IMG/VR virus record: IMGVR_UViG_3300005613_000094
Coordinates: 1-50,189 of that record
DNA from: a virus
Lineage: Duplodnaviria > Caudoviricetes
Reading direction: 5' to 3' (one strand)
Length of the DNA stretch: 50,189 nt
Under the pieces are notes generated by a model, which saw nothing but the letters and a program-made list of their open reading frames with translations, was not told where the DNA came from and made no database searches. The position numbers were made by a program, and so were the translations under genes. Numbering within the stretch: the stretch's first letter is position 1; each line of letters opens with the position of its first letter. Below are positions 1-50,189 of the stretch, one piece after another.

Positions 1-123
1 ATGCCCGCTCGCTTAGCCACCCGCGTCATGACTGGTGTTGCCGGTGAGGGTTTGGAAGAACTTGGCCAATCAGGTGTCGAGCAGATAGCACAGAACGTCG
101 CTCTTGGCAAGCCTTGGGATGAG
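1..123. repeat. Terminal direct repeat, copy 1 (circular assembly overlap)
   Basis: Identical to 50067-50189 and falls inside an ORF, so it indicates a circular/permuted assembly rather than a biological terminal repeat. Confidence 0.95.
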
Positions 124-3100
124 GGTGTGGAAGAAGCCATGGCCATCGGTTTTCTAGCGGGTGGCACATTAGGCGGTGCCGTCAACGTAGCGACCACGAG
201 AACCAAGAAGAGTATTTTAAACCGAGCAATTGACAACGCTGCAGCCAAAGAAGTCAAGGCGATGGCCGGTGCTCAACACGCGGAGCAGGGTAAAGAAATT
301 TTGGAAGGCCTTGGCGGTGCTGCAGCAGAGAGCAAGCTTCGTACCCGTTCGCCTGAAGCATTCAAAGAATTTGTCAGGACTATGGCTGAAGACGGCGAAA
401 CCTCCATCACCGAGGTGTTCATCGCAGCAGACAAGTTCAACGAGTCACTAGCTCAATCAGGACTCACCCCGGAAGAATTGACCGAGAAGATGCCAGAAGT
501 AGCTCGTAATCTTCAGGTGGCTACTGAGACCAGTGGCGATGTCAGAATTCCGATTGAAGACTACCTGACCTACTTCGTCGGTTCAGAAGCTGAAACCAGC
601 ATCCTTGACAACTTGCGTGTGACGCCTGACGGCTTGACATTCAACGAGTCACAAGAATATTTTCAGAAGCAGGAAGCTGACCTGACCGAGCAGGCTAGAC
701 AGATCATAACCGAGAATGAGCCGGTACTTAGCCGAGAAGATTACGCTGACCACACCATGGGACAGGAAGCACCAGCGTACGAAGATTACCTGAAGAACCA
801 CGAGAACAAGGTGGAAGCCTTCGCCGCTGACGCATCGGAAGTCCACGAGCAGATTCTACAGGGGTTGAACAAAGCTGGTCGTTTCACCAAAGCGGTCAAC
901 GCCTCATACGCGATACCGTTCCGGGAGTTCTTCGCGGTAAACGCAGCCCGCCAGGGTGTTATGCCTTCCGAGTTGTTCAAGACTATGCCTCTGAACTTCC
1001 GCAACGTAACCATTAACGGTGGCAGCTTGACCCAAAAAGACGCACCTCCTGAAGCGGCACTACTACCCCCTACACTAGATGTAGACGGCGCCACGCGCTC
1101 GACGACGAACAGTGAAGGACAACTATTAGCTAAAGACGAGGAAGGCGTGAGGAACTTCTGGCGGTGGTTTGGCGACAGTAAAATCGTCGACGCGGAAGGC
1201 AGACCGAAGGTTATGTATCACGGGTCACCTAACGACTTCGAGGTGTTCGATTTCGAGCGTATGGGGGAACAAGGCACTTCTGAGGGCCAAGGTCTTTACT
1301 TTACTCCGAACAGAGCCGTGGCTGAGACTTACGCAACAGGGGGTAAGTTATTCGCAACGTACCTGCGGGTGAGAGGACCGTACTCAGACAAAAAGCGCAC
1401 GGTGACTAAGGGCCAAATTAAAAAAGTTCTCAAGGAGCTGCACAGAAACGACCCTGACGCGCTAAGTAACTACGGCGACGTTGACTTCGAGGGGGTAAAC
1501 GGCGTTTTGACTAACGCGGTGGAGATAGAGGACAACGCGGAAAGCGACGCTGACTTTGTTGGTTCACTCATAAACGGGGGTATCGCCACCATCGAGGAGG
1601 TGTTCGCCTCACTAACGGAGGCCACAGGCCGCGATGGTGTAGTTACCGAGTGGTTAAGCCCTGACAAAGAGAGCAGTATCGAGGTTGTAGTGGTCACTAA
1701 CCCGACCCAAATAAAATCGGTAGAAAACGTAGGCCCATTCAACCCTGCCGACCCGAACATATTTAAACAATCAACATTCCTTAGCCCAGAGAGCGTAACC
1801 AAGTTTGCTGAAGGCCTAGCAGCCGAGGTAGGGTTGAAAACTTTACAACTTTCACTCAACAATCAAGGCAACCTTAAATTAGGCACGATCATCGTGGCCA
1901 AGGCCGACCGTAAAAAAGGTGTTGGCACCCAAGCTATGGAGCGTATCACCGAGTATGCAGACCACCACGGCCTGAAGACGGTACTGACCCCCGCAGTTCA
2001 GGACGACTTCCAAGGGACGACTTCCAGAGGGCGGCTTGTTAAGTTTTACAAACGCTTCGGTTTCGTAGAGAATAAAGGCCGCAATAAAGATTTTGAAATC
2101 TCCGAGGGTATGTTCCGGGAGCCTGTACGGGAGACGTTAGCCCAGTTCGCAGGCCCAACGGCTGCGACCGCCGACCAGTTCAACCTGGGACGGGCGAAAG
2201 AACTGGCCGCAACCGGTATGGCTAACGAGGACATCCGTGAATTAACCGGTTGGTTCCAAGGCGTAGACGACAAGTGGCGCTTTGAGATCGACGACAGTAA
2301 AGCAGCTATCAGCACCAAGTACGCAGCGCGTGGCATGGACTGGGGTGACATCTTCTTCAATACGGTAGACGCCAGGGAGAGCACGCTACTCGGTGACGTT
2401 GTAGACCACCCGGCTTTGTTCGCAGCTTACCCAGCCCTTGCGCAGATGGACGTGGGGCTAATACCCGCCTCCGACGGGGCTTCGTTCGATGCGGGGCAAG
2501 GTTCTAAGCCTCCCCAGATAAAAATAGGCGCAAAGGTCCGTAAGACAAACCTGTTGTCGGTCATTATGCACGAGGTACAACACGGGCTACAGAACATCGA
2601 AGGTTTCGCCCGTGGGGGGTCTACTGAACTTATCGCCCAACTTAAGCAAGACCAGATCAAAGACCTCACGGAACTCACCAGGAACCCAGAGGTGCTTGGC
2701 ATAATACAAGAAGTTGACAAGCTTCGGTTTAAGTTGGAAGGACAGCCTGTAGCCAAAGCTGAAGTCGAGAAGCAGTTGGCCGAACTCGAAGCCGAGTTGT
2801 CTAAAGATTCCGCCGTGTTTAAAGATTACCGCGACGTCGTCGACACAGTATCTTTCTTGGACTCCGAGCAGAGCTTAGAACAAGGCTATCGACGCCTAGC
2901 TGGCGAGATCGAAGCACGCAACACCCAAGATCGTCTAGGGTTGAATGAAGGCGCACGTCGGATACTCTCGCCGCAGTCCACGCAGGATGTGCCAGACGAT
3001 CAGGCTATTGTTATTTTCCGCAAGCCGCAGGTCGACGCCACTAAGCCACTCCCTGTGCCTGATAACTTGACACCGAGTACAACACTAGCACAGTCCACTT

Positions 3101-6100
3101 TCTTCTCAGCCCTAGAACGAGAAATCGGTGGCCTCAAGAAAGTGGCCAACAAGGAAGGCTTCATCAAACCGAAGCAGGCTATCGCGTGGATAACCGCCCG
3201 CCAGAAAGAAGGCAAGTTCAAGAAGGAAGAAGTGGAAGCGGTCGGCATCTTGGATTGGTTGGCCGCTGAGGAAGACCCCGTGCACTTGACGGGTATTGAG
3301 TCCTTCGTACAGATGAACGGTGTGCAGATCGAGGACGTGGAGTTAAGAGAGGGTGGCCTGGGTGCTCTGTTCGGAGAAGGAGAAGATAACGAGTGGTTCG
3401 TGGTAGACGCTGAGGGGGCCGTAGAGGAGTACTTCGCCAATCTTGACGACGCGGAACACTATGTCGCCGCATCGGACGATGTGGATTTAACGATTGACTC
3501 AGCGTATAACCCCGAACTAGATGAGGGAGAACCCGGAACCAAATTCGAGCAGTACACCCTACCAGGTGGTGAGAACTATAAAGAATTGTTGCTCACCCTA
3601 CCCGGTGACTTCAAGTTCCAGGATACCGCTCACTTTGAGCAAGAGAATATCCTGGCACATATTCGGTTTAATGAGCGGGAGGCCGAGGCTCCTCTGTCCG
3701 AAGAGATGCTCGCTGAAAAGGCGGCGTATAGCGCAGCGCTACCTGAAATATTAGAGATAGAACAGCAACAGGCTAAAGCACGGCGTCAGACGTCGCAAGA
3801 ACGGAAGCCGATCCGGGATCGGTTGCGCGACGAGGTAGAAGCCGAAGGTAAACTCTTGCGCCACGAGATTGAATCCGAGGTGGAAGACAGGTTGCGCACA
3901 CTACCTCCTACTCCAGGCATGTTGTTGCAAAAAGAGCTAAACGATAGGCGGAACGAACTCCCACAGAAGCCAGACTTCCTGAACTTCGCCCCTAAAGATC
4001 GCGTCCTCTTCATCGAAGAGATACAATCTGATTGGGCGCAGGCTGGGCGTAAGAGAGGTTTCCGTGTATCGAAGCAGCGTGAAGCTGAGATCCGTAGACG
4101 CACCAAAGAGATCGAAGCACTAGGCGTTGAAGCCCCCTCTGACTTGAAGACGGAGTGGGCAGCTTTAATGACCGAGCTACAACCCGAACGGCTTGGCACT
4201 AAAGTGTCACAAGGCCCATTCGTCAAGGACACGAAAGCATGGACAGCCTTAGCGATGAAACGCATGATGCGCTACGCAGCCGAGAATGGCTTCGACCGTA
4301 TCGCGTGGACTACAGGGGCACAGCAAGTTGATCGGTTTGATTTGAGTAAGCGACTGTCTGAGGTGCGTTACTCAGGCGACACGATAAAAGCCCACGACCA
4401 CGACGGCAACTTAGTAATAAGCCAGTCAGGTGTGACCGATGAGAACCTGGAAGACCACATCGGAAAAGAAGCGGCGGCGAAGTTACTAGCCCAGCCTAAA
4501 GAAGGGCAAGGCCAGATACGCACCTTGAAGGGCCTCGACCTCAAAGTAGGCGGTGAAGGTATGATCGCGTTTTACGACAAGATCGTCCCGCAGGTAGCCA
4601 ACGACATTTTGAAGAAGTTGAAAGGCCCGAAGGTTGAAGTGGTCGAGATGGGCGACAAGAAGCTACGAGAAGCGCGTGACGACTTTCCTGTTGACGATCG
4701 CGTAGGTGAGCAGCTAGGCTTCGAGATTACCCCCGAATTGCGCGAGAAGATCCTCCAAGGGTTGCCGTTGTTTCAAGGCGACCGTGCTTCGTACAACCCG
4801 AAGACATTCACCATCTCACTGCTTGAAGGATCTGACTTATCCTCAACGATTCACGAGGGCGGACACTTCTACCTGGAAGCACTAGCGGAAATGGCCGGTA
4901 AGCCAAACGCACCACAACAGATCGTCGACGATTTTAACAAAGCGATGTCATGGTTTGGTATCGAAGACCCGAACACCTGGCGCAGTATGACCCTCGAAGA
5001 GAAGCGTATGTCCCACGAGCAGTGGGCGCAATCTTTCGAGCGTTACATATTAGAAGGCAAGGCACCAACAACCAAGATGCAACCTGTATTCGCCCGCTTC
5101 CGTACCTGGATGCTGGACGTCTACAAGTCAATGCGTGACTTTTTAGAAACCAACCCACTAGCAGGTAAATTAAATGATGAAATACGGCAAGTATTCGACC
5201 GACTCCTCGCAGCCGAAGATGCTATTCTCGAAACGGAAAAAGAACGAGAATACGCTCCTTTGTTCAACACTGCGGAAGAGGCTGGGGTATCCCCGTCAAA
5301 GTTCCAAGCGTATCTTGACGAGGGTGAAGCAGCTACGGCACAAAGCATTGACGAGCTGTCCTCTAGAAGTCTTCGTGATATGCGCTGGCTTGCTAACGCC
5401 AAGTCCCGAGTCATCAAGGAATTGCAAGCGGAAGCCAAGGACAAGCGGGCGGCCATACGGACTCAGGTAGCAGTTGAGGTTATGTCCGAGCCGATTAACC
5501 AGGCTCGCGGATTCCTCCGCAAGGGTGAGTTCTTCAACGCAGATGGCAGCACGACCAAGGTTGACGAACCCTTCAAGCTGAACACGGATAATGTCAAGGC
5601 GTTACAACCCGACATCGACCTGGGGAAGATCAGAGGTATGACATCGCCCAAGGGCGCACACCCGGATCTCGCGGCCCAGATGTTTGGCTTCGATTCCGGT
5701 GATGCACTGATCACCGAATTAGCTGAAGGCGAACGCCCGGCTGAGCGTATTGAGAACCTCACCACCCAGCGCATGTTGGAAGAACACGGTGACCTGGTTG
5801 ACAATCGCGCAGTTGAGATCGCAGCCGAGAAGGCCATCCACAACGAGGCACGTGCCAGGTTTATGGCAACCGGTTTACAGATGTTGACAAAGTCTTCAAT
5901 TACTGTACCGCAAATAAACCGTGCTGCAAAAGCTGCAGCCGAGGCAGCCATTGCACAGAAGAAAATTCGTGAGCTTACCCCTGGCCAGTATGCCAGAGCA
6001 GAAGCCAAGGCGAACAAGGAATCCACCAAGAAGGCCGCTAAAGATCCGAACGGAGCGATCAAAGCACAGCGTGCTGCACTGCTTAACAACCGGCTTGTTC

Positions 6101-8553
6101 GAGCTGCTACAGAGGCACGTACAGAGGTTGAGAAGCACCTGCGCTACCTGCGGAAATTCGACAAGCCTTCACTGCGCAAGTCGGTTGATGCTGAGTACCT
6201 GGAACAGATCCAAGATTTACTGAGCGGCTTCGATCTTCGCAAGGGCGTGACTGCCAAGGCTATCGACAAGCGCAAGTCACTGGCTGACTGGATGGCTGAC
6301 CAACAAGCACTCGGATACGAGCCTGCACTTGACCCTGCACTGCTCGACGACCTGAAGCGCAAGCACTACAAAGAAATGACCATGGAAGAACTACGTGGCC
6401 TGGTTGATGGCGTCAAACAGGTTGAGCACTTCGGACGTATGAAGCATAGAATGCTCACCGACAAAGAAGCCCGAGACTTCCAAGCGCTCGCTAACGATGC
6501 CGAGGATTCTATCCGAGCTAACGCCAACCGTGTTGTTAAAGCACGCGGCACGCCAACAGACGTCATCGGCATCACGGCGCAGTGGGCACGTCGCATGGCA
6601 GCAGCGCACCGGAAATTTAACTCGTTCATCCGTGAGATGGACGGCAGTAAAGATAACGGGGTGATGTGGAATCTGTTCTCACGCGGGATGAATGAAGCTG
6701 GGGACAACGAAACACAAATGAAACAGGACGCTGCCAACGCGATTGCCGACTTGTTCAAGAAACTACCGAAGGATGGAACTGTCGCCGGTAACATATACGC
6801 TCGCAAGAAATTGGTGCCAGGTACTGACTTCAGCATGACCCACGAGCAGCGCGTTATGTTCGCTATGAACTGGGGTAATGAAGGTAACCGCCAGCGACTG
6901 TTGGACGGCGGTACCACCGGTAAGAAAGCATTGTCACCAGCGCAGGCTCAGAAGGTGCTTGACACATTGACCAAGGAAGATTGGGAGTTTGTCCAGGGTG
7001 TGTGGGACTACATCGGCTCATTCAAGCCACAGGTAGCTGCGTTAGAAAAACAGCTAACCGGTGTTGCGCCTGAGTGGGTGGAAGCTACACCAATCACGAC
7101 CAAGTTCGGCACATTCACCGGCGGGTACTTCCCGGCTAAATACGACGCGCTGTTATCCACCCGCAGTGAGTCACTCGAAGCAGTCACCGACTTACGGATG
7201 GGTATGAAGGCCGCCTTCGGTGCCTCAGCTACTCGTAGCGGTTACGTGAAGAACAGAGCCGACGCGGTTATCGGTCGCCCTCTGCTACTCAGCTACAATG
7301 TTATTAGCCAACACGTGAGTGAAGTCACCCACCGGCTTGCTTGGCAACCGTGGTTGATCGACGCCAATCGTATGTTGAAGGCACTTGACCAGCCTATACG
7401 CGACCACTACGGCGTAGAGGTTTTGCAGGAAATGCGCGACACCATAGAAGACATCGCAACGGGCGACAACCCTGGGCGTAACGCGATGGAAGTAGCGATC
7501 AACCGAGTTCGCACTGGGTCCACAATCGTTGGCCTGGGCTGGCGATTCTCTACCGCACTGATGCAGTTCACCGGTCTCTCACAGAGCGCGGTTCGTATCG
7601 GGTCAGGTTGGATGGGTCGAGGGGTTGTTGACTACCTGAAGAACCCACTGGCCGCCGGTCGTCTCGTGGACAGCAAGTCCAAGTTGATGACTGACCGTGG
7701 TCGCACGATGATGCGTGAGATTAACGAGGTGCTCAACACGGTACGCTCAGGCGAAGGACTGAACAACGTGACAGCCAGTTACTTTACGATGATCGGTAAG
7801 GCCCAGCGCATGGTTGATATACCTACCTGGCTGGGAGCTTACGAGAAGGCGCTACACGAGCTTAAGGCAGAGAACGCTACCGACGATAAGCAGCGCCAGG
7901 ACATCGACGAGAAGGCAGCCGCTCTGGCTGATCAAGCTGTGGTTGATTCACAATCCGGGGGTCAGGTTAAAGACTTGGCCCGTGTGCAGCGCGGAAGCCC
8001 ATTGTGGAAATTGTTTACTAACTTCTACAGTTACTTCAGCGCCGCATATAACATGAACATCGAAGCTTTCCGCCGTACGAACTTCAAGTCACCTTCCGAG
8101 GTGGGTGCGTTCGCCATCGACATGCTGCTACTAAACACCGTACCGGTTGTCCTCGGCTTGGCGGTCAAGGAAGGGTTGAAACCGTCTTGTGAGGAGCTGG
8201 ATTGCTACGCGGAGAAGCTGGCCAAGGAACAGATTTCACATCTCATGGGGCAAATGATCCTGTTACGTGAGATGAGTGCGGGTGTCGAGGGTGCCTTGGG
8301 TATGCAGACTTACGGGTACCAAGGCCCAGCCGGTTTGAGGTTCTTCAGTGATGTCCAGAAAGCGGGTGTGCAGCTCGGCCAAGGCGAAGCCGACGCGGCG
8401 CTATACAAGGCACTCAACAACGTCGGCGGAGCGGTGCTGCACTACCCTGCTGGCCAGGTAGCTGCTACGGTCGAAGGCATCGCTGCCATCGAACGAGGCG
8501 ACGTGGGACCTGAGGGTATGCTGCAGGCCATCCTTGCTGGGTCACCTAAATAA
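1..8553 (+). CDS. C-terminal 2850 aa of a giant (~3233 aa) internal virion/DNA-ejection polyvalent protein (ART, GNAT, LPD23-like, zincin HExxH modules); true start at 48918 across the circular junction
   Basis: Motifs: WFGDSKIVD..G.P..YHG..GLYFT..YA (ART of polyvalent proteins); RKKGVGTQAM..LVKFYKRFGF (GNAT); TGWFQGVDDKWRFEIDDSKA (LPD23-like); HEVQH..GEIEAR and HEGGH..HEQWA (zincin-like). Last and largest of three ejection-protein genes after the nozzle. Confidence 0.85.
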   Translation: MPARLATRVMTGVAGEGLEELGQSGVEQIAQNVALGKPWDEGVEEAMAIGFLAGGTLGGAVNVATTRTKKSILNRAIDNAAAKEVKAMAGAQHAEQGKEILEGLGGAAAESKLRTRSPEAFKEFVRTMAEDGETSITEVFIAADKFNESLAQSGLTPEELTEKMPEVARNLQVATETSGDVRIPIEDYLTYFVGSEAETSILDNLRVTPDGLTFNESQEYFQKQEADLTEQARQIITENEPVLSREDYADHTMGQEAPAYEDYLKNHENKVEAFAADASEVHEQILQGLNKAGRFTKAVNASYAIPFREFFAVNAARQGVMPSELFKTMPLNFRNVTINGGSLTQKDAPPEAALLPPTLDVDGATRSTTNSEGQLLAKDEEGVRNFWRWFGDSKIVDAEGRPKVMYHGSPNDFEVFDFERMGEQGTSEGQGLYFTPNRAVAETYATGGKLFATYLRVRGPYSDKKRTVTKGQIKKVLKELHRNDPDALSNYGDVDFEGVNGVLTNAVEIEDNAESDADFVGSLINGGIATIEEVFASLTEATGRDGVVTEWLSPDKESSIEVVVVTNPTQIKSVENVGPFNPADPNIFKQSTFLSPESVTKFAEGLAAEVGLKTLQLSLNNQGNLKLGTIIVAKADRKKGVGTQAMERITEYADHHGLKTVLTPAVQDDFQGTTSRGRLVKFYKRFGFVENKGRNKDFEISEGMFREPVRETLAQFAGPTAATADQFNLGRAKELAATGMANEDIRELTGWFQGVDDKWRFEIDDSKAAISTKYAARGMDWGDIFFNTVDARESTLLGDVVDHPALFAAYPALAQMDVGLIPASDGASFDAGQGSKPPQIKIGAKVRKTNLLSVIMHEVQHGLQNIEGFARGGSTELIAQLKQDQIKDLTELTRNPEVLGIIQEVDKLRFKLEGQPVAKAEVEKQLAELEAELSKDSAVFKDYRDVVDTVSFLDSEQSLEQGYRRLAGEIEARNTQDRLGLNEGARRILSPQSTQDVPDDQAIVIFRKPQVDATKPLPVPDNLTPSTTLAQSTFFSALEREIGGLKKVANKEGFIKPKQAIAWITARQKEGKFKKEEVEAVGILDWLAAEEDPVHLTGIESFVQMNGVQIEDVELREGGLGALFGEGEDNEWFVVDAEGAVEEYFANLDDAEHYVAASDDVDLTIDSAYNPELDEGEPGTKFEQYTLPGGENYKELLLTLPGDFKFQDTAHFEQENILAHIRFNEREAEAPLSEEMLAEKAAYSAALPEILEIEQQQAKARRQTSQERKPIRDRLRDEVEAEGKLLRHEIESEVEDRLRTLPPTPGMLLQKELNDRRNELPQKPDFLNFAPKDRVLFIEEIQSDWAQAGRKRGFRVSKQREAEIRRRTKEIEALGVEAPSDLKTEWAALMTELQPERLGTKVSQGPFVKDTKAWTALAMKRMMRYAAENGFDRIAWTTGAQQVDRFDLSKRLSEVRYSGDTIKAHDHDGNLVISQSGVTDENLEDHIGKEAAAKLLAQPKEGQGQIRTLKGLDLKVGGEGMIAFYDKIVPQVANDILKKLKGPKVEVVEMGDKKLREARDDFPVDDRVGEQLGFEITPELREKILQGLPLFQGDRASYNPKTFTISLLEGSDLSSTIHEGGHFYLEALAEMAGKPNAPQQIVDDFNKAMSWFGIEDPNTWRSMTLEEKRMSHEQWAQSFERYILEGKAPTTKMQPVFARFRTWMLDVYKSMRDFLETNPLAGKLNDEIRQVFDRLLAAEDAILETEKEREYAPLFNTAEEAGVSPSKFQAYLDEGEAATAQSIDELSSRSLRDMRWLANAKSRVIKELQAEAKDKRAAIRTQVAVEVMSEPINQARGFLRKGEFFNADGSTTKVDEPFKLNTDNVKALQPDIDLGKIRGMTSPKGAHPDLAAQMFGFDSGDALITELAEGERPAERIENLTTQRMLEEHGDLVDNRAVEIAAEKAIHNEARARFMATGLQMLTKSSITVPQINRAAKAAAEAAIAQKKIRELTPGQYARAEAKANKESTKKAAKDPNGAIKAQRAALLNNRLVRAATEARTEVEKHLRYLRKFDKPSLRKSVDAEYLEQIQDLLSGFDLRKGVTAKAIDKRKSLADWMADQQALGYEPALDPALLDDLKRKHYKEMTMEELRGLVDGVKQVEHFGRMKHRMLTDKEARDFQALANDAEDSIRANANRVVKARGTPTDVIGITAQWARRMAAAHRKFNSFIREMDGSKDNGVMWNLFSRGMNEAGDNETQMKQDAANAIADLFKKLPKDGTVAGNIYARKKLVPGTDFSMTHEQRVMFAMNWGNEGNRQRLLDGGTTGKKALSPAQAQKVLDTLTKEDWEFVQGVWDYIGSFKPQVAALEKQLTGVAPEWVEATPITTKFGTFTGGYFPAKYDALLSTRSESLEAVTDLRMGMKAAFGASATRSGYVKNRADAVIGRPLLLSYNVISQHVSEVTHRLAWQPWLIDANRMLKALDQPIRDHYGVEVLQEMRDTIEDIATGDNPGRNAMEVAINRVRTGSTIVGLGWRFSTALMQFTGLSQSAVRIGSGWMGRGVVDYLKNPLAAGRLVDSKSKLMTDRGRTMMREINEVLNTVRSGEGLNNVTASYFTMIGKAQRMVDIPTWLGAYEKALHELKAENATDDKQRQDIDEKAAALADQAVVDSQSGGQVKDLARVQRGSPLWKLFTNFYSYFSAAYNMNIEAFRRTNFKSPSEVGAFAIDMLLLNTVPVVLGLAVKEGLKPSCEELDCYAEKLAKEQISHLMGQMILLREMSAGVEGALGMQTYGYQGPAGLRFFSDVQKAGVQLGQGEADAALYKALNNVGGAVLHYPAGQVAATVEGIAAIERGDVGPEGMLQAILAGSPK

Positions 8554-8568
8554 AGGTACAATAACCAG

Positions 8569-9582
8569 ATGTTTAAGTTAACTAGACCACTATTCTACTT
8601 GGGGGGTGACGAGTCCCTCTTGAATGCACGCCAGTGCTCCGCAGCAATCGATAGTGGCTCTGGCGGCGACAGCACTGTACACATAGCTGCCGCAGGTGTC
8701 GGTTACTTCACAGGGGGTAAGACCCTGTCAGCAGGTACGTTCGGGTACAGCGGTACGACTACGAAAGTATCTCTGTTCGCTGGTACATCCTCCCTAGTAG
8801 CGGGCGCCGATCTCTCAGTCGCACGGGTCTCCCCTGTAGGGTACGGCAACGCAGACAAAGGATTTTTTAGCGGAGGTAGCACCTCTGACTCAGGAGGTAT
8901 ACCGAACGCTTGGTCGGTTATCACAGACCGGTTGACTTACTCGACCGACGTAACCGTCGCAGTCGCAGGCGCAAATATAGCAACGGCTACCGAGGGGCAG
9001 GCGGGAGTAGGCACCTCCACACTAGGCTTCATAACGGGAGGGCAGACCGCTGTTTGGACCGAGACAGACATCACCGAGCGTAACACATACAGCTCCGAGA
9101 CCCTCGCGCTAGTGGCCGCAGCCAATCTCAGTCTGGCGCGGGCTTTCTTGTCCGCAGCAGGCAATACAACACTGGGTTGCTTTGTCAGCGGCAGTACTCC
9201 CTCATTGAAGAAAGACACCGACGTATTGACGTACTCGACCGAAACAACCGCCGCATCTTCGACGGGGGACATCGCCAACGTACTCGGGCGCAACTACATC
9301 GCAGCCGGGGGGAACTTAACGACCGGGTACTTCGCAGGAGGTATCGGTTGGGTGTTGCAAGACGTCCTCACTTACGCTACGGAGACGATGGCGGTAGGTG
9401 CGGAGCTACCACTAACACTGTCCGCTGGTGGCTCCGTAGGCAACCTGTTAGGCGGTTGGGTTGGCAGTTCGACGATGATGCATATTGACTACACAACCGG
9501 TGTTGCCGCACTAGCCCGCGCCGCGTCCCTGCCGACAGCGTCCGTTCACGTAGCCTCAGCGAGTACAGGAATCTTTACATGA
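8569..9582 (+). CDS. Repeat (beta-propeller/Kelch-like) protein, putative virion/receptor-binding protein, paralogue 1
   Basis: ~50-aa repeats G(Y/F)F.GG...D.LTYST(E/D)T.A....LS.AR...A..GN; G/T/A/S-rich; located where tail-fibre genes usually sit. Confidence 0.6.
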   Translation: MFKLTRPLFYLGGDESLLNARQCSAAIDSGSGGDSTVHIAAAGVGYFTGGKTLSAGTFGYSGTTTKVSLFAGTSSLVAGADLSVARVSPVGYGNADKGFFSGGSTSDSGGIPNAWSVITDRLTYSTDVTVAVAGANIATATEGQAGVGTSTLGFITGGQTAVWTETDITERNTYSSETLALVAAANLSLARAFLSAAGNTTLGCFVSGSTPSLKKDTDVLTYSTETTAASSTGDIANVLGRNYIAAGGNLTTGYFAGGIGWVLQDVLTYATETMAVGAELPLTLSAGGSVGNLLGGWVGSSTMMHIDYTTGVAALARAASLPTASVHVASASTGIFT

Positions 9583-10658
9583 TAAAACCTAGCAAACCTC
9601 TGTACTACCTGGGACTCCCAGACGCCCAGCTAGACGATCGGATCTCCTGCCCTGTATTCGGGGGCTTCGGGGAGCGGTCGCCTATCGGGTTGGGCAGCAC
9701 CCCACACGGTTACTTCACCGGTGGGTTCGGCAACAATTTGCTGACTGCCAACACTGACGTCCTAAACTTTACTACGGAGATCACGAACCTTACGCCGTCC
9801 GCTGAGCTGACATTAGCCCGGTGGACCCACGCCGGTTTGAGTAATGGTAGTACGTGTTATTTCGCGGGGGGTGGATGGCGCAACGGGAGCACTCAGGGCT
9901 TCTGGAACAGCATTACCGACGTTACCGACAAGATCACCCTCGCTACGGACACCACCGCTGCGAGTGGGGCACAAGTGGAGGCTCGGTACGCGTGCATGGG
10001 TGTTAGCAACCAGGCCGTTGGTCTTGTCGTCGGCGGGTTGAACGCCGGGGGGACCACGATGAACGCGGAGTCCTTCGACTACGCTGCTGAAACGTGGTCG
10101 TCGGTCAGCGGTACACTGCAAACAGGCGCCACCTTCGGAGGGGTTAACTTCTACTACGAGGCTGGTGAGGTAAGCAACGCCACCAGCGCATACATGATGG
10201 GTGGCTTCGATACTAGCGACAACACGAGGCGCACGACGGCTGACATCGTAACCTTTGCTACGCTCACCGTTGCCTTGTCCACCGTTGTGTCGAGCGTCGC
10301 TCGCAGTGACGTAGCCGCAGCCGGAAACACCACTTCGGGTATCTTTATCGGGGGGGACGTATCCGTCTACCCTACGTCCGAACTCACGTTAACCGATGTT
10401 ATGGAACAGATAACCTACGCCACGGACACGTTGGCGTCGGCAGGCACTAGCACTTTCGACCGCATGGACTCCTCAGCAACCGGTGACGCAGTAAACCTGT
10501 ACGCGTCCGGTGGGTGGTTGGGGGACACGGCAGCCGCTTGGCTTTCCGACACGAGTCGTGTAGACTACGCAACCGCGACACTGACCGCTCTCGCTGCTGC
10601 TGAGCTGGTAGGTGGTGAGCGTTCGAGTATGGAAGCAGCAGGGTCAAGTTATTTTTAA
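9579..10658 (+). CDS. Repeat (beta-propeller/Kelch-like) protein, paralogue 2
   Basis: Same repeat type and similar N-terminus (K..(R/K)PL.YLG) as 8569-9582; ATGA overlap with the upstream gene. Confidence 0.6.
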   Translation: MIKPSKPLYYLGLPDAQLDDRISCPVFGGFGERSPIGLGSTPHGYFTGGFGNNLLTANTDVLNFTTEITNLTPSAELTLARWTHAGLSNGSTCYFAGGGWRNGSTQGFWNSITDVTDKITLATDTTAASGAQVEARYACMGVSNQAVGLVVGGLNAGGTTMNAESFDYAAETWSSVSGTLQTGATFGGVNFYYEAGEVSNATSAYMMGGFDTSDNTRRTTADIVTFATLTVALSTVVSSVARSDVAAAGNTTSGIFIGGDVSVYPTSELTLTDVMEQITYATDTLASAGTSTFDRMDSSATGDAVNLYASGGWLGDTAAAWLSDTSRVDYATATLTALAAAELVGGERSSMEAAGSSYF

Positions 10659-10678
10659 CCAAAGAAGGAGCCAGAAAT

Positions 10679-11275
10679 ATGTCAGATTTAGGAGACCACG
10701 CAGCCGCGCTACAGGTGCAGCAGATAATCGATAAGGGGCGCGAGCTTAGGAATTCGTTCGAGGCCGTATCACAGTCACGTAGCGACTACCAACTAAAACA
10801 TTTTGTAGTGCAGCAGCACGAAACACCTGAGCGGCAGTTCCTGCAGGTCGTGATCGAACTACAGCGTAAGGTGTCGTCTATCCGACGTGCGCAGATTGGG
10901 CTGCGTCAACTGAGCAACAAGATGGCCGAGGAGGACGACGACGACGAACGCGATCTGCTCGCCCTTGACCAGGAAGATGCCGAGTTTGCTATACTCGGCG
11001 CGATCCGTGAGTTCAATTGTCTGTACGCGATGTACGAGGCGCTGCCGAAGTTCACACACGAGCAGATCCAGGACGCAGAACAGGAGTACTGGCAGACGAG
11101 GTTAGCCCGTCAGTCGTGTTTAGACCTCGAAGCGACCAGTCGCATAGGCGTCGGTAACCTAGACGCGCTACGGCAGGCTGACATGCTCCCCGGTTTAGCG
11201 GGTAAAATGACCGAGTTACGCAAGACGCTGCGCGCACCTGGCGAACCAGGAGGCAGGCGTGCATTGGCTCCTTAG
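10679..11275 (+). CDS. Hypothetical alpha-helical protein (YQLKHFVV..HETPERQF.Q...EL; EYWQ.RL.RQ)
   Basis: Strong RBS (AAGGAG); coiled-coil-like composition; co-oriented with the propeller genes. Confidence 0.7.
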   Translation: MSDLGDHAAALQVQQIIDKGRELRNSFEAVSQSRSDYQLKHFVVQQHETPERQFLQVVIELQRKVSSIRRAQIGLRQLSNKMAEEDDDDERDLLALDQEDAEFAILGAIREFNCLYAMYEALPKFTHEQIQDAEQEYWQTRLARQSCLDLEATSRIGVGNLDALRQADMLPGLAGKMTELRKTLRAPGEPGGRRALAP

Positions 11276-11510
11276 AGCTCTGGAAGAGTTCGCGCTATTC
11301 CGGCGTGGCGTGATCGCGTCCCAGATAGCTATCAACGTCTACCTTATTAACCTTAGTTTCAAGTACATCATGTACGCCACGGAAATTGGGGTGGCGGGCA
11401 CTGAAGTCGTAATGGTGGTGGGGGCTTTCCACGCGCCACAAGCGGTAGTCATGGGCTACCTATTTAAAGTTTATTCACAAAAGAAGGAGCAGAAACAATA
11501 TGGCACATGA
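11259..11510 (+). CDS. Putative holin-like membrane protein
   Basis: 83 aa, two hydrophobic segments, basic C-terminus, upstream of the spanins. Confidence 0.45.
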   Translation: MHWLLRALEEFALFRRGVIASQIAINVYLINLSFKYIMYATEIGVAGTEVVMVVGAFHAPQAVVMGYLFKVYSQKKEQKQYGT

Positions 11511-11775
11511 AGCATACAAAAATTCCGCACTCGTCGCCTACCTGGCTTGGATGACAACCCGTCGTCGAGTAACCTGCATGGGTGGGTCGGAAGACTGCGC
11601 CCCGGCGGCTGAGAGCCTGAAAGAGTTTATGACGTTCAATCCGGTGCTTAGTAGCAATTCCATAACTCCGGTGCCGACGTATTTCAGCCCGTCTAGTAAG
11701 TGGTACGAGTGGGAAGTCAACACGATCCACTTGCCGATTATCCGGTTGAAACGTTGGTGGGCTAGTGTACGCTAG
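11500..11775 (+). CDS. Hypothetical protein
   Basis: RBS AAGGAG upstream; overlaps both neighbours in an operon-like way. Confidence 0.55.
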   Translation: MAHEAYKNSALVAYLAWMTTRRRVTCMGGSEDCAPAAESLKEFMTFNPVLSSNSITPVPTYFSPSSKWYEWEVNTIHLPIIRLKRWWASVR

Positions 11776-12268
11776 CTTGATAGGGTGGGGCATCAAGTAT
11801 GTCCTGCCCGCCCTGCTGATCGTGGGGTTGGTTAGTTGGGCCGGATACCAGGCCTACGATACCGGTCGTGATGTGGAGCGCGCCGTCTGGCTTGAGATTC
11901 AAGCGGACAACGACGCCATGCACATCGCAGAACTGGAAGCACTACAAGCTGCGGCAGAAATCGCTGCGGCCCAGCACTTACTTAGAATAGAGGAAATAAG
12001 AGATGCCAAACAAAAAGCTGTTGCAGAACTTAGGCATGATGTTGCTGTTGTCGCTGCTCGTGGCTTGTTCGTCAAAGCCAAAAATTGTGATTCAGGAAAG
12101 GCCAAAGCCAGCGATCCTGGGGGAGGTGGTGGCGGAACCAGCAGGCAAAGACTTCACGAAGAGACTGAGCGAAATCTTATCGCCTTGACTGAAGAGGCGG
12201 ATGAAGTCGTGATCCAGTATGAAGGCTGCAGAGCCGAGTTACTGAATCACGTTGAAGTACTAGATTAA
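11765..12268 (+). CDS. Rz: Rz-like inner-membrane spanin
   Basis: N-terminal transmembrane segment, G.D.ERA.W, Ala/Glu-rich coiled coil, C-terminal LI.L..EAD.....C; contains an embedded lipoprotein ORF. Confidence 0.8.
   Translation: MYASLIGWGIKYVLPALLIVGLVSWAGYQAYDTGRDVERAVWLEIQADNDAMHIAELEALQAAAEIAAAQHLLRIEEIRDAKQKAVAELRHDVAVVAARGLFVKAKNCDSGKAKASDPGGGGGGTSRQRLHEETERNLIALTEEADEVVIQYEGCRAELLNHVEVLD
12003..12188 (+). CDS. Rz1: Rz1-like outer-membrane lipoprotein spanin, embedded in the +1 frame of Rz
   Basis: MPNKK + hydrophobic core + lipobox LVA-C; Pro-containing mature part; GAGGA upstream; fully nested in Rz. Confidence 0.8.
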   Translation: MPNKKLLQNLGMMLLLSLLVACSSKPKIVIQERPKPAILGEVVAEPAGKDFTKRLSEILSP

Positions 12269-12738
12269 TGCACTATATCATTGCCTGGGAACAATATCAC
12301 GTTGTCGGGCAATGACGCCCCCTCCTCAACCCACGGCTCCCCTTCAAGAACACAGTGTAGAAAAGCAGTACCGCCGTCGGCGAAACGAATGCCTACTATC
12401 TGCGGGTCACCTTCGATTCGCTCAGGCATGAAGAACAGATCGATTACCGAGTCCGTACCATCCGGGAGTTCGCCCTCGGGGTTGATAACCTTGTAGACCT
12501 GCGGACTATCCAACACATCGCGTACCTGCACCGTACACCTGTCCTCCGAGGATTCTTCTAATTCCGCCTGTAGAAACACCCCCTCATCGAACGCAGACAC
12601 CCACTGGATCGAAGCTGGTGCGCCACTTGACGTACGAAATATTTTGAGGGTGTCGGCATCCTTTCTGGTCTCAGGCCCGCGACAGTAATTACCTATCTCT
12701 ACCGCCGTTACCTCGTACTTGTCCACTGTTATGTCCAT
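12265..12738 (-). CDS. Hypothetical acidic protein (157 aa)
   Basis: ATG at 12738 with RBS GAGGA; C-terminal NVILFP; convergent on Rz. Confidence 0.65.
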   Translation of the reverse strand: MDITVDKYEVTAVEIGNYCRGPETRKDADTLKIFRTSSGAPASIQWVSAFDEGVFLQAELEESSEDRCTVQVRDVLDSPQVYKVINPEGELPDGTDSVIDLFFMPERIEGDPQIVGIRFADGGTAFLHCVLEGEPWVEEGASLPDNVILFPGNDIVH

Positions 12739-12739
12739 G

Positions 12740-13003
12740 TTAGTCCTCGTATAGTTGAGCTGCGTTAATGCGGGTGACACCGTTAGTGAATTCTAAGTAA
12801 CCTTCCGCTTCCAGTATGTGGATTACCGGGGCTCTGTTACGTTGGTTTAGGGGTACCGTGATATCCGGGTAGGCTGGTGGCACTACGGACCACCCACCCC
12901 TTGAAAACCTGTCGAGGGCACCACCGGGTGTGCGGTGTACCGTCTGGCTATCGTCGTCGGTTACGATGTAAACTGTTCTAGCTTTCATAATTTTATACTC
13001 CAT
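12740..13003 (-). CDS. Hypothetical protein
   Basis: ORF directly downstream of a sigma70-like promoter; start could be 13003 or 12988. Confidence 0.6.
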   Translation of the reverse strand: MEYKIMKARTVYIVTDDDSQTVHRTPGGALDRFSRGGWSVVPPAYPDITVPLNQRNRAPVIHILEAEGYLEFTNGVTRINAAQLYED

Positions 13004-13021
13004 TTCGTTTAAAGAAACCTG

Positions 13022-13050
13022 ACTTTACACTAACTGTTTCTGTTTAGCAA
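13022..13050 (-). promoter_or_regulatory. Sigma70-like leftward promoter
   Basis: TTGCTA (13050-13045), 17-nt spacer, TAAAGT (13027-13022). Confidence 0.55.
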
Positions 13051-13072
13051 GTGCTATTCGACAATAAATTAG

Positions 13073-13101
13073 TTGCGCAAAAAACAGGCATGTAGTATGC
13101 T
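13073..13101 (+). promoter_or_regulatory. Sigma70-like rightward promoter
   Basis: TTGCGC (13073-13078), 17-nt spacer, TATGCT (13096-13101). Confidence 0.55.
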
Positions 13102-13130
13102 GTTGGAAATTAACGAACCCATCTACGTCT

Positions 13131-13352
13131 ATGCTATCCACATTGCCTGAACTGTTGCAGCAACCAGTAGTACAAACCCTCATACTGTGTGGGGCTGTTT
13201 ACGGCGGTATCCGGGTGGACTTGAAGAACCTACACAAGACCCAAGAGCAGCACTACCAGGAGCACACCCGTGCGTCGACAGCCACCAACAAACGTCTTGA
13301 CGGCGTCATCTTTTCCCAGCTTCACAGAGTACACCCACGACAACCGGAATAA
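13131..13352 (+). CDS. Small membrane-anchored protein (holin/antiholin-like)
   Basis: One hydrophobic segment ending GAVYGGIRVDL, followed by a coiled coil; has its own promoter and terminator. Confidence 0.5.
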   Translation: MLSTLPELLQQPVVQTLILCGAVYGGIRVDLKNLHKTQEQHYQEHTRASTATNKRLDGVIFSQLHRVHPRQPE

Positions 13353-13378
13353 CTTATACAAAGATCGCTTGCACCCGG

Positions 13379-13404
13379 CCCCGCAGTGCATCGCGGGGAT
13401 TTTT
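13379..13404 (+). terminator. Rho-independent terminator between convergent genes
   Basis: CCCCGC-N8-GCGGGG followed by ATTTTT. Confidence 0.6.
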
Positions 13405-13408
13405 GTGC

Positions 13409-13600
13409 CTAAGGTAACCCCAGCTTATCCCGACAGAAACCGCAGGCTCCGCCGACCGTGCGTTCGAAATACTCCCCGCAGTGGTCGCACTCACCCGCCT
13501 CTCCCTCTGGCATACGAGCTACCGCAGCGCGCACGGCCTTCTGTCCGAGATCAAGTTCCAGCTCGGTTCGTTCGTTTGATGTGTCGATTATATCGGCCAT
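13409..13600 (-). CDS. TraR/DksA-family C4 zinc-finger protein
   Basis: N-terminal MADIIDTS (DxxDxA-like); CDHC...CGFC; 63 aa. Confidence 0.8.
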   Translation of the reverse strand: MADIIDTSNERTELELDLGQKAVRAAVARMPEGEAGECDHCGEYFERTVGGACGFCRDKLGLP

Positions 13601-13777
13601 TTATATGTATCCTTTTTCACTTTCAATTTGTTTGTTACGCTTCGGCAACTCGGCCCAGGCTATGAGCCAGTCACCGTTACCCCATATTCCTACGATACAC
13701 GTCATGCCAGCCGTTAGGAGGAGAAGCTTTCTGCCCCTGTCCTCTGGCGGCTCGTAATTAAATTCACCGCGTGTCAT
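13601..13777 (-). CDS. Small hypothetical protein (DUF551-like C-terminus), missing from the ORF track
   Basis: MTRGEFNYEPP...LIAWAELPKR..., 58 aa; ATGA overlap with the helicase stop; stop abuts the next ATG. Confidence 0.6.
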   Translation of the reverse strand: MTRGEFNYEPPEDRGRKLLLLTAGMTCIVGIWGNGDWLIAWAELPKRNKQIESEKGYI

Positions 13778-15186
13778 CTGAATTTCCTTTTCTTGGCCAT
13801 CGCTTCTAGCAGCACATCTTGTACGTCGCGCTTGCCGTCCGTTCTGGCGATAACTAATTCATCCACGGTTCCCCGTGCGATGATCCGGTAGACGAAGACA
13901 GGCCGGTCGAGACCGGCTTGCAGTTGTCGTACTGGCCCGATGCGTTCCAGGATCTGTTGTTGGTGCTCCAGGTTCCATGTCTGCGCAAAGTAGACCAGGA
14001 TATTACCACCAAACTGTAGGTTAAGTCCATGCCCGGCTGACTGCGGGTGCGCAAATAGTAGCGGCACCTGGCCCTTATTCCACCGGCCCATGAGTTCAAC
14101 ACCGTTCTTACTGGTCAACACCTCCCCCTTCGGAAAGGCTTTCTTCAACCTAACCAGGTCAGAACGGAAGCTGGTCGATACCAGGATAGGCATCCCGTTG
14201 GCTTCAGCTATTATACTTTCCAGCGCCTGTAGCTTAACGTCGTGCACAACCTTCGTTAGTTTAGCCCTGGGGTCCTCGTCGCTCTCGACTAAGGGGTCAA
14301 CATACACTGCGCCGTTAGCGATTTGTAGCAGCTTCTGAGTGCGTGCTGCTGCGTGGAATGCTTCTACCTCGTGGCCCTCCAGCTCGAAGAAACATTTTTC
14401 TTCCATCTCCTGGTACAAGCGCATGGCCTTTGACGGCAGGTCAACGTAGCGGTCAGTCACGATTGGCTCCTCCAGATCGAACCAATCCTTCGGGTTGACG
14501 GTCACGCACAGATCGTGTATGCGCTTGTTGATCTCAGCCCCTGAGAAGTCATGTGGTTTTAGCCCGTAGCCATCACGTGACGCAGAGAACCAGCGGTCGC
14601 TGAATGACCGATAGGAAGACCCCAAGCGTTTACCTTTATCCAGAAACCACATCTGGCCCCAGAGATCCTTCAGCCCGTTGGGTGACGGGGTGCCAGTTAA
14701 CTCTTGGAAATATTTTACTTTACTGTGCGCCACCTGCGCGAGCGCTTGCATTCTCATACTGCCCTGCCTGGTGCGGAATCCTTTCAACCGTGTAGCTTCG
14801 TCGGCGATGATTGTCTCGAAGGGCCAGCGGTCACCGAGGTAATCTACCAGCCAAGGTATCGACTCGTAGTTGGTGACAAACACGTTGGCATCGCACCGGA
14901 GTAAGCGGCGGCGTTCCTTCTCAGACCCTACCACCGGCACAACACGCATACCGGAGAGGTGGTCCCACTTATCTGCTTCGTCAGGCCAGCTTGTTTTGGC
15001 TACCAATAGTGGTGCCAGCACCAGTTTAGGGGTGGTCACTCCCTGAAGCTCAAGCTGGTCGATGTAGGTTAAAGCACTGACGGTTTTTCCCATCCCCATC
15101 CCAGCCCAGATAGCACTGCGTGCGTGTCGGCTGGCATGGTCGATGATAATTTCCTGGTATTCTCGTGGTATAAATTTTTGACTCAT
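13774..15186 (-). CDS. SNF2-family (SF2) helicase
   Basis: GMGMGKT Walker A, IIADEA, LTGTP, SAGHGLNLQ, ERIG.VRQ. Confidence 0.92.
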   Translation of the reverse strand: MSQKFIPREYQEIIIDHASRHARSAIWAGMGMGKTVSALTYIDQLELQGVTTPKLVLAPLLVAKTSWPDEADKWDHLSGMRVVPVVGSEKERRRLLRCDANVFVTNYESIPWLVDYLGDRWPFETIIADEATRLKGFRTRQGSMRMQALAQVAHSKVKYFQELTGTPSPNGLKDLWGQMWFLDKGKRLGSSYRSFSDRWFSASRDGYGLKPHDFSGAEINKRIHDLCVTVNPKDWFDLEEPIVTDRYVDLPSKAMRLYQEMEEKCFFELEGHEVEAFHAAARTQKLLQIANGAVYVDPLVESDEDPRAKLTKVVHDVKLQALESIIAEANGMPILVSTSFRSDLVRLKKAFPKGEVLTSKNGVELMGRWNKGQVPLLFAHPQSAGHGLNLQFGGNILVYFAQTWNLEHQQQILERIGPVRQLQAGLDRPVFVYRIIARGTVDELVIARTDGKRDVQDVLLEAMAKKRKFR

Positions 15187-15473
15187 TTTAATTCAGCCTT
15201 TTTCATGAGTTCCGAAATGAACTCATCTACTTTTCCTGTTGTGTCTATGACCCGTACGTCTGCGCCGTGCTTCCGCATACGCTCATGCTCGCGGGCCTGA
15301 GCTGCTCTGGCCTTCTTGCCAGGGCGCTTGAGTTCGACGAAATAAACACCCCGGAAAAATACCACCCTATCCGGGGCGTGTGCGCGTCCAACCCATTCAC
15401 ACTTCCTGACCTCACCTCGTAGAACATATTTGACTTGGTCTACGAAGTAAGATTCTACGTTACGTTCACGCAA
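15183..15473 (-). CDS. VRR-NUC domain nuclease
   Basis: E..VE...; G..APDR...FVELKRPG...Q; typical position next to the SNF2 helicase. Confidence 0.9.
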   Translation of the reverse strand: MRERNVESYFVDQVKYVLRGEVRKCEWVGRAHAPDRVVFFRGVYFVELKRPGKKARAAQAREHERMRKHGADVRVIDTTGKVDEFISELMKKAELK

Positions 15474-15876
15474 CGGCTTCTTCAGGTACCGCGCTTTGAC
15501 CTAGTAGCTGCCCCTGCGCGGACTGCACAAGCCATGCGCACGCTTCTGGTGTGATAAGTTCTTCCATCACCTCTATGTCGGGTGCGACACCCAACACCTG
15601 GCCGAGGACAAACACCAAAGCCGGTAGGTTGGTGTCGTCGCGTCCGATGCTGCCATCCGGGTTAGGTGACTTTACCCACGCCTCACCGGTTACCAATATG
15701 GTCTCCAACCCCGCTGAGCCGCCGTCACCTACGGTAGGTACACGCATCTCCTGTGGCCAGGCTGCGTAACGAAGCTGCTTGATGTTGCAGCCGAGTGTGC
15801 GGGCTGCTTCTTCCGCAGTTACGAGTTGAAGCTTATCGTTCTGTGTAGTCTGTCTGTTAATCAACATCTTTACCAC
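15466..15876 (-). CDS. Hypothetical protein
   Basis: Operon position; start uncertain (15876 GTG or 15867 ATG). Confidence 0.6.
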   Translation of the reverse strand: MVKMLINRQTTQNDKLQLVTAEEAARTLGCNIKQLRYAAWPQEMRVPTVGDGGSAGLETILVTGEAWVKSPNPDGSIGRDDTNLPALVFVLGQVLGVAPDIEVMEELITPEACAWLVQSAQGQLLGQSAVPEEAVA

Positions 15877-16660
15877 CTTCCTTTTCTTGGTTTAAAATAT
15901 TTTGAAACGCTTCTGACGCGAACACTGCTTCGGTCAACTTTTCCACCACATCTGCCTGGCTGTAGGGCGCTGAACCCATAATGTTTGCAGCCACTCGGAG
16001 TTCCAGTTCAGCTAGATCCAGGTCGACCAGGCCAGCCTCGTGGACGACCTCGTTACGCGCTCGGGCACCGTCGGTCGGCAGCCCCTGGGTTTCTGGCTCA
16101 GGTGCGTTCCGCCCAGTGGGCGACCCGTACAGCTTGCGAGGTCTCGTCTCAGACGTCCCCCGGTCCCGCAGGATAGCCATGCCGCAGTAGACTATTGCGC
16201 CGAAGACTTCGCGCTCGAACGCTTCACCAGTTAGCCCACGACCGGCAGCCTCTTCCAGTTTCTTGGCAGCTTGGCCCGTGAGGAAACCACGTCCATGTAG
16301 TTTAGCGTAGTGCACCCACGGCTGCTCCAGGAAAGGCGTCTTGTTGCCGCCGTGTCGCTCGCCTTTGCCATGCACCGCCTGGTCGATAGCCGAGGTCAAC
16401 ACCTCGTACAGTGGGTGGTCTTGCAGTTCCTTCGACACCCGCAGTTCGCGTTTAACTTTATGGCGGAAGGCGTCGCCTATCCTCTTCAGGTCTGCCTTTT
16501 GGATGTCCTCGTTGGCGATGCGCCAACCCAAACCCCAGGACTGGTGTTTGTTGCTCCACCCACATAAGGCATACGGGTTGTCGTCTTCCTTCAGGCCAGC
16601 TACGCGGGCGTTAGCTCCCTCGGCTGTCGCTGGGACTTCTGAGAAGTATGTTTTAGTCAT
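15857..16660 (-). CDS. Composite protein: Rmf/CrpP-like N-terminal domain, conserved helical phage domain (KGERHG..GQA.KK..E), PolA-motif-like C-terminal fragment
   Basis: EG..A...G....NPY......W..GW; TGR..PE.Q.LP and DLAELELRVAA near the C-terminus. Confidence 0.65.
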   Translation of the reverse strand: MTKTYFSEVPATAEGANARVAGLKEDDNPYALCGWSNKHQSWGLGWRIANEDIQKADLKRIGDAFRHKVKRELRVSKELQDHPLYEVLTSAIDQAVHGKGERHGGNKTPFLEQPWVHYAKLHGRGFLTGQAAKKLEEAAGRGLTGEAFEREVFGAIVYCGMAILRDRGTSETRPRKLYGSPTGRNAPEPETQGLPTDGARARNEVVHEAGLVDLDLAELELRVAANIMGSAPYSQADVVEKLTEAVFASEAFQNILNQEKEGGKDVD

Positions 16661-16881
16661 GGTTTTCCTCTTTCCGGTTGTGTGGTACGTGGTGTTACGA
16701 AATTGTTTTCCATCCGGGCGAAGCGTTCACGTTTCTTCTCTTCGGCCAGCCAGGCCTTGCAGTAGTAGAAGGATTCAAGAACCGTATCGAATTCACCTGC
16801 TCGGTTCTTGCCTAGCCTATAATCTACTGTGCCTTTGAGCTGTATGCTAACCCGTTGTTTCTTGTTGAGTTCAGTCGCCAT
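16657..16881 (-). CDS. Hypothetical protein (74 aa)
   Basis: ATG at 16881 with GGAGG RBS; ATGA overlap with the next gene. Confidence 0.6.
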   Translation of the reverse strand: MATELNKKQRVSIQLKGTVDYRLGKNRAGEFDTVLESFYYCKAWLAEEKKRERFARMENNFVTPRTTQPERGKP

Positions 16882-17065
16882 GCGCCACCTCCATTTTCCT
16901 GAGGTCGAAGCTGCCTTCAACGTAGCCCTGCGTCCAGTAGCGACCGAGGGGCACCCCTGTGAATGGGTTGGAGTGACAACTGCGCCCCTCTTCCGAGGCG
17001 TTGTACCCAAGTACGAAGGCATCCTGTTGCTCCTGGTTTCTTAGTCGTGCTCTGTGCTGCGACAT
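16871..17065 (-). CDS. Rmf/CrpP-fold-like small protein
   Basis: AF..GY.A...G....NPF......W..GY; RBS AGGAG. Confidence 0.65.
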   Translation of the reverse strand: MSQHRARLRNQEQQDAFVLGYNASEEGRSCHSNPFTGVPLGRYWTQGYVEGSFDLRKMEVAHGD

Positions 17066-17075
17066 GATAATTCTC

Positions 17076-17690
17076 CTATTTAGTTATTTTCTCGCATTCC
17101 CTTATTAAAAAGTCTTTGTACTCAGCCCAAAATTCTAAGGCTTTAGGACCCATCTGTTCAATTTCTACGTAACTAAACGAGGCCCATTCGGCTAACAGAT
17201 GGCTTTCACATCCTATACGGATATGTCCGTTCGTCAAGTATACGTCCCATTCCAAACCAAGTACGACCTTTGCTGCCCCGTGAAGGTTAGCCCCGTGAAG
17301 GTTAGCCCAGCGAAGGTCAGCCTCGTGAAGGTCAGCCTCGTGAAGGTTAGCCCCGCGAAGGTCAGCCCAGCGAAGGTTAGCCCCGTGAAGGTTAGCCCAG
17401 CGAAGGTTAGCCCCGCGAAGGTCAGCCTTGTGAAGGTTAGCCCCGCGAAGGTTAGCCCCGCGAAGGTTAGCCCCGCGAAGGTTAGCCTTGTGAAGGTTAG
17501 CCCCGTGAAGGTTAGCCCAGCGAAGGTCAGCCTCGTGAAGGTCAGCCTCGTGAAGGTTAGCCTCGTGAAGGTCAGCCTCGTGAAGGTCAGCCCCTAGCGT
17601 AGCTGCCGCGTTAACGTGTGCCGCGAAGGTAACCGAGTTAGACTCGTAAATTACAGCACCGGTGTTTTTGTGTCTGGTTGTAAATGCCAC
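17076..17690 (-). CDS. Pentapeptide repeat protein (204 aa, GTG start)
   Basis: 21 A(D/N)L(H/R)x repeats; C-terminal IGCE.H...W domain; RBS AGGAG before GTG at 17690. Confidence 0.9.
   Translation of the reverse strand: MAFTTRHKNTGAVIYESNSVTFAAHVNAAATLGADLHEADLHEANLHEADLHEADLRWANLHGANLHKANLRGANLRGANLRGANLHKADLRGANLRWANLHGANLRWADLRGANLHEADLHEADLRWANLHGANLHGAAKVVLGLEWDVYLTNGHIRIGCESHLLAEWASFSYVEIEQMGPKALEFWAEYKDFLIRECEKITK
17277..17591 (-). repeat. Tandem 15-nt repeat x21 encoding pentapeptides
   Basis: Minus-strand unit GCT(G/A)ACCTT C(A/G)C (GAG/GGG/TGG/AAG). Confidence 0.95.
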
Positions 17691-17700
17691 GATAATTCTC

Positions 17701-19854
17701 CTATTTCTTGTACTCGTAAGACTCGAAGCCAGCGGCTGCGAGAGGGAGACCTTCAGTCCAGTCTTCACCTGCAGCCAAGATATCAGACAATTTAGCATGT
17801 GTAAAGTCTTTTTTATCAGGTGTTTCAGTTACGAGTTCATCATGCACATGTAAAACTATCGGATAACCCGCGTTCTCGGCCTTTGGCATCGTCCAGTACA
17901 ACACGTCGCGGGCGATGGCTTGACAAACGTTCTCGAATAGTTTACCGCCGTAGGTGCTGAGACGTGACCACTGTCGAGTGTAAGGGTTGTCGCCCATGAA
18001 TGTGATGGTCGACTTCTTGCCTTTGTAGTTGAGTTTAGGCGCTGGGTAGTTCAGGACTCTACCAGACGGAAGTTTGATGCGCAACCATGACTTATGGCGG
18101 CGGACTTTCAACAACTTCCCGGCGTTATACGTCTTGCCTGGGTGTGAGATGGCCAGCTTGACAGCGCTCTCTAAACGCGCCCACATGTCCTGAATGTTAC
18201 TGTTAGCCTGGCGGTATAGCCGCTTCAATACGTCAACGGTTATGTAGGCCTCACGGCTCAGCCCGAACATCGGGAACCCCTGCTTCTCAGCCCAGATAAA
18301 GAAGCTGGCCGCTTCACGCACCGTCTCTTTCGGGAGGGTGTGGTAAATCTCTTCAGCTAACTTTTCCAGATCGAATCCATACCCAGCCGCACCAGTCACG
18401 AACGCACCGACACCACCTTGGTACTGAAGCATGAGTTCCTGCACCTTACCGATGTTACGCTGAGGCGTCGTGCATACGTGGTCGTCGGGCATGTTGAATG
18501 AACGCTTGTAGGCCAGGTTGTACAGATCCTCCCCCTCACGCACAGGCTTGCCTCGACCATCGTAACCGGTGATCGTGTCGAACTTACGGAAGGCCTGTAG
18601 TTTCCACTCCTCGCCAGCGAGCCAGGCGCCAACACGCCCCTCAATATTCGAGAGATCGGACACGACCAGCTTGCGCCCAGGTGCGGCGCACAGAACCGCC
18701 CTCACAGACGACGTAAGCAGCTTTGTTAGATTGGGTACGTTACCGGCTGCACTGCCATCTTTCAACAGCGCCACGCCCCACTCAGTTTCACTGGCTGGCA
18801 GTAACCCACGACTCGGAAGGTTCTGCGGTTGGAATGTACGCCCGGCAGCACGACCCGTTCTCTTGGCACCTAGAAACTGGACGGTGCCACGACAACGGCC
18901 ATCATCGTTGGTAGCCTTCTTCAGCTTGGAATATTTTGTAACGCTGGTCGATGTCGCCTGTAATCTGTTAGAGATCAGCTCACACACGCCATCCGGTAGG
19001 TCAGGGTCTTCCAGGCGTCGGGTGAGGGTCGCCTTCTTCATGTCCGGTAGCGACACGCCATACTCTTTCAAGAGGTATTCAAGCAGCTTGTCGCGCTGGG
19101 TGGTGGCGTCCAGGAACTCATCGGTCGCTTCCTTCGCTTCAGCCTTCAACCTGATTTTCTCAGACTTCACGGTTTCGATAGCTGCGTCGACCAACTCCAT
19201 GTCGACGTGGAAACCACGGTCGTTAATCCGTTGGTCGATGTGCCAGTTGGCCAGTTCGACTCCGTTTGGGTAATTGTTCTTAGGCATCTTCTTGTGGACA
19301 GCACGCATAGCTGAGATGTCAGAGACCGCGTACTCCTTGAACGCTGCCCAGTCTTCCGGGTGTGTCTCGTGTGTAGCACGGCGGAGGGTCATGTTCTTCG
19401 GGCGTGGCTTGCAGAACAGCTGGATGAGTCGCTTACCTTCTTTGTTCTTGGCATCTTCGTCGCCGACTTGCATGATCTCACACGTCTTGCCGAGGGCACC
19501 TGGCAACCCGTTTGAGTACGCCTGCACCATCGTGTCACGCCAGCGTTCGATAGACCAGTCCATTTCTGGGTAGTGGGTCTTCATGACGTTACGGTCGAAC
19601 ATAGAATTTTGCGCCCAGATTTCGACGGCTTTAGCGACAGCGTCGACGAACTCATCGGGCAGTACCTCACCCACGGTGAAGTCGACACACTGTACCGGGC
19701 CGTCGTCAACCGCGTAGGTCAACAGCATGATCTCGCTATCTTCGATGTACCGGTACGTACCGTTTGCTATCGGAGTTTCGCAATACGTCTCCGTGTCAAG
19801 CCATAGTTTTTCAACGGTTCGGTTGCGCTTCAGGTGCTTGCTGAAATCTACCAT
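17701..19854 (-). CDS. polA: Family A DNA polymerase with 3'-5' exonuclease domain
   Basis: LDTET exonuclease I; RTGR..QPQNLP; motif A DLSNIEGR; motif B R..GK...L...Y; motif C HVHDE. Confidence 0.95.
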   Translation of the reverse strand: MVDFSKHLKRNRTVEKLWLDTETYCETPIANGTYRYIEDSEIMLLTYAVDDGPVQCVDFTVGEVLPDEFVDAVAKAVEIWAQNSMFDRNVMKTHYPEMDWSIERWRDTMVQAYSNGLPGALGKTCEIMQVGDEDAKNKEGKRLIQLFCKPRPKNMTLRRATHETHPEDWAAFKEYAVSDISAMRAVHKKMPKNNYPNGVELANWHIDQRINDRGFHVDMELVDAAIETVKSEKIRLKAEAKEATDEFLDATTQRDKLLEYLLKEYGVSLPDMKKATLTRRLEDPDLPDGVCELISNRLQATSTSVTKYSKLKKATNDDGRCRGTVQFLGAKRTGRAAGRTFQPQNLPSRGLLPASETEWGVALLKDGSAAGNVPNLTKLLTSSVRAVLCAAPGRKLVVSDLSNIEGRVGAWLAGEEWKLQAFRKFDTITGYDGRGKPVREGEDLYNLAYKRSFNMPDDHVCTTPQRNIGKVQELMLQYQGGVGAFVTGAAGYGFDLEKLAEEIYHTLPKETVREAASFFIWAEKQGFPMFGLSREAYITVDVLKRLYRQANSNIQDMWARLESAVKLAISHPGKTYNAGKLLKVRRHKSWLRIKLPSGRVLNYPAPKLNYKGKKSTITFMGDNPYTRQWSRLSTYGGKLFENVCQAIARDVLYWTMPKAENAGYPIVLHVHDELVTETPDKKDFTHAKLSDILAAGEDWTEGLPLAAAGFESYEYKK

Positions 19855-20030
19855 TAGTCCTCCATCGATTTACAGGGCCTGCGCATAGCGTCCCGGGTGG
19901 TGGCGTTTCTTAACGCGACCAGCCCGCAGCCTGAGCAGTACGACCAGTGTAGTACTTTCCGGCTGAATACGTGAGCTACATTGCTCTTAAAATTTAATTG
20001 CTTTTGCTTCCAGCTCGCTTTCTTGCTCAC
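19854..20030 (-). CDS. Small Cys/His protein (58 aa), missing from the ORF track
   Basis: VSKKASWKQ...H..YCSGCGLV...PC; GTGA overlap upstream and TAATG overlap with the polymerase ATG. Confidence 0.6.
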   Translation of the reverse strand: MSKKASWKQKQLNFKSNVAHVFSRKVLHWSYCSGCGLVALRNATTRDAMRRPCKSMED

Positions 20031-20311
20031 GACGCTGACGCTAAGACGTAGAATTTATATCCGGTTTCTTCCATCGACGGGTCGGTAAAGACCTTTGCGC
20101 CCATCAACTTGTTCACCGGTACTTGGCCACCTACCAGGCTCCGTATGCTCGGGTCGGCCAGTATCTCGTCAAACTGCCTCGGGTGCATGGTACAGACAAC
20201 GTTACCGGCATCCCAAGCACGGTAGAACGTGTAATCATCATGGCGTAGTCGGTAACTTTCACGTACGAAATCGTTCACGGCGGTAGGTTCACGCCCTTCT
20301 AACATCCCCAT
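20027..20311 (-). CDS. Hypothetical protein (94 aa) with a capsid-A-domain-like motif
   Basis: ATG at 20311 with GAGGAG RBS; MHP..F..I.......G....LMG.KV..D. Confidence 0.65.
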   Translation of the reverse strand: MGMLEGREPTAVNDFVRESYRLRHDDYTFYRAWDAGNVVCTMHPRQFDEILADPSIRSLVGGQVPVNKLMGAKVFTDPSMEETGYKFYVLASAS

Positions 20312-20341
20312 GGTTTTCTCCTCGTAAATAATTATATTAGT

Positions 20342-20595
20342 GGTGGGTGTGCCCCGAAGAGCGATCAACCCGTGATCCTGGCTTATATTTTCCTTATCTT
20401 TTTCAGATCCGCAGCATTGCACCAGTCCGCAATCATGATAGGCCCTAGTAGGCCCCGAGGTCTTCGCGGGTGGTGATATAAGTCATCGTTAGCGGGACCC
20501 CTCCAGGTTCGCAGCACAGACCGAACTGTCCGTGATACCGCGTCGCCCTTCTGGGGTGGATCTCTCCCGCATCTTGGATAGGATCTCCTCGTCTA
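20342..20595 (-). ncRNA. Putative structured non-coding RNA (~250 nt, unknown class)
   Basis: Gap with no credible ORF, containing several nested complementary helices, G-U pairs valid only on the minus strand, and a C(UUCG)G hairpin. Confidence 0.6.
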
Positions 20596-20603
20596 AGTAT
20601 TAG

Positions 20604-21257
20604 TTAAAAAGCTTCGTCGTCACCGTCGTCACCCTCAAATTCTGAGGTGTCGTCCATGTCTTCGTCGGTGAACTCGTCCATGTCGTCGTCTTCCTCGTCA
20701 TTGCCGAGGTCGTCGAAGTCGTCGTCGGTAGCTTGAGCACCTGCGAACGCATCGCCGTCTGCGACAAACTGGACACCGATTAGGGTGCAGCGAACACCAG
20801 GCCATTGGCCCCCTTGGATATACATGTCGATGGTGGCATTGACATAGCAACCCGAGTATGGCTTACCGTCCGCTGCGGTAAGCTTGTTTTTAGCACGGTC
20901 AATAACAGCCGGTGCGCCTTGCTTGGCTGCACGGTGACCAGTAATGATCATGTGGTTCTCGTACTCTTCGCGATCTTTAGTGTCGCCGTCGTGGTAACAG
21001 AACTTATTGGTGTCCCCGGCCATAGCTTTTAGCTTGGCTTTGTAGGCAGGAACTTTCTTCGTTCCCGTAGGCTTCTCCCCCCAGGCATCCTTGGCGGCCT
21101 CGGCGATTGCGTTGCGAATTTTCTTGTCGTTCTCGCTGTCCTTTTCGATAAGATAGGTCGCGTCATAGCGAGGTTTTCCATCGCCGGGGGTGTATTCCTT
21201 AGGCTCAAAGAGTTCAGGAAATGATAAACGTACGTTTAATAGTTTTACTTTTGCCAT
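20604..21257 (-). CDS. DUF2815-family single-stranded DNA-binding/annealing protein
   Basis: VRLSFP.LF.P; DGD; YSGCYVNA; GVQFV.DG..F; long acidic tail ending in F. Confidence 0.9.
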   Translation of the reverse strand: MAKVKLLNVRLSFPELFEPKEYTPGDGKPRYDATYLIEKDSENDKKIRNAIAEAAKDAWGEKPTGTKKVPAYKAKLKAMAGDTNKFCYHDGDTKDREEYENHMIITGHRAAKQGAPAVIDRAKNKLTAADGKPYSGCYVNATIDMYIQGGQWPGVRCTLIGVQFVADGDAFAGAQATDDDFDDLGNDEEDDDMDEFTDEDMDDTSEFEGDDGDDEAF

Positions 21258-21269
21258 GGTAGTGGCTCC

Positions 21270-22613
21270 TTAATAAAATTCTGACATGTTGTCAGTTGAA
21301 TCGGTTGAATCAATATCGTCGAAGTCGTCTTCCGGTGGTGTGATAGTCACTGCTTCGCGCTTATCAAGTACCGATACGACGGTCAACTTCCCTTCTGTGC
21401 GTCCGTAGTGCGACTGCAAAGTCTTCCACTGGCGTGGGCCTATGTCGCCTTCCTTGAACGCTTTCTCGGCGGCTGTAGGGCTAATAAGCTTCTTAGAGTA
21501 CGCGACATCGTGCTTGATCTTCATACTCTTAGTCATCAGTGTTTCGACTTCTTCCTCGTCGATCCAGGCACGATTACCGCCGGGCCCTTTGACCAACTTC
21601 CAGCCTTCCATGACCGCGCCTTCCTTCATTACCTTGGCTACGTGTCTGTCGACAGCATCACACCAGTCCTTAACCAGCTTGGTCTTACCCCGGAGTTCAG
21701 CTAACCGTTCGTGCGACAACCCGTTCAGGTCGCCTGTGTTGACTGGTAGCGCATCGAAGTCACAAGAGTCTTCTATGTGCTGAGCCAACGCCGGGCAGTC
21801 ACCCTTGCGCTTGCAGTAACCTGTTGAGCAGTGCTCGCCAGCGGTCAGGTGTTTAGTGGTGTCGAACTTCTCAGGGTCGGAGTCCAACAGTGCTGTGCAG
21901 ATCGCCGCAGCGTCAGCACATCGTTCCTGGAAATCTAGTAGGTCGTTTACAGATACTTCCCACTGATCGACCACACCCAGGTTCGGCTGGTGGATAACCA
22001 GCAAGAAAGAGTCCACGTCTTCCGGTAGTGAGAAAGCATGTTCCTCATACGCTGCCAGGGCGTACATCATGAGCTGGCTGTTCTCTTCCGCGTAGACTTC
22101 ACGGTAGCCGAACTTCAAATCATGAACCTGAGGTTGCGGCAAGTCGTCACACCCCGGAAGAACCACCACATCGCCGGTGCCTTTCGCGTCCTTCTCACCG
22201 GTTATGTGCTCGATAGTCATGCGCTGCTCAACGAGTAGGGTGCCACCGCCAGCTATCTCAGTAACCTTGTTGATATAGCCCTGAACTTTCTCGAACATAT
22301 CAATCGTTACTTCGATAGAGAACTCGACTTCTTCCGGTTTGTGTGGTGCTCTCGCCCAGGCTGCTTCACCTGTCTTCAGCACGTCGATGGTTTCACCTAC
22401 CAAAATTTTTGGCAGCTTGTCACCGTAGACAGTGAAGCCTTCAGCCCCCAGGAAGTGAGCGGCGGTGCCTATGGCAGAGTCGTACGTTGTCTCGTCTTCG
22501 CAGCCCCGCTCCATTACCGGTGCCCCCGCGCAGGCCATCCACTTGGGCGAACCCGACGGTGAGAGCACCGCGTGTGGATTAGTCTTCGGTAATGTCGTGT
22601 TGGCTTCTGACAT
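21270..22613 (-). CDS. DUF2800-family (Cas4-like PD-(D/E)XK) exonuclease
   Basis: HA.LSPS...W..C; GTAAH; GTGD; DLKFG; QLM.YA; G.HC..C...CP; GWKLV.G. Confidence 0.9.
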   Translation of the reverse strand: MSEANTTLPKTNPHAVLSPSGSPKWMACAGAPVMERGCEDETTYDSAIGTAAHFLGAEGFTVYGDKLPKILVGETIDVLKTGEAAWARAPHKPEEVEFSIEVTIDMFEKVQGYINKVTEIAGGGTLLVEQRMTIEHITGEKDAKGTGDVVVLPGCDDLPQPQVHDLKFGYREVYAEENSQLMMYALAAYEEHAFSLPEDVDSFLLVIHQPNLGVVDQWEVSVNDLLDFQERCADAAAICTALLDSDPEKFDTTKHLTAGEHCSTGYCKRKGDCPALAQHIEDSCDFDALPVNTGDLNGLSHERLAELRGKTKLVKDWCDAVDRHVAKVMKEGAVMEGWKLVKGPGGNRAWIDEEEVETLMTKSMKIKHDVAYSKKLISPTAAEKAFKEGDIGPRQWKTLQSHYGRTEGKLTVVSVLDKREAVTITPPEDDFDDIDSTDSTDNMSEFY

Positions 22614-23052
22614 TTAAGACCTCCTGGTATGCGTCGTTGTACTTCTCTACAGGTAGCGCACCCTCGGTAAGTGGGACACCGCCTTTCGTGAACTTAGTCA
22701 AGAATTTTTTGCAAACAATCTTGGCTGCTGGCAACCCTTTGTGCTGTTTTATCTGAACGAGGGTGCGGTGGAACAGAGCGTGCAGTACCTTGAATTCTAC
22801 CGGCGTTTGGTCTTCAACTCCGTCAACCTCGGTTTCTTCCGTTGAGTTTTCAGCAGCTTCTTCCTGCGCCGCCTTGACATCTTTACCTACATTCGGTTTA
22901 GATGGTGTGGCTTCTTCGGCTGCGCCTTTCTCCAATACAGCCAGGCGTTTTGCTTCGGAGTTACTAACCGGCTTTGCTGCGGTGCCGGTTAAGTGGTCGG
23001 CGATACGTGTTAGCTGCACCGTCAGTGCTTCGATTTGTTGTTCTAATGACAT
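22579..23052 (-). CDS. Hypothetical protein typically found upstream of DUF2800
   Basis: MSLE..I..L.. N-terminus, low-complexity linker, helical C-terminus; AAGGAG RBS. Confidence 0.75.
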   Translation of the reverse strand: MSLEQQIEALTVQLTRIADHLTGTAAKPVSNSEAKRLAVLEKGAAEEATPSKPNVGKDVKAAQEEAAENSTEETEVDGVEDQTPVEFKVLHALFHRTLVQIKQHKGLPAAKIVCKKFLTKFTKGGVPLTEGALPVEKYNDAYQEVLNVRSQHDITED

Positions 23053-23104
23053 TCGCTTGCTCCTTAGATTAAAATGACCCTAGTTATAAAGCTACCAGGG
23101 CGTT

Positions 23105-23125
23105 AAAAGTCCCCAGTCTCCGGGG
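23105..23125 (-). terminator. Possible intrinsic terminator/hairpin
   Basis: Minus strand CCCCGG-AGA-CTGGGG followed by ACTTTT. Confidence 0.45.
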
Positions 23126-23134
23126 GTTTGCTGC

Positions 23135-23344
23135 TTAGTCACCGCTTGCTTCACCGGTGTGTGGGAAGGCACCTGCTGTTTCGATACCGATTAAACTGGT
23201 GACCCCGTTGAGGTCGAAAGCTTGTTGGTTGGCAGCATGGTCCCGGGTTACATCGGCGAGCAGGCTGTAAACATACGCTAATTTATTAGCGAGTGCAACC
23301 TCTAATAACGAACTCACCTGAGACTCCTGTACTGCGCTTACCAA
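23135..23344 (-). CDS. Hypothetical protein
   Basis: Fills an operon gap; start uncertain. Confidence 0.45.
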   Translation of the reverse strand: MVSAVQESQVSSLLEVALANKLAYVYSLLADVTRDHAANQQAFDLNGVTSLIGIETAGAFPHTGEASGD

Positions 23345-23550
23345 CTCAAGGGGTGCATCGCTGCTAACACCTCCAGCTTTGCTATGTCCGCGTTGTGCCG
23401 CGCTTCGGTGGCTGCCGCAACGTCGATGTCGAACTGTGAAAGCTTCCCTGCTCGACCAGCTTCGGCTGCTGCGATAGCTGCCTCAGGTGCCCCAGGTGTG
23501 TTGTGCGCTGCGTTTTCGTTCAGTTGGTTGATAGTTGTTAGTCCGTGCAT
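23338..23550 (-). CDS. Hypothetical protein
   Basis: MHGL.TI..LN N-terminus; AAGGA RBS. Confidence 0.6.
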   Translation of the reverse strand: MHGLTTINQLNENAAHNTPGAPEAAIAAAEAGRAGKLSQFDIDVAAATEARHNADIAKLEVLAAMHPLSW

Positions 23551-23579
23551 GGTAGTTCCTTTATAAAAAAAATGGTTAA

Positions 23580-23945
23580 TTAGTGTTGCGGGTAGTCTTC
23601 ATCCCTCGAAGCGTTGCGGTCTAGCGGCACAGCCCGAAGTTTAAACTTGCCTAGTTTGGTGTTCTTCGTCTCCGCCTCAACCACTGCAGAAAATGATCTG
23701 AGGGTCTCAGCGGTAGGTTGTCCGTAGTGAATACGTCGGAAGCAATCCTTCTTACTGACAGTCAACACCCCGCCACTTTCCACGTGCTGGCGAATATATG
23801 CCAGTGTGTCGCGTAATTGGTTGGGGGTCAAGTCGCCCACCCGGGTGGTTAGCGCCGGAGGGCAGAACCACACTTCCTCGTCTGCCGCTGTTGGTGCCCG
23901 GCCTTTGTTTATTTCCAGCCTAAATCCAAATATATTTATTTTCAT
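23580..23945 (-). CDS. Hypothetical protein
   Basis: GGAG RBS; ATGA overlap. Confidence 0.6.
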   Translation of the reverse strand: MKINIFGFRLEINKGRAPTAADEEVWFCPPALTTRVGDLTPNQLRDTLAYIRQHVESGGVLTVSKKDCFRRIHYGQPTAETLRSFSAVVEAETKNTKLGKFKLRAVPLDRNASRDEDYPQH

Positions 23946-24241
23946 TTCGTTCTCCAGTAAGGCCCTAACAGCCTAATTTCTTGAAAGGATACAAACTCCT
24001 GGAACACAGGACACTCGTCTTCCCGCTCTACACCTTCTACCACTTGGCAATGGTTCTCTTCTTTGTTGTAGAGGTGGCAGTTAGAACACTCGTTGTTGCC
24101 CCAGTTTGCTTCCCAATAATTTCTAACCAATTCGTACCCTGTACACTTGCCACCACCAAACCGGTGGGGAAGGGTGCCGTAAGCATTGCAGTGGCAAGTT
24201 ACCTCACCCTCGCGGTGCTTACGCCTAGTCTTCACGGTCAC
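23942..24241 (-). CDS. Cys-rich putative metal-binding protein
   Basis: CHC..PHR..C and CSNC..C..C clusters; GAGGA RBS; GTGA overlap. Confidence 0.6.
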   Translation of the reverse strand: MTVKTRRKHREGEVTCHCNAYGTLPHRFGGGKCTGYELVRNYWEANWGNNECSNCHLYNKEENHCQVVEGVEREDECPVFQEFVSFQEIRLLGPYWRTK

Positions 24242-24534
24242 GTCAGTAGTCCTCGTTGTTTCTTATAAGCGGCTAGAAGTTTCTTACCCATCGGAATGGT
24301 TATCCTGTTTTCATTAACCAGCCTGTATATAGTATTGTGCCCGACCCCCGCTGCCTCCGCTACTTTATCGTAGGTGCCCACAATTACTCTGAGCTGCGCA
24401 ACCATCTTCTGGAATACGTGAATCTTATCGGGGGACACCCAGTCGGCGAAGTTACCGTTTGTTGGGGGCTCCCTGAAATCGTTTGACTTCCCGCTCGCTG
24501 CGCTTAGGTGTTGTACTCGTCTGTTACCTGCCAT
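24238..24534 (-). CDS. XRE-like helix-turn-helix protein
   Basis: TYDKVAEAAGVGHNTIYRL; ATG at 24534 with GAGGAG RBS. Confidence 0.65.
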   Translation of the reverse strand: MAGNRRVQHLSAASGKSNDFREPPTNGNFADWVSPDKIHVFQKMVAQLRVIVGTYDKVAEAAGVGHNTIYRLVNENRITIPMGKKLLAAYKKQRGLLT

Positions 24535-24535
24535 G

Positions 24536-24802
24536 TCAGTTCTCCTCACAATCAAACGTGTCAGATTCCTCGTAGCTATACTCAAGAGACAATAATTCAT
24601 AAATGCTCTTGCGGTTAGCCATCAACGTTTGCAATATCTTGAACTGGTCAGCGGCGCAGGTAAGTCCTGCACTGTTCTGTCGGAGGATCGTGCCCAAGTG
24701 CTCAGCTATCCGATTCTCCATGTGTGTTTCAGCGAGCTTTGCCGAGTAGTGCTCCAACCCGTCTGGGGTTCGATACGAGGTTATTACTTTATATCCTTTC
24801 AT
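24536..24802 (-). CDS. Hypothetical protein (88 aa), first gene of the leftward operon
   Basis: ATG at 24802 with GGAG RBS, downstream of the promoter. Confidence 0.65.
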   Translation of the reverse strand: MKGYKVITSYRTPDGLEHYSAKLAETHMENRIAEHLGTILRQNSAGLTCAADQFKILQTLMANRKSIYELLSLEYSYEESDTFDCEEN

Positions 24803-24849
24803 AATTTTCTCCAGTTGTTTTAGCTGAGTTGCCCCAACTGATGAGCCGA

Positions 24850-24879
24850 AGCATAGCACTCGATAAAATATAGTGTCAA
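24850..24879 (-). promoter_or_regulatory. Sigma70-like promoter of the leftward replication operon
   Basis: TTGACA (24879-24874), 18-nt spacer with extended TG, TATGCT (24855-24850). Confidence 0.7.
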
Positions 24880-24904
24880 CACTTTTCTGGAAATAATTTA
24901 TCCC

Positions 24905-24933
24905 TTGCATTATCCGGTAGCCTATGCTACCTT
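24905..24933 (+). promoter_or_regulatory. Divergent sigma70-like promoter
   Basis: TTGCAT, 17-nt spacer with extended TG, TACCTT. Confidence 0.55.
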
Positions 24934-24971
24934 CGCGGTCTTCGAACGCAACTAACCTATATGAGGGATTT

Positions 24972-25262
24972 ATGAAACAAACAGACGATAAGATTAGCGG
25001 ACGCATGGACACCGTGTTGGCGCAATGGCTGCGTAAAGCCACCCCAGCACAGCGCCAGGCGCTGGCGGACGGGGCCAAGACATCAGTCGGGTATTTACGC
25101 CTATTAGCGGGTGTCCACCGTGAGAATCCCAAACTGAGATTGGCGATGGCTATAGTGGAACAAGCGAACAAGATCCCCCCTGACGGGGTGACGGGTGTGC
25201 CGCTCCCTATTATCAACCTGGAAGACCTGGCTATCCCTACACGTTACAAAGGTAAGCAGTGA
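24972..25262 (+). CDS. Cro-like/YdaS-like HTH regulator
   Basis: RQALADGAKTSVGYLRLLAG.R.P..LA..I; first gene after the divergent promoter, preceding the primase. Confidence 0.7.
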   Translation: MKQTDDKISGRMDTVLAQWLRKATPAQRQALADGAKTSVGYLRLLAGVHRENPKLRLAMAIVEQANKIPPDGVTGVPLPIINLEDLAIPTRYKGKQ

Positions 25263-27289
25263 GTGCACGCTGGGGGGCGACCCCCGACGAGTGGTTCGAG
25301 TTCGGCACCTTGTTAGATTTGGGTGCCGATCTTCTCCCAGTCGTATCGAATTTACGTGCGCAGATATCACCCAAGTCCAGCTTGAAGAAAGTGGGCAAGG
25401 TGCCGTCTCGCTATGGAAGAAACAAATTGGTGATAGGTGTCCCTAACTGGACAGGCCACGTTGCCACACTGAATGAACTGGTCGCCTGGGAAGAACAACC
25501 TGACTATGGAATATCGGTCATCTGTCGGGTAGCGAAGCCAGTGGATATTGATGTGCCTGATGTCGAGAAGGCCGTGAAGATCCAGGGCTACGTATCCGAG
25601 TGGCTTTACTCCGTTGGGGTGACTGAAGCACCGCTCAGATACCGGGTTGACTCCGGTAAGCGCATCATGCTGCTGCGTGTCAACGCCAACACCCCGAAGA
25701 CGGTCATCACTGTCGACGGTGGCATCGTAGAATTTTTGGGTAACAAGCAGCAATTCATCGCCGCCGGTACTCACGAGAATGGCGCACGGTACGAGTGGCA
25801 GGGCCTTGACCGAGGAGTCCCTGAGTTGACCCTCGACCAATACAACAGGCTCATCAGCCACGTGCAGGAGACCTTCGGCATCGAACCAATCCGCAAGGAA
25901 AAAGAAAGGAAAATCATCGACGGTTTAATCGATGAGCCTATTTACAATAAGCTGGTCGAGAGAAATGCCATCTTGTCTCACGAGGATAATGGCAGCTTCG
26001 GCATCATCTGTCCTTTCCACGACGAGCACACCACGGAGTCGGGCGACACCGGTACTGTGTATTTTCCTGCACACACTGGTGGCATGGCAACAGCAGCGAT
26101 CAAGTGTCTGCATGGGCATTGTGCGCATCGCCAGACGCATGACTTCGCCGCCGGTTTAGGAATCACTGGTGCGGATGACTTCGAGGTTTTGCCTGAAGAC
26201 GGCTCGGACTTCGTACAGCCTGGTGCAAACGAACCACATCCTGGTGTTGAGGGTGGATTCAACTTTATACTGGGCACCGCCTTCATGAACAGCGGGTCCA
26301 ACACCGAGTGGGTCATCAAAGGTTTGATCCCGTGTGACTCCGTCGGTTTAGTGATAGGCCCTCCAGGCTCGGGCAAAACGTTTGTGTTGATCGACGCTGT
26401 TTTCGCTGCCATACGTAATGTGCCATGGCGCGACCGCCGAACTAAGAAAGCCAAAGTACTTTATATATGTGCCGAGGGGGAGAATAGTTTCCGACTGCGC
26501 CTACGTGCATACTGTAAAGAGCACGGCATTGAAGACATCGACGATCTGGCTGTGTTGGCTGCGGCACCAAATTTTTCCGACAAGAAAGAGGTGAAGAAGT
26601 TTATCCGTGATGTTCGAGCGTTCGGTATATCCTTCGATTTGATCGTCGTTGACACCTTGAGCCAGTGCGCGCCAGGTGCTGATGAGAACGCGGCTAAGGA
26701 CATGGGCGAACTGCTGGCCAACTATAAGCACATCCAGCGAGCACTCAATGCAGCCATTGTCCTTGTCCACCATACTGGAAAGAACGCGTCAGCTGGCGCA
26801 CGTGGTTGGAGTGGAATAAAAGCTAACACCGGTTATGTGATAGAGGTCAACGTCAAGGGCAAGGGTGCCGACACTCAACGCTGGGTAGAAGTTTCCAGAC
26901 AGAAAGACGGCGAAGAGGGCGCCATCTTCGAGTTCCAACTACGAGAAGTAGTCGTGGGTGTTGATCAAGACGGCGACGACCTGAAGTCTATGGTGGTTGA
27001 CTTCGTTGAGGACGGCGGACTGGACGTACTGCCAGAGGCTGAAGGAGCCAAGGGCATCGGCCCACTGAAGAAAGACATCTTGTCCAAGGCTGTCGAGTTT
27101 AAGCAGGGCAACGCTCGCTGGCCGGTTAAGAGTGAGCTGACTACCATGGTGCGTGAAAACACCACCCGTCAGCAGAGCAAAGTCCACGAGGCCATTGATG
27201 AGATGGTAGAGCGCGGCTTGCTAGACGAGAGGGACAAGGCCTTATCTGTCCCTGGTACAAACCCACGATCAGCGAACCTGGAGGAGTAG
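25259..27289 (+). CDS. Bifunctional primase-polymerase / RepA-type (AAA_25) helicase
   Basis: N-terminal DID and AAGTH..G..YEW; CPF..EH..CLH..C zinc motif; GPPGSGKT Walker A; IVVDT; VHHTGK; GARG.S. Confidence 0.9.
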   Translation: MSARWGATPDEWFEFGTLLDLGADLLPVVSNLRAQISPKSSLKKVGKVPSRYGRNKLVIGVPNWTGHVATLNELVAWEEQPDYGISVICRVAKPVDIDVPDVEKAVKIQGYVSEWLYSVGVTEAPLRYRVDSGKRIMLLRVNANTPKTVITVDGGIVEFLGNKQQFIAAGTHENGARYEWQGLDRGVPELTLDQYNRLISHVQETFGIEPIRKEKERKIIDGLIDEPIYNKLVERNAILSHEDNGSFGIICPFHDEHTTESGDTGTVYFPAHTGGMATAAIKCLHGHCAHRQTHDFAAGLGITGADDFEVLPEDGSDFVQPGANEPHPGVEGGFNFILGTAFMNSGSNTEWVIKGLIPCDSVGLVIGPPGSGKTFVLIDAVFAAIRNVPWRDRRTKKAKVLYICAEGENSFRLRLRAYCKEHGIEDIDDLAVLAAAPNFSDKKEVKKFIRDVRAFGISFDLIVVDTLSQCAPGADENAAKDMGELLANYKHIQRALNAAIVLVHHTGKNASAGARGWSGIKANTGYVIEVNVKGKGADTQRWVEVSRQKDGEEGAIFEFQLREVVVGVDQDGDDLKSMVVDFVEDGGLDVLPEAEGAKGIGPLKKDILSKAVEFKQGNARWPVKSELTTMVRENTTRQQSKVHEAIDEMVERGLLDERDKALSVPGTNPRSANLEE

Positions 27290-27291
27290 GT

Positions 27292-27477
27292 ATGAGTATA
27301 TTGTGCCGCATCGGTTTGCACAGCATCGTGGTGCCACAGAGGTTTGTGTACGACGAGAAGGGGTTGATGGTGCTGGAGTTTATCAGCACTGTTAAGTGTT
27401 CGAAGTGTGGACACATCAAGGATCACACCCACTGGGTGTGGAATGGTTTTACAATGGTAGATAAAGAGGAGAAGTAA
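27292..27477 (+). CDS. Small zinc-finger protein
   Basis: LC.IGLH...CSKCG; GGAG RBS. Confidence 0.65.
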   Translation: MSILCRIGLHSIVVPQRFVYDEKGLMVLEFISTVKCSKCGHIKDHTHWVWNGFTMVDKEEK

Positions 27478-27480
27478 ATT

Positions 27481-27828
27481 ATGGGTGATTTAATAAACCA
27501 GTTGTCACAACGTGTACGTGCTTTGTTCAAGCGAGAGGGTTTCAACCACGACTACGATGCTGCTATGCATGCGGCCATCGGCGTCAGTGGTGAAGCCGGT
27601 GAGTTGCTGGATGCCGTAAAGAAGTGCTGGGCATACAACAAACCGATTGACCGTGACAACATTATCGAAGAACTTGGTGACCTGGAGTTCTACATGGAAG
27701 CGTTACGCCGGGAGCTGCTCATCACCAGGGAGACCACACTGCAGCACAACCATGATAAATTGTGCAAGCGTTATTCCGAGGGGGCGTACTCTGACGAGGC
27801 TGCCCAACAGCGCGCAGATAAAACGTAA
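27481..27828 (+). CDS. MazG-like nucleoside triphosphate pyrophosphohydrolase
   Basis: GEAGELLDAVKK...EELGDL.FY...N..KL..RY. Confidence 0.85.
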   Translation: MGDLINQLSQRVRALFKREGFNHDYDAAMHAAIGVSGEAGELLDAVKKCWAYNKPIDRDNIIEELGDLEFYMEALRRELLITRETTLQHNHDKLCKRYSEGAYSDEAAQQRADKT

Positions 27829-27829
27829 C

Positions 27830-28548
27830 AAGAATTAGATTCTTACTTAACCCGCTTCGGCGGGTTTCTTTTTGTGTGAGGTATGAACCAGAATGAGATT
27901 CTTATAAGAATGAGATTCTTGTTGGTGATTGTTATGGGTGCCACGGGTGGATTTTTGGGGGCACGTTTTGGAGGGTAAATTTTAGGTGTTTGGGGCGGAA
28001 TTGGTCGGCTGTCAGGGGGCGTGTGTGGCGTGTTAGGAAGTCAGAGGGTAGGCTAACCCCCACGGAAGGTCGCTTGCGTCGCGCCAGGGTGCCTTAAAAT
28101 CGGTCTGAGGTGTATTCCAGAGGTCAGATGTTAGTGTTATGTGTCAGCCGAGGTGTATTTTTTGATGTTATTCCGGGTTACTTTTATTTTTTTTTGATTT
28201 TAACTCCACCCCTCCCCTCCCTCTAGCCCCTAAGGGCTAGTGAGGGAGAGAGGCGTAGCAAGGGCTTGGCCTCCCAATTTTTTAGCTTTTTGCTCGCTAG
28301 GCGCTGAACCCCGCCAGTACTGGGCTTCAGCGAGTTTTTGACCCGCCTTTTTTGGCCCAAAAACAGGTTGGATTTTAGTCTCGACCGTGCTTTTTTCCTG
28401 AAACCCCCGTAGTTGCTGGGTTTCAGAGGAGCACCACGGAAAAATAGCTAGGTAAGTGTAAAAAAGCACGGTAAAAAAAAGTTAGGTCGAACAAGAATGG
28501 TATTCTGATTAGCTATCAGAATGAGATTCTTATAAGAATGACATTCTT
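27830..28548. repeat. Six copies of the palindrome (A/C)AGAAT-N3-ATTCT(T/G) flanking a non-coding region (seventh copy at 31392-31406)
   Basis: Copies start at 27830, 27889, 27906, 28493, 28517 and 28534. Confidence 0.85.
27849..27873 (+). terminator. Rho-independent terminator
   Basis: AACCCGC-TTCG-GCGGGTT followed by TCTTTTT. Confidence 0.9.
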
Positions 28549-28582
28549 ATTCAATTAATTTACAAATAAATGGAAATAATAC

Positions 28583-28611
28583 TTGACACGTGATAAATAC
28601 CCCTATAAACT
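28583..28611 (+). promoter_or_regulatory. Strong sigma70-like early promoter
   Basis: TTGACA, 17-nt spacer, TAAACT; AT-rich UP-like upstream sequence. Confidence 0.8.
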
Positions 28612-28642
28612 CGGGTTCTGAACTTGGAAAAAGGACCCGATT

Positions 28643-28888
28643 TTGAGACTCAAGGACTATGAAATACCAGGTGAGGAGAACCACCAGGTTCATGCTTACC
28701 TGGATAACCAAGATAGTTATGTAATATTTAGCTACCTTGGGGCGGAGATAGTAAAAAGGGATATCACTTCTAACAAGAATCGATTCCTAGCAAGACAAGT
28801 GAAGTTGTTTATCGAGAAGTACCACACAGAGGAGAAACAAGATGGGAACAGTAAACTGGAAATTGCGCAGCCGACGTATTCGTGGTAA
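28643..28888 (+). CDS. Hypothetical early protein
   Basis: TTG start with AAGGA RBS, immediately after the promoter. Confidence 0.6.
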   Translation: MRLKDYEIPGEENHQVHAYLDNQDSYVIFSYLGAEIVKRDITSNKNRFLARQVKLFIEKYHTEEKQDGNSKLEIAQPTYSW

Positions 28889-29042
28889 AGGCCCACACAT
28901 TGTCAACAGCGGTATCGTTGACGAATTCGTAGGTACTTACGCAGCAACACAACACGCAGTCAGTTTGAACGCTCAGTCATCACTAGTAATACAGAGCACA
29001 GCGTTCTTGATAGGTTTAGTTTATTTGATTATTAATTTGTAG
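28842..29042 (+). CDS. Hypothetical protein with C-terminal transmembrane segment
   Basis: GAGGAG RBS; hydrophobic C-terminus. Confidence 0.55.
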   Translation: MGTVNWKLRSRRIRGKGPHIVNSGIVDEFVGTYAATQHAVSLNAQSSLVIQSTAFLIGLVYLIINL

Positions 29043-29113
29043 CAGTGTAAGCGTTCAGCTCTTTGCGGAGAGCTGAGCGGTCAACATTGACCATAACAAT
29101 TAGGAGAATTAAA

Positions 29114-29248
29114 ATGTTACAGAGAATATGTGAACTACTAGACGTGACCCAACAGCAAGGCACACCACGCTCAGAAACAGTTATTGTTGAGGGCGTAACC
29201 TACCGCTTAACCACTGATGGGCAACACGTTGAACAAGTAACACGGTAG
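29114..29248 (+). CDS. Hypothetical protein (44 aa)
   Basis: ATG at 29114 with AGGAG RBS. Confidence 0.55.
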   Translation: MLQRICELLDVTQQQGTPRSETVIVEGVTYRLTTDGQHVEQVTR

Positions 29249-29361
29249 AGTTTTTTCGCAGCGCCTCACTTTTTAATTAGTACAAATAGTTGAAAAGTTT
29301 GTCGACACAACAAATCGGGGCGCTGCGGGCCTAACTTTATAGGTAAACGAGGAGAAATATT

Positions 29362-29733
29362 ATGGGTATAACTATGTCAACTAAAAAAAAATCAAGAGTC
29401 GCTGCAGTAGAAGCTCGCGAGCTGCGCACCGAGCAAGAAGTAGCACCCCTTTTGGTCCAGAAGGCCGCGCACGATAAACTAGTTAGTGCAGTTAGCGAAC
29501 GCGCAAGGGACCTAGCTAACGAGATAGAGCGGTTACGCCAAACTAGGTATGCGGTGTACACGTTCTTCACCGAGAAGCACCCTGAGCTATTAGAGGAGTT
29601 TGTCAATGTAGCCTACAAGGAATGCGACGATAAAATGGAGTCCCATGCTGTTTCGGGCTTCCACGACGACGGAGTGCTAGATATGTCAACGATCAAGTGC
29701 ACCGGCGACGACTTTGACCCTTGGGAAGATTAG
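29362..29733 (+). CDS. Hypothetical protein
   Basis: GAGGAG RBS; coiled coil. Confidence 0.65.
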   Translation: MGITMSTKKKSRVAAVEARELRTEQEVAPLLVQKAAHDKLVSAVSERARDLANEIERLRQTRYAVYTFFTEKHPELLEEFVNVAYKECDDKMESHAVSGFHDDGVLDMSTIKCTGDDFDPWED

Positions 29734-29745
29734 CGGAGGCGAATC

Positions 29746-30105
29746 ATGGTTAGATTGAGAACAGGGAAACACCCCACGGATACACGATTCAGGTTGTGGG
29801 ACAGAGAACCTTGGTTAGACCCTGTAACAGGGGAAGAGGTAGAGTGGTCGTTGTACTACTTGTTCTACCCTGGTACTACGGCACTAAGAAGGTGGTATAG
29901 GTATAAACTAGTAGCCGACGAACCAGCGGAGCACAAAGCGAACTACATGCTCGCGCACAACCCCCACGAGTATCGTTTCTCAATGCATAGCGACAGCCTC
30001 ATGTTAGAAGAACACCGCTCCGGGCTATACAGGAAGGTGTTGCAGGAAATACAGAACCGTGGGTTACATTTATTAACTGAAGATGAATTAAAGGAGATTT
30101 TCTGA
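29746..30105 (+). CDS. Hypothetical protein
   Basis: GGAGG RBS. Confidence 0.65.
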   Translation: MVRLRTGKHPTDTRFRLWDREPWLDPVTGEEVEWSLYYLFYPGTTALRRWYRYKLVADEPAEHKANYMLAHNPHEYRFSMHSDSLMLEEHRSGLYRKVLQEIQNRGLHLLTEDELKEIF

Positions 30106-30551
30106 TGCTACTGAACGAGGTAGGAGGCCTCCGACCTTGCGGTTTCGAGAGAGGGGAGCCCGTGTACAAACTGGACGCGGTGCTGGCGGAGGCTATTAGG
30201 AGTGTGAACAGTGGTACGTATTTTAACAGTTATAAGGTGAAGAAAATGACAAGCGATACTAAAAAAGCGAGTGACTTGCTGGATGAAGCGGATAAGATAT
30301 TTCGTGGTAAACTCGATAAGTTCCAACAGACCCAAGACCGGCTCATAGATTCATCGACCGCCGCGTCGAGATCCGTCAGAGAATCGACGCAGAAAATGTC
30401 GGAGGGGTTAGCCCGTATCGAGAAACAGGCTGACTTCAACCGGTTAGAGAGGTGCGTCGTGTTGTTGGAGAGAGCCAACCAGGCGTTAGCTTCTTTGGCT
30501 GAGCTGGAACAAGACGGTAAACTAGACAGAATAACCAACGCATTAAAATAA
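30105..30551 (+). CDS. Hypothetical coiled-coil protein
   Basis: AAGGAG RBS; TGATG overlap. Confidence 0.65.
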   Translation: MLLNEVGGLRPCGFERGEPVYKLDAVLAEAIRSVNSGTYFNSYKVKKMTSDTKKASDLLDEADKIFRGKLDKFQQTQDRLIDSSTAASRSVRESTQKMSEGLARIEKQADFNRLERCVVLLERANQALASLAELEQDGKLDRITNALK

Positions 30552-30562
30552 GGGCATCAAAC

Positions 30563-30793
30563 ATGAATACCTCAGTAATACCGAAAGGATTTCGCGCTAA
30601 ACGTGTTGGCCCCCCTGAGAAGGGCGAGCTGATCCTCGGCAAAGGCGGTGAGGTGCTGCGTTGTAGTGGTGCCTTGAGCGCCACCTGTGCCATCGTGGAA
30701 CCGATTGGAGGTGTAGGGTACGAGCCCAGCCGGAATGTTGGCCGACGCCGCACTGACGCACCGCAAGATAAAGAACTCGAAGTGGAGGGGTAA
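30563..30793 (+). CDS. Hypothetical protein
   Basis: Operon continuity; TAATG overlap with the next ORF. Confidence 0.55.
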   Translation: MNTSVIPKGFRAKRVGPPEKGELILGKGGEVLRCSGALSATCAIVEPIGGVGYEPSRNVGRRRTDAPQDKELEVEG

Positions 30794-30954
30794 TGGAACA
30801 ACTTGCCAGGTTAATACTATTTGCTGTAGGTTTTATGACCATGCTCATGGTGGCCACTTCAGCCTTCGAGGTCTTTAACAACCACTTGTACAGCCAGGGT
30901 CATTACGACGCTGAACTGTATGAGTACGGACATAGAGGAGATACACATGTCTGA
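30793..30954 (+). CDS. Small membrane protein (53 aa), missing from the ORF track
   Basis: MEQLARLILFAVGFMTMLMVATSAF...; GGAGG RBS. Confidence 0.55.
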   Translation: MEQLARLILFAVGFMTMLMVATSAFEVFNNHLYSQGHYDAELYEYGHRGDTHV

Positions 30955-31095
30955 AACAATATTTTACGCCATGATAGTGGTGCTGCTGTTGTGGGTGTCG
31001 AGATGAACTGGGGCACATTGATCTACAAACTATGCCTGGTGTACTTCATAACCATGTGTGTCCTGTCTATTTCATCAATCTTTTTGGAGTAAGAT

Positions 31096-31326
31096 ATGAC
31101 CCCACCCAAGGAATGCAGCAACTGCAGGTTTGCGCATGTACAACCAGCAATCAATGGAAACCCACATGTGGTTTGTCGTAGATACCCTCCCACCGCCGTG
31201 GTAAACCAGGAGTCCTTCACCCCACGGGCGGTGTACACTCCGGTAAGCAGCAGCGGTTGGTGTGGTGAGTACGAGATGTGCGACAAGACACGCGCCGCCT
31301 TACTAGACGAATGGGAGCAACTATGA
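31096..31326 (+). CDS. Small Cys-rich protein
   Basis: CSNCRF...CRRYPP...WCGEY; GGAG RBS. Confidence 0.7.
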   Translation: MTPPKECSNCRFAHVQPAINGNPHVVCRRYPPTAVVNQESFTPRAVYTPVSSSGWCGEYEMCDKTRAALLDEWEQL

Positions 31327-31425
31327 TACTTACTTTCTGTGGGATACTACTTTTAATCCTCATGCTCCTGACCTGGGACATGTAACCGAACCAGAATGAG
31401 ATTCTTGTAAATCCGATACAAAATC

Positions 31426-31454
31426 TTGCCTTAATCGTTTAATTGCGCTACCAT
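31426..31454 (+). promoter_or_regulatory. Sigma70-like promoter of terS (predicted leaderless mRNA)
   Basis: TTGCCT, 17-nt spacer, TACCAT; ATG at 31461 lies 7 nt after the -10 and has no Shine-Dalgarno sequence. Confidence 0.6.
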
Positions 31455-31460
31455 ACGCGC

Positions 31461-32114
31461 ATGACAGACGAATCTCTCGACTTCTCAGAGTTCCTAGACG
31501 ACGAGCCACCTCAGCCTGAAAGGGTTGTGGTGCCCCGCGATACTCGCTCTCAGTTCCAGAAAGATCGCCACGAGAAGTTCATCGATATCGCCATCGCAAC
31601 AGGTAATAACTCCGAAGCAGCACGCCAGTGTGGGTATAAAACACCACGGGAACCAGACTCCAAGTACTACCGCAGGTCACTAGCTGAACGACGTGCCCAG
31701 TACAAAGAACAATACGCAGTCACCCCGGAGAACGTCATCAAGGGCCACGCCCAGATCGCATTCGCTGACATCCGCAACATAATGGATGACGACGGCAAGC
31801 TACTACCGCTCAATGAATTGGATGATGAAACCGCAGCCGCTGTGTCAGGTGTTGAGGTGACTGAGCTCGGGCGTAGTGAGGGCTTCGCTGAGATACACAA
31901 ATACAAGACATACGACAAACAGAAAGCACTCGACGCATTGAGCCGCAACCTCGGACTGTTCGAGAAGGATAACGCCCAGGCCAATGCAGGCACGGGAGCA
32001 GTCGCAGAGATGACCAAGAATGAAGTAGCACGCCGCCTGGCGTTCTACCTACAGGAAACCATGCGTAAGCAAGGTGAAGACGGAGCCAACGACGAAGCAC
32101 AAGCAGCCGAATAG
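31461..32114 (+). CDS. terS: Terminase small subunit
   Basis: KF......GN.SEAARQ.GY HTH; IAFADIR..D..G.L.P..ELD...AAA..G; K..DK..ALD.L.R.LGLF. Confidence 0.85.
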   Translation: MTDESLDFSEFLDDEPPQPERVVVPRDTRSQFQKDRHEKFIDIAIATGNNSEAARQCGYKTPREPDSKYYRRSLAERRAQYKEQYAVTPENVIKGHAQIAFADIRNIMDDDGKLLPLNELDDETAAAVSGVEVTELGRSEGFAEIHKYKTYDKQKALDALSRNLGLFEKDNAQANAGTGAVAEMTKNEVARRLAFYLQETMRKQGEDGANDEAQAAE

Positions 32115-32150
32115 GCATATAACTAGCAGCTTTAAAAGGAGGCATTAATA

Positions 32151-32948
32151 ATGTCAAGAATCAGAACCAGCTTACATGGTAAGCAATTAGGCATCGACCA
32201 CGAGAACCGTTTACTCGCACCCGCAGGCCTAGTCCTGGGCAACAACGGTAAACAGCGCGCAGTGGAGGGTCCTAGCACCACCGGCTTTTTCGACGACTTC
32301 TTCGAGTTAACCTCTGGCCGTTGGTTGGCCACCGAGGGTACCGACGCGGCCACATCCTCCGCAGGAATACTATCCCCTGGCATCGGTGGGGTCTTACGCC
32401 TCACCACTGGCGACGCAGGCACAGGCTACGCAGCCGACGCGGAACAACTAACTGGTGGGGCGCTGGCCTGGCAAGCATCCAACGGCAACTTGGTCTTTGA
32501 GGCCCGCGTTAAACTATCAGCGATTACAACCTGCTACGCGTTCCTCGGATTCACGGACACTGCAGCCGCGTCACTAGAACAGCCTATCTACTCGGCAGGC
32601 TCCGCTAACACCATCACAACCGACGCAAGCGATGCCGTAGGCTTCTTCTTTGACACGGGCATGGATGACGACAACTGGTGGGTCGCAGGCGTCGCAGGAG
32701 ACACTGACGCAACCCATCAAGATACCGGTTTCGCGCCGGTGGCTGGCACCTACGAGGTACTGCGCGTCGAGGTTAATACAGCCGGAGTGGCTACCTTCTA
32801 CCGCAATGGCGTACAAGTTGGTACCGCTATGACTGGGGCGGTAACCGCAGCCACCGACCTTACACCTATCATAACTGTCAGTAAGCTGTCTGTAGCCGCT
32901 AGTATGACCCTGGACCTTGACTATGTCCACGTGTCAATGGACCGATAG
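32151..32948 (+). CDS. Putative virion protein with a ConA-like beta-sandwich
   Basis: FFDDF, GG.LRLTT, FEARVK, ATFY.NG, LDLDYV; T/A/G-rich. Confidence 0.55.
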   Translation: MSRIRTSLHGKQLGIDHENRLLAPAGLVLGNNGKQRAVEGPSTTGFFDDFFELTSGRWLATEGTDAATSSAGILSPGIGGVLRLTTGDAGTGYAADAEQLTGGALAWQASNGNLVFEARVKLSAITTCYAFLGFTDTAAASLEQPIYSAGSANTITTDASDAVGFFFDTGMDDDNWWVAGVAGDTDATHQDTGFAPVAGTYEVLRVEVNTAGVATFYRNGVQVGTAMTGAVTAATDLTPIITVSKLSVAASMTLDLDYVHVSMDR

Positions 32949-32953
32949 TTTCC

Positions 32954-32983
32954 AGGGCGGGGTGAGACTCCCCGCTCTTTTTT
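32954..32983 (+). terminator. Rho-independent terminator
   Basis: GGGCGGGG-N7-CCCCGCTC followed by a T run. Confidence 0.8.
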
Positions 32984-33009
32984 AACCACTTACTTACAAG
33001 GTAGACGAC

Positions 33010-33348
33010 ATGTCAGCACCAATTAGTAGGCACAAAGACGGCACGGTTACCGTGTTAGTTAACCCGTCGAGCACAGGCAACACAGCAGTTGTAGCCGCAG
33101 CCGGTGCGGGCATTAAGATACGGGTGGTCAGTATGGCGCTAGTAAGCACCTTAGCCAACGGAGTCAAGTTCCAATCAGGCACAACAGACATCTCGCCACT
33201 ATGGCCCCTTGGGGCTAATGGTGGTATGGTACTGCCACCTAACAACGCCGGTTGGTTTAGTACCGCAGCGAACGAAGCGTTAAACATTAACATGTCTGCG
33301 GCTACGGCCACAGGGGTTTTGATCAACTACAAACTATCACAAGTATAA
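33010..33348 (+). CDS. Hypothetical beta-rich (virion-like) protein
   Basis: 112 aa, A/G/T/V-rich; AAGG RBS. Confidence 0.65.
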   Translation: MSAPISRHKDGTVTVLVNPSSTGNTAVVAAAGAGIKIRVVSMALVSTLANGVKFQSGTTDISPLWPLGANGGMVLPPNNAGWFSTAANEALNINMSAATATGVLINYKLSQV

Positions 33349-33368
33349 CTAATAAGGGCAACAAACAT

Positions 33369-34469
33369 ATGCGTACCTTTATCACTACGGCATTAGCCGC
33401 GTTTATATCCACCCTGTTACTGTTAGCAGGCACCGCAACCGCGACGCCCGTCAAGGGCGACGTTAAGTGGGCGCCCGGCCACTACTACGCGCTCCAAGCA
33501 TCGACAAAAGACGACGCCTCGTACTTAACCGGTGTATACGCGGAGATGGCGACTACACCAGCACTGCGTGGTGTACTTATCCGGTATCGGTGGCCTGAGA
33601 TTGAGACTGCGAAGAACACCTACGACTACACCTCGCTGGACGCCAGGGTCGCGGACATGGCGGCCAATGGCACCAAGTTCATACTTCTGCTCCAACACAA
33701 GACGTTCAAGGACACGTACCCGGCAGCTCCCGCCTACTTAGACGACACGGAATACGAGGGTGGCAGCTACCCGTACCACAGCTTCGGAGACGCGCCCTCT
33801 GTCGTTAAGGGGCACAACATAAAACTCTGGAACAGTAACGTTAAGTACCGGCTCAACAAGCTGATCACTGAGTTGGGCGCGCGGTACGATAGCAACCCGG
33901 CTTTTGTGGGTATCGGACTGGAAGAGACTGCGTTGGGCACCCCCGCAAACGGCCTGCCCGACTTGACCCAAACGCAGGTTGACGGCTACTTCTCAAACCT
34001 ATCGCTGGTACATGGCAAGATTATGTCTGAGTTCCCCAACACTATGGCGTTTCAACTGGCTAATTTTCCCAAGGACCAATTGTCTGACTTGGCTACTCGC
34101 TTGGAGAACCGTGGCGCAGGGTGGGGAGGACCAGACGTAAGGATAAACGACCCGAAGCTGGTACCACCAGACGGCGCGTATACCTACTACCCGTTACTGT
34201 CAGGCATCGTGCCCTTGACCCCGTCTATCATGCCTAACAACCACAACTATATTCCTCCAGGGGAGACTACCGCGAGTACACCCCAAGAACTCTTGGACTA
34301 CGCCCGCGACACCCTGAAGGCTAATTTTGTCTTTTGGACACGGACATGGGCGCTACACGATGACATACTGAGCCTCCTCCAAGATGCGCCACAGACGAGC
34401 GACCCAGCGGGGGGACTAGATACGACGTGCCCCTCGACATACACCTCGTGCGTAGCACCAACCCCATAG
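33369..34469 (+). CDS. Secreted glycoside hydrolase-like protein (TIM barrel, GH-A clan-like)
   Basis: Sec signal peptide (MRT + hydrophobic core + ATA); Y.W.EIE.....YDY..LD, LG.RYD.NP...G...EE and GGPD motifs reminiscent of GH42/GH35-like N-terminal barrels. Confidence 0.6.
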   Translation: MRTFITTALAAFISTLLLLAGTATATPVKGDVKWAPGHYYALQASTKDDASYLTGVYAEMATTPALRGVLIRYRWPEIETAKNTYDYTSLDARVADMAANGTKFILLLQHKTFKDTYPAAPAYLDDTEYEGGSYPYHSFGDAPSVVKGHNIKLWNSNVKYRLNKLITELGARYDSNPAFVGIGLEETALGTPANGLPDLTQTQVDGYFSNLSLVHGKIMSEFPNTMAFQLANFPKDQLSDLATRLENRGAGWGGPDVRINDPKLVPPDGAYTYYPLLSGIVPLTPSIMPNNHNYIPPGETTASTPQELLDYARDTLKANFVFWTRTWALHDDILSLLQDAPQTSDPAGGLDTTCPSTYTSCVAPTP

Positions 34470-34491
34470 TAAATAACCCGAAGGAGGGCGC

Positions 34492-35202
34492 ATGACCTTA
34501 GAAGAACTAATGTTACGCGGGGTAGGCTCCCCTTCGGGGGCCTTCACCCCAACATCACTAGCCGGTATTGAAGTCTGGTTAGACGCCACCGACGCGTCTA
34601 CAATAACGGACGCAGGAGCGGGGGCGGTGTCCCAATGGGATGACAAATCGGGTCAAGACAACCATGCGTACCAGAGCAACGCGACGGCCAGGCCGACAAC
34701 CGGCACCCACACGATAAATTCACTGAACGCTTTAGACTTCACCCAGGTCACTACACAGTTCCTACATCTAACCAACGACATCATAAGCACCGGTTATACG
34801 GTCTTCGTAGTCGTAGCGGTGGATGTAGACGTGGCAGTTGACGGCGTTCTCGGCGGTTCGACAGCGGGAGCGTTCAGCATACGGACAAACACTACGAACA
34901 CCGTCCGCGTGTTCAAGCAAGGTGACAGTACCTTAGTCACCTCATCCACCGGCTTGACGACAGCGGGCGATGTAATAAGCGTGACCAGCGACCCTGCGGG
35001 CAGTGAGATCTGGTTCAACGGCGTCTCGGAAGACACAGACGTGACTGACCCCGGATACACTGAAGCGCTAAACCGGATTGGTAAGAGCGGAGGCCCCTCG
35101 TTAGAAGGCCGGATCGGTGAGGTGTTAGTGTACAACAGGGCATTATCCTCCGGGGAGCGGGCACTCGTAGACGACTACCTGGTGGACAAATGGGTGCCTT
35201 AA
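34492..35202 (+). CDS. LamG/ConA-like domain virion protein
   Basis: WLDA.D.STIT....VSQW.DKSG..NHA; G.IGEV.VYNRALS..ER..V..YL..KW. Confidence 0.75.
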   Translation: MTLEELMLRGVGSPSGAFTPTSLAGIEVWLDATDASTITDAGAGAVSQWDDKSGQDNHAYQSNATARPTTGTHTINSLNALDFTQVTTQFLHLTNDIISTGYTVFVVVAVDVDVAVDGVLGGSTAGAFSIRTNTTNTVRVFKQGDSTLVTSSTGLTTAGDVISVTSDPAGSEIWFNGVSEDTDVTDPGYTEALNRIGKSGGPSLEGRIGEVLVYNRALSSGERALVDDYLVDKWVP

Positions 35203-35240
35203 AGGACGCGTTAACGGGTAGAAAAATAACAGGAGCCACT

Positions 35241-35717
35241 ATGGACGTAACAGGACTAACTAGGATAAAGAGGCTGACGCCTCACTTTACGTTGAATGAG
35301 TTTACGGAATCACGAACAGCCGAAGAGCATTTGATTGACAACACGGTACCCCCGCAGTACTTGCCCAATGTCAGGCGCGTGGCCGTTTGGCTTGAAGCGG
35401 TTCGTGACGGCGCGCTGGACGGGCGACCGGTTACCATCACCAGTGGCTACCGCAGCATTGAACTAAACCTGACAGTTGGAGGCTCAAGGACCAGCGCACA
35501 CTTGAAAGGTCTAGCAGCGGATATCGTGTGCCCTGGATTCGGCACACCGCTTGAGGTGGCCCGAGCACTATCAGTGGCACCAGGCCTGAAGTACGACCAA
35601 CTGATCTACGAGGGTGACTGGGTGCACATCGGTTTGAATGAACCTGGCAAGGAACCACGCCAGGAAGTATTGACCAAGCTATCAAACGGGTATAAAAGAG
35701 GGCTGTATATCATATGA
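35241..35717 (+). CDS. Endolysin, peptidase M15A family
   Basis: HFTL.EF; ITSGYRS..LN..VGG...SAH..G.AAD; WVHI; AGGAG RBS before ATG 35241. Confidence 0.9.
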   Translation: MDVTGLTRIKRLTPHFTLNEFTESRTAEEHLIDNTVPPQYLPNVRRVAVWLEAVRDGALDGRPVTITSGYRSIELNLTVGGSRTSAHLKGLAADIVCPGFGTPLEVARALSVAPGLKYDQLIYEGDWVHIGLNEPGKEPRQEVLTKLSNGYKRGLYII

Positions 35718-35739
35718 GCGCGAATGACGGCTGGGAAGG

Positions 35740-37326
35740 TTGAGTCTTAATCTAGAAGACATCGTATCCGCTCTGGCTGCAGCACCACAGAGTGTATTGG
35801 ATGACCTTGAGGGGTTAGCCTTACCTGCGCTCGCTGGCAGGGCCTGGGTGCCCAATCCAGGTCCTCAGACAGAGGCCTACTACAGTGAGGCGGATGAACT
35901 GTTCTACGGCGGGCAGGCGGGTGGCGGTAAAACCGATTTAGAACTCGGCCTGGCACTCACAGAACACGAACACTCGTTGATACTACGGAGAACCAACACC
36001 GAGGTCAATGGGCTCATAGAACGCCTGGAAGGCATTGTAGGCAACCGTGACGGTTTGAATGGCAGTAACGGTGTATGGCGCAGGCCTGAAGGTAAGGTCA
36101 TCACGCTTGGCGGGTGTCAGTTAGAAGAAGATAAGCAGAAGCGAAAGGGTAACCCGAATGATTTGATATGCTTCGATGAGGTGTCGGATTTTTCCGAGAC
36201 ACAATACACCTTCATCATCGGTTGGAATCGCTCAGCCACACCTGGACAGCGATGCCGTGTGGTAGCTGCGGGCAACCCACCAACACGCCCGGAAGGGCTG
36301 TGGGTGATGCGCCGTTGGGCAGCCTGGTTAGATCCTACTCATAAGAACCCGGCGAAACCTGGTGAATTAAGATGGTACACTACGCTCGACGACCAAGAAA
36401 TCGAGGTCGACGGAGCAGGCCCGCATAACTTGGGAGGCCGAGTTGTCTACGCAAGATCCCGGACGTTTATCCCAGCTACGTTGGACGATAACCCGGATCT
36501 CGTGGGCACCGGCTACCAAGCAAGCCTCGACTCACTACCTGCAGAATTACGCGCCGCTTACCGTGATGGCGACTTCGGCACAGGACTGAAAGACAACCCG
36601 TACCAATGCATACCAACCGATTGGGTGTCCGCAGCACAGCGACGCTGGACTAGCACACCCCCACCCGGGGTTCCGATGTGTTCAATGGGCGTCGACGTAG
36701 CCATATCCAAGGACAAGTTTGTTATCGCACCACGACATGATGGTTGGTACGCCAAGCTGATCAGCGTTCCTGGCGGGGAAGTGGGCGACAACCCGAAGAA
36801 AGCAGCGGGTGTGGTGATCGCTGAGAGGTACGACGAAGCCAAGGTGGTTGTTGATGTGGGCGGTGGCTGGGGCGCAGATTGCCTGGCCCAGCTCGCTACC
36901 AATGGCATTGACGCTGTCGGGTACATGGGTGTCAAGGCATCCAGGCGCAAATCCGCAAATGGGCGCTTCACATTCAGCAACGTGAGAACTGAGGCGCTGT
37001 GGCGTTTCCGTGAAGCATTAGATCCATCGCAGCCAGGTGGTTCAAGCATTATGCTACCGCCAGGGCCTACCATCAAAGCTGATCTGTGTGCACCTTCGTA
37101 CAAGGTTAAGGGTCACCAGAAAGGGCAGACGTTGATAGCCGAAAGCAAGGAAGAAGTCTGTAAAAGGCTTGGGCGCTCGACAGATGAGGGAGATGCCGTT
37201 ATAATGTCTTGGTACGATGGAGTTAAACAACATAATTTAGAAGGCGGTTGGCAAGGCGGGCGCAACAAAAACCCGGTAGTCAACGCAGGCAGAAGTGTAA
37301 ATCGCGCAGCACAACGTAGGAGGTAA
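35740..37326 (+). CDS. terL: Terminase large subunit
   Basis: PNPGPQ; YGGQAGGGKT Walker A; ICFDE Walker B; GVDVA and D..DA RNase H-like nuclease motifs. Confidence 0.93.
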   Translation: MSLNLEDIVSALAAAPQSVLDDLEGLALPALAGRAWVPNPGPQTEAYYSEADELFYGGQAGGGKTDLELGLALTEHEHSLILRRTNTEVNGLIERLEGIVGNRDGLNGSNGVWRRPEGKVITLGGCQLEEDKQKRKGNPNDLICFDEVSDFSETQYTFIIGWNRSATPGQRCRVVAAGNPPTRPEGLWVMRRWAAWLDPTHKNPAKPGELRWYTTLDDQEIEVDGAGPHNLGGRVVYARSRTFIPATLDDNPDLVGTGYQASLDSLPAELRAAYRDGDFGTGLKDNPYQCIPTDWVSAAQRRWTSTPPPGVPMCSMGVDVAISKDKFVIAPRHDGWYAKLISVPGGEVGDNPKKAAGVVIAERYDEAKVVVDVGGGWGADCLAQLATNGIDAVGYMGVKASRRKSANGRFTFSNVRTEALWRFREALDPSQPGGSSIMLPPGPTIKADLCAPSYKVKGHQKGQTLIAESKEEVCKRLGRSTDEGDAVIMSWYDGVKQHNLEGGWQGGRNKNPVVNAGRSVNRAAQRRR

Positions 37327-37327
37327 T

Positions 37328-37495
37328 ATGGGTTCACTGTTCAGTAAACCAAAAGTCCCACCACCACCCCCGGTCATCCCCCAGGGAGACCCGTCAAAGA
37401 CGGAAGCATCAAGAAGACGTAGTTTAGCAGCTCAACGCGCACGCGGAGGTAGGCAGTCAACATTGCTCTCCGGCGGCGGCACACTAGGAGGTTAA
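37328..37495 (+). CDS. Small Pro/Arg-rich protein typically found before the portal in podoviruses (55 aa)
   Basis: MGSLFSKPKVPPPPP...GRQSTLLS...TLGG; GGAGG RBS. Confidence 0.75.
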   Translation: MGSLFSKPKVPPPPPVIPQGDPSKTEASRRRSLAAQRARGGRQSTLLSGGGTLGG

Positions 37496-37498
37496 GGC

Positions 37499-37660
37499 AT
37501 GGGTGGCATGGTTAAAACATTAGGTAAAGTAGCAGGTGCCCCACTAGGCGCTATCCCCGTAGTCGGTAAGAAGTTGAAGAAAGCTTCTAACAAGATACAC
37601 GGCATCAAGAAGAAGGGACCTCCAACAGTCCTGAGTGACAACCGATTCACACAACTGTAG
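37499..37660 (+). CDS. Small basic protein (53 aa)
   Basis: MGGMVKTLGKVAG...; GGAGG RBS. Confidence 0.55.
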   Translation: MGGMVKTLGKVAGAPLGAIPVVGKKLKKASNKIHGIKKKGPPTVLSDNRFTQL

Positions 37661-37679
37661 CAGTAACCGAGGAACCAGT

Positions 37680-39326
37680 ATGTCCGTCGAATTTGTACTA
37701 GCACAAGGAAGCAAACTCTTCGAAGAGCGCTTCAACCTGCTGACTCTGTGGCAAGAAATAGCGGAGAACTTCTACCCTGAGCGGGCAGACTTTACTGTCA
37801 ACCGGGCTTTAGGCAGTGAGATGGCTGAGGGGCTGGCGTCTGGTTCTCCAATCTTAGTCCGCAGGGAGTTGGGTAACGCGATAGGTGGGATGCTCCGCCC
37901 GACCAACAAGGTGTGGGCACGCGCACGTGTGGACAACTGGGACGAGGTAACAACGGAGGCCAAGGCTTGGCTTGAACGAGCAGAGGAACGTCAACGTAAG
38001 GCCATGTATCACAGACAAACCGGTTTCGCAAGAGCAGTCAAGGAAGCCGATCACGACTTTGCAACGTTTGGGCAAGCAGTCATCCAGGCGACCTACAACC
38101 GCACCTTCACAGGCTTACTGTACCGATGTCATCACCTCCGTGATTGTGCTTGGACAGAAGGCACTGACGGGCTAGTCGATGTCGTCTACCGTAAGTGGAA
38201 GACGACCGCGATAGAGTTGGCGAGGATGTTTCCTAAGACCCTACACCGGGAGATACAAGACAAGGTAGCGAAGTCCCCATACGAACCTGTAGAGGTGTGG
38301 CATTGCGTACTCCCCAGGGACATTTTTGAATCCGACGGCAAGAGCAAGCACAAAACAAAATATGTAAGCATATACCTAGACGTGGCGAACAAGCACATGA
38401 TGGAAGAGGTCGGACTCAACCGACAACAGTACATCATCCCGAGGTGGCAAACTGTATCGGGAAGCCAGTACGCCTATTCACCAGCGGTAGTCGTTGGGCT
38501 ACCCGACGCGAGGACGCTTCAGGAAATGACCCTTACTTTGCTGGACGCCGGGCAGAAAGCAGTGACGCCCCCTATGTTAGGGGTACAAGGCGCACTACGC
38601 TCGGATGTCAATGTAATGGCCGGAGGCTTAACCTGGGTTGATAGGGAGTATGACGAACGACTGGGCGAAGTACTACGCCCATTGACTATCGATAAGAGCG
38701 GTATCCCCTTAGGGTTAGATATGGCTCAGGCTGTCGAAGCCAAACTCACCGAGGCGTTCTACCTAAACACGATAGGGCTACCCCCAACAGGAGGCCCAGA
38801 CATGACCGCCTTTGAGGTGGGGCAGCGCGTACAAGAATACATCCGCAGAGCGTTACCTCTGTTTGAGCCGATGGAAAGTGAGTACAATGGCCCGCTGACC
38901 GAAGAGACATTTGAATTGTTAATGGGCGCCGGGGTCTTTGGCCCTGTGTTTGGTATGCCCAAAGAGCTACAAGGACGGGAGGTTAAGTTCCAGTTTGAGT
39001 CACCGTTACACGATGCCCTCGAAAATGTCAAGACCCAGCGATACCTAGAAGCTACGTCGCTGTTGGCGAACGCCGCAGCAGCAGACCCAGCAGTCGCACA
39101 CATTATTGATGTTAAGAAAGCCACACGGGAAGCGCTGCTGGCATCTGGAACCCCGGCAGATTGGCTGCGCTCCGAGCAGGAAGTTAACGACGCAGCCGCT
39201 GCCGAGGCAGAAGCAGCCCAGATACAACAACAACTCGCGCAGATGCAACAAGGCGCGGACATCGCCGCAACTATCGGCGCGACACAAGCACCGGCAGGCA
39301 CCGGAGGGACGGGAGTACCTAACTAA
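37680..39326 (+). CDS. Portal (head-tail connector) protein
   Basis: WQEIAE.F.P; DFATFG; PRW....S.Y..SP; PP; MTA.EV..R..E; F.F.SPL; position after TerL. Confidence 0.92.
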   Translation: MSVEFVLAQGSKLFEERFNLLTLWQEIAENFYPERADFTVNRALGSEMAEGLASGSPILVRRELGNAIGGMLRPTNKVWARARVDNWDEVTTEAKAWLERAEERQRKAMYHRQTGFARAVKEADHDFATFGQAVIQATYNRTFTGLLYRCHHLRDCAWTEGTDGLVDVVYRKWKTTAIELARMFPKTLHREIQDKVAKSPYEPVEVWHCVLPRDIFESDGKSKHKTKYVSIYLDVANKHMMEEVGLNRQQYIIPRWQTVSGSQYAYSPAVVVGLPDARTLQEMTLTLLDAGQKAVTPPMLGVQGALRSDVNVMAGGLTWVDREYDERLGEVLRPLTIDKSGIPLGLDMAQAVEAKLTEAFYLNTIGLPPTGGPDMTAFEVGQRVQEYIRRALPLFEPMESEYNGPLTEETFELLMGAGVFGPVFGMPKELQGREVKFQFESPLHDALENVKTQRYLEATSLLANAAAADPAVAHIIDVKKATREALLASGTPADWLRSEQEVNDAAAAEAEAAQIQQQLAQMQQGADIAATIGATQAPAGTGGTGVPN

Positions 39327-39604
39327 TGACAAAGACAACAGTTCCACCAGCTTATCTCCCCGCGACTTGGGAACTCTCTGACGTGGTAGCAGTCCAAGCA
39401 CTCGCCGCAGGCACAGCAAGCGCGGACCAACAAGTCCGTGCGTTGAACTGGGTAGTCTACCGAGCGTGCGCAACCGACGAAGTAGAGTATCGCCCAGACG
39501 AACGAGAACATGTGTTGGCAAGCGGGCGGCGATTCGTCGGGTTACAGATCCGCAAACTCATGGCCATCAACATCGGCGCGATAAATAAAAGGAGCGAGAA
39601 TTGA
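39326..39604 (+). CDS. Bbp19-like protein
   Basis: Y.P..R...A.GRR.VG.QI; directly after the portal. Confidence 0.7.
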   Translation: MTKTTVPPAYLPATWELSDVVAVQALAAGTASADQQVRALNWVVYRACATDEVEYRPDEREHVLASGRRFVGLQIRKLMAINIGAINKRSEN

Positions 39605-39858
39605 AGGTAGAATTGGTAGCACAAACCGCGTACGAAGCATACCGTGTCCTTGCAAGGGCACGCGGTAGTTTAGGCCTATTGCCCTGGAAAGACGAAACAT
39701 CCTCGGACAAAGAAGCTTTCATGACGGCTGTACGGGATTACGTAGTGGAGGGTGAGCGTAAACCGGAAGCTTTAGCTAAACCCGCCGTGTATATGCGTGT
39801 TGAGGAAATAAACACTTTCAAGGCGATAGTACATGCCTTGACCATGAAGCAGTACTAA
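39601..39858 (+). CDS. Hypothetical protein
   Basis: TTG start with AAGGAG RBS. Confidence 0.55.
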   Translation: MKVELVAQTAYEAYRVLARARGSLGLLPWKDETSSDKEAFMTAVRDYVVEGERKPEALAKPAVYMRVEEINTFKAIVHALTMKQY

Positions 39859-39878
39859 CCAAAGAAGGAGCCAGTAGT

Positions 39879-40898
39879 ATGCCACCAGAAGATAATTCAG
39901 ACCCAGGAACACTTTTAGACGCCGCCGTTTCAGGCAATCTTGAACCAACCGCAGGGGACCCAAATGCGCCAGCCGCACCAGCACCAGCACCAGCTCAGCC
40001 GACGGAAAATGCAGCACCAACAGCGGACCCAAACGGCGCTCCAACGCCAACAAACCAAGGAGACCCCGCCGCTCCCACCGCAACCCCAACCCCGGACGAT
40101 TGGGCAACAATCCGTGCTCGTGTCGCAGGCGAAGACGATAAGGTACTCGCACGGCTATCCCGCTACGGCACACTAGACGACTACATCAAGGCTGGCCTTG
40201 AAGCCCAGAACAAACTCGGGGAGCGCGTACCTAACAAAGCACCTGGCCCTGACGCAACTGATGTAGAGAAGGCAGCCTACCGTGAGGCGAACGGCATACC
40301 AGCCACCCCGACGGACTACGAGATCGACCTCCCTGGTGACCTGGTACTCGGTGAGCAAGACCAACCGGTAGCTGATAGGTTCCTGGAGATAGCCCACAAA
40401 CACAACATCCCAACAGCCGCAGCGAACGACATAATCGCTGGGCAGTTGGCTATGCAAGACGAGATGATACAGGCGCAGGAGGAAGCCGACAACACCCAAC
40501 GGGACGCAACACAGGCGCTCTTGACATCTCCAGACATGTGGGGTAGTGAGACGGCAGCCAACCTCAACATGATCAACACATTGTTGGGCAATTCACCCCC
40601 AGGCACCAAGGAACAGATCATGGGTGCTCGACTGGCCGACGGTAGCCTGCTTGGTAACAATGAAGGGGCGCTCCGCTGGTTAAACGCGGTGGCCCGTGAA
40701 GTGAACCCCACGGCGACAATCGTACCGTCAGGCGGTCGTTCGATGCTCGTGAGCGCCAAGGAAGAGATGGCTGGGCTTGAGAAGATGATGGGCGACCGGT
40801 CAGCCAAGTCAGAATATTGGCACGGCCCAACCGCAGCGGCTAAGCAAGCTCGCTACCTAGAACTCGTAGACTACGTGGCTAAAACATCGCCTAAGTAG
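39879..40898 (+). CDS. Capsid scaffolding protein
   Basis: Pro/Ala-rich N-terminus, G.P..P.DY, WG motif, C-terminal YW; precedes the capsid gene. Confidence 0.75.
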   Translation: MPPEDNSDPGTLLDAAVSGNLEPTAGDPNAPAAPAPAPAQPTENAAPTADPNGAPTPTNQGDPAAPTATPTPDDWATIRARVAGEDDKVLARLSRYGTLDDYIKAGLEAQNKLGERVPNKAPGPDATDVEKAAYREANGIPATPTDYEIDLPGDLVLGEQDQPVADRFLEIAHKHNIPTAAANDIIAGQLAMQDEMIQAQEEADNTQRDATQALLTSPDMWGSETAANLNMINTLLGNSPPGTKEQIMGARLADGSLLGNNEGALRWLNAVAREVNPTATIVPSGGRSMLVSAKEEMAGLEKMMGDRSAKSEYWHGPTAAAKQARYLELVDYVAKTSPK

Positions 40899-40940
40899 AC
40901 TAGTATGGACTGGTAGTATGGGTTAAGGCACAAAGGACGC

Positions 40941-40969
40941 TTGACAGGCGTCCTTTGTGCGTGTATGCT
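40941..40969 (+). promoter_or_regulatory. Sigma70-like promoter upstream of the major capsid gene
   Basis: TTGACA, 17-nt spacer, TATGCT; the -35 lies in the loop of a 13-bp perfect inverted repeat. Confidence 0.7.
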
Positions 40970-41108
40970 GCGGTCTACATAGAAGTGAAAGGCACTTGCA
41001 GTGCTCCCGCCGCCCCTGAAGCTAGGACATCCGGTAGGCCCACCGATAGTTACCCCTCGATACTTTAGATAAGTAGTTTTATTTAATTTAATTATAGGAG
41101 TGGCTATC

Positions 41109-41939
41109 ATGGCTGAATCCGCGTTTCAAGTACAATACCGCCAAGAATTTATTCAAGGCTTTGAACAGACCCAATCTCTTGCCCGCAACACCGTAACTAC
41201 TGAATCTGTTGTCAAGGGCAATCAGGCTACCTTCTTGGTTGCCGACTCCGGTGACGCCGAAGCGGTTACCCGTGGGCTTAACGGTTTAATCCCTGGCCGT
41301 GCTGATAACTTGACCCAGAACACAGCGACTCTTGTTGAGTGGCATGATAAACCTATCAAGACCGGATTCAACATTTTCGCGTCTCAAGGTGATCAGCGCC
41401 GCATCATGCAAGAAACCTGTATGGCTGTTATCAACCGCAAGATTGACCAAGACATCATCGTTGAGCTCAACACCGCTACACAAGATACCGGTGCCGCGCA
41501 GCAAGCTAATCTAGACCTGGTTATGTACGGACGTACTATCCTAGGCAACAACGCTGTGCCGCTCGACGGCAACGTCAGCGCGCTGATTACCCCAGCGTTT
41601 GAAGCTTACTTGATGCAGGTTAAAGAGTTCGCCAGCGCCGACTACGTCAGCAACACACCATTCAGCTCACAGTTGACTATGTTCCGCTGGGCCAACGTAA
41701 ACTTCATAGTCCACCCTAACTTGCCAGGTGCAGGTACAAATGCAGAAAAATGTTTCTTGTACCACAAGTCCGCTATCGGTCACGCGATTGATAAAGGAAA
41801 TATCGGCAGCAAGGTCGGCTACAACGAAGAAGACGACTATAGTTGGGCGTTATGTAGCGTGTTCATGGGGCCGCAAATCCTCCAGAACTCAGGCATCGTT
41901 GTACTAAACCACGACGGCTCTGGTTACGCAGCTCAGTAA
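41109..41939 (+). CDS. Major capsid protein
   Basis: F..QY..EF...FEQ..S..R.TV; A.NR..D..I; F.YHK.A.G; position after the scaffold. Confidence 0.9.
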   Translation: MAESAFQVQYRQEFIQGFEQTQSLARNTVTTESVVKGNQATFLVADSGDAEAVTRGLNGLIPGRADNLTQNTATLVEWHDKPIKTGFNIFASQGDQRRIMQETCMAVINRKIDQDIIVELNTATQDTGAAQQANLDLVMYGRTILGNNAVPLDGNVSALITPAFEAYLMQVKEFASADYVSNTPFSSQLTMFRWANVNFIVHPNLPGAGTNAEKCFLYHKSAIGHAIDKGNIGSKVGYNEEDDYSWALCSVFMGPQILQNSGIVVLNHDGSGYAAQ

Positions 41940-41999
41940 TCAACGGATTAGGTGCCCTTAACCGGGCACCCCACTAACCCTCTAGAAAGGAGTACGACC

Positions 42000-42296
42000 A
42001 TGGCATACGCCACAACTGATCAACTTATTTGCCTAACCCCAGCGTCTCTCGCGGTAGGCCCACGACTTTGGTATCACAGTTCTGCTGACGCACTAGCTGC
42101 TGTAAATACCTCTGGCTTTATTACCGACGGTGGTTCCAAAGGCTTGAAGGTAGGCGACTACGTCTTGCATAAGGACAGCACATCCGCCAACACCCATACT
42201 TCGCTGCATGAAGTGTTGAGTGTCAGCGCCACCGCACCAGGCGCAGTCGACCTGAGTGATGGTACACAAGTGTGTGACGGCACCGACACTGACTAA
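42000..42296 (+). CDS. Putative capsid decoration/cement protein
   Basis: 98 aa, directly after the capsid gene; strong AAGGAG RBS; followed by a terminator. Confidence 0.6.
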   Translation: MAYATTDQLICLTPASLAVGPRLWYHSSADALAAVNTSGFITDGGSKGLKVGDYVLHKDSTSANTHTSLHEVLSVSATAPGAVDLSDGTQVCDGTDTD

Positions 42297-42303
42297 AAAC
42301 TGG

Positions 42304-42332
42304 TTGATAAATAACCAGTAAAGTGTTATCTT
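42304..42332 (+). promoter_or_regulatory. Sigma70-like promoter overlapping a terminator
   Basis: TTGATA, 17-nt spacer with extended TG, TATCTT. Confidence 0.5.
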
Positions 42333-42366
42333 GCGGGTTAGAGGTGCAAACTTCTAACCCGTTTTT
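42333..42366 (+). terminator. Rho-independent terminator after the capsid genes
   Basis: CGGGTTAGAGGT-GCAA-ACTTCTAACCCG followed by TTTTT. Confidence 0.85.
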
Positions 42367-42392
42367 AAACCGAAATGCAGGAGCTGGTAATT

Positions 42393-42830
42393 ATGCAGAA
42401 AAACATTGTTCAACTAAAACTAGCGGACTATGTCCGTAACTTATTCAATTTGATTGTCCCCGTAGGTACAACCCGCAAGGACGTTCTCAACCCACGTTTC
42501 TGGGAGCATGTAGCCAAAAAATTGGCGATCAATGACCGCATTGAGATCATGCCGCAGGACTCTTCCTATTTTATGGAGGTGATCGTCACCAACGTAGACA
42601 GGCAGCGAGTGGCTGTGGCCGAGCTGCGGTATCTGGATCTCGACGACGTGGAGACTCCTAACAACGCGCCAGACGCCAACGAAGACAGCATGTACGAGTA
42701 CAAGTACCGTGGCCCTAACTTAAAGCACTGCATCATGCATAAGATTGATGGCAGCGCCTTGAAAGAAGGTTGCACCAGCAAGGCTGACGCGATTGAGTGG
42801 TTGAATAAGTACGAACTAGCCCAACGATAA
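42393..42830 (+). CDS. Hypothetical protein of the structural module
   Basis: AGGAG RBS; lies between the decoration and adaptor genes. Confidence 0.7.
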   Translation: MQKNIVQLKLADYVRNLFNLIVPVGTTRKDVLNPRFWEHVAKKLAINDRIEIMPQDSSYFMEVIVTNVDRQRVAVAELRYLDLDDVETPNNAPDANEDSMYEYKYRGPNLKHCIMHKIDGSALKEGCTSKADAIEWLNKYELAQR

Positions 42831-42842
42831 AAGGTTTAAACT

Positions 42843-43490
42843 ATGGCTGTTGACCAACTGCAACTAACTAACGACGCCCTAGGCATCCTAGGTGAACGAA
42901 GCCTGGTAACCACCACGGACGCGACCGAAGCTGCGCGAACTATGCTCGCACTGTGGGACCACGCCATGAGGTACTGTCTTAGTCAGGGTCATTGGACCTT
43001 CGCCGAACGCGAAGCCGTACTGAACCCCTCGGTAACCGAGGTGCCTACGTACGGCTTAGCCAATGCCTTCGCGTACCCAACCGATTACGTGCGCGTGAAC
43101 GAACTAGCCTCCGACGAGTACTTCCAATCACCGATAGTGCAGATCCACGAGCGGAAGAGCCACTGGTACTGCGACCTAAGCACCTTGTACCTGCGGTACG
43201 TGTCAAACGATGCAGTCTATGGCTACGACGTAACTTTATGGCCCGCCGCTTACGAGTTGTATTTCACACTGTACTTAGCAACCCGCGCCTCTCCACGTAT
43301 CTCCCCCGGTTCAAAAGTGGAGCTACTGAGGAGTGGTGAAGGGGTCTCGTTGAAGGATGCCAAGCTGGACGCGCTAAGCAAAGACGCCGTAAACGGGCCT
43401 ACCCAGTTCTTACCGCAAGGTAGCTGGGCTAACTCCCGTGGTAGCCGAAGCGGTGGTCGCAACAGCCGGAGTTCACTGTATGGCAGTTAA
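42843..43490 (+). CDS. Tail adaptor (tail tubular protein A-like)
   Basis: N.AL..LGE; H.W.FA; F.YP.D; LRYV; W..SR. Confidence 0.82.
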   Translation: MAVDQLQLTNDALGILGERSLVTTTDATEAARTMLALWDHAMRYCLSQGHWTFAEREAVLNPSVTEVPTYGLANAFAYPTDYVRVNELASDEYFQSPIVQIHERKSHWYCDLSTLYLRYVSNDAVYGYDVTLWPAAYELYFTLYLATRASPRISPGSKVELLRSGEGVSLKDAKLDALSKDAVNGPTQFLPQGSWANSRGSRSGGRNSRSSLYGS

Positions 43491-46134
43491 CGACGACTAT
43501 ATCCTAGCGTTTAACCGAGGCGTCCTCAGCCCTTTAGCTAGAACACGCGCTGACGTAAAGCGAGCCGGGATGTCGGCAGAAACCCAGATGAACTGGGTGC
43601 CCAGGTCTATGGGGCCCATGTCCCTACGTCCGGGTTTTCAATACATCGGCGCAACAGCCACAGCGGTTGGCGCAGTAAAGCATATTCCTTTTATATTCTC
43701 GAACGATGACCTGGCTATTATCGAGATCACCGATCAGCTTATACGATTTTTGGTAAACGACGAACTCGTGTCCCGCGCTTCTGTATCGTCCGCAGTGACC
43801 AACGGCACCTTCGATTCAGACGTAACCAGTTGGGTTGATGGCGACCAGGGGTCTGCTGTGTCCGTCTGGCAGACTGGCGGCTACCTGTCACTGACAGGCA
43901 CCGGCAACCAACAAGCCCAACGCTCTCAGGAAGTCACCGTAACGGGCGGGGACATAGGCACTGAACACGGCATAGACATTGAAGTCACTAGCGGCACTGT
44001 AGGGTTGCGGATAGGCACCACCGTACTGCTTGACGACTACGTGAGTGAGACTTTCCTGGCGGAAGGCAACCACTCCATCGCCTTCACACCAACCGGTAAT
44101 TTCTTCATAGTGCTGTTCAACCGGGAGGAAGAGAACGTCCTGGTGACTAGCTGCGAGGTTTCGCCTTCAGGTACTTTAGAGATAGCGACGCCTTTCTTGA
44201 CCGAAGGCACTCTGGATGAGGTAAGGTACGCCCAGTCAGGTGACGTGGTGTTCTTAGCGCGAGGCACCTCAAGGGAGCCTCTGAAAGTAGAACGACGCGG
44301 CACGACCTCCTGGTCCTTGGTGGCCTACCGGCCAGATAATGGCCCGTTTAGGGCAGGCAACAGCACTCCGACAACGATTACACCTAGCGCACTATCCGGT
44401 TCAGTGACACTCACCGCGTCGCAAGCACTGTTCCAAGGCAGTAACGTTAACAGCCTATACTCACTCACCTCAACCGGGCAGGCGATAACAGGTGCTTTGG
44501 GCGCGCTAGACGACGCGAGCGATAACCTCCGGGTGGTGGGTATCACGGACGCTCGTATTTTCTCGTTCACCATAACGGGCACTTGGGTAGGCACCGTCGT
44601 GTTAGAACAGTCCATGGTCGAGCCAGACAGTTGGTCCACGGTCGCTTCATACACGAGCAACCAATCCCTAACGTTCGACGACGGGCTAGACAACCAAGTT
44701 GGCTACTACCGACTACGGATGTCCGCGTACACCTCTGGCACCGCCAACGTAACGATGGACATCAACACCGGGTCCATCACAGGCATCGCCCGTATAACAT
44801 CGGTTACTAGCGAACTCATAGCTGTGGCGCAGGTACTCAAAAATTTTGGGGGCACAGAAGCCACTCGCCTTTGGGCTGAAGGAGCCTGGTCCGCACGCAG
44901 AGGCTACCCCTCCGCACTTGCTTTCTTCGGAGCTCGACTGTATTGGGCGGGCAAGGACAATGTGTGGGGGTCAGCGGTGGACGATTTCGCTAACTTCGAC
45001 GTAGACTTCGTCGGCGACGCGGGTCCTATAAACCGCAGTATCGGGTCCGGCCCGGTAGATCATATCAACTGGCTTGTCCCACTACGACAGTTAGTCTTAG
45101 GCGCTCAAGGCGCTGAGTTCCTCTGCCGGTCAACCGGCTTCGATGAACCAATAACACCCTCTAATTTTAACCTAAGACCTGAAACGTCTTACGGTTCCGC
45201 AGCCATAGAACCGGTCAAGGTAGACGACAGCGTTGTCTTTATCGACCGAACGGTGGCACGCATCATGCAATCTGACGCGTCAACCGAAGGGATAACGACC
45301 ACAGAGTTGTCGCTGCTAACCCCAGAAATCTGTCTTCCTAGCATCTCACGGGTAGCGGCACAGCGGCGCCCGGACACTCGCATACATTTTGTACGTTGTG
45401 ACGGGTCAGCGGTTGTCCTCGTGTACGACAAGGCGGAACAAGTAAATTGCTTCATCACCGTTGAGACTGAGGGGTTGATAGAAGACGTGGTGGTGTTACC
45501 AAACACCCCGGAAGACGATGTGTACTACGCGGTAGCACGGGTAGTCAACGGCTCGGTAGTGCGCTACTTGGAGAAATGGGCTTACGTGTCAGAAACGACA
45601 GGCGCAGAAGCAAACAAGATGGCCGATTCATTCATCGTTTACTCAGGCGCGTCAACCGACACGATAACCGGACTAGACCACCTCGAAGGTAAGACAGTGG
45701 TAGCCTGGGGTAATACTAAAGACTTAGGTAGCTACGTGGTCGCCAGCGGGAGTATAACGCTCACCGAAGAAGTAACGTACTGTGTGGTTGGGCTGTCCTA
45801 CTATGCCGATTTCAAGAGTGGTAAACTTTCCTTCCTATCTGGGCCAGGCCCGGCCTCGCTGTCGAAGAAAAGACGCATCCTGAGCGCTTCGCTAATGCTG
45901 AAAGACACACATAAACAAGGGATAGAATTCGGGTCTGACTTTACCCACTTGGATAACCTCCCCTTAGTCGAGGATGAGGCCACCGTGGTAGCAGACACGG
46001 TACACACCAGCTACGACCAGGATGCACATGTGCTCAACGGCACCCTGGAGAACGACACCCGACTGTGCCTCAGGGCTACAGCGCCAAAACCGTGTACGGT
46101 GTTGGCCGCGGTCATAAGCATACAAGACGCATGA
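43480..46134 (+). CDS. Tail nozzle (tail tubular protein B-like), 884 aa
   Basis: FN.G.LSP...R.D; G....RPG; YAQSGDV; GYP....F...RL; GL.HLEG.TV; VGL.Y. Confidence 0.88.
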   Translation: MAVNDDYILAFNRGVLSPLARTRADVKRAGMSAETQMNWVPRSMGPMSLRPGFQYIGATATAVGAVKHIPFIFSNDDLAIIEITDQLIRFLVNDELVSRASVSSAVTNGTFDSDVTSWVDGDQGSAVSVWQTGGYLSLTGTGNQQAQRSQEVTVTGGDIGTEHGIDIEVTSGTVGLRIGTTVLLDDYVSETFLAEGNHSIAFTPTGNFFIVLFNREEENVLVTSCEVSPSGTLEIATPFLTEGTLDEVRYAQSGDVVFLARGTSREPLKVERRGTTSWSLVAYRPDNGPFRAGNSTPTTITPSALSGSVTLTASQALFQGSNVNSLYSLTSTGQAITGALGALDDASDNLRVVGITDARIFSFTITGTWVGTVVLEQSMVEPDSWSTVASYTSNQSLTFDDGLDNQVGYYRLRMSAYTSGTANVTMDINTGSITGIARITSVTSELIAVAQVLKNFGGTEATRLWAEGAWSARRGYPSALAFFGARLYWAGKDNVWGSAVDDFANFDVDFVGDAGPINRSIGSGPVDHINWLVPLRQLVLGAQGAEFLCRSTGFDEPITPSNFNLRPETSYGSAAIEPVKVDDSVVFIDRTVARIMQSDASTEGITTTELSLLTPEICLPSISRVAAQRRPDTRIHFVRCDGSAVVLVYDKAEQVNCFITVETEGLIEDVVVLPNTPEDDVYYAVARVVNGSVVRYLEKWAYVSETTGAEANKMADSFIVYSGASTDTITGLDHLEGKTVVAWGNTKDLGSYVVASGSITLTEEVTYCVVGLSYYADFKSGKLSFLSGPGPASLSKKRRILSASLMLKDTHKQGIEFGSDFTHLDNLPLVEDEATVVADTVHTSYDQDAHVLNGTLENDTRLCLRATAPKPCTVLAAVISIQDA

Positions 46135-46475
46135 TAGAGATCCGACGAGCAAAGAAAGAAGATGTGCTCCGCTGGTATAACGGGAAACCTATGTACTCTA
46201 TGAAGGGCTACGTCGCTGAAAAAGACGGTGAACTTTTAGGGTTGGGTGGTGTCTTCCGTGTTGGGGGTCACAGGTACGTTTTTGCGGAAATGCTCCCGGA
46301 AGCACACCGCTGGGCTAGAAGCATTTTGCGCATCGCGAAGAAAGTAATTGAAGACGTGGGGGGTGATACAGTGTATGCTGTACGGCAGGAAGATGAGCCT
46401 ACGGCGCACCGGTTTTTAAAACACCTAGGTTTTGTCGAGGTCACACCCGGTAACAATTTGTACAGGAGAAACTAG
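46131..46475 (+). CDS. GNAT-like virion assembly protein (T7 gp13-like position)
   Basis: G..LG.GG; A.RFL..LGF; ATGA overlap with the nozzle gene. Confidence 0.65.
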   Translation: MIEIRRAKKEDVLRWYNGKPMYSMKGYVAEKDGELLGLGGVFRVGGHRYVFAEMLPEAHRWARSILRIAKKVIEDVGGDTVYAVRQEDEPTAHRFLKHLGFVEVTPGNNLYRRN

Positions 46476-47078
46476 ATGGCTTTTATGGCCGCAGCAATAC
46501 CTTTGATTGCAGCAGGCGCAGGCGCCGCCGGAGCCGGGACAGCAGCAGCCGCCGCCGCTTCGCTACTCGCCGCCGGTGTTAGTGCCGCCGCCGCGTTGAA
46601 ACAAGGCCGTGACGCGAAAGCGATGGCAAAGTTCCAGGCGCAGCAACAGAAGGCCAACGCGGCCTCCCAGATAGCTTCAGGACAACACCAGGCACTCGCC
46701 CGACGTCGAGAGTCTGAGATCCGCGAGTCCAGGGCTTTGGCAGTCGCCGGAGCATCAGGCGCAGGCACCCTTGACCCAGACGTCTTAAATATCATCAGTG
46801 GACTAGCTGCCCAAGGTGAAAAAGAATTCCAAGCAGAGAACTTCAACGCGCAAACGAGAGCAGCCCAGTCAACCACCGGCGCAGCCATGAGCGAGATACA
46901 AGGACAACAAGCTAAAGAAGCCAGCCAGATATCCGCCACGAGTACCTTCTTAAGCGGCGCCATCGACGCGGGCACCTCCTTCTTCGGAGCGCCACGCGGG
47001 GCTGCCACAACGAACGCCAACACACTGAACGCATTGAATAGAAGCGGGCAAGGTGCTTTCCAACTGGGGCCAAGATAA
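46476..47078 (+). CDS. Internal virion/ejection protein (gp14-like)
   Basis: Ala/Gly-rich hydrophobic N-terminus, GASG motif, Q/A coiled coil. Confidence 0.75.
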   Translation: MAFMAAAIPLIAAGAGAAGAGTAAAAAASLLAAGVSAAAALKQGRDAKAMAKFQAQQQKANAASQIASGQHQALARRRESEIRESRALAVAGASGAGTLDPDVLNIISGLAAQGEKEFQAENFNAQTRAAQSTTGAAMSEIQGQQAKEASQISATSTFLSGAIDAGTSFFGAPRGAATTNANTLNALNRSGQGAFQLGPR

Positions 47079-48910
47079 TGCCAGTATTACCGACAGCAGA
47101 CACGTTACGAGACCCCGTATTTCAAGCGAACACAGGGGTGGTCTCAGGGGACAACGCCCAGGTCAGTCGGGCGCTTCAAGACGCCGGACGGAACGCACAG
47201 AGAACATCAGAGCGCGTCCTGAACCATATAGACGCCACGGCCTCCCTACACGCACGTGCAGCCATCGTCGAGTTGAAGCGGGCGCAGAACCAGTTAGCCA
47301 TCGGTGAGGGCGGCTACGCACACTTGAGGAACGGCGCGGCAACCACGCCTGGTGTAATCAAGGACTACCAGTCCCGATTCAAGACAGCAGCGGACGGGAT
47401 AGGGGCCAACCTCAGCCCAGAAGCCAGAGCGAAATTCGACGCAATGGCGCGTGAACAAGGCACCAACTTCCAAGCGGGGGTGTTGACACACGTCATGCAG
47501 CAAGACCTCAACCACCGAGGTGAGGTGTACAAGGCGCAGATCGCCGTATCGGCAGAGACCATGGGCATTAACTTCCGTAACCCAGAAGCCATCGCTCGCG
47601 AGCGATCCAACGTTGACGCGACGGTTGCAGGCTTCGCGGAGAAAAACGGCGTCAAGGACAAGGCCCTGCTCGAACGGATGCTACAAGACGCCCGTGGCGA
47701 GGGACACGCAGCCATCATCGAAGGCTACTTGAACGAAGGCAGTGCCGCAGAAGCAGACGAATACTTCCAAGGCATCCGCCAAGAGATGCCCCCGGAGAAG
47801 GCCAAATCGATTGATAACATGCTGAAGCCAGAACTAGCTTTCCAAGACGGGCGTGCAGTTGCCACTGAGCTTTTTGCCCTGCACGTAGGCGGTGCCTCCG
47901 CCAGTGATGTAGCCCTGGCCAAAATGAAAATGACCGACGGTAAGTCCCGCGAAGTAGTCGCAGCGGTAGACAAGGCCTTCGGCGATCAAGTACGAGCACT
48001 AGAACAAGACAGGGCAGACAGGGGTGGCGACATATTACTGTCTGCGTACAAGCGCGAAGGGGGAAGTGGCGTTAATGACCGTCGGCTCCGCGAGATAGAC
48101 GCCACCGACCCCACCTTTGGTTTCCAGCTTCGCCAACAAATAGAGGCGATGGAAAAACGCCGGGCTGTCCCCCCAGGGGGTGGATCAGTGGGCGACGAGA
48201 TGTCGAGCATCGCACTGTACGGCGACATCGCCGCGACGATACGCGACAGCGACACCCCCTTGACCGAGAAGGATGTTATAAACTTGTCGGCTGGCCGGTT
48301 GAAGGATGGTGAGATCAAGACGCTATTCACTATGGTCAACCAGCAGAACCAAGCGGGCGCCAAATTTAAGATAGACCAGACGTTGATTAAGGCGTCCATG
48401 CCTAAGAGCGCACAAGGTGACGCGGCAAAAACAGCGGCGTATAGAGGCTTCATCGAACGCAAAACCCAGGAGTGGAAAACAAACAACCCCGGAAAAATAC
48501 CCACAATGCAGGAGCAACGTGATATTATGTCCTCCGCAACTGCAGAACACATAGACACCAGCAAGGGTTTCTTCGGGTTCCTCCCTTTCGTCGAGAAAGG
48601 TAAACCAGTACCTGCGTTTGAAGCCTCGGAAGATACCTTCCCTGCTGATTTTGCAACGGGGGCAGGCATCACCAACGAGGGTCGGGCTAAGATGTTCTCC
48701 GCGATGAAACGAGCACTACCCGGCAGGACGGACAGGGAGTTGGTGGCTTTCCAACGACGAACAGCCGGGAAGACAACCGCAGATGTATTGAGTGTAGCGG
48801 CATACATACAGGACATGCGTAGCTCACTAGAACCAGAAGTCAACGCCCGTGTTAGCGATGCCCAGATAATTAATCTGTGGGAGCGGAGACAGGCTAAACA
48901 AACTAAATAA
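47078..48910 (+). CDS. Internal virion/ejection protein (gp15-like)
   Basis: 610-aa helical protein between the gp14-like gene and the giant gene; TAATG overlap. Confidence 0.72.
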   Translation: MPVLPTADTLRDPVFQANTGVVSGDNAQVSRALQDAGRNAQRTSERVLNHIDATASLHARAAIVELKRAQNQLAIGEGGYAHLRNGAATTPGVIKDYQSRFKTAADGIGANLSPEARAKFDAMAREQGTNFQAGVLTHVMQQDLNHRGEVYKAQIAVSAETMGINFRNPEAIARERSNVDATVAGFAEKNGVKDKALLERMLQDARGEGHAAIIEGYLNEGSAAEADEYFQGIRQEMPPEKAKSIDNMLKPELAFQDGRAVATELFALHVGGASASDVALAKMKMTDGKSREVVAAVDKAFGDQVRALEQDRADRGGDILLSAYKREGGSGVNDRRLREIDATDPTFGFQLRQQIEAMEKRRAVPPGGGSVGDEMSSIALYGDIAATIRDSDTPLTEKDVINLSAGRLKDGEIKTLFTMVNQQNQAGAKFKIDQTLIKASMPKSAQGDAAKTAAYRGFIERKTQEWKTNNPGKIPTMQEQRDIMSSATAEHIDTSKGFFGFLPFVEKGKPVPAFEASEDTFPADFATGAGITNEGRAKMFSAMKRALPGRTDRELVAFQRRTAGKTTADVLSVAAYIQDMRSSLEPEVNARVSDAQIINLWERRQAKQTK

Positions 48911-48917
48911 GGAAATT

Positions 48918-50189
48918 ATGCCGAATCAAGCTGACTTAGATGAACTCCGCCGAATAAGCGGAGTTTCCAGTGTGGAACCCGTTAACCCACGTGCTGCGAT
49001 GATTTCAGAAGACGCGCTTGAGTTGACCGACCTTGTTACCCGAGGGGAAGACACGATCAACGCTGAGCGAGAAGTAGCCGGTGACGACGTCCCGGCACCC
49101 AAGATCAAACCACCAACACCTGCTGAGATGCAGACTGACCAGTTAGACCAGTCTATCCGCCATGCAGCGACTGCCGACGCTGAAGGCGAAGCGAGTAAAA
49201 GACGTATGGCGGTTGACCTAGGCATTCCCAAAGAACTATTACCGGATAACGCTGAAGAAGAACTATTTCACAAGCAGAACGACGCTGAGACATTGCAACG
49301 CACGCACCCAGCCACCGCCAAATACATGGCTGACCAGGGCAACGCCACCATCGTCGGTAAAGACATTGAAGAACTGAAGGGCATGGAAATGTTTATGTCC
49401 CGGTTCGTTAAAGACCCGTTAATCGATTTGTTGAAAGGCACCATCGCCGTACCTGAGACGGTCGCTGGTCTTGGTGGCATCGCCAGAACAGCTGCGCCCG
49501 AACTCGTACCAGTAGTCCTCCGCAATGCGTTAAAAGCGATACCACAGGTGGCCGAAGCCGGTGACGCTGTGACACGTGCGCGCCGGGCGGTAGAGGGCAC
49601 TGTTGACTTCAAGCGAAGCCAAGAGATACTCGACGCCATGCAGTCTCCTGAACGCCAGGAGGCACAGCGCCTTCTAGCTGAGACCCAGGGATTCTTCCCT
49701 TCCTTAGGACAGGCCCTGGAAACCCCATCGGTCATCGGAGGCGCTGTCGTACAGAGTATACCGAGTCTGGGGGTGAGTGGTGTGTTCGCGCAGCAGTTGA
49801 TGAAAATATTTCCGAAGTTAGCGCCTCTGGTCGCAGGCGCGGCTGGCGAAGGTTTGACCATCACCGGTTCCTCTGCGGAATCAATCCGACAAGAAACCCA
49901 AGACGGGGAGTTGAACGCTCCGCAGGCACTCGCTGCAGTAACCGCCGGTGTCGCTGGCACAGGTATCAATATCCTCGGCGGTAAGATCGCGCAGAAGATG
50001 GGCGCCACTGACATCGACACGGCCATCGCATCAGGTTCTTTGAAGAAAGCACTTGACGCATCAGGGATGCCCGCTCGCTTAGCCACCCGCGTCATGACTG
50101 GTGTTGCCGGTGAGGGTTTGGAAGAACTTGGCCAATCAGGTGTCGAGCAGATAGCACAGAACGTCGCTCTTGGCAAGCCTTGGGATGAG
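48918..50189 (+). CDS. N-terminal part of the giant ejection/polyvalent protein (continues into 1-8553)
   Basis: ATG at 48918 with AAGGA RBS; frame read by hand is open for 383 codons to 50066 and is in frame with the ATG at 50067 (= position 1). Confidence 0.9.
   Translation, partial: MPNQADLDELRRISGVSSVEPVNPRAAMISEDALELTDLVTRGEDTINAEREVAGDDVPAPKIKPPTPAEMQTDQLDQSIRHAATADAEGEASKRRMAVDLGIPKELLPDNAEEELFHKQNDAETLQRTHPATAKYMADQGNATIVGKDIEELKGMEMFMSRFVKDPLIDLLKGTIAVPETVAGLGGIARTAAPELVPVVLRNALKAIPQVAEAGDAVTRARRAVEGTVDFKRSQEILDAMQSPERQEAQRLLAETQGFFPSLGQALETPSVIGGAVVQSIPSLGVSGVFAQQLMKIFPKLAPLVAGAAGEGLTITGSSAESIRQETQDGELNAPQALAAVTAGVAGTGINILGGKIAQKMGATDIDTAIASGSLKKALDASGMPARLATRVMTGVAGEGLEELGQSGVEQIAQNVALGKPWDE
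50067..50189. repeat. Terminal direct repeat, copy 2
   Basis: Identical to 1-123. Confidence 0.95.

Follow-up and report, generated by a model that had tools for sequence, protein, structure and literature searches.

In phage T4, short targeting peptides are removed by the prohead protease, a serine protease with a gene of its own, whose (L/I)-x-E cleavage sites lie in internal proteins and in Alt, an ADP-ribosyltransferase that is injected. Viral polyproteins are cut after Gln by 3C-like proteases, and bacterial toxins of the MARTX type free their effector modules by means of a built-in protease. Among phages, polyvalent proteins are giant chains that combine ART-PolyVal, GNAT, peptidase, and LPD22/LPD23 domains, undergo extensive domain shuffling, and are encoded in a late/virion gene context; Iyer, Burroughs, Anand, de Souza, and Aravind (2017, PMC5512222) propose that a metallopeptidase frees their domains autoproteolytically, either within the head or once they have been injected. 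The giant protein analyzed here belongs, as judged by its domains and gene context, to this known class, in agreement with the initial annotation, and its domain complement likewise varies among close relatives. In contrast to the part of that paper available to us, which names neither a cleavage motif nor a defined junction, a hydrophobic-x-Gln (phi-x-Q) signature marks the junctions across this family, and the candidate protease is a zincin-like domain that opens the ejection-protein core. The signature lies at module ends in more than 100 related proteins and looks like the cutting code of a built-in protease. No report of a phi-x-Q junction motif was found in the literature searched.

The giant gene spans the junction of a circular genome

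The window, the whole stretch of DNA analyzed, is 50,189 nt long, and its terminal 123 bases are a copy of its opening 123. Thus, the contig is circular, and the genome is that of a podovirus with 50,066 bp. The giant gene, on the + strand, runs across the contig junction (48918..50066 joined to 1..8553), and its 3233–amino acid product is identical to database protein P0002. A 5' truncation of the reading frame at base 1 was ruled out by the circularity, and the start is at 48918. Residue numbers follow P0001, the translation of window positions 1-8553 (2850 residues). Three zones make up the protein: a conserved N-terminal domain (~700 amino acids), a variable cassette, and a constant core (~1260 amino acids). 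Here, the cassette holds an ART module, a small GNAT module, a module with LPD23 and an HEVQH zincin, and a large GNAT-like module (Table 1). The initial annotation was correct on the positions of the five Q-ending motifs, the two HExxH motifs, and the ART, GNAT, and LPD23 modules.

Table 1. Features of the giant gene, in window coordinates.
Feature	Position (nt)	Strand	Basis or remark
Gene 5' part, N-terminal domain, first 424 codons, LPD22 inside	48918..50189	+	Last 123 bases duplicate 1-123
Rest of conserved N-terminal domain (full-protein residues 1-728), ends GGSLTQ	1..1035	+	Family F1, 88 members
Site 1, SLTQ, aa 342-345	1024-1035
ART-PolyVal ADP-ribosyltransferase module, aa 346-590, ends PNIFKQ	1036..1770	+	Pfam PF18760; family F3, 36 members
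Site 2, IFKQ, aa 587-590	1759-1770
Small GNAT acetyltransferase module, aa 591-715, ends ETLAQ	1771..2145	+	Pfam Acetyltransf_1; phrog_10691
Site 3, TLAQ, aa 712-715	2134-2145
LPD23 + optional zincin-like HEVQH module, aa 716-1031, ends STTLAQ	2146..3093	+	Pfam LPD23
HEVQH, aa 857-861	2569-2583
Site 4, TLAQ, aa 1028-1031	3082-3093
561-aa module (probably GNAT-like), aa 1032-1592, starts STFFSALERE, ends GLPLFQ	3094..4776	+	AF2/VIA-align; family F2, 37 members
LFIEEIQSDW, aa 1336-1345
Site 5, PLFQ, aa 1589-1592	4765-4776
Zincin-like metallopeptidase domain, core N terminus, aa 1593 to ~1752	4777..5256	+	HExxH conservation
HEGGH, aa 1618-1622	4852-4866
Remaining conserved core (internal virion protein D/Bbp10-type ejection protein body), stop codon included	5257..8553	+	phrog_9880

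The gene probably encodes a Bbp10-type ejection protein

By homology, the giant protein is an internal virion protein of the BPP-1 Bbp10 type. Its core matches Bbp10 with 37% identity in tblastn (E = 0) and with 39% in blastp, where P0001 residues 1590-2833 (1244 query residues) align to Bbp10 766-2036; phrog_9880 covers residues 1593-2842. The giant gene follows those for tail proteins (phrog_394 and phrog_376), an internal virion protein (phrog_418), and a 610–amino acid protein with endolysin-type PHROG matches, an order shared with the Bbp10 system: tail tube A/B, small internal protein, 610–amino acid transglycosylase-like internal protein, giant protein. Bbp10 is listed as an IVP-D homologue and counterpart of T7 gp16 (Hardies et al. 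2016, PMC4819975, Table 2), and synteny led to the proposal that phiXacm4-11 gp35 is a core protein (bioRxiv 10.64898/2026.02.16.706137). Homology and synteny point to a location in the virion; most likely, the gene product is the largest of the internal (ejection) proteins in a BPP-1/epsilon15-like podovirus and has turned into a carrier of polyvalent effectors, and the protein is probably injected with the phage DNA. In contrast to the window protein, which has four enzyme modules more, Bbp10 (2052 amino acids) consists only of the N-terminal domain, a ~160–amino acid segment, and the core. It retains FDQ at residue 608 and FYQ/G at residue 768 (the slash marks the junction).

Enzyme modules of the cassette

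The module list of the initial annotation was borne out. ART-PolyVal (PF18760) matched residues 397-576 with 71.3 bits (cut-off, 31.2); H407 is kept in 97% of the 36 family members, and the middle of the module, with the Tyr and Glu positions, aligns poorly. Acetyltransf_1 matched residues 617-688 with 26.3 bits (cut-off, 20.7), while phrog_10691 covers 599-711. The acetyl-CoA loop of GNAT enzymes has the consensus R/Q-x-x-G-x-G/A, and RKKGVG occupies its place in the translation of the small GNAT module. A separate module family of 105 to 124 amino acids (F8) is present in 10 homologues. LPD23 matched residues 715-770 with 74.8 bits (cut-off, 27), position 2 of the profile being aligned to residue 715, and phage AF gp16 carries the same LPD23/HEVQH module. 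Together with LPD22, four Pfam domains (ART-PolyVal, Acetyltransf_1, LPD23, and LPD22) are found in one 3233–amino acid ORF. In homologues, PBECR1, PBECR5, RadC, Zeta_toxin, GGDEF, NAS, MuF_C, DUF3293, LPD37, and DUF7178 replace or add to the modules present here.

The ~560–amino acid module with LFIEEIQSDW had been located correctly, and its description can be refined to a probable second, atypical GNAT-fold domain with large insertions. Its AF2 model has a pLDDT of 88.4 and a pTM of 0.80. Among the 50 best PDB chains in VIA-align, 48 were acetyl-/acyltransferases or GNAT-type domains (Z 7.4-10.1 over 110-154 aligned residues of 561), and the other two were helical-bundle matches to residues 201-301. 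For this module, Foldseek gave nothing significant and Pfam no match.

The motif marks exchange points across the family

Within the lone protein of 2850 residues, [LF]-x-Q is not enriched (22 copies against ~17 expected from composition, seventeen of them off the boundaries); the evidence beyond chance comes from the comparison of homologues. We analyzed 119 of the 842 homologues found, which share ancestry, so that the counts below are not numbers of independent events. The starts and ends of BLAST HSPs cluster at P0001 residues 327-357, 587-597, ~707, 1027, and 1577-1597. These breakpoints of module gain and loss fall at the five motifs, where the PHROG and Pfam matches also begin or stop, and the motifs are thereby supported as module boundaries. 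Q is kept at site 2 (Q590) in 35/35 aligned homologues, at site 3 in 13/15, at site 4 in 22/28, and at site 5 in 83/91. At site 1, Q stands at the aligned P1 position in 54/83, and 75/83 have phi-x-Q no more than 4 residues away. At all five sites, retention of Q was independent of the neighboring module. The proposal that the motifs act as exchange points also held up, as one and the same downstream module can follow many upstream sequences that are unrelated to one another yet invariably end in phi-x-Q (NILKQ/SAFYSALERE and NLFFQ/SAFYSALQRE; also SILEQ/NNRAGYNPDT).

A test that made no use of the motif gave the same picture. Q was the last aligned residue at 35% of 195 well-supported homology-block ends, which is 7.1 times the 4.9% background, as compared to 4-14% at neighboring offsets; two residues before the block end, L, F, and M were enriched 4.0-, 3.3-, and 2.7-fold. 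A phi-x-Q within a 9-residue window accompanied 51% of the 188 start peaks and 54% of the 195 end peaks, versus 13.7% of random positions. When the test was reversed, supported junctions coincided with 427 (8.2%) of the 5230 phi-x-Q sites, as compared to 0-5.8% for the other 19 residues. Only 1 of 27 Pfam domain stretches (10 proteins) had a supported site inside. The breakpoints at TLAQ-715 were too few for supported status, and in the site matrix, it did not rank among the 16 best Q positions.

In the segment-family and logo analyses, both conditioned on phi-x-Q, cutting at the supported sites yielded 533 segments, 421 of which fall in 35 families (reciprocal coverage of at least 75%). Next to the core, on its upstream side, 53 different segment families were found; the ART module is flanked by 18 on its upstream and 19 on its downstream side. 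The signature consists of a hydrophobic, mostly Leu, P3, any P2, and Gln at P1, often with G/P at P6 and S/G/A at P1'. Of the (L/F)-x-Q motif first described, the Q stands, while P3 proved broader than L/F (L 55%, F 14%, V 10%, and Y 9%).

The motif was also compared with ART copies from elsewhere. In 11 copies from 10 polyvalent proteins in which no core was detectable, the aligned Q was found in 1/11 and phi-x-Q within 4 residues in 3/11, as compared to 35/35 inside the core family. As judged from these copies, the motif goes with the core family rather than with the ART fold. It precedes the core in distant relatives as well: BPP-1 Bbp10 (KFYQ/GGGRARGTF), Cp2 (RTLNQ/GGEKPRG), phage AF (RLLNQ/NDNGDARG), and a metagenomic giant (TTLRQ/DERAE). 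Common runs in the DNA flanking the five sites do not exceed 4 nt, which indicates that exchange is not guided by DNA homology at the motif. Selection on the peptide accounts for the precise junctions, and throughout the family, the signature is under protein-level selection.

A candidate protease at the start of the core

An HExxH zincin-like domain opens the core, one residue past the last motif; its HExxH is kept in 116 of 118 homologues. Both HExxH domains had been put forward as protease candidates; only the one at the core start is universal. The LPD23/HEVQH module is an optional member of the cassette (15 of 119 homologues align across its start, and its segment family has 6 members), and thus, HEVQH was ruled out as the general protease. 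In 41 sequences, H26, E27, H30, E81, and E88 of the core zincin are invariant, E81 and E88 being candidate metal ligands. The AF2 model of the domain (pLDDT 84.8) gave a weak VIA fold match to a thermolysin-type zincin catalytic domain (Z 6.0, rmsd 4.0, 94 residues). In Foldseek, the domain had no match at E ≤ 0.001, the best zincin match having a probability of 0.63, and it matched no Pfam family.

The core aligns to Bbp10 from residue 766, and Bbp10 residues 700-1000 were a seed of the zincin family CLCA_X, which Lenart et al. (2013, PMC3650047) report as a sister to CLCA_N, a family of metalloproteases described there as self-cleaving. Like CLCA_X, the giant protein has an acidic residue four positions past the second His (HEGGHFYLE); in contrast to the HExxHxxxD consensus of that paper, it is E in this family. 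The part of PMC3650047 available to us mentions no substrates, junction motifs, or ejection proteins.

A stand-alone core protein, P0190 (1211 amino acids, on a 39.8-kb contig), starts with MVRFS, and this start aligns within one residue of the predicted new N terminus, GDRAS. P0190 keeps HExxH with nothing upstream to remove; thus, the zincin must act on a different substrate, either exclusively or in addition. The zincin domain of 19 homologues is interrupted by further modules, and cleavage there would split the enzyme. The stand-alone core, the inserts, and the weak fold match all speak against the core zincin as the protease.

Proposed processing and alternatives

We lean, by a little, toward the reading that the motif is a protease site at which the giant precursor would be cut into separate proteins, with the core zincin as the best protease candidate. 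A sequence-specific endopeptidase would cut at the phi-x-Q module ends, either inside the capsid after assembly or after ejection; once released, the ADP-ribosyltransferase, the acetyltransferases, and the remaining modules would work in the infected cell as free enzymes, and the core would build the DNA conduit. The candidate is the HExxH zincin in the first ~160 residues of the core, directly behind the last site. Such a system would resemble T4 head maturation in its hydrophobic P3, its Glx at P1, and the packaging and injection of enzymes, including an ART, with the DNA. In contrast to T4, a single polyprotein would be divided into its modules, and Gln takes the place of Glu at P1; no prohead or other protease was recognized among 20 other phage ORFs, head, tail, and internal-protein genes included. 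With the 3C-like and MARTX systems, it would share a modular precursor, a short conserved junction site, a built-in protease, and effector cassettes exchanged among relatives; protease class, organism, and delivery route differ, and no homology is implied.

We regard it as unlikely that the motifs are cut instead by a protease of the host, by one of the phage that escaped recognition, or by a different region of the giant chain, for example its N-terminal domain. Recognition by zincins is usually on the P1' side and not at P1, which counts against the core zincin, and motifs defined on the P side, as is this one by P3 and P1, are more typical of serine or cysteine proteases. The stand-alone core and the interrupted zincins fit another protease as well, and many phage ORFs are without annotation. 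Conversely, the search of these 20 other ORFs yielded no protease family, the N-terminal part varies in the family (segment families F1, F7, F13, F16, and F25), and the near-universal core zincin starts exactly at a site. The cysteines of the 2850 window-encoded residues are only near the C terminus, so that neither the cassette nor the N-terminal part is likely to contain a cysteine protease.

It is similarly doubtful that the motif is left uncleaved, as a conserved module-end element (a structural cap, docking, or unfolding/translocation signal) of a protein ejected as one chain. Interdomain linkers of bacterial proteins can be Gln-rich, which would suit such an element; however, the Q at block ends is position-specific, not compositional, and ART modules outside the family are without the motif. 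Moreover, unrelated folds (ART, GNAT, LPD23 module, N-terminal domain, and large GNAT-like module) converge on one P3/P1 pattern exactly at their last residue, and P0190 is a natural protein that starts next to the predicted P1'. Against cleavage stands the N4 virion RNA polymerase, a polyvalent protein with a peptidase domain that is packaged unprocessed (Iyer et al., PMC5512222). Last, a chance pattern of five motifs picked by eye, as the unremarkable count in the lone protein would allow, has a negligible probability, being contradicted by the retention of Q and the motif-free block-end test, together with the coincidence with breakpoints in homologues.

Glutamine motifs lie at the module boundaries of the giant probable ejection protein

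The last 123 bases of the window are identical to the first 123 (an exact terminal repeat, 1-123 and 50067-50189), and thus the contig is circularly closed, with 50,066 unique bp. The giant gene crosses the contig junction. The open reading frame (ORF) at base 1 continues the ORF at 48918-50189, and the joined frame encodes 3233 amino acids without an internal stop, its product being identical to the database protein P0002. Residues are numbered according to P0001, the translation of window 1-8553; the addition of 383 gives full-protein numbering.

The initial annotation described a cassette of enzyme modules, each ending in an (L/F)-x-Q motif. We found all five motifs, both HExxH sequences, and the LFIEEIQSDW stretch at the positions it had assigned. 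Its module assignments were likewise borne out by Pfam, which placed ART-PolyVal at residues 397-576, GNAT at 617-688, and LPD23 at 715-770, with ART and the small GNAT above the thresholds; an additional domain, LPD22, was detected in the part of the protein encoded upstream of base 1. Matches to PHROG profiles spanned residues 364-594, 599-711, 715-877, and 1593-2842, in agreement with module boundaries at the motifs. Within this single protein, [LF]-x-Q was observed 22 times against approximately 17 expected and was not enriched. The pattern cannot be called significant from the window sequence by itself.

Features of the giant protein and of the genome (Q, aligned glutamine retained; φ-x-Q, hydrophobic-x-Gln at most four residues away; both as homologues)
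Feature	Coordinates	Remarks
Site 1, SLTQ	P0001 342-345	Q 54/83; φ-x-Q 75/83
Site 2, IFKQ	P0001 587-590	Q 35/35; φ-x-Q 35/35
Site 3, TLAQ	P0001 712-715	Q 13/15; φ-x-Q 15/15
Site 4, TLAQ	P0001 1028-1031	Q 22/28; φ-x-Q 24/28
Site 5, PLFQ	P0001 1589-1592	Q 83/91; φ-x-Q 83/91
Large terminase	window 35740-37326	
Portal	window 37635-39326	
339-aa ORF		between portal and major head protein; family not recognised
Major head protein	window 41100-41939	
Tail-tube proteins	window 42843-43490 and 43438-46134	
136-aa ORF	window 46065-46475 (+)	overlaps the end of the tail-tube B gene
Small internal virion protein	window 46476-47078	
610-aa protein	window 47078-48910	endolysin-type PHROG matches; followed by the giant gene
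Replication genes		opposite strand, past the giant gene

Breakpoints between homologues recur at the motifs

A search of a large protein collection returned 842 matches of 1567-4988 amino acids, of which the best 119 were analysed besides the window's own protein. The ends and starts of their BLAST alignments clustered at residues 327-357, 587-597, around 707, 1027, and 1577-1597, corresponding to the five motifs and thus to the exchange points suggested by the initial annotation. Inspection of the junctions at residue level showed that the 561-aa module carrying LFIEEIQSDW has a constant N terminus (S-[AST]-F-[FY]-S-A-L), which is preceded, depending on the protein, by ...GFAQ, ...VFNQ, ...VLYQ, ...ILKQ, ...LFFQ, ...MYGQ, and others. 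The ART module has a constant end (...P-N-I-L-x-Q), after which the sequence goes on in at least five unrelated ways, and the constant start of the C-terminal core (x-R-[GA]-[SG]-[FY]-[ND]-P) is preceded by ...PLFQ, ...ILEQ, ...TLAQ, ...VLYQ, or ...LLFQ.

A first all-against-all statistic using all unique HSP ends gave almost no signal because the fragmentation of low-similarity alignments in the core swamped it. The signal was seen only once a position had to be a true break, where the alignment does not resume collinearly within 200 residues, and to recur in at least 20 alignments. Of the 188 start peaks thus defined, 51% had φ-x-Q inside a window of 9 residues, as did 54% of the 195 end peaks; the figure for random positions was 13.7%. 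In a motif-free test, glutamine was the last aligned residue at 35% of end peaks, 7.1 times the background, with leucine, phenylalanine, and methionine enriched two residues before it. Conversely, 8.2% of all φ-x-Q sites fell at supported junctions, while motifs with other residues in the third position did so in 0-5.8% of cases; because the homologues are related, none of these junction counts represent independent events.

Cutting the 120 proteins at supported φ-x-Q sites yielded 533 segments, and 421 of them could be clustered end to end into 35 families at a reciprocal coverage of at least 75%. Core segments make up one large family of 115 members, and N-terminal domains one of 88; the 561-aa module (37), ART (36), a 77-aa zincin head (19), and a GNAT-sized module (10) also form larger families. 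The site logo added G/P at P6 and S/G/A at P1' to P3 and P1, on which it is conditioned; the segmentation is likewise built on the motif. Only 1 of 27 Pfam domain stretches, taken from 10 proteins, held a supported site. Judged through the homologues, the observation is real and lies far past chance.

Two further glutamines scored high in a site matrix that was derived from the homologues' junctions and is partly circular. Q78 of the full protein (window 49149-49151; DQLDQ/SIRH, the slash marking the junction) scored 12.4 and falls precisely at the start of the LPD22 match (residue 77), and Q222 of P0001 (window 664-666; QEYFQ/KQEA) scored 10.6. Both may be extra processing sites within the N-terminal domain.

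The motif travels with the core rather than with the ART fold

Sequence identity between the core and Bbp10 (Bordetella phage BPP-1) is ~37-39%; it is ~30% for the giant proteins from Caulobacter, Xanthomonas (Cp2), Pseudomonas (AF), Vibrio, and further podoviruses. Megablast of the giant gene against 50,697 phage records gave no match, and a search with a single core N-terminal sequence found six related loci, which were left out of the comparisons. Bbp10 is listed as the counterpart of internal virion protein D (T7 gp16) in Table 2 of Hardies et al. (PMC4819975). Gp35 (2300 aa) of the Cp2 relative phiXacm4-11 was proposed to be a core protein by synteny in a preprint whose authors obtained no structural match for it (bioRxiv 10.64898/2026.02.16.706137).

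To tell a property of the modules from one of the family, we compared 11 ART-PolyVal copies from 10 polyvalent proteins without a detectable core. These share a conserved tail, ...F-D-P-x-x-P-D-I, followed by R-F-R, R-A-S, and other sequences. Glutamine occupied the aligned position in 1 of 11 copies and φ-x-Q occurred within four residues in 3 of 11, which is about the 13.7% chance level, as opposed to 35 of 35 within the Bbp10-type core family. Thus, the tail travels with the Bbp10-type core. The motif precedes the core in distant members as well, reading FYQ/GGG in Bbp10, LNQ/GG in Cp2, LNQ/ND in phage AF, and LRQ/DE in a high-GC metagenomic giant relative.

A recombination signal at the DNA level was rejected because the flanking DNA of the five window sites shares runs of at most 4 nt, and a Gln-rich linker composition because the glutamine is position-specific. 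The motif is conserved at the peptide level.

The zincin at the core start is the candidate protease

We infer protease cleavage as the most economical interpretation of the junctions, and the motif is probably a protease site of some kind. The initial annotation had attributed cleavage to one of the two HExxH peptidases. The one at the core start is the sole peptidase-like element found throughout the family; 116 of 118 homologues retain it, and the remaining two were secondary alignments. H26, E27, H30, E81, and E88 do not vary across a core alignment of 41 sequences, and the conserved block starts 1-3 residues past the P1 glutamine. An AF2 model of residues 1593-1900 (pLDDT 84.8) contains two short strands, the HExxH helix, a helical bundle, and then a 60-residue helix. 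Foldseek found no match to it in the PDB at E ≤ 0.001, and VIA-align gave a weak match to a thermolysin-type zincin catalytic domain (Z 6.0, rmsd 4.0, 94 residues). Residues 700-1000 of Bbp10 independently served as a seed of CLCA_X, for which Lenart et al. (PMC3650047) report a sister relationship to the CLCA_N metalloproteases, which are self-cleaving. When residues 1-165 of alignment A1, covering the zincin domain, were paired with an IFKQ-junction peptide of 40 residues, complex prediction gave no usable model (score 0.01, mark 0.32), which weighs neither for nor against the assignment.

Three points weaken the case for the core zincin. First, a cleavage site defined on the P side is unusual for zincins. 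Second, a stand-alone core retains HExxH with nothing upstream. A search for shorter stand-alone cores found 57 proteins, in 10 of which the alignment starts no later than core residue 40. Upstream sequence precedes the core start in eight of these, P0161 starts without methionine, and only P0190 (1211 aa, 39.8-kb contig) begins at the core start. Its N terminus, MVRFS, lies at most one residue away in the alignment from the predicted neo-N terminus, GDRAS, which supports the predicted core boundary. P0190 still has HEIWH, and thus the zincin is kept even without an upstream cassette. Its own contig was not found among viral contigs; a metagenome scan gave another, giant relative. Third, site-flanked modules sit inside the zincin in 19 homologues (P0009, P0014, P0023, P0037, P0041, and others), where modules such as ART separate the first ~77 residues (strands and HExxH helix) from the remainder of the domain. 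These inserts have φ-x-Q on both flanks, for example, ...GGSTLSQ/...ART...PNILEQ/GGETPPP....

On balance, we lean slightly toward the full model in which the core zincin is the protease. The HEVQH module behind LPD23 was rejected as the general protease because it is optional in the family, and no protease family was recognised in 20 other ORFs scanned, including head, tail, and internal-protein genes.

A broader reading, which we offer tentatively and consider rather doubtful, is that all members of this family of podovirus ejection proteins are polyproteins that process themselves, the CLCA-like zincin of the core reading a fixed code at the junctions (G/P-x-x-Leu-x-Gln, cut, S/G/A). Under such a code, enzyme modules of any kind that carry the junction tail could be slotted in and would enter as finished proteins with the phage DNA. 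Family members carry ART, GNAT, nuclease, zeta-type kinase, GGDEF cyclase, and JAB peptidase modules, to which this might apply. In the 19 homologues with an interrupted zincin, the protease would finally cut itself apart, providing a built-in off-switch.

Enzyme modules of the cassette

The 561-aa module had no Pfam assignment, and the protein atlas gave unnamed clusters only (0.84). Its structure was predicted with a pLDDT of 88.4 and a pTM of 0.80. Foldseek found no PDB match at E ≤ 0.001. The 50 best VIA-align matches in the PDB (Z 7.4-10.1, 110-154 aligned residues) comprised 48 acetyltransferases, acyltransferases, or GNAT-type domains and two helical bundles matching residues 201-301. 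In our reading, the module consists of a GNAT-like core bearing large insertions. E309, Q311, S312, and D313 are invariant, and W314, Q316, G318, and G322 nearly so; in the model, these residues sit on or just past strand 301-311, and the 309-322 stretch would be the acyl-CoA loop region. A phmmer search of PDB sequences gave nothing meaningful for the LPD23/HEVQH and ART modules.

The cassettes of relatives (P0038, P0020, P0010, P0063, P0003, P0024, P0031, and P0007) include PBECR1 and PBECR5 nucleases, RadC/JAB, Zeta_toxin, GGDEF, nicotianamine-synthase-like, MuF_C, DUF3293, LPD37, and DUF7178 domains. By these assignments, one scaffold bears a wide effector repertoire.

Relation to known systems

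In T4 head maturation, cleavage occurs at (L/I)-x-E sites and the ART Alt is injected, and 3C-like proteases cut polyproteins after glutamine. The logic of the φ-x-Q junctions is similar to both, with no homology implied. Iyer et al. (2017, PMC5512222) defined polyvalent proteins, proposed that metallopeptidase domains release the parts by autoproteolysis, either inside the head or once the protein has been injected, and noted that N4 virion RNA polymerase is packaged uncut. In contrast to the Gln signature of the present family, the available part of that description contains no junction motif. We found no report of such a signature, or of mapped cleavage in this ejection-protein family, in the main texts of openly accessible articles.

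Since 2017, polyvalent proteins have been known as a domain-architecture phenomenon, and any release of their domains has been a proposal to which no site was assigned. With a conserved junction code, the proposal becomes a testable prediction. The code predicts the exact N and C termini of every module in hundreds of phage proteins as well as the ejected species reaching the cytoplasm, and names a candidate protease with three mutable residues; the protease-site reading is open to sharp and cheap experimental tests. If true, these podoviruses would bring in ADP-ribosyltransferases, acetyltransferases, and other enzymes in finished form as their DNA enters and would exchange them as cassettes, which would be relevant to the phage-host arms race and would provide a natural design rule for loading laboratory phages with cargo proteins.

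Genomic context

The genome is of the T7-supergroup podovirus type. The 136-aa ORF gave a sub-threshold GNAT match (E 0.0086; 16.8 bits versus a cut-off of 20.7). G+C falls to 0.46 at window ~28000-30000, a region flanked by the primase-helicase gene on one side and the late genes on the other, as compared to 0.51-0.57 elsewhere. [quoted passage not shown] Different giant injected proteins appear to share a head piece.
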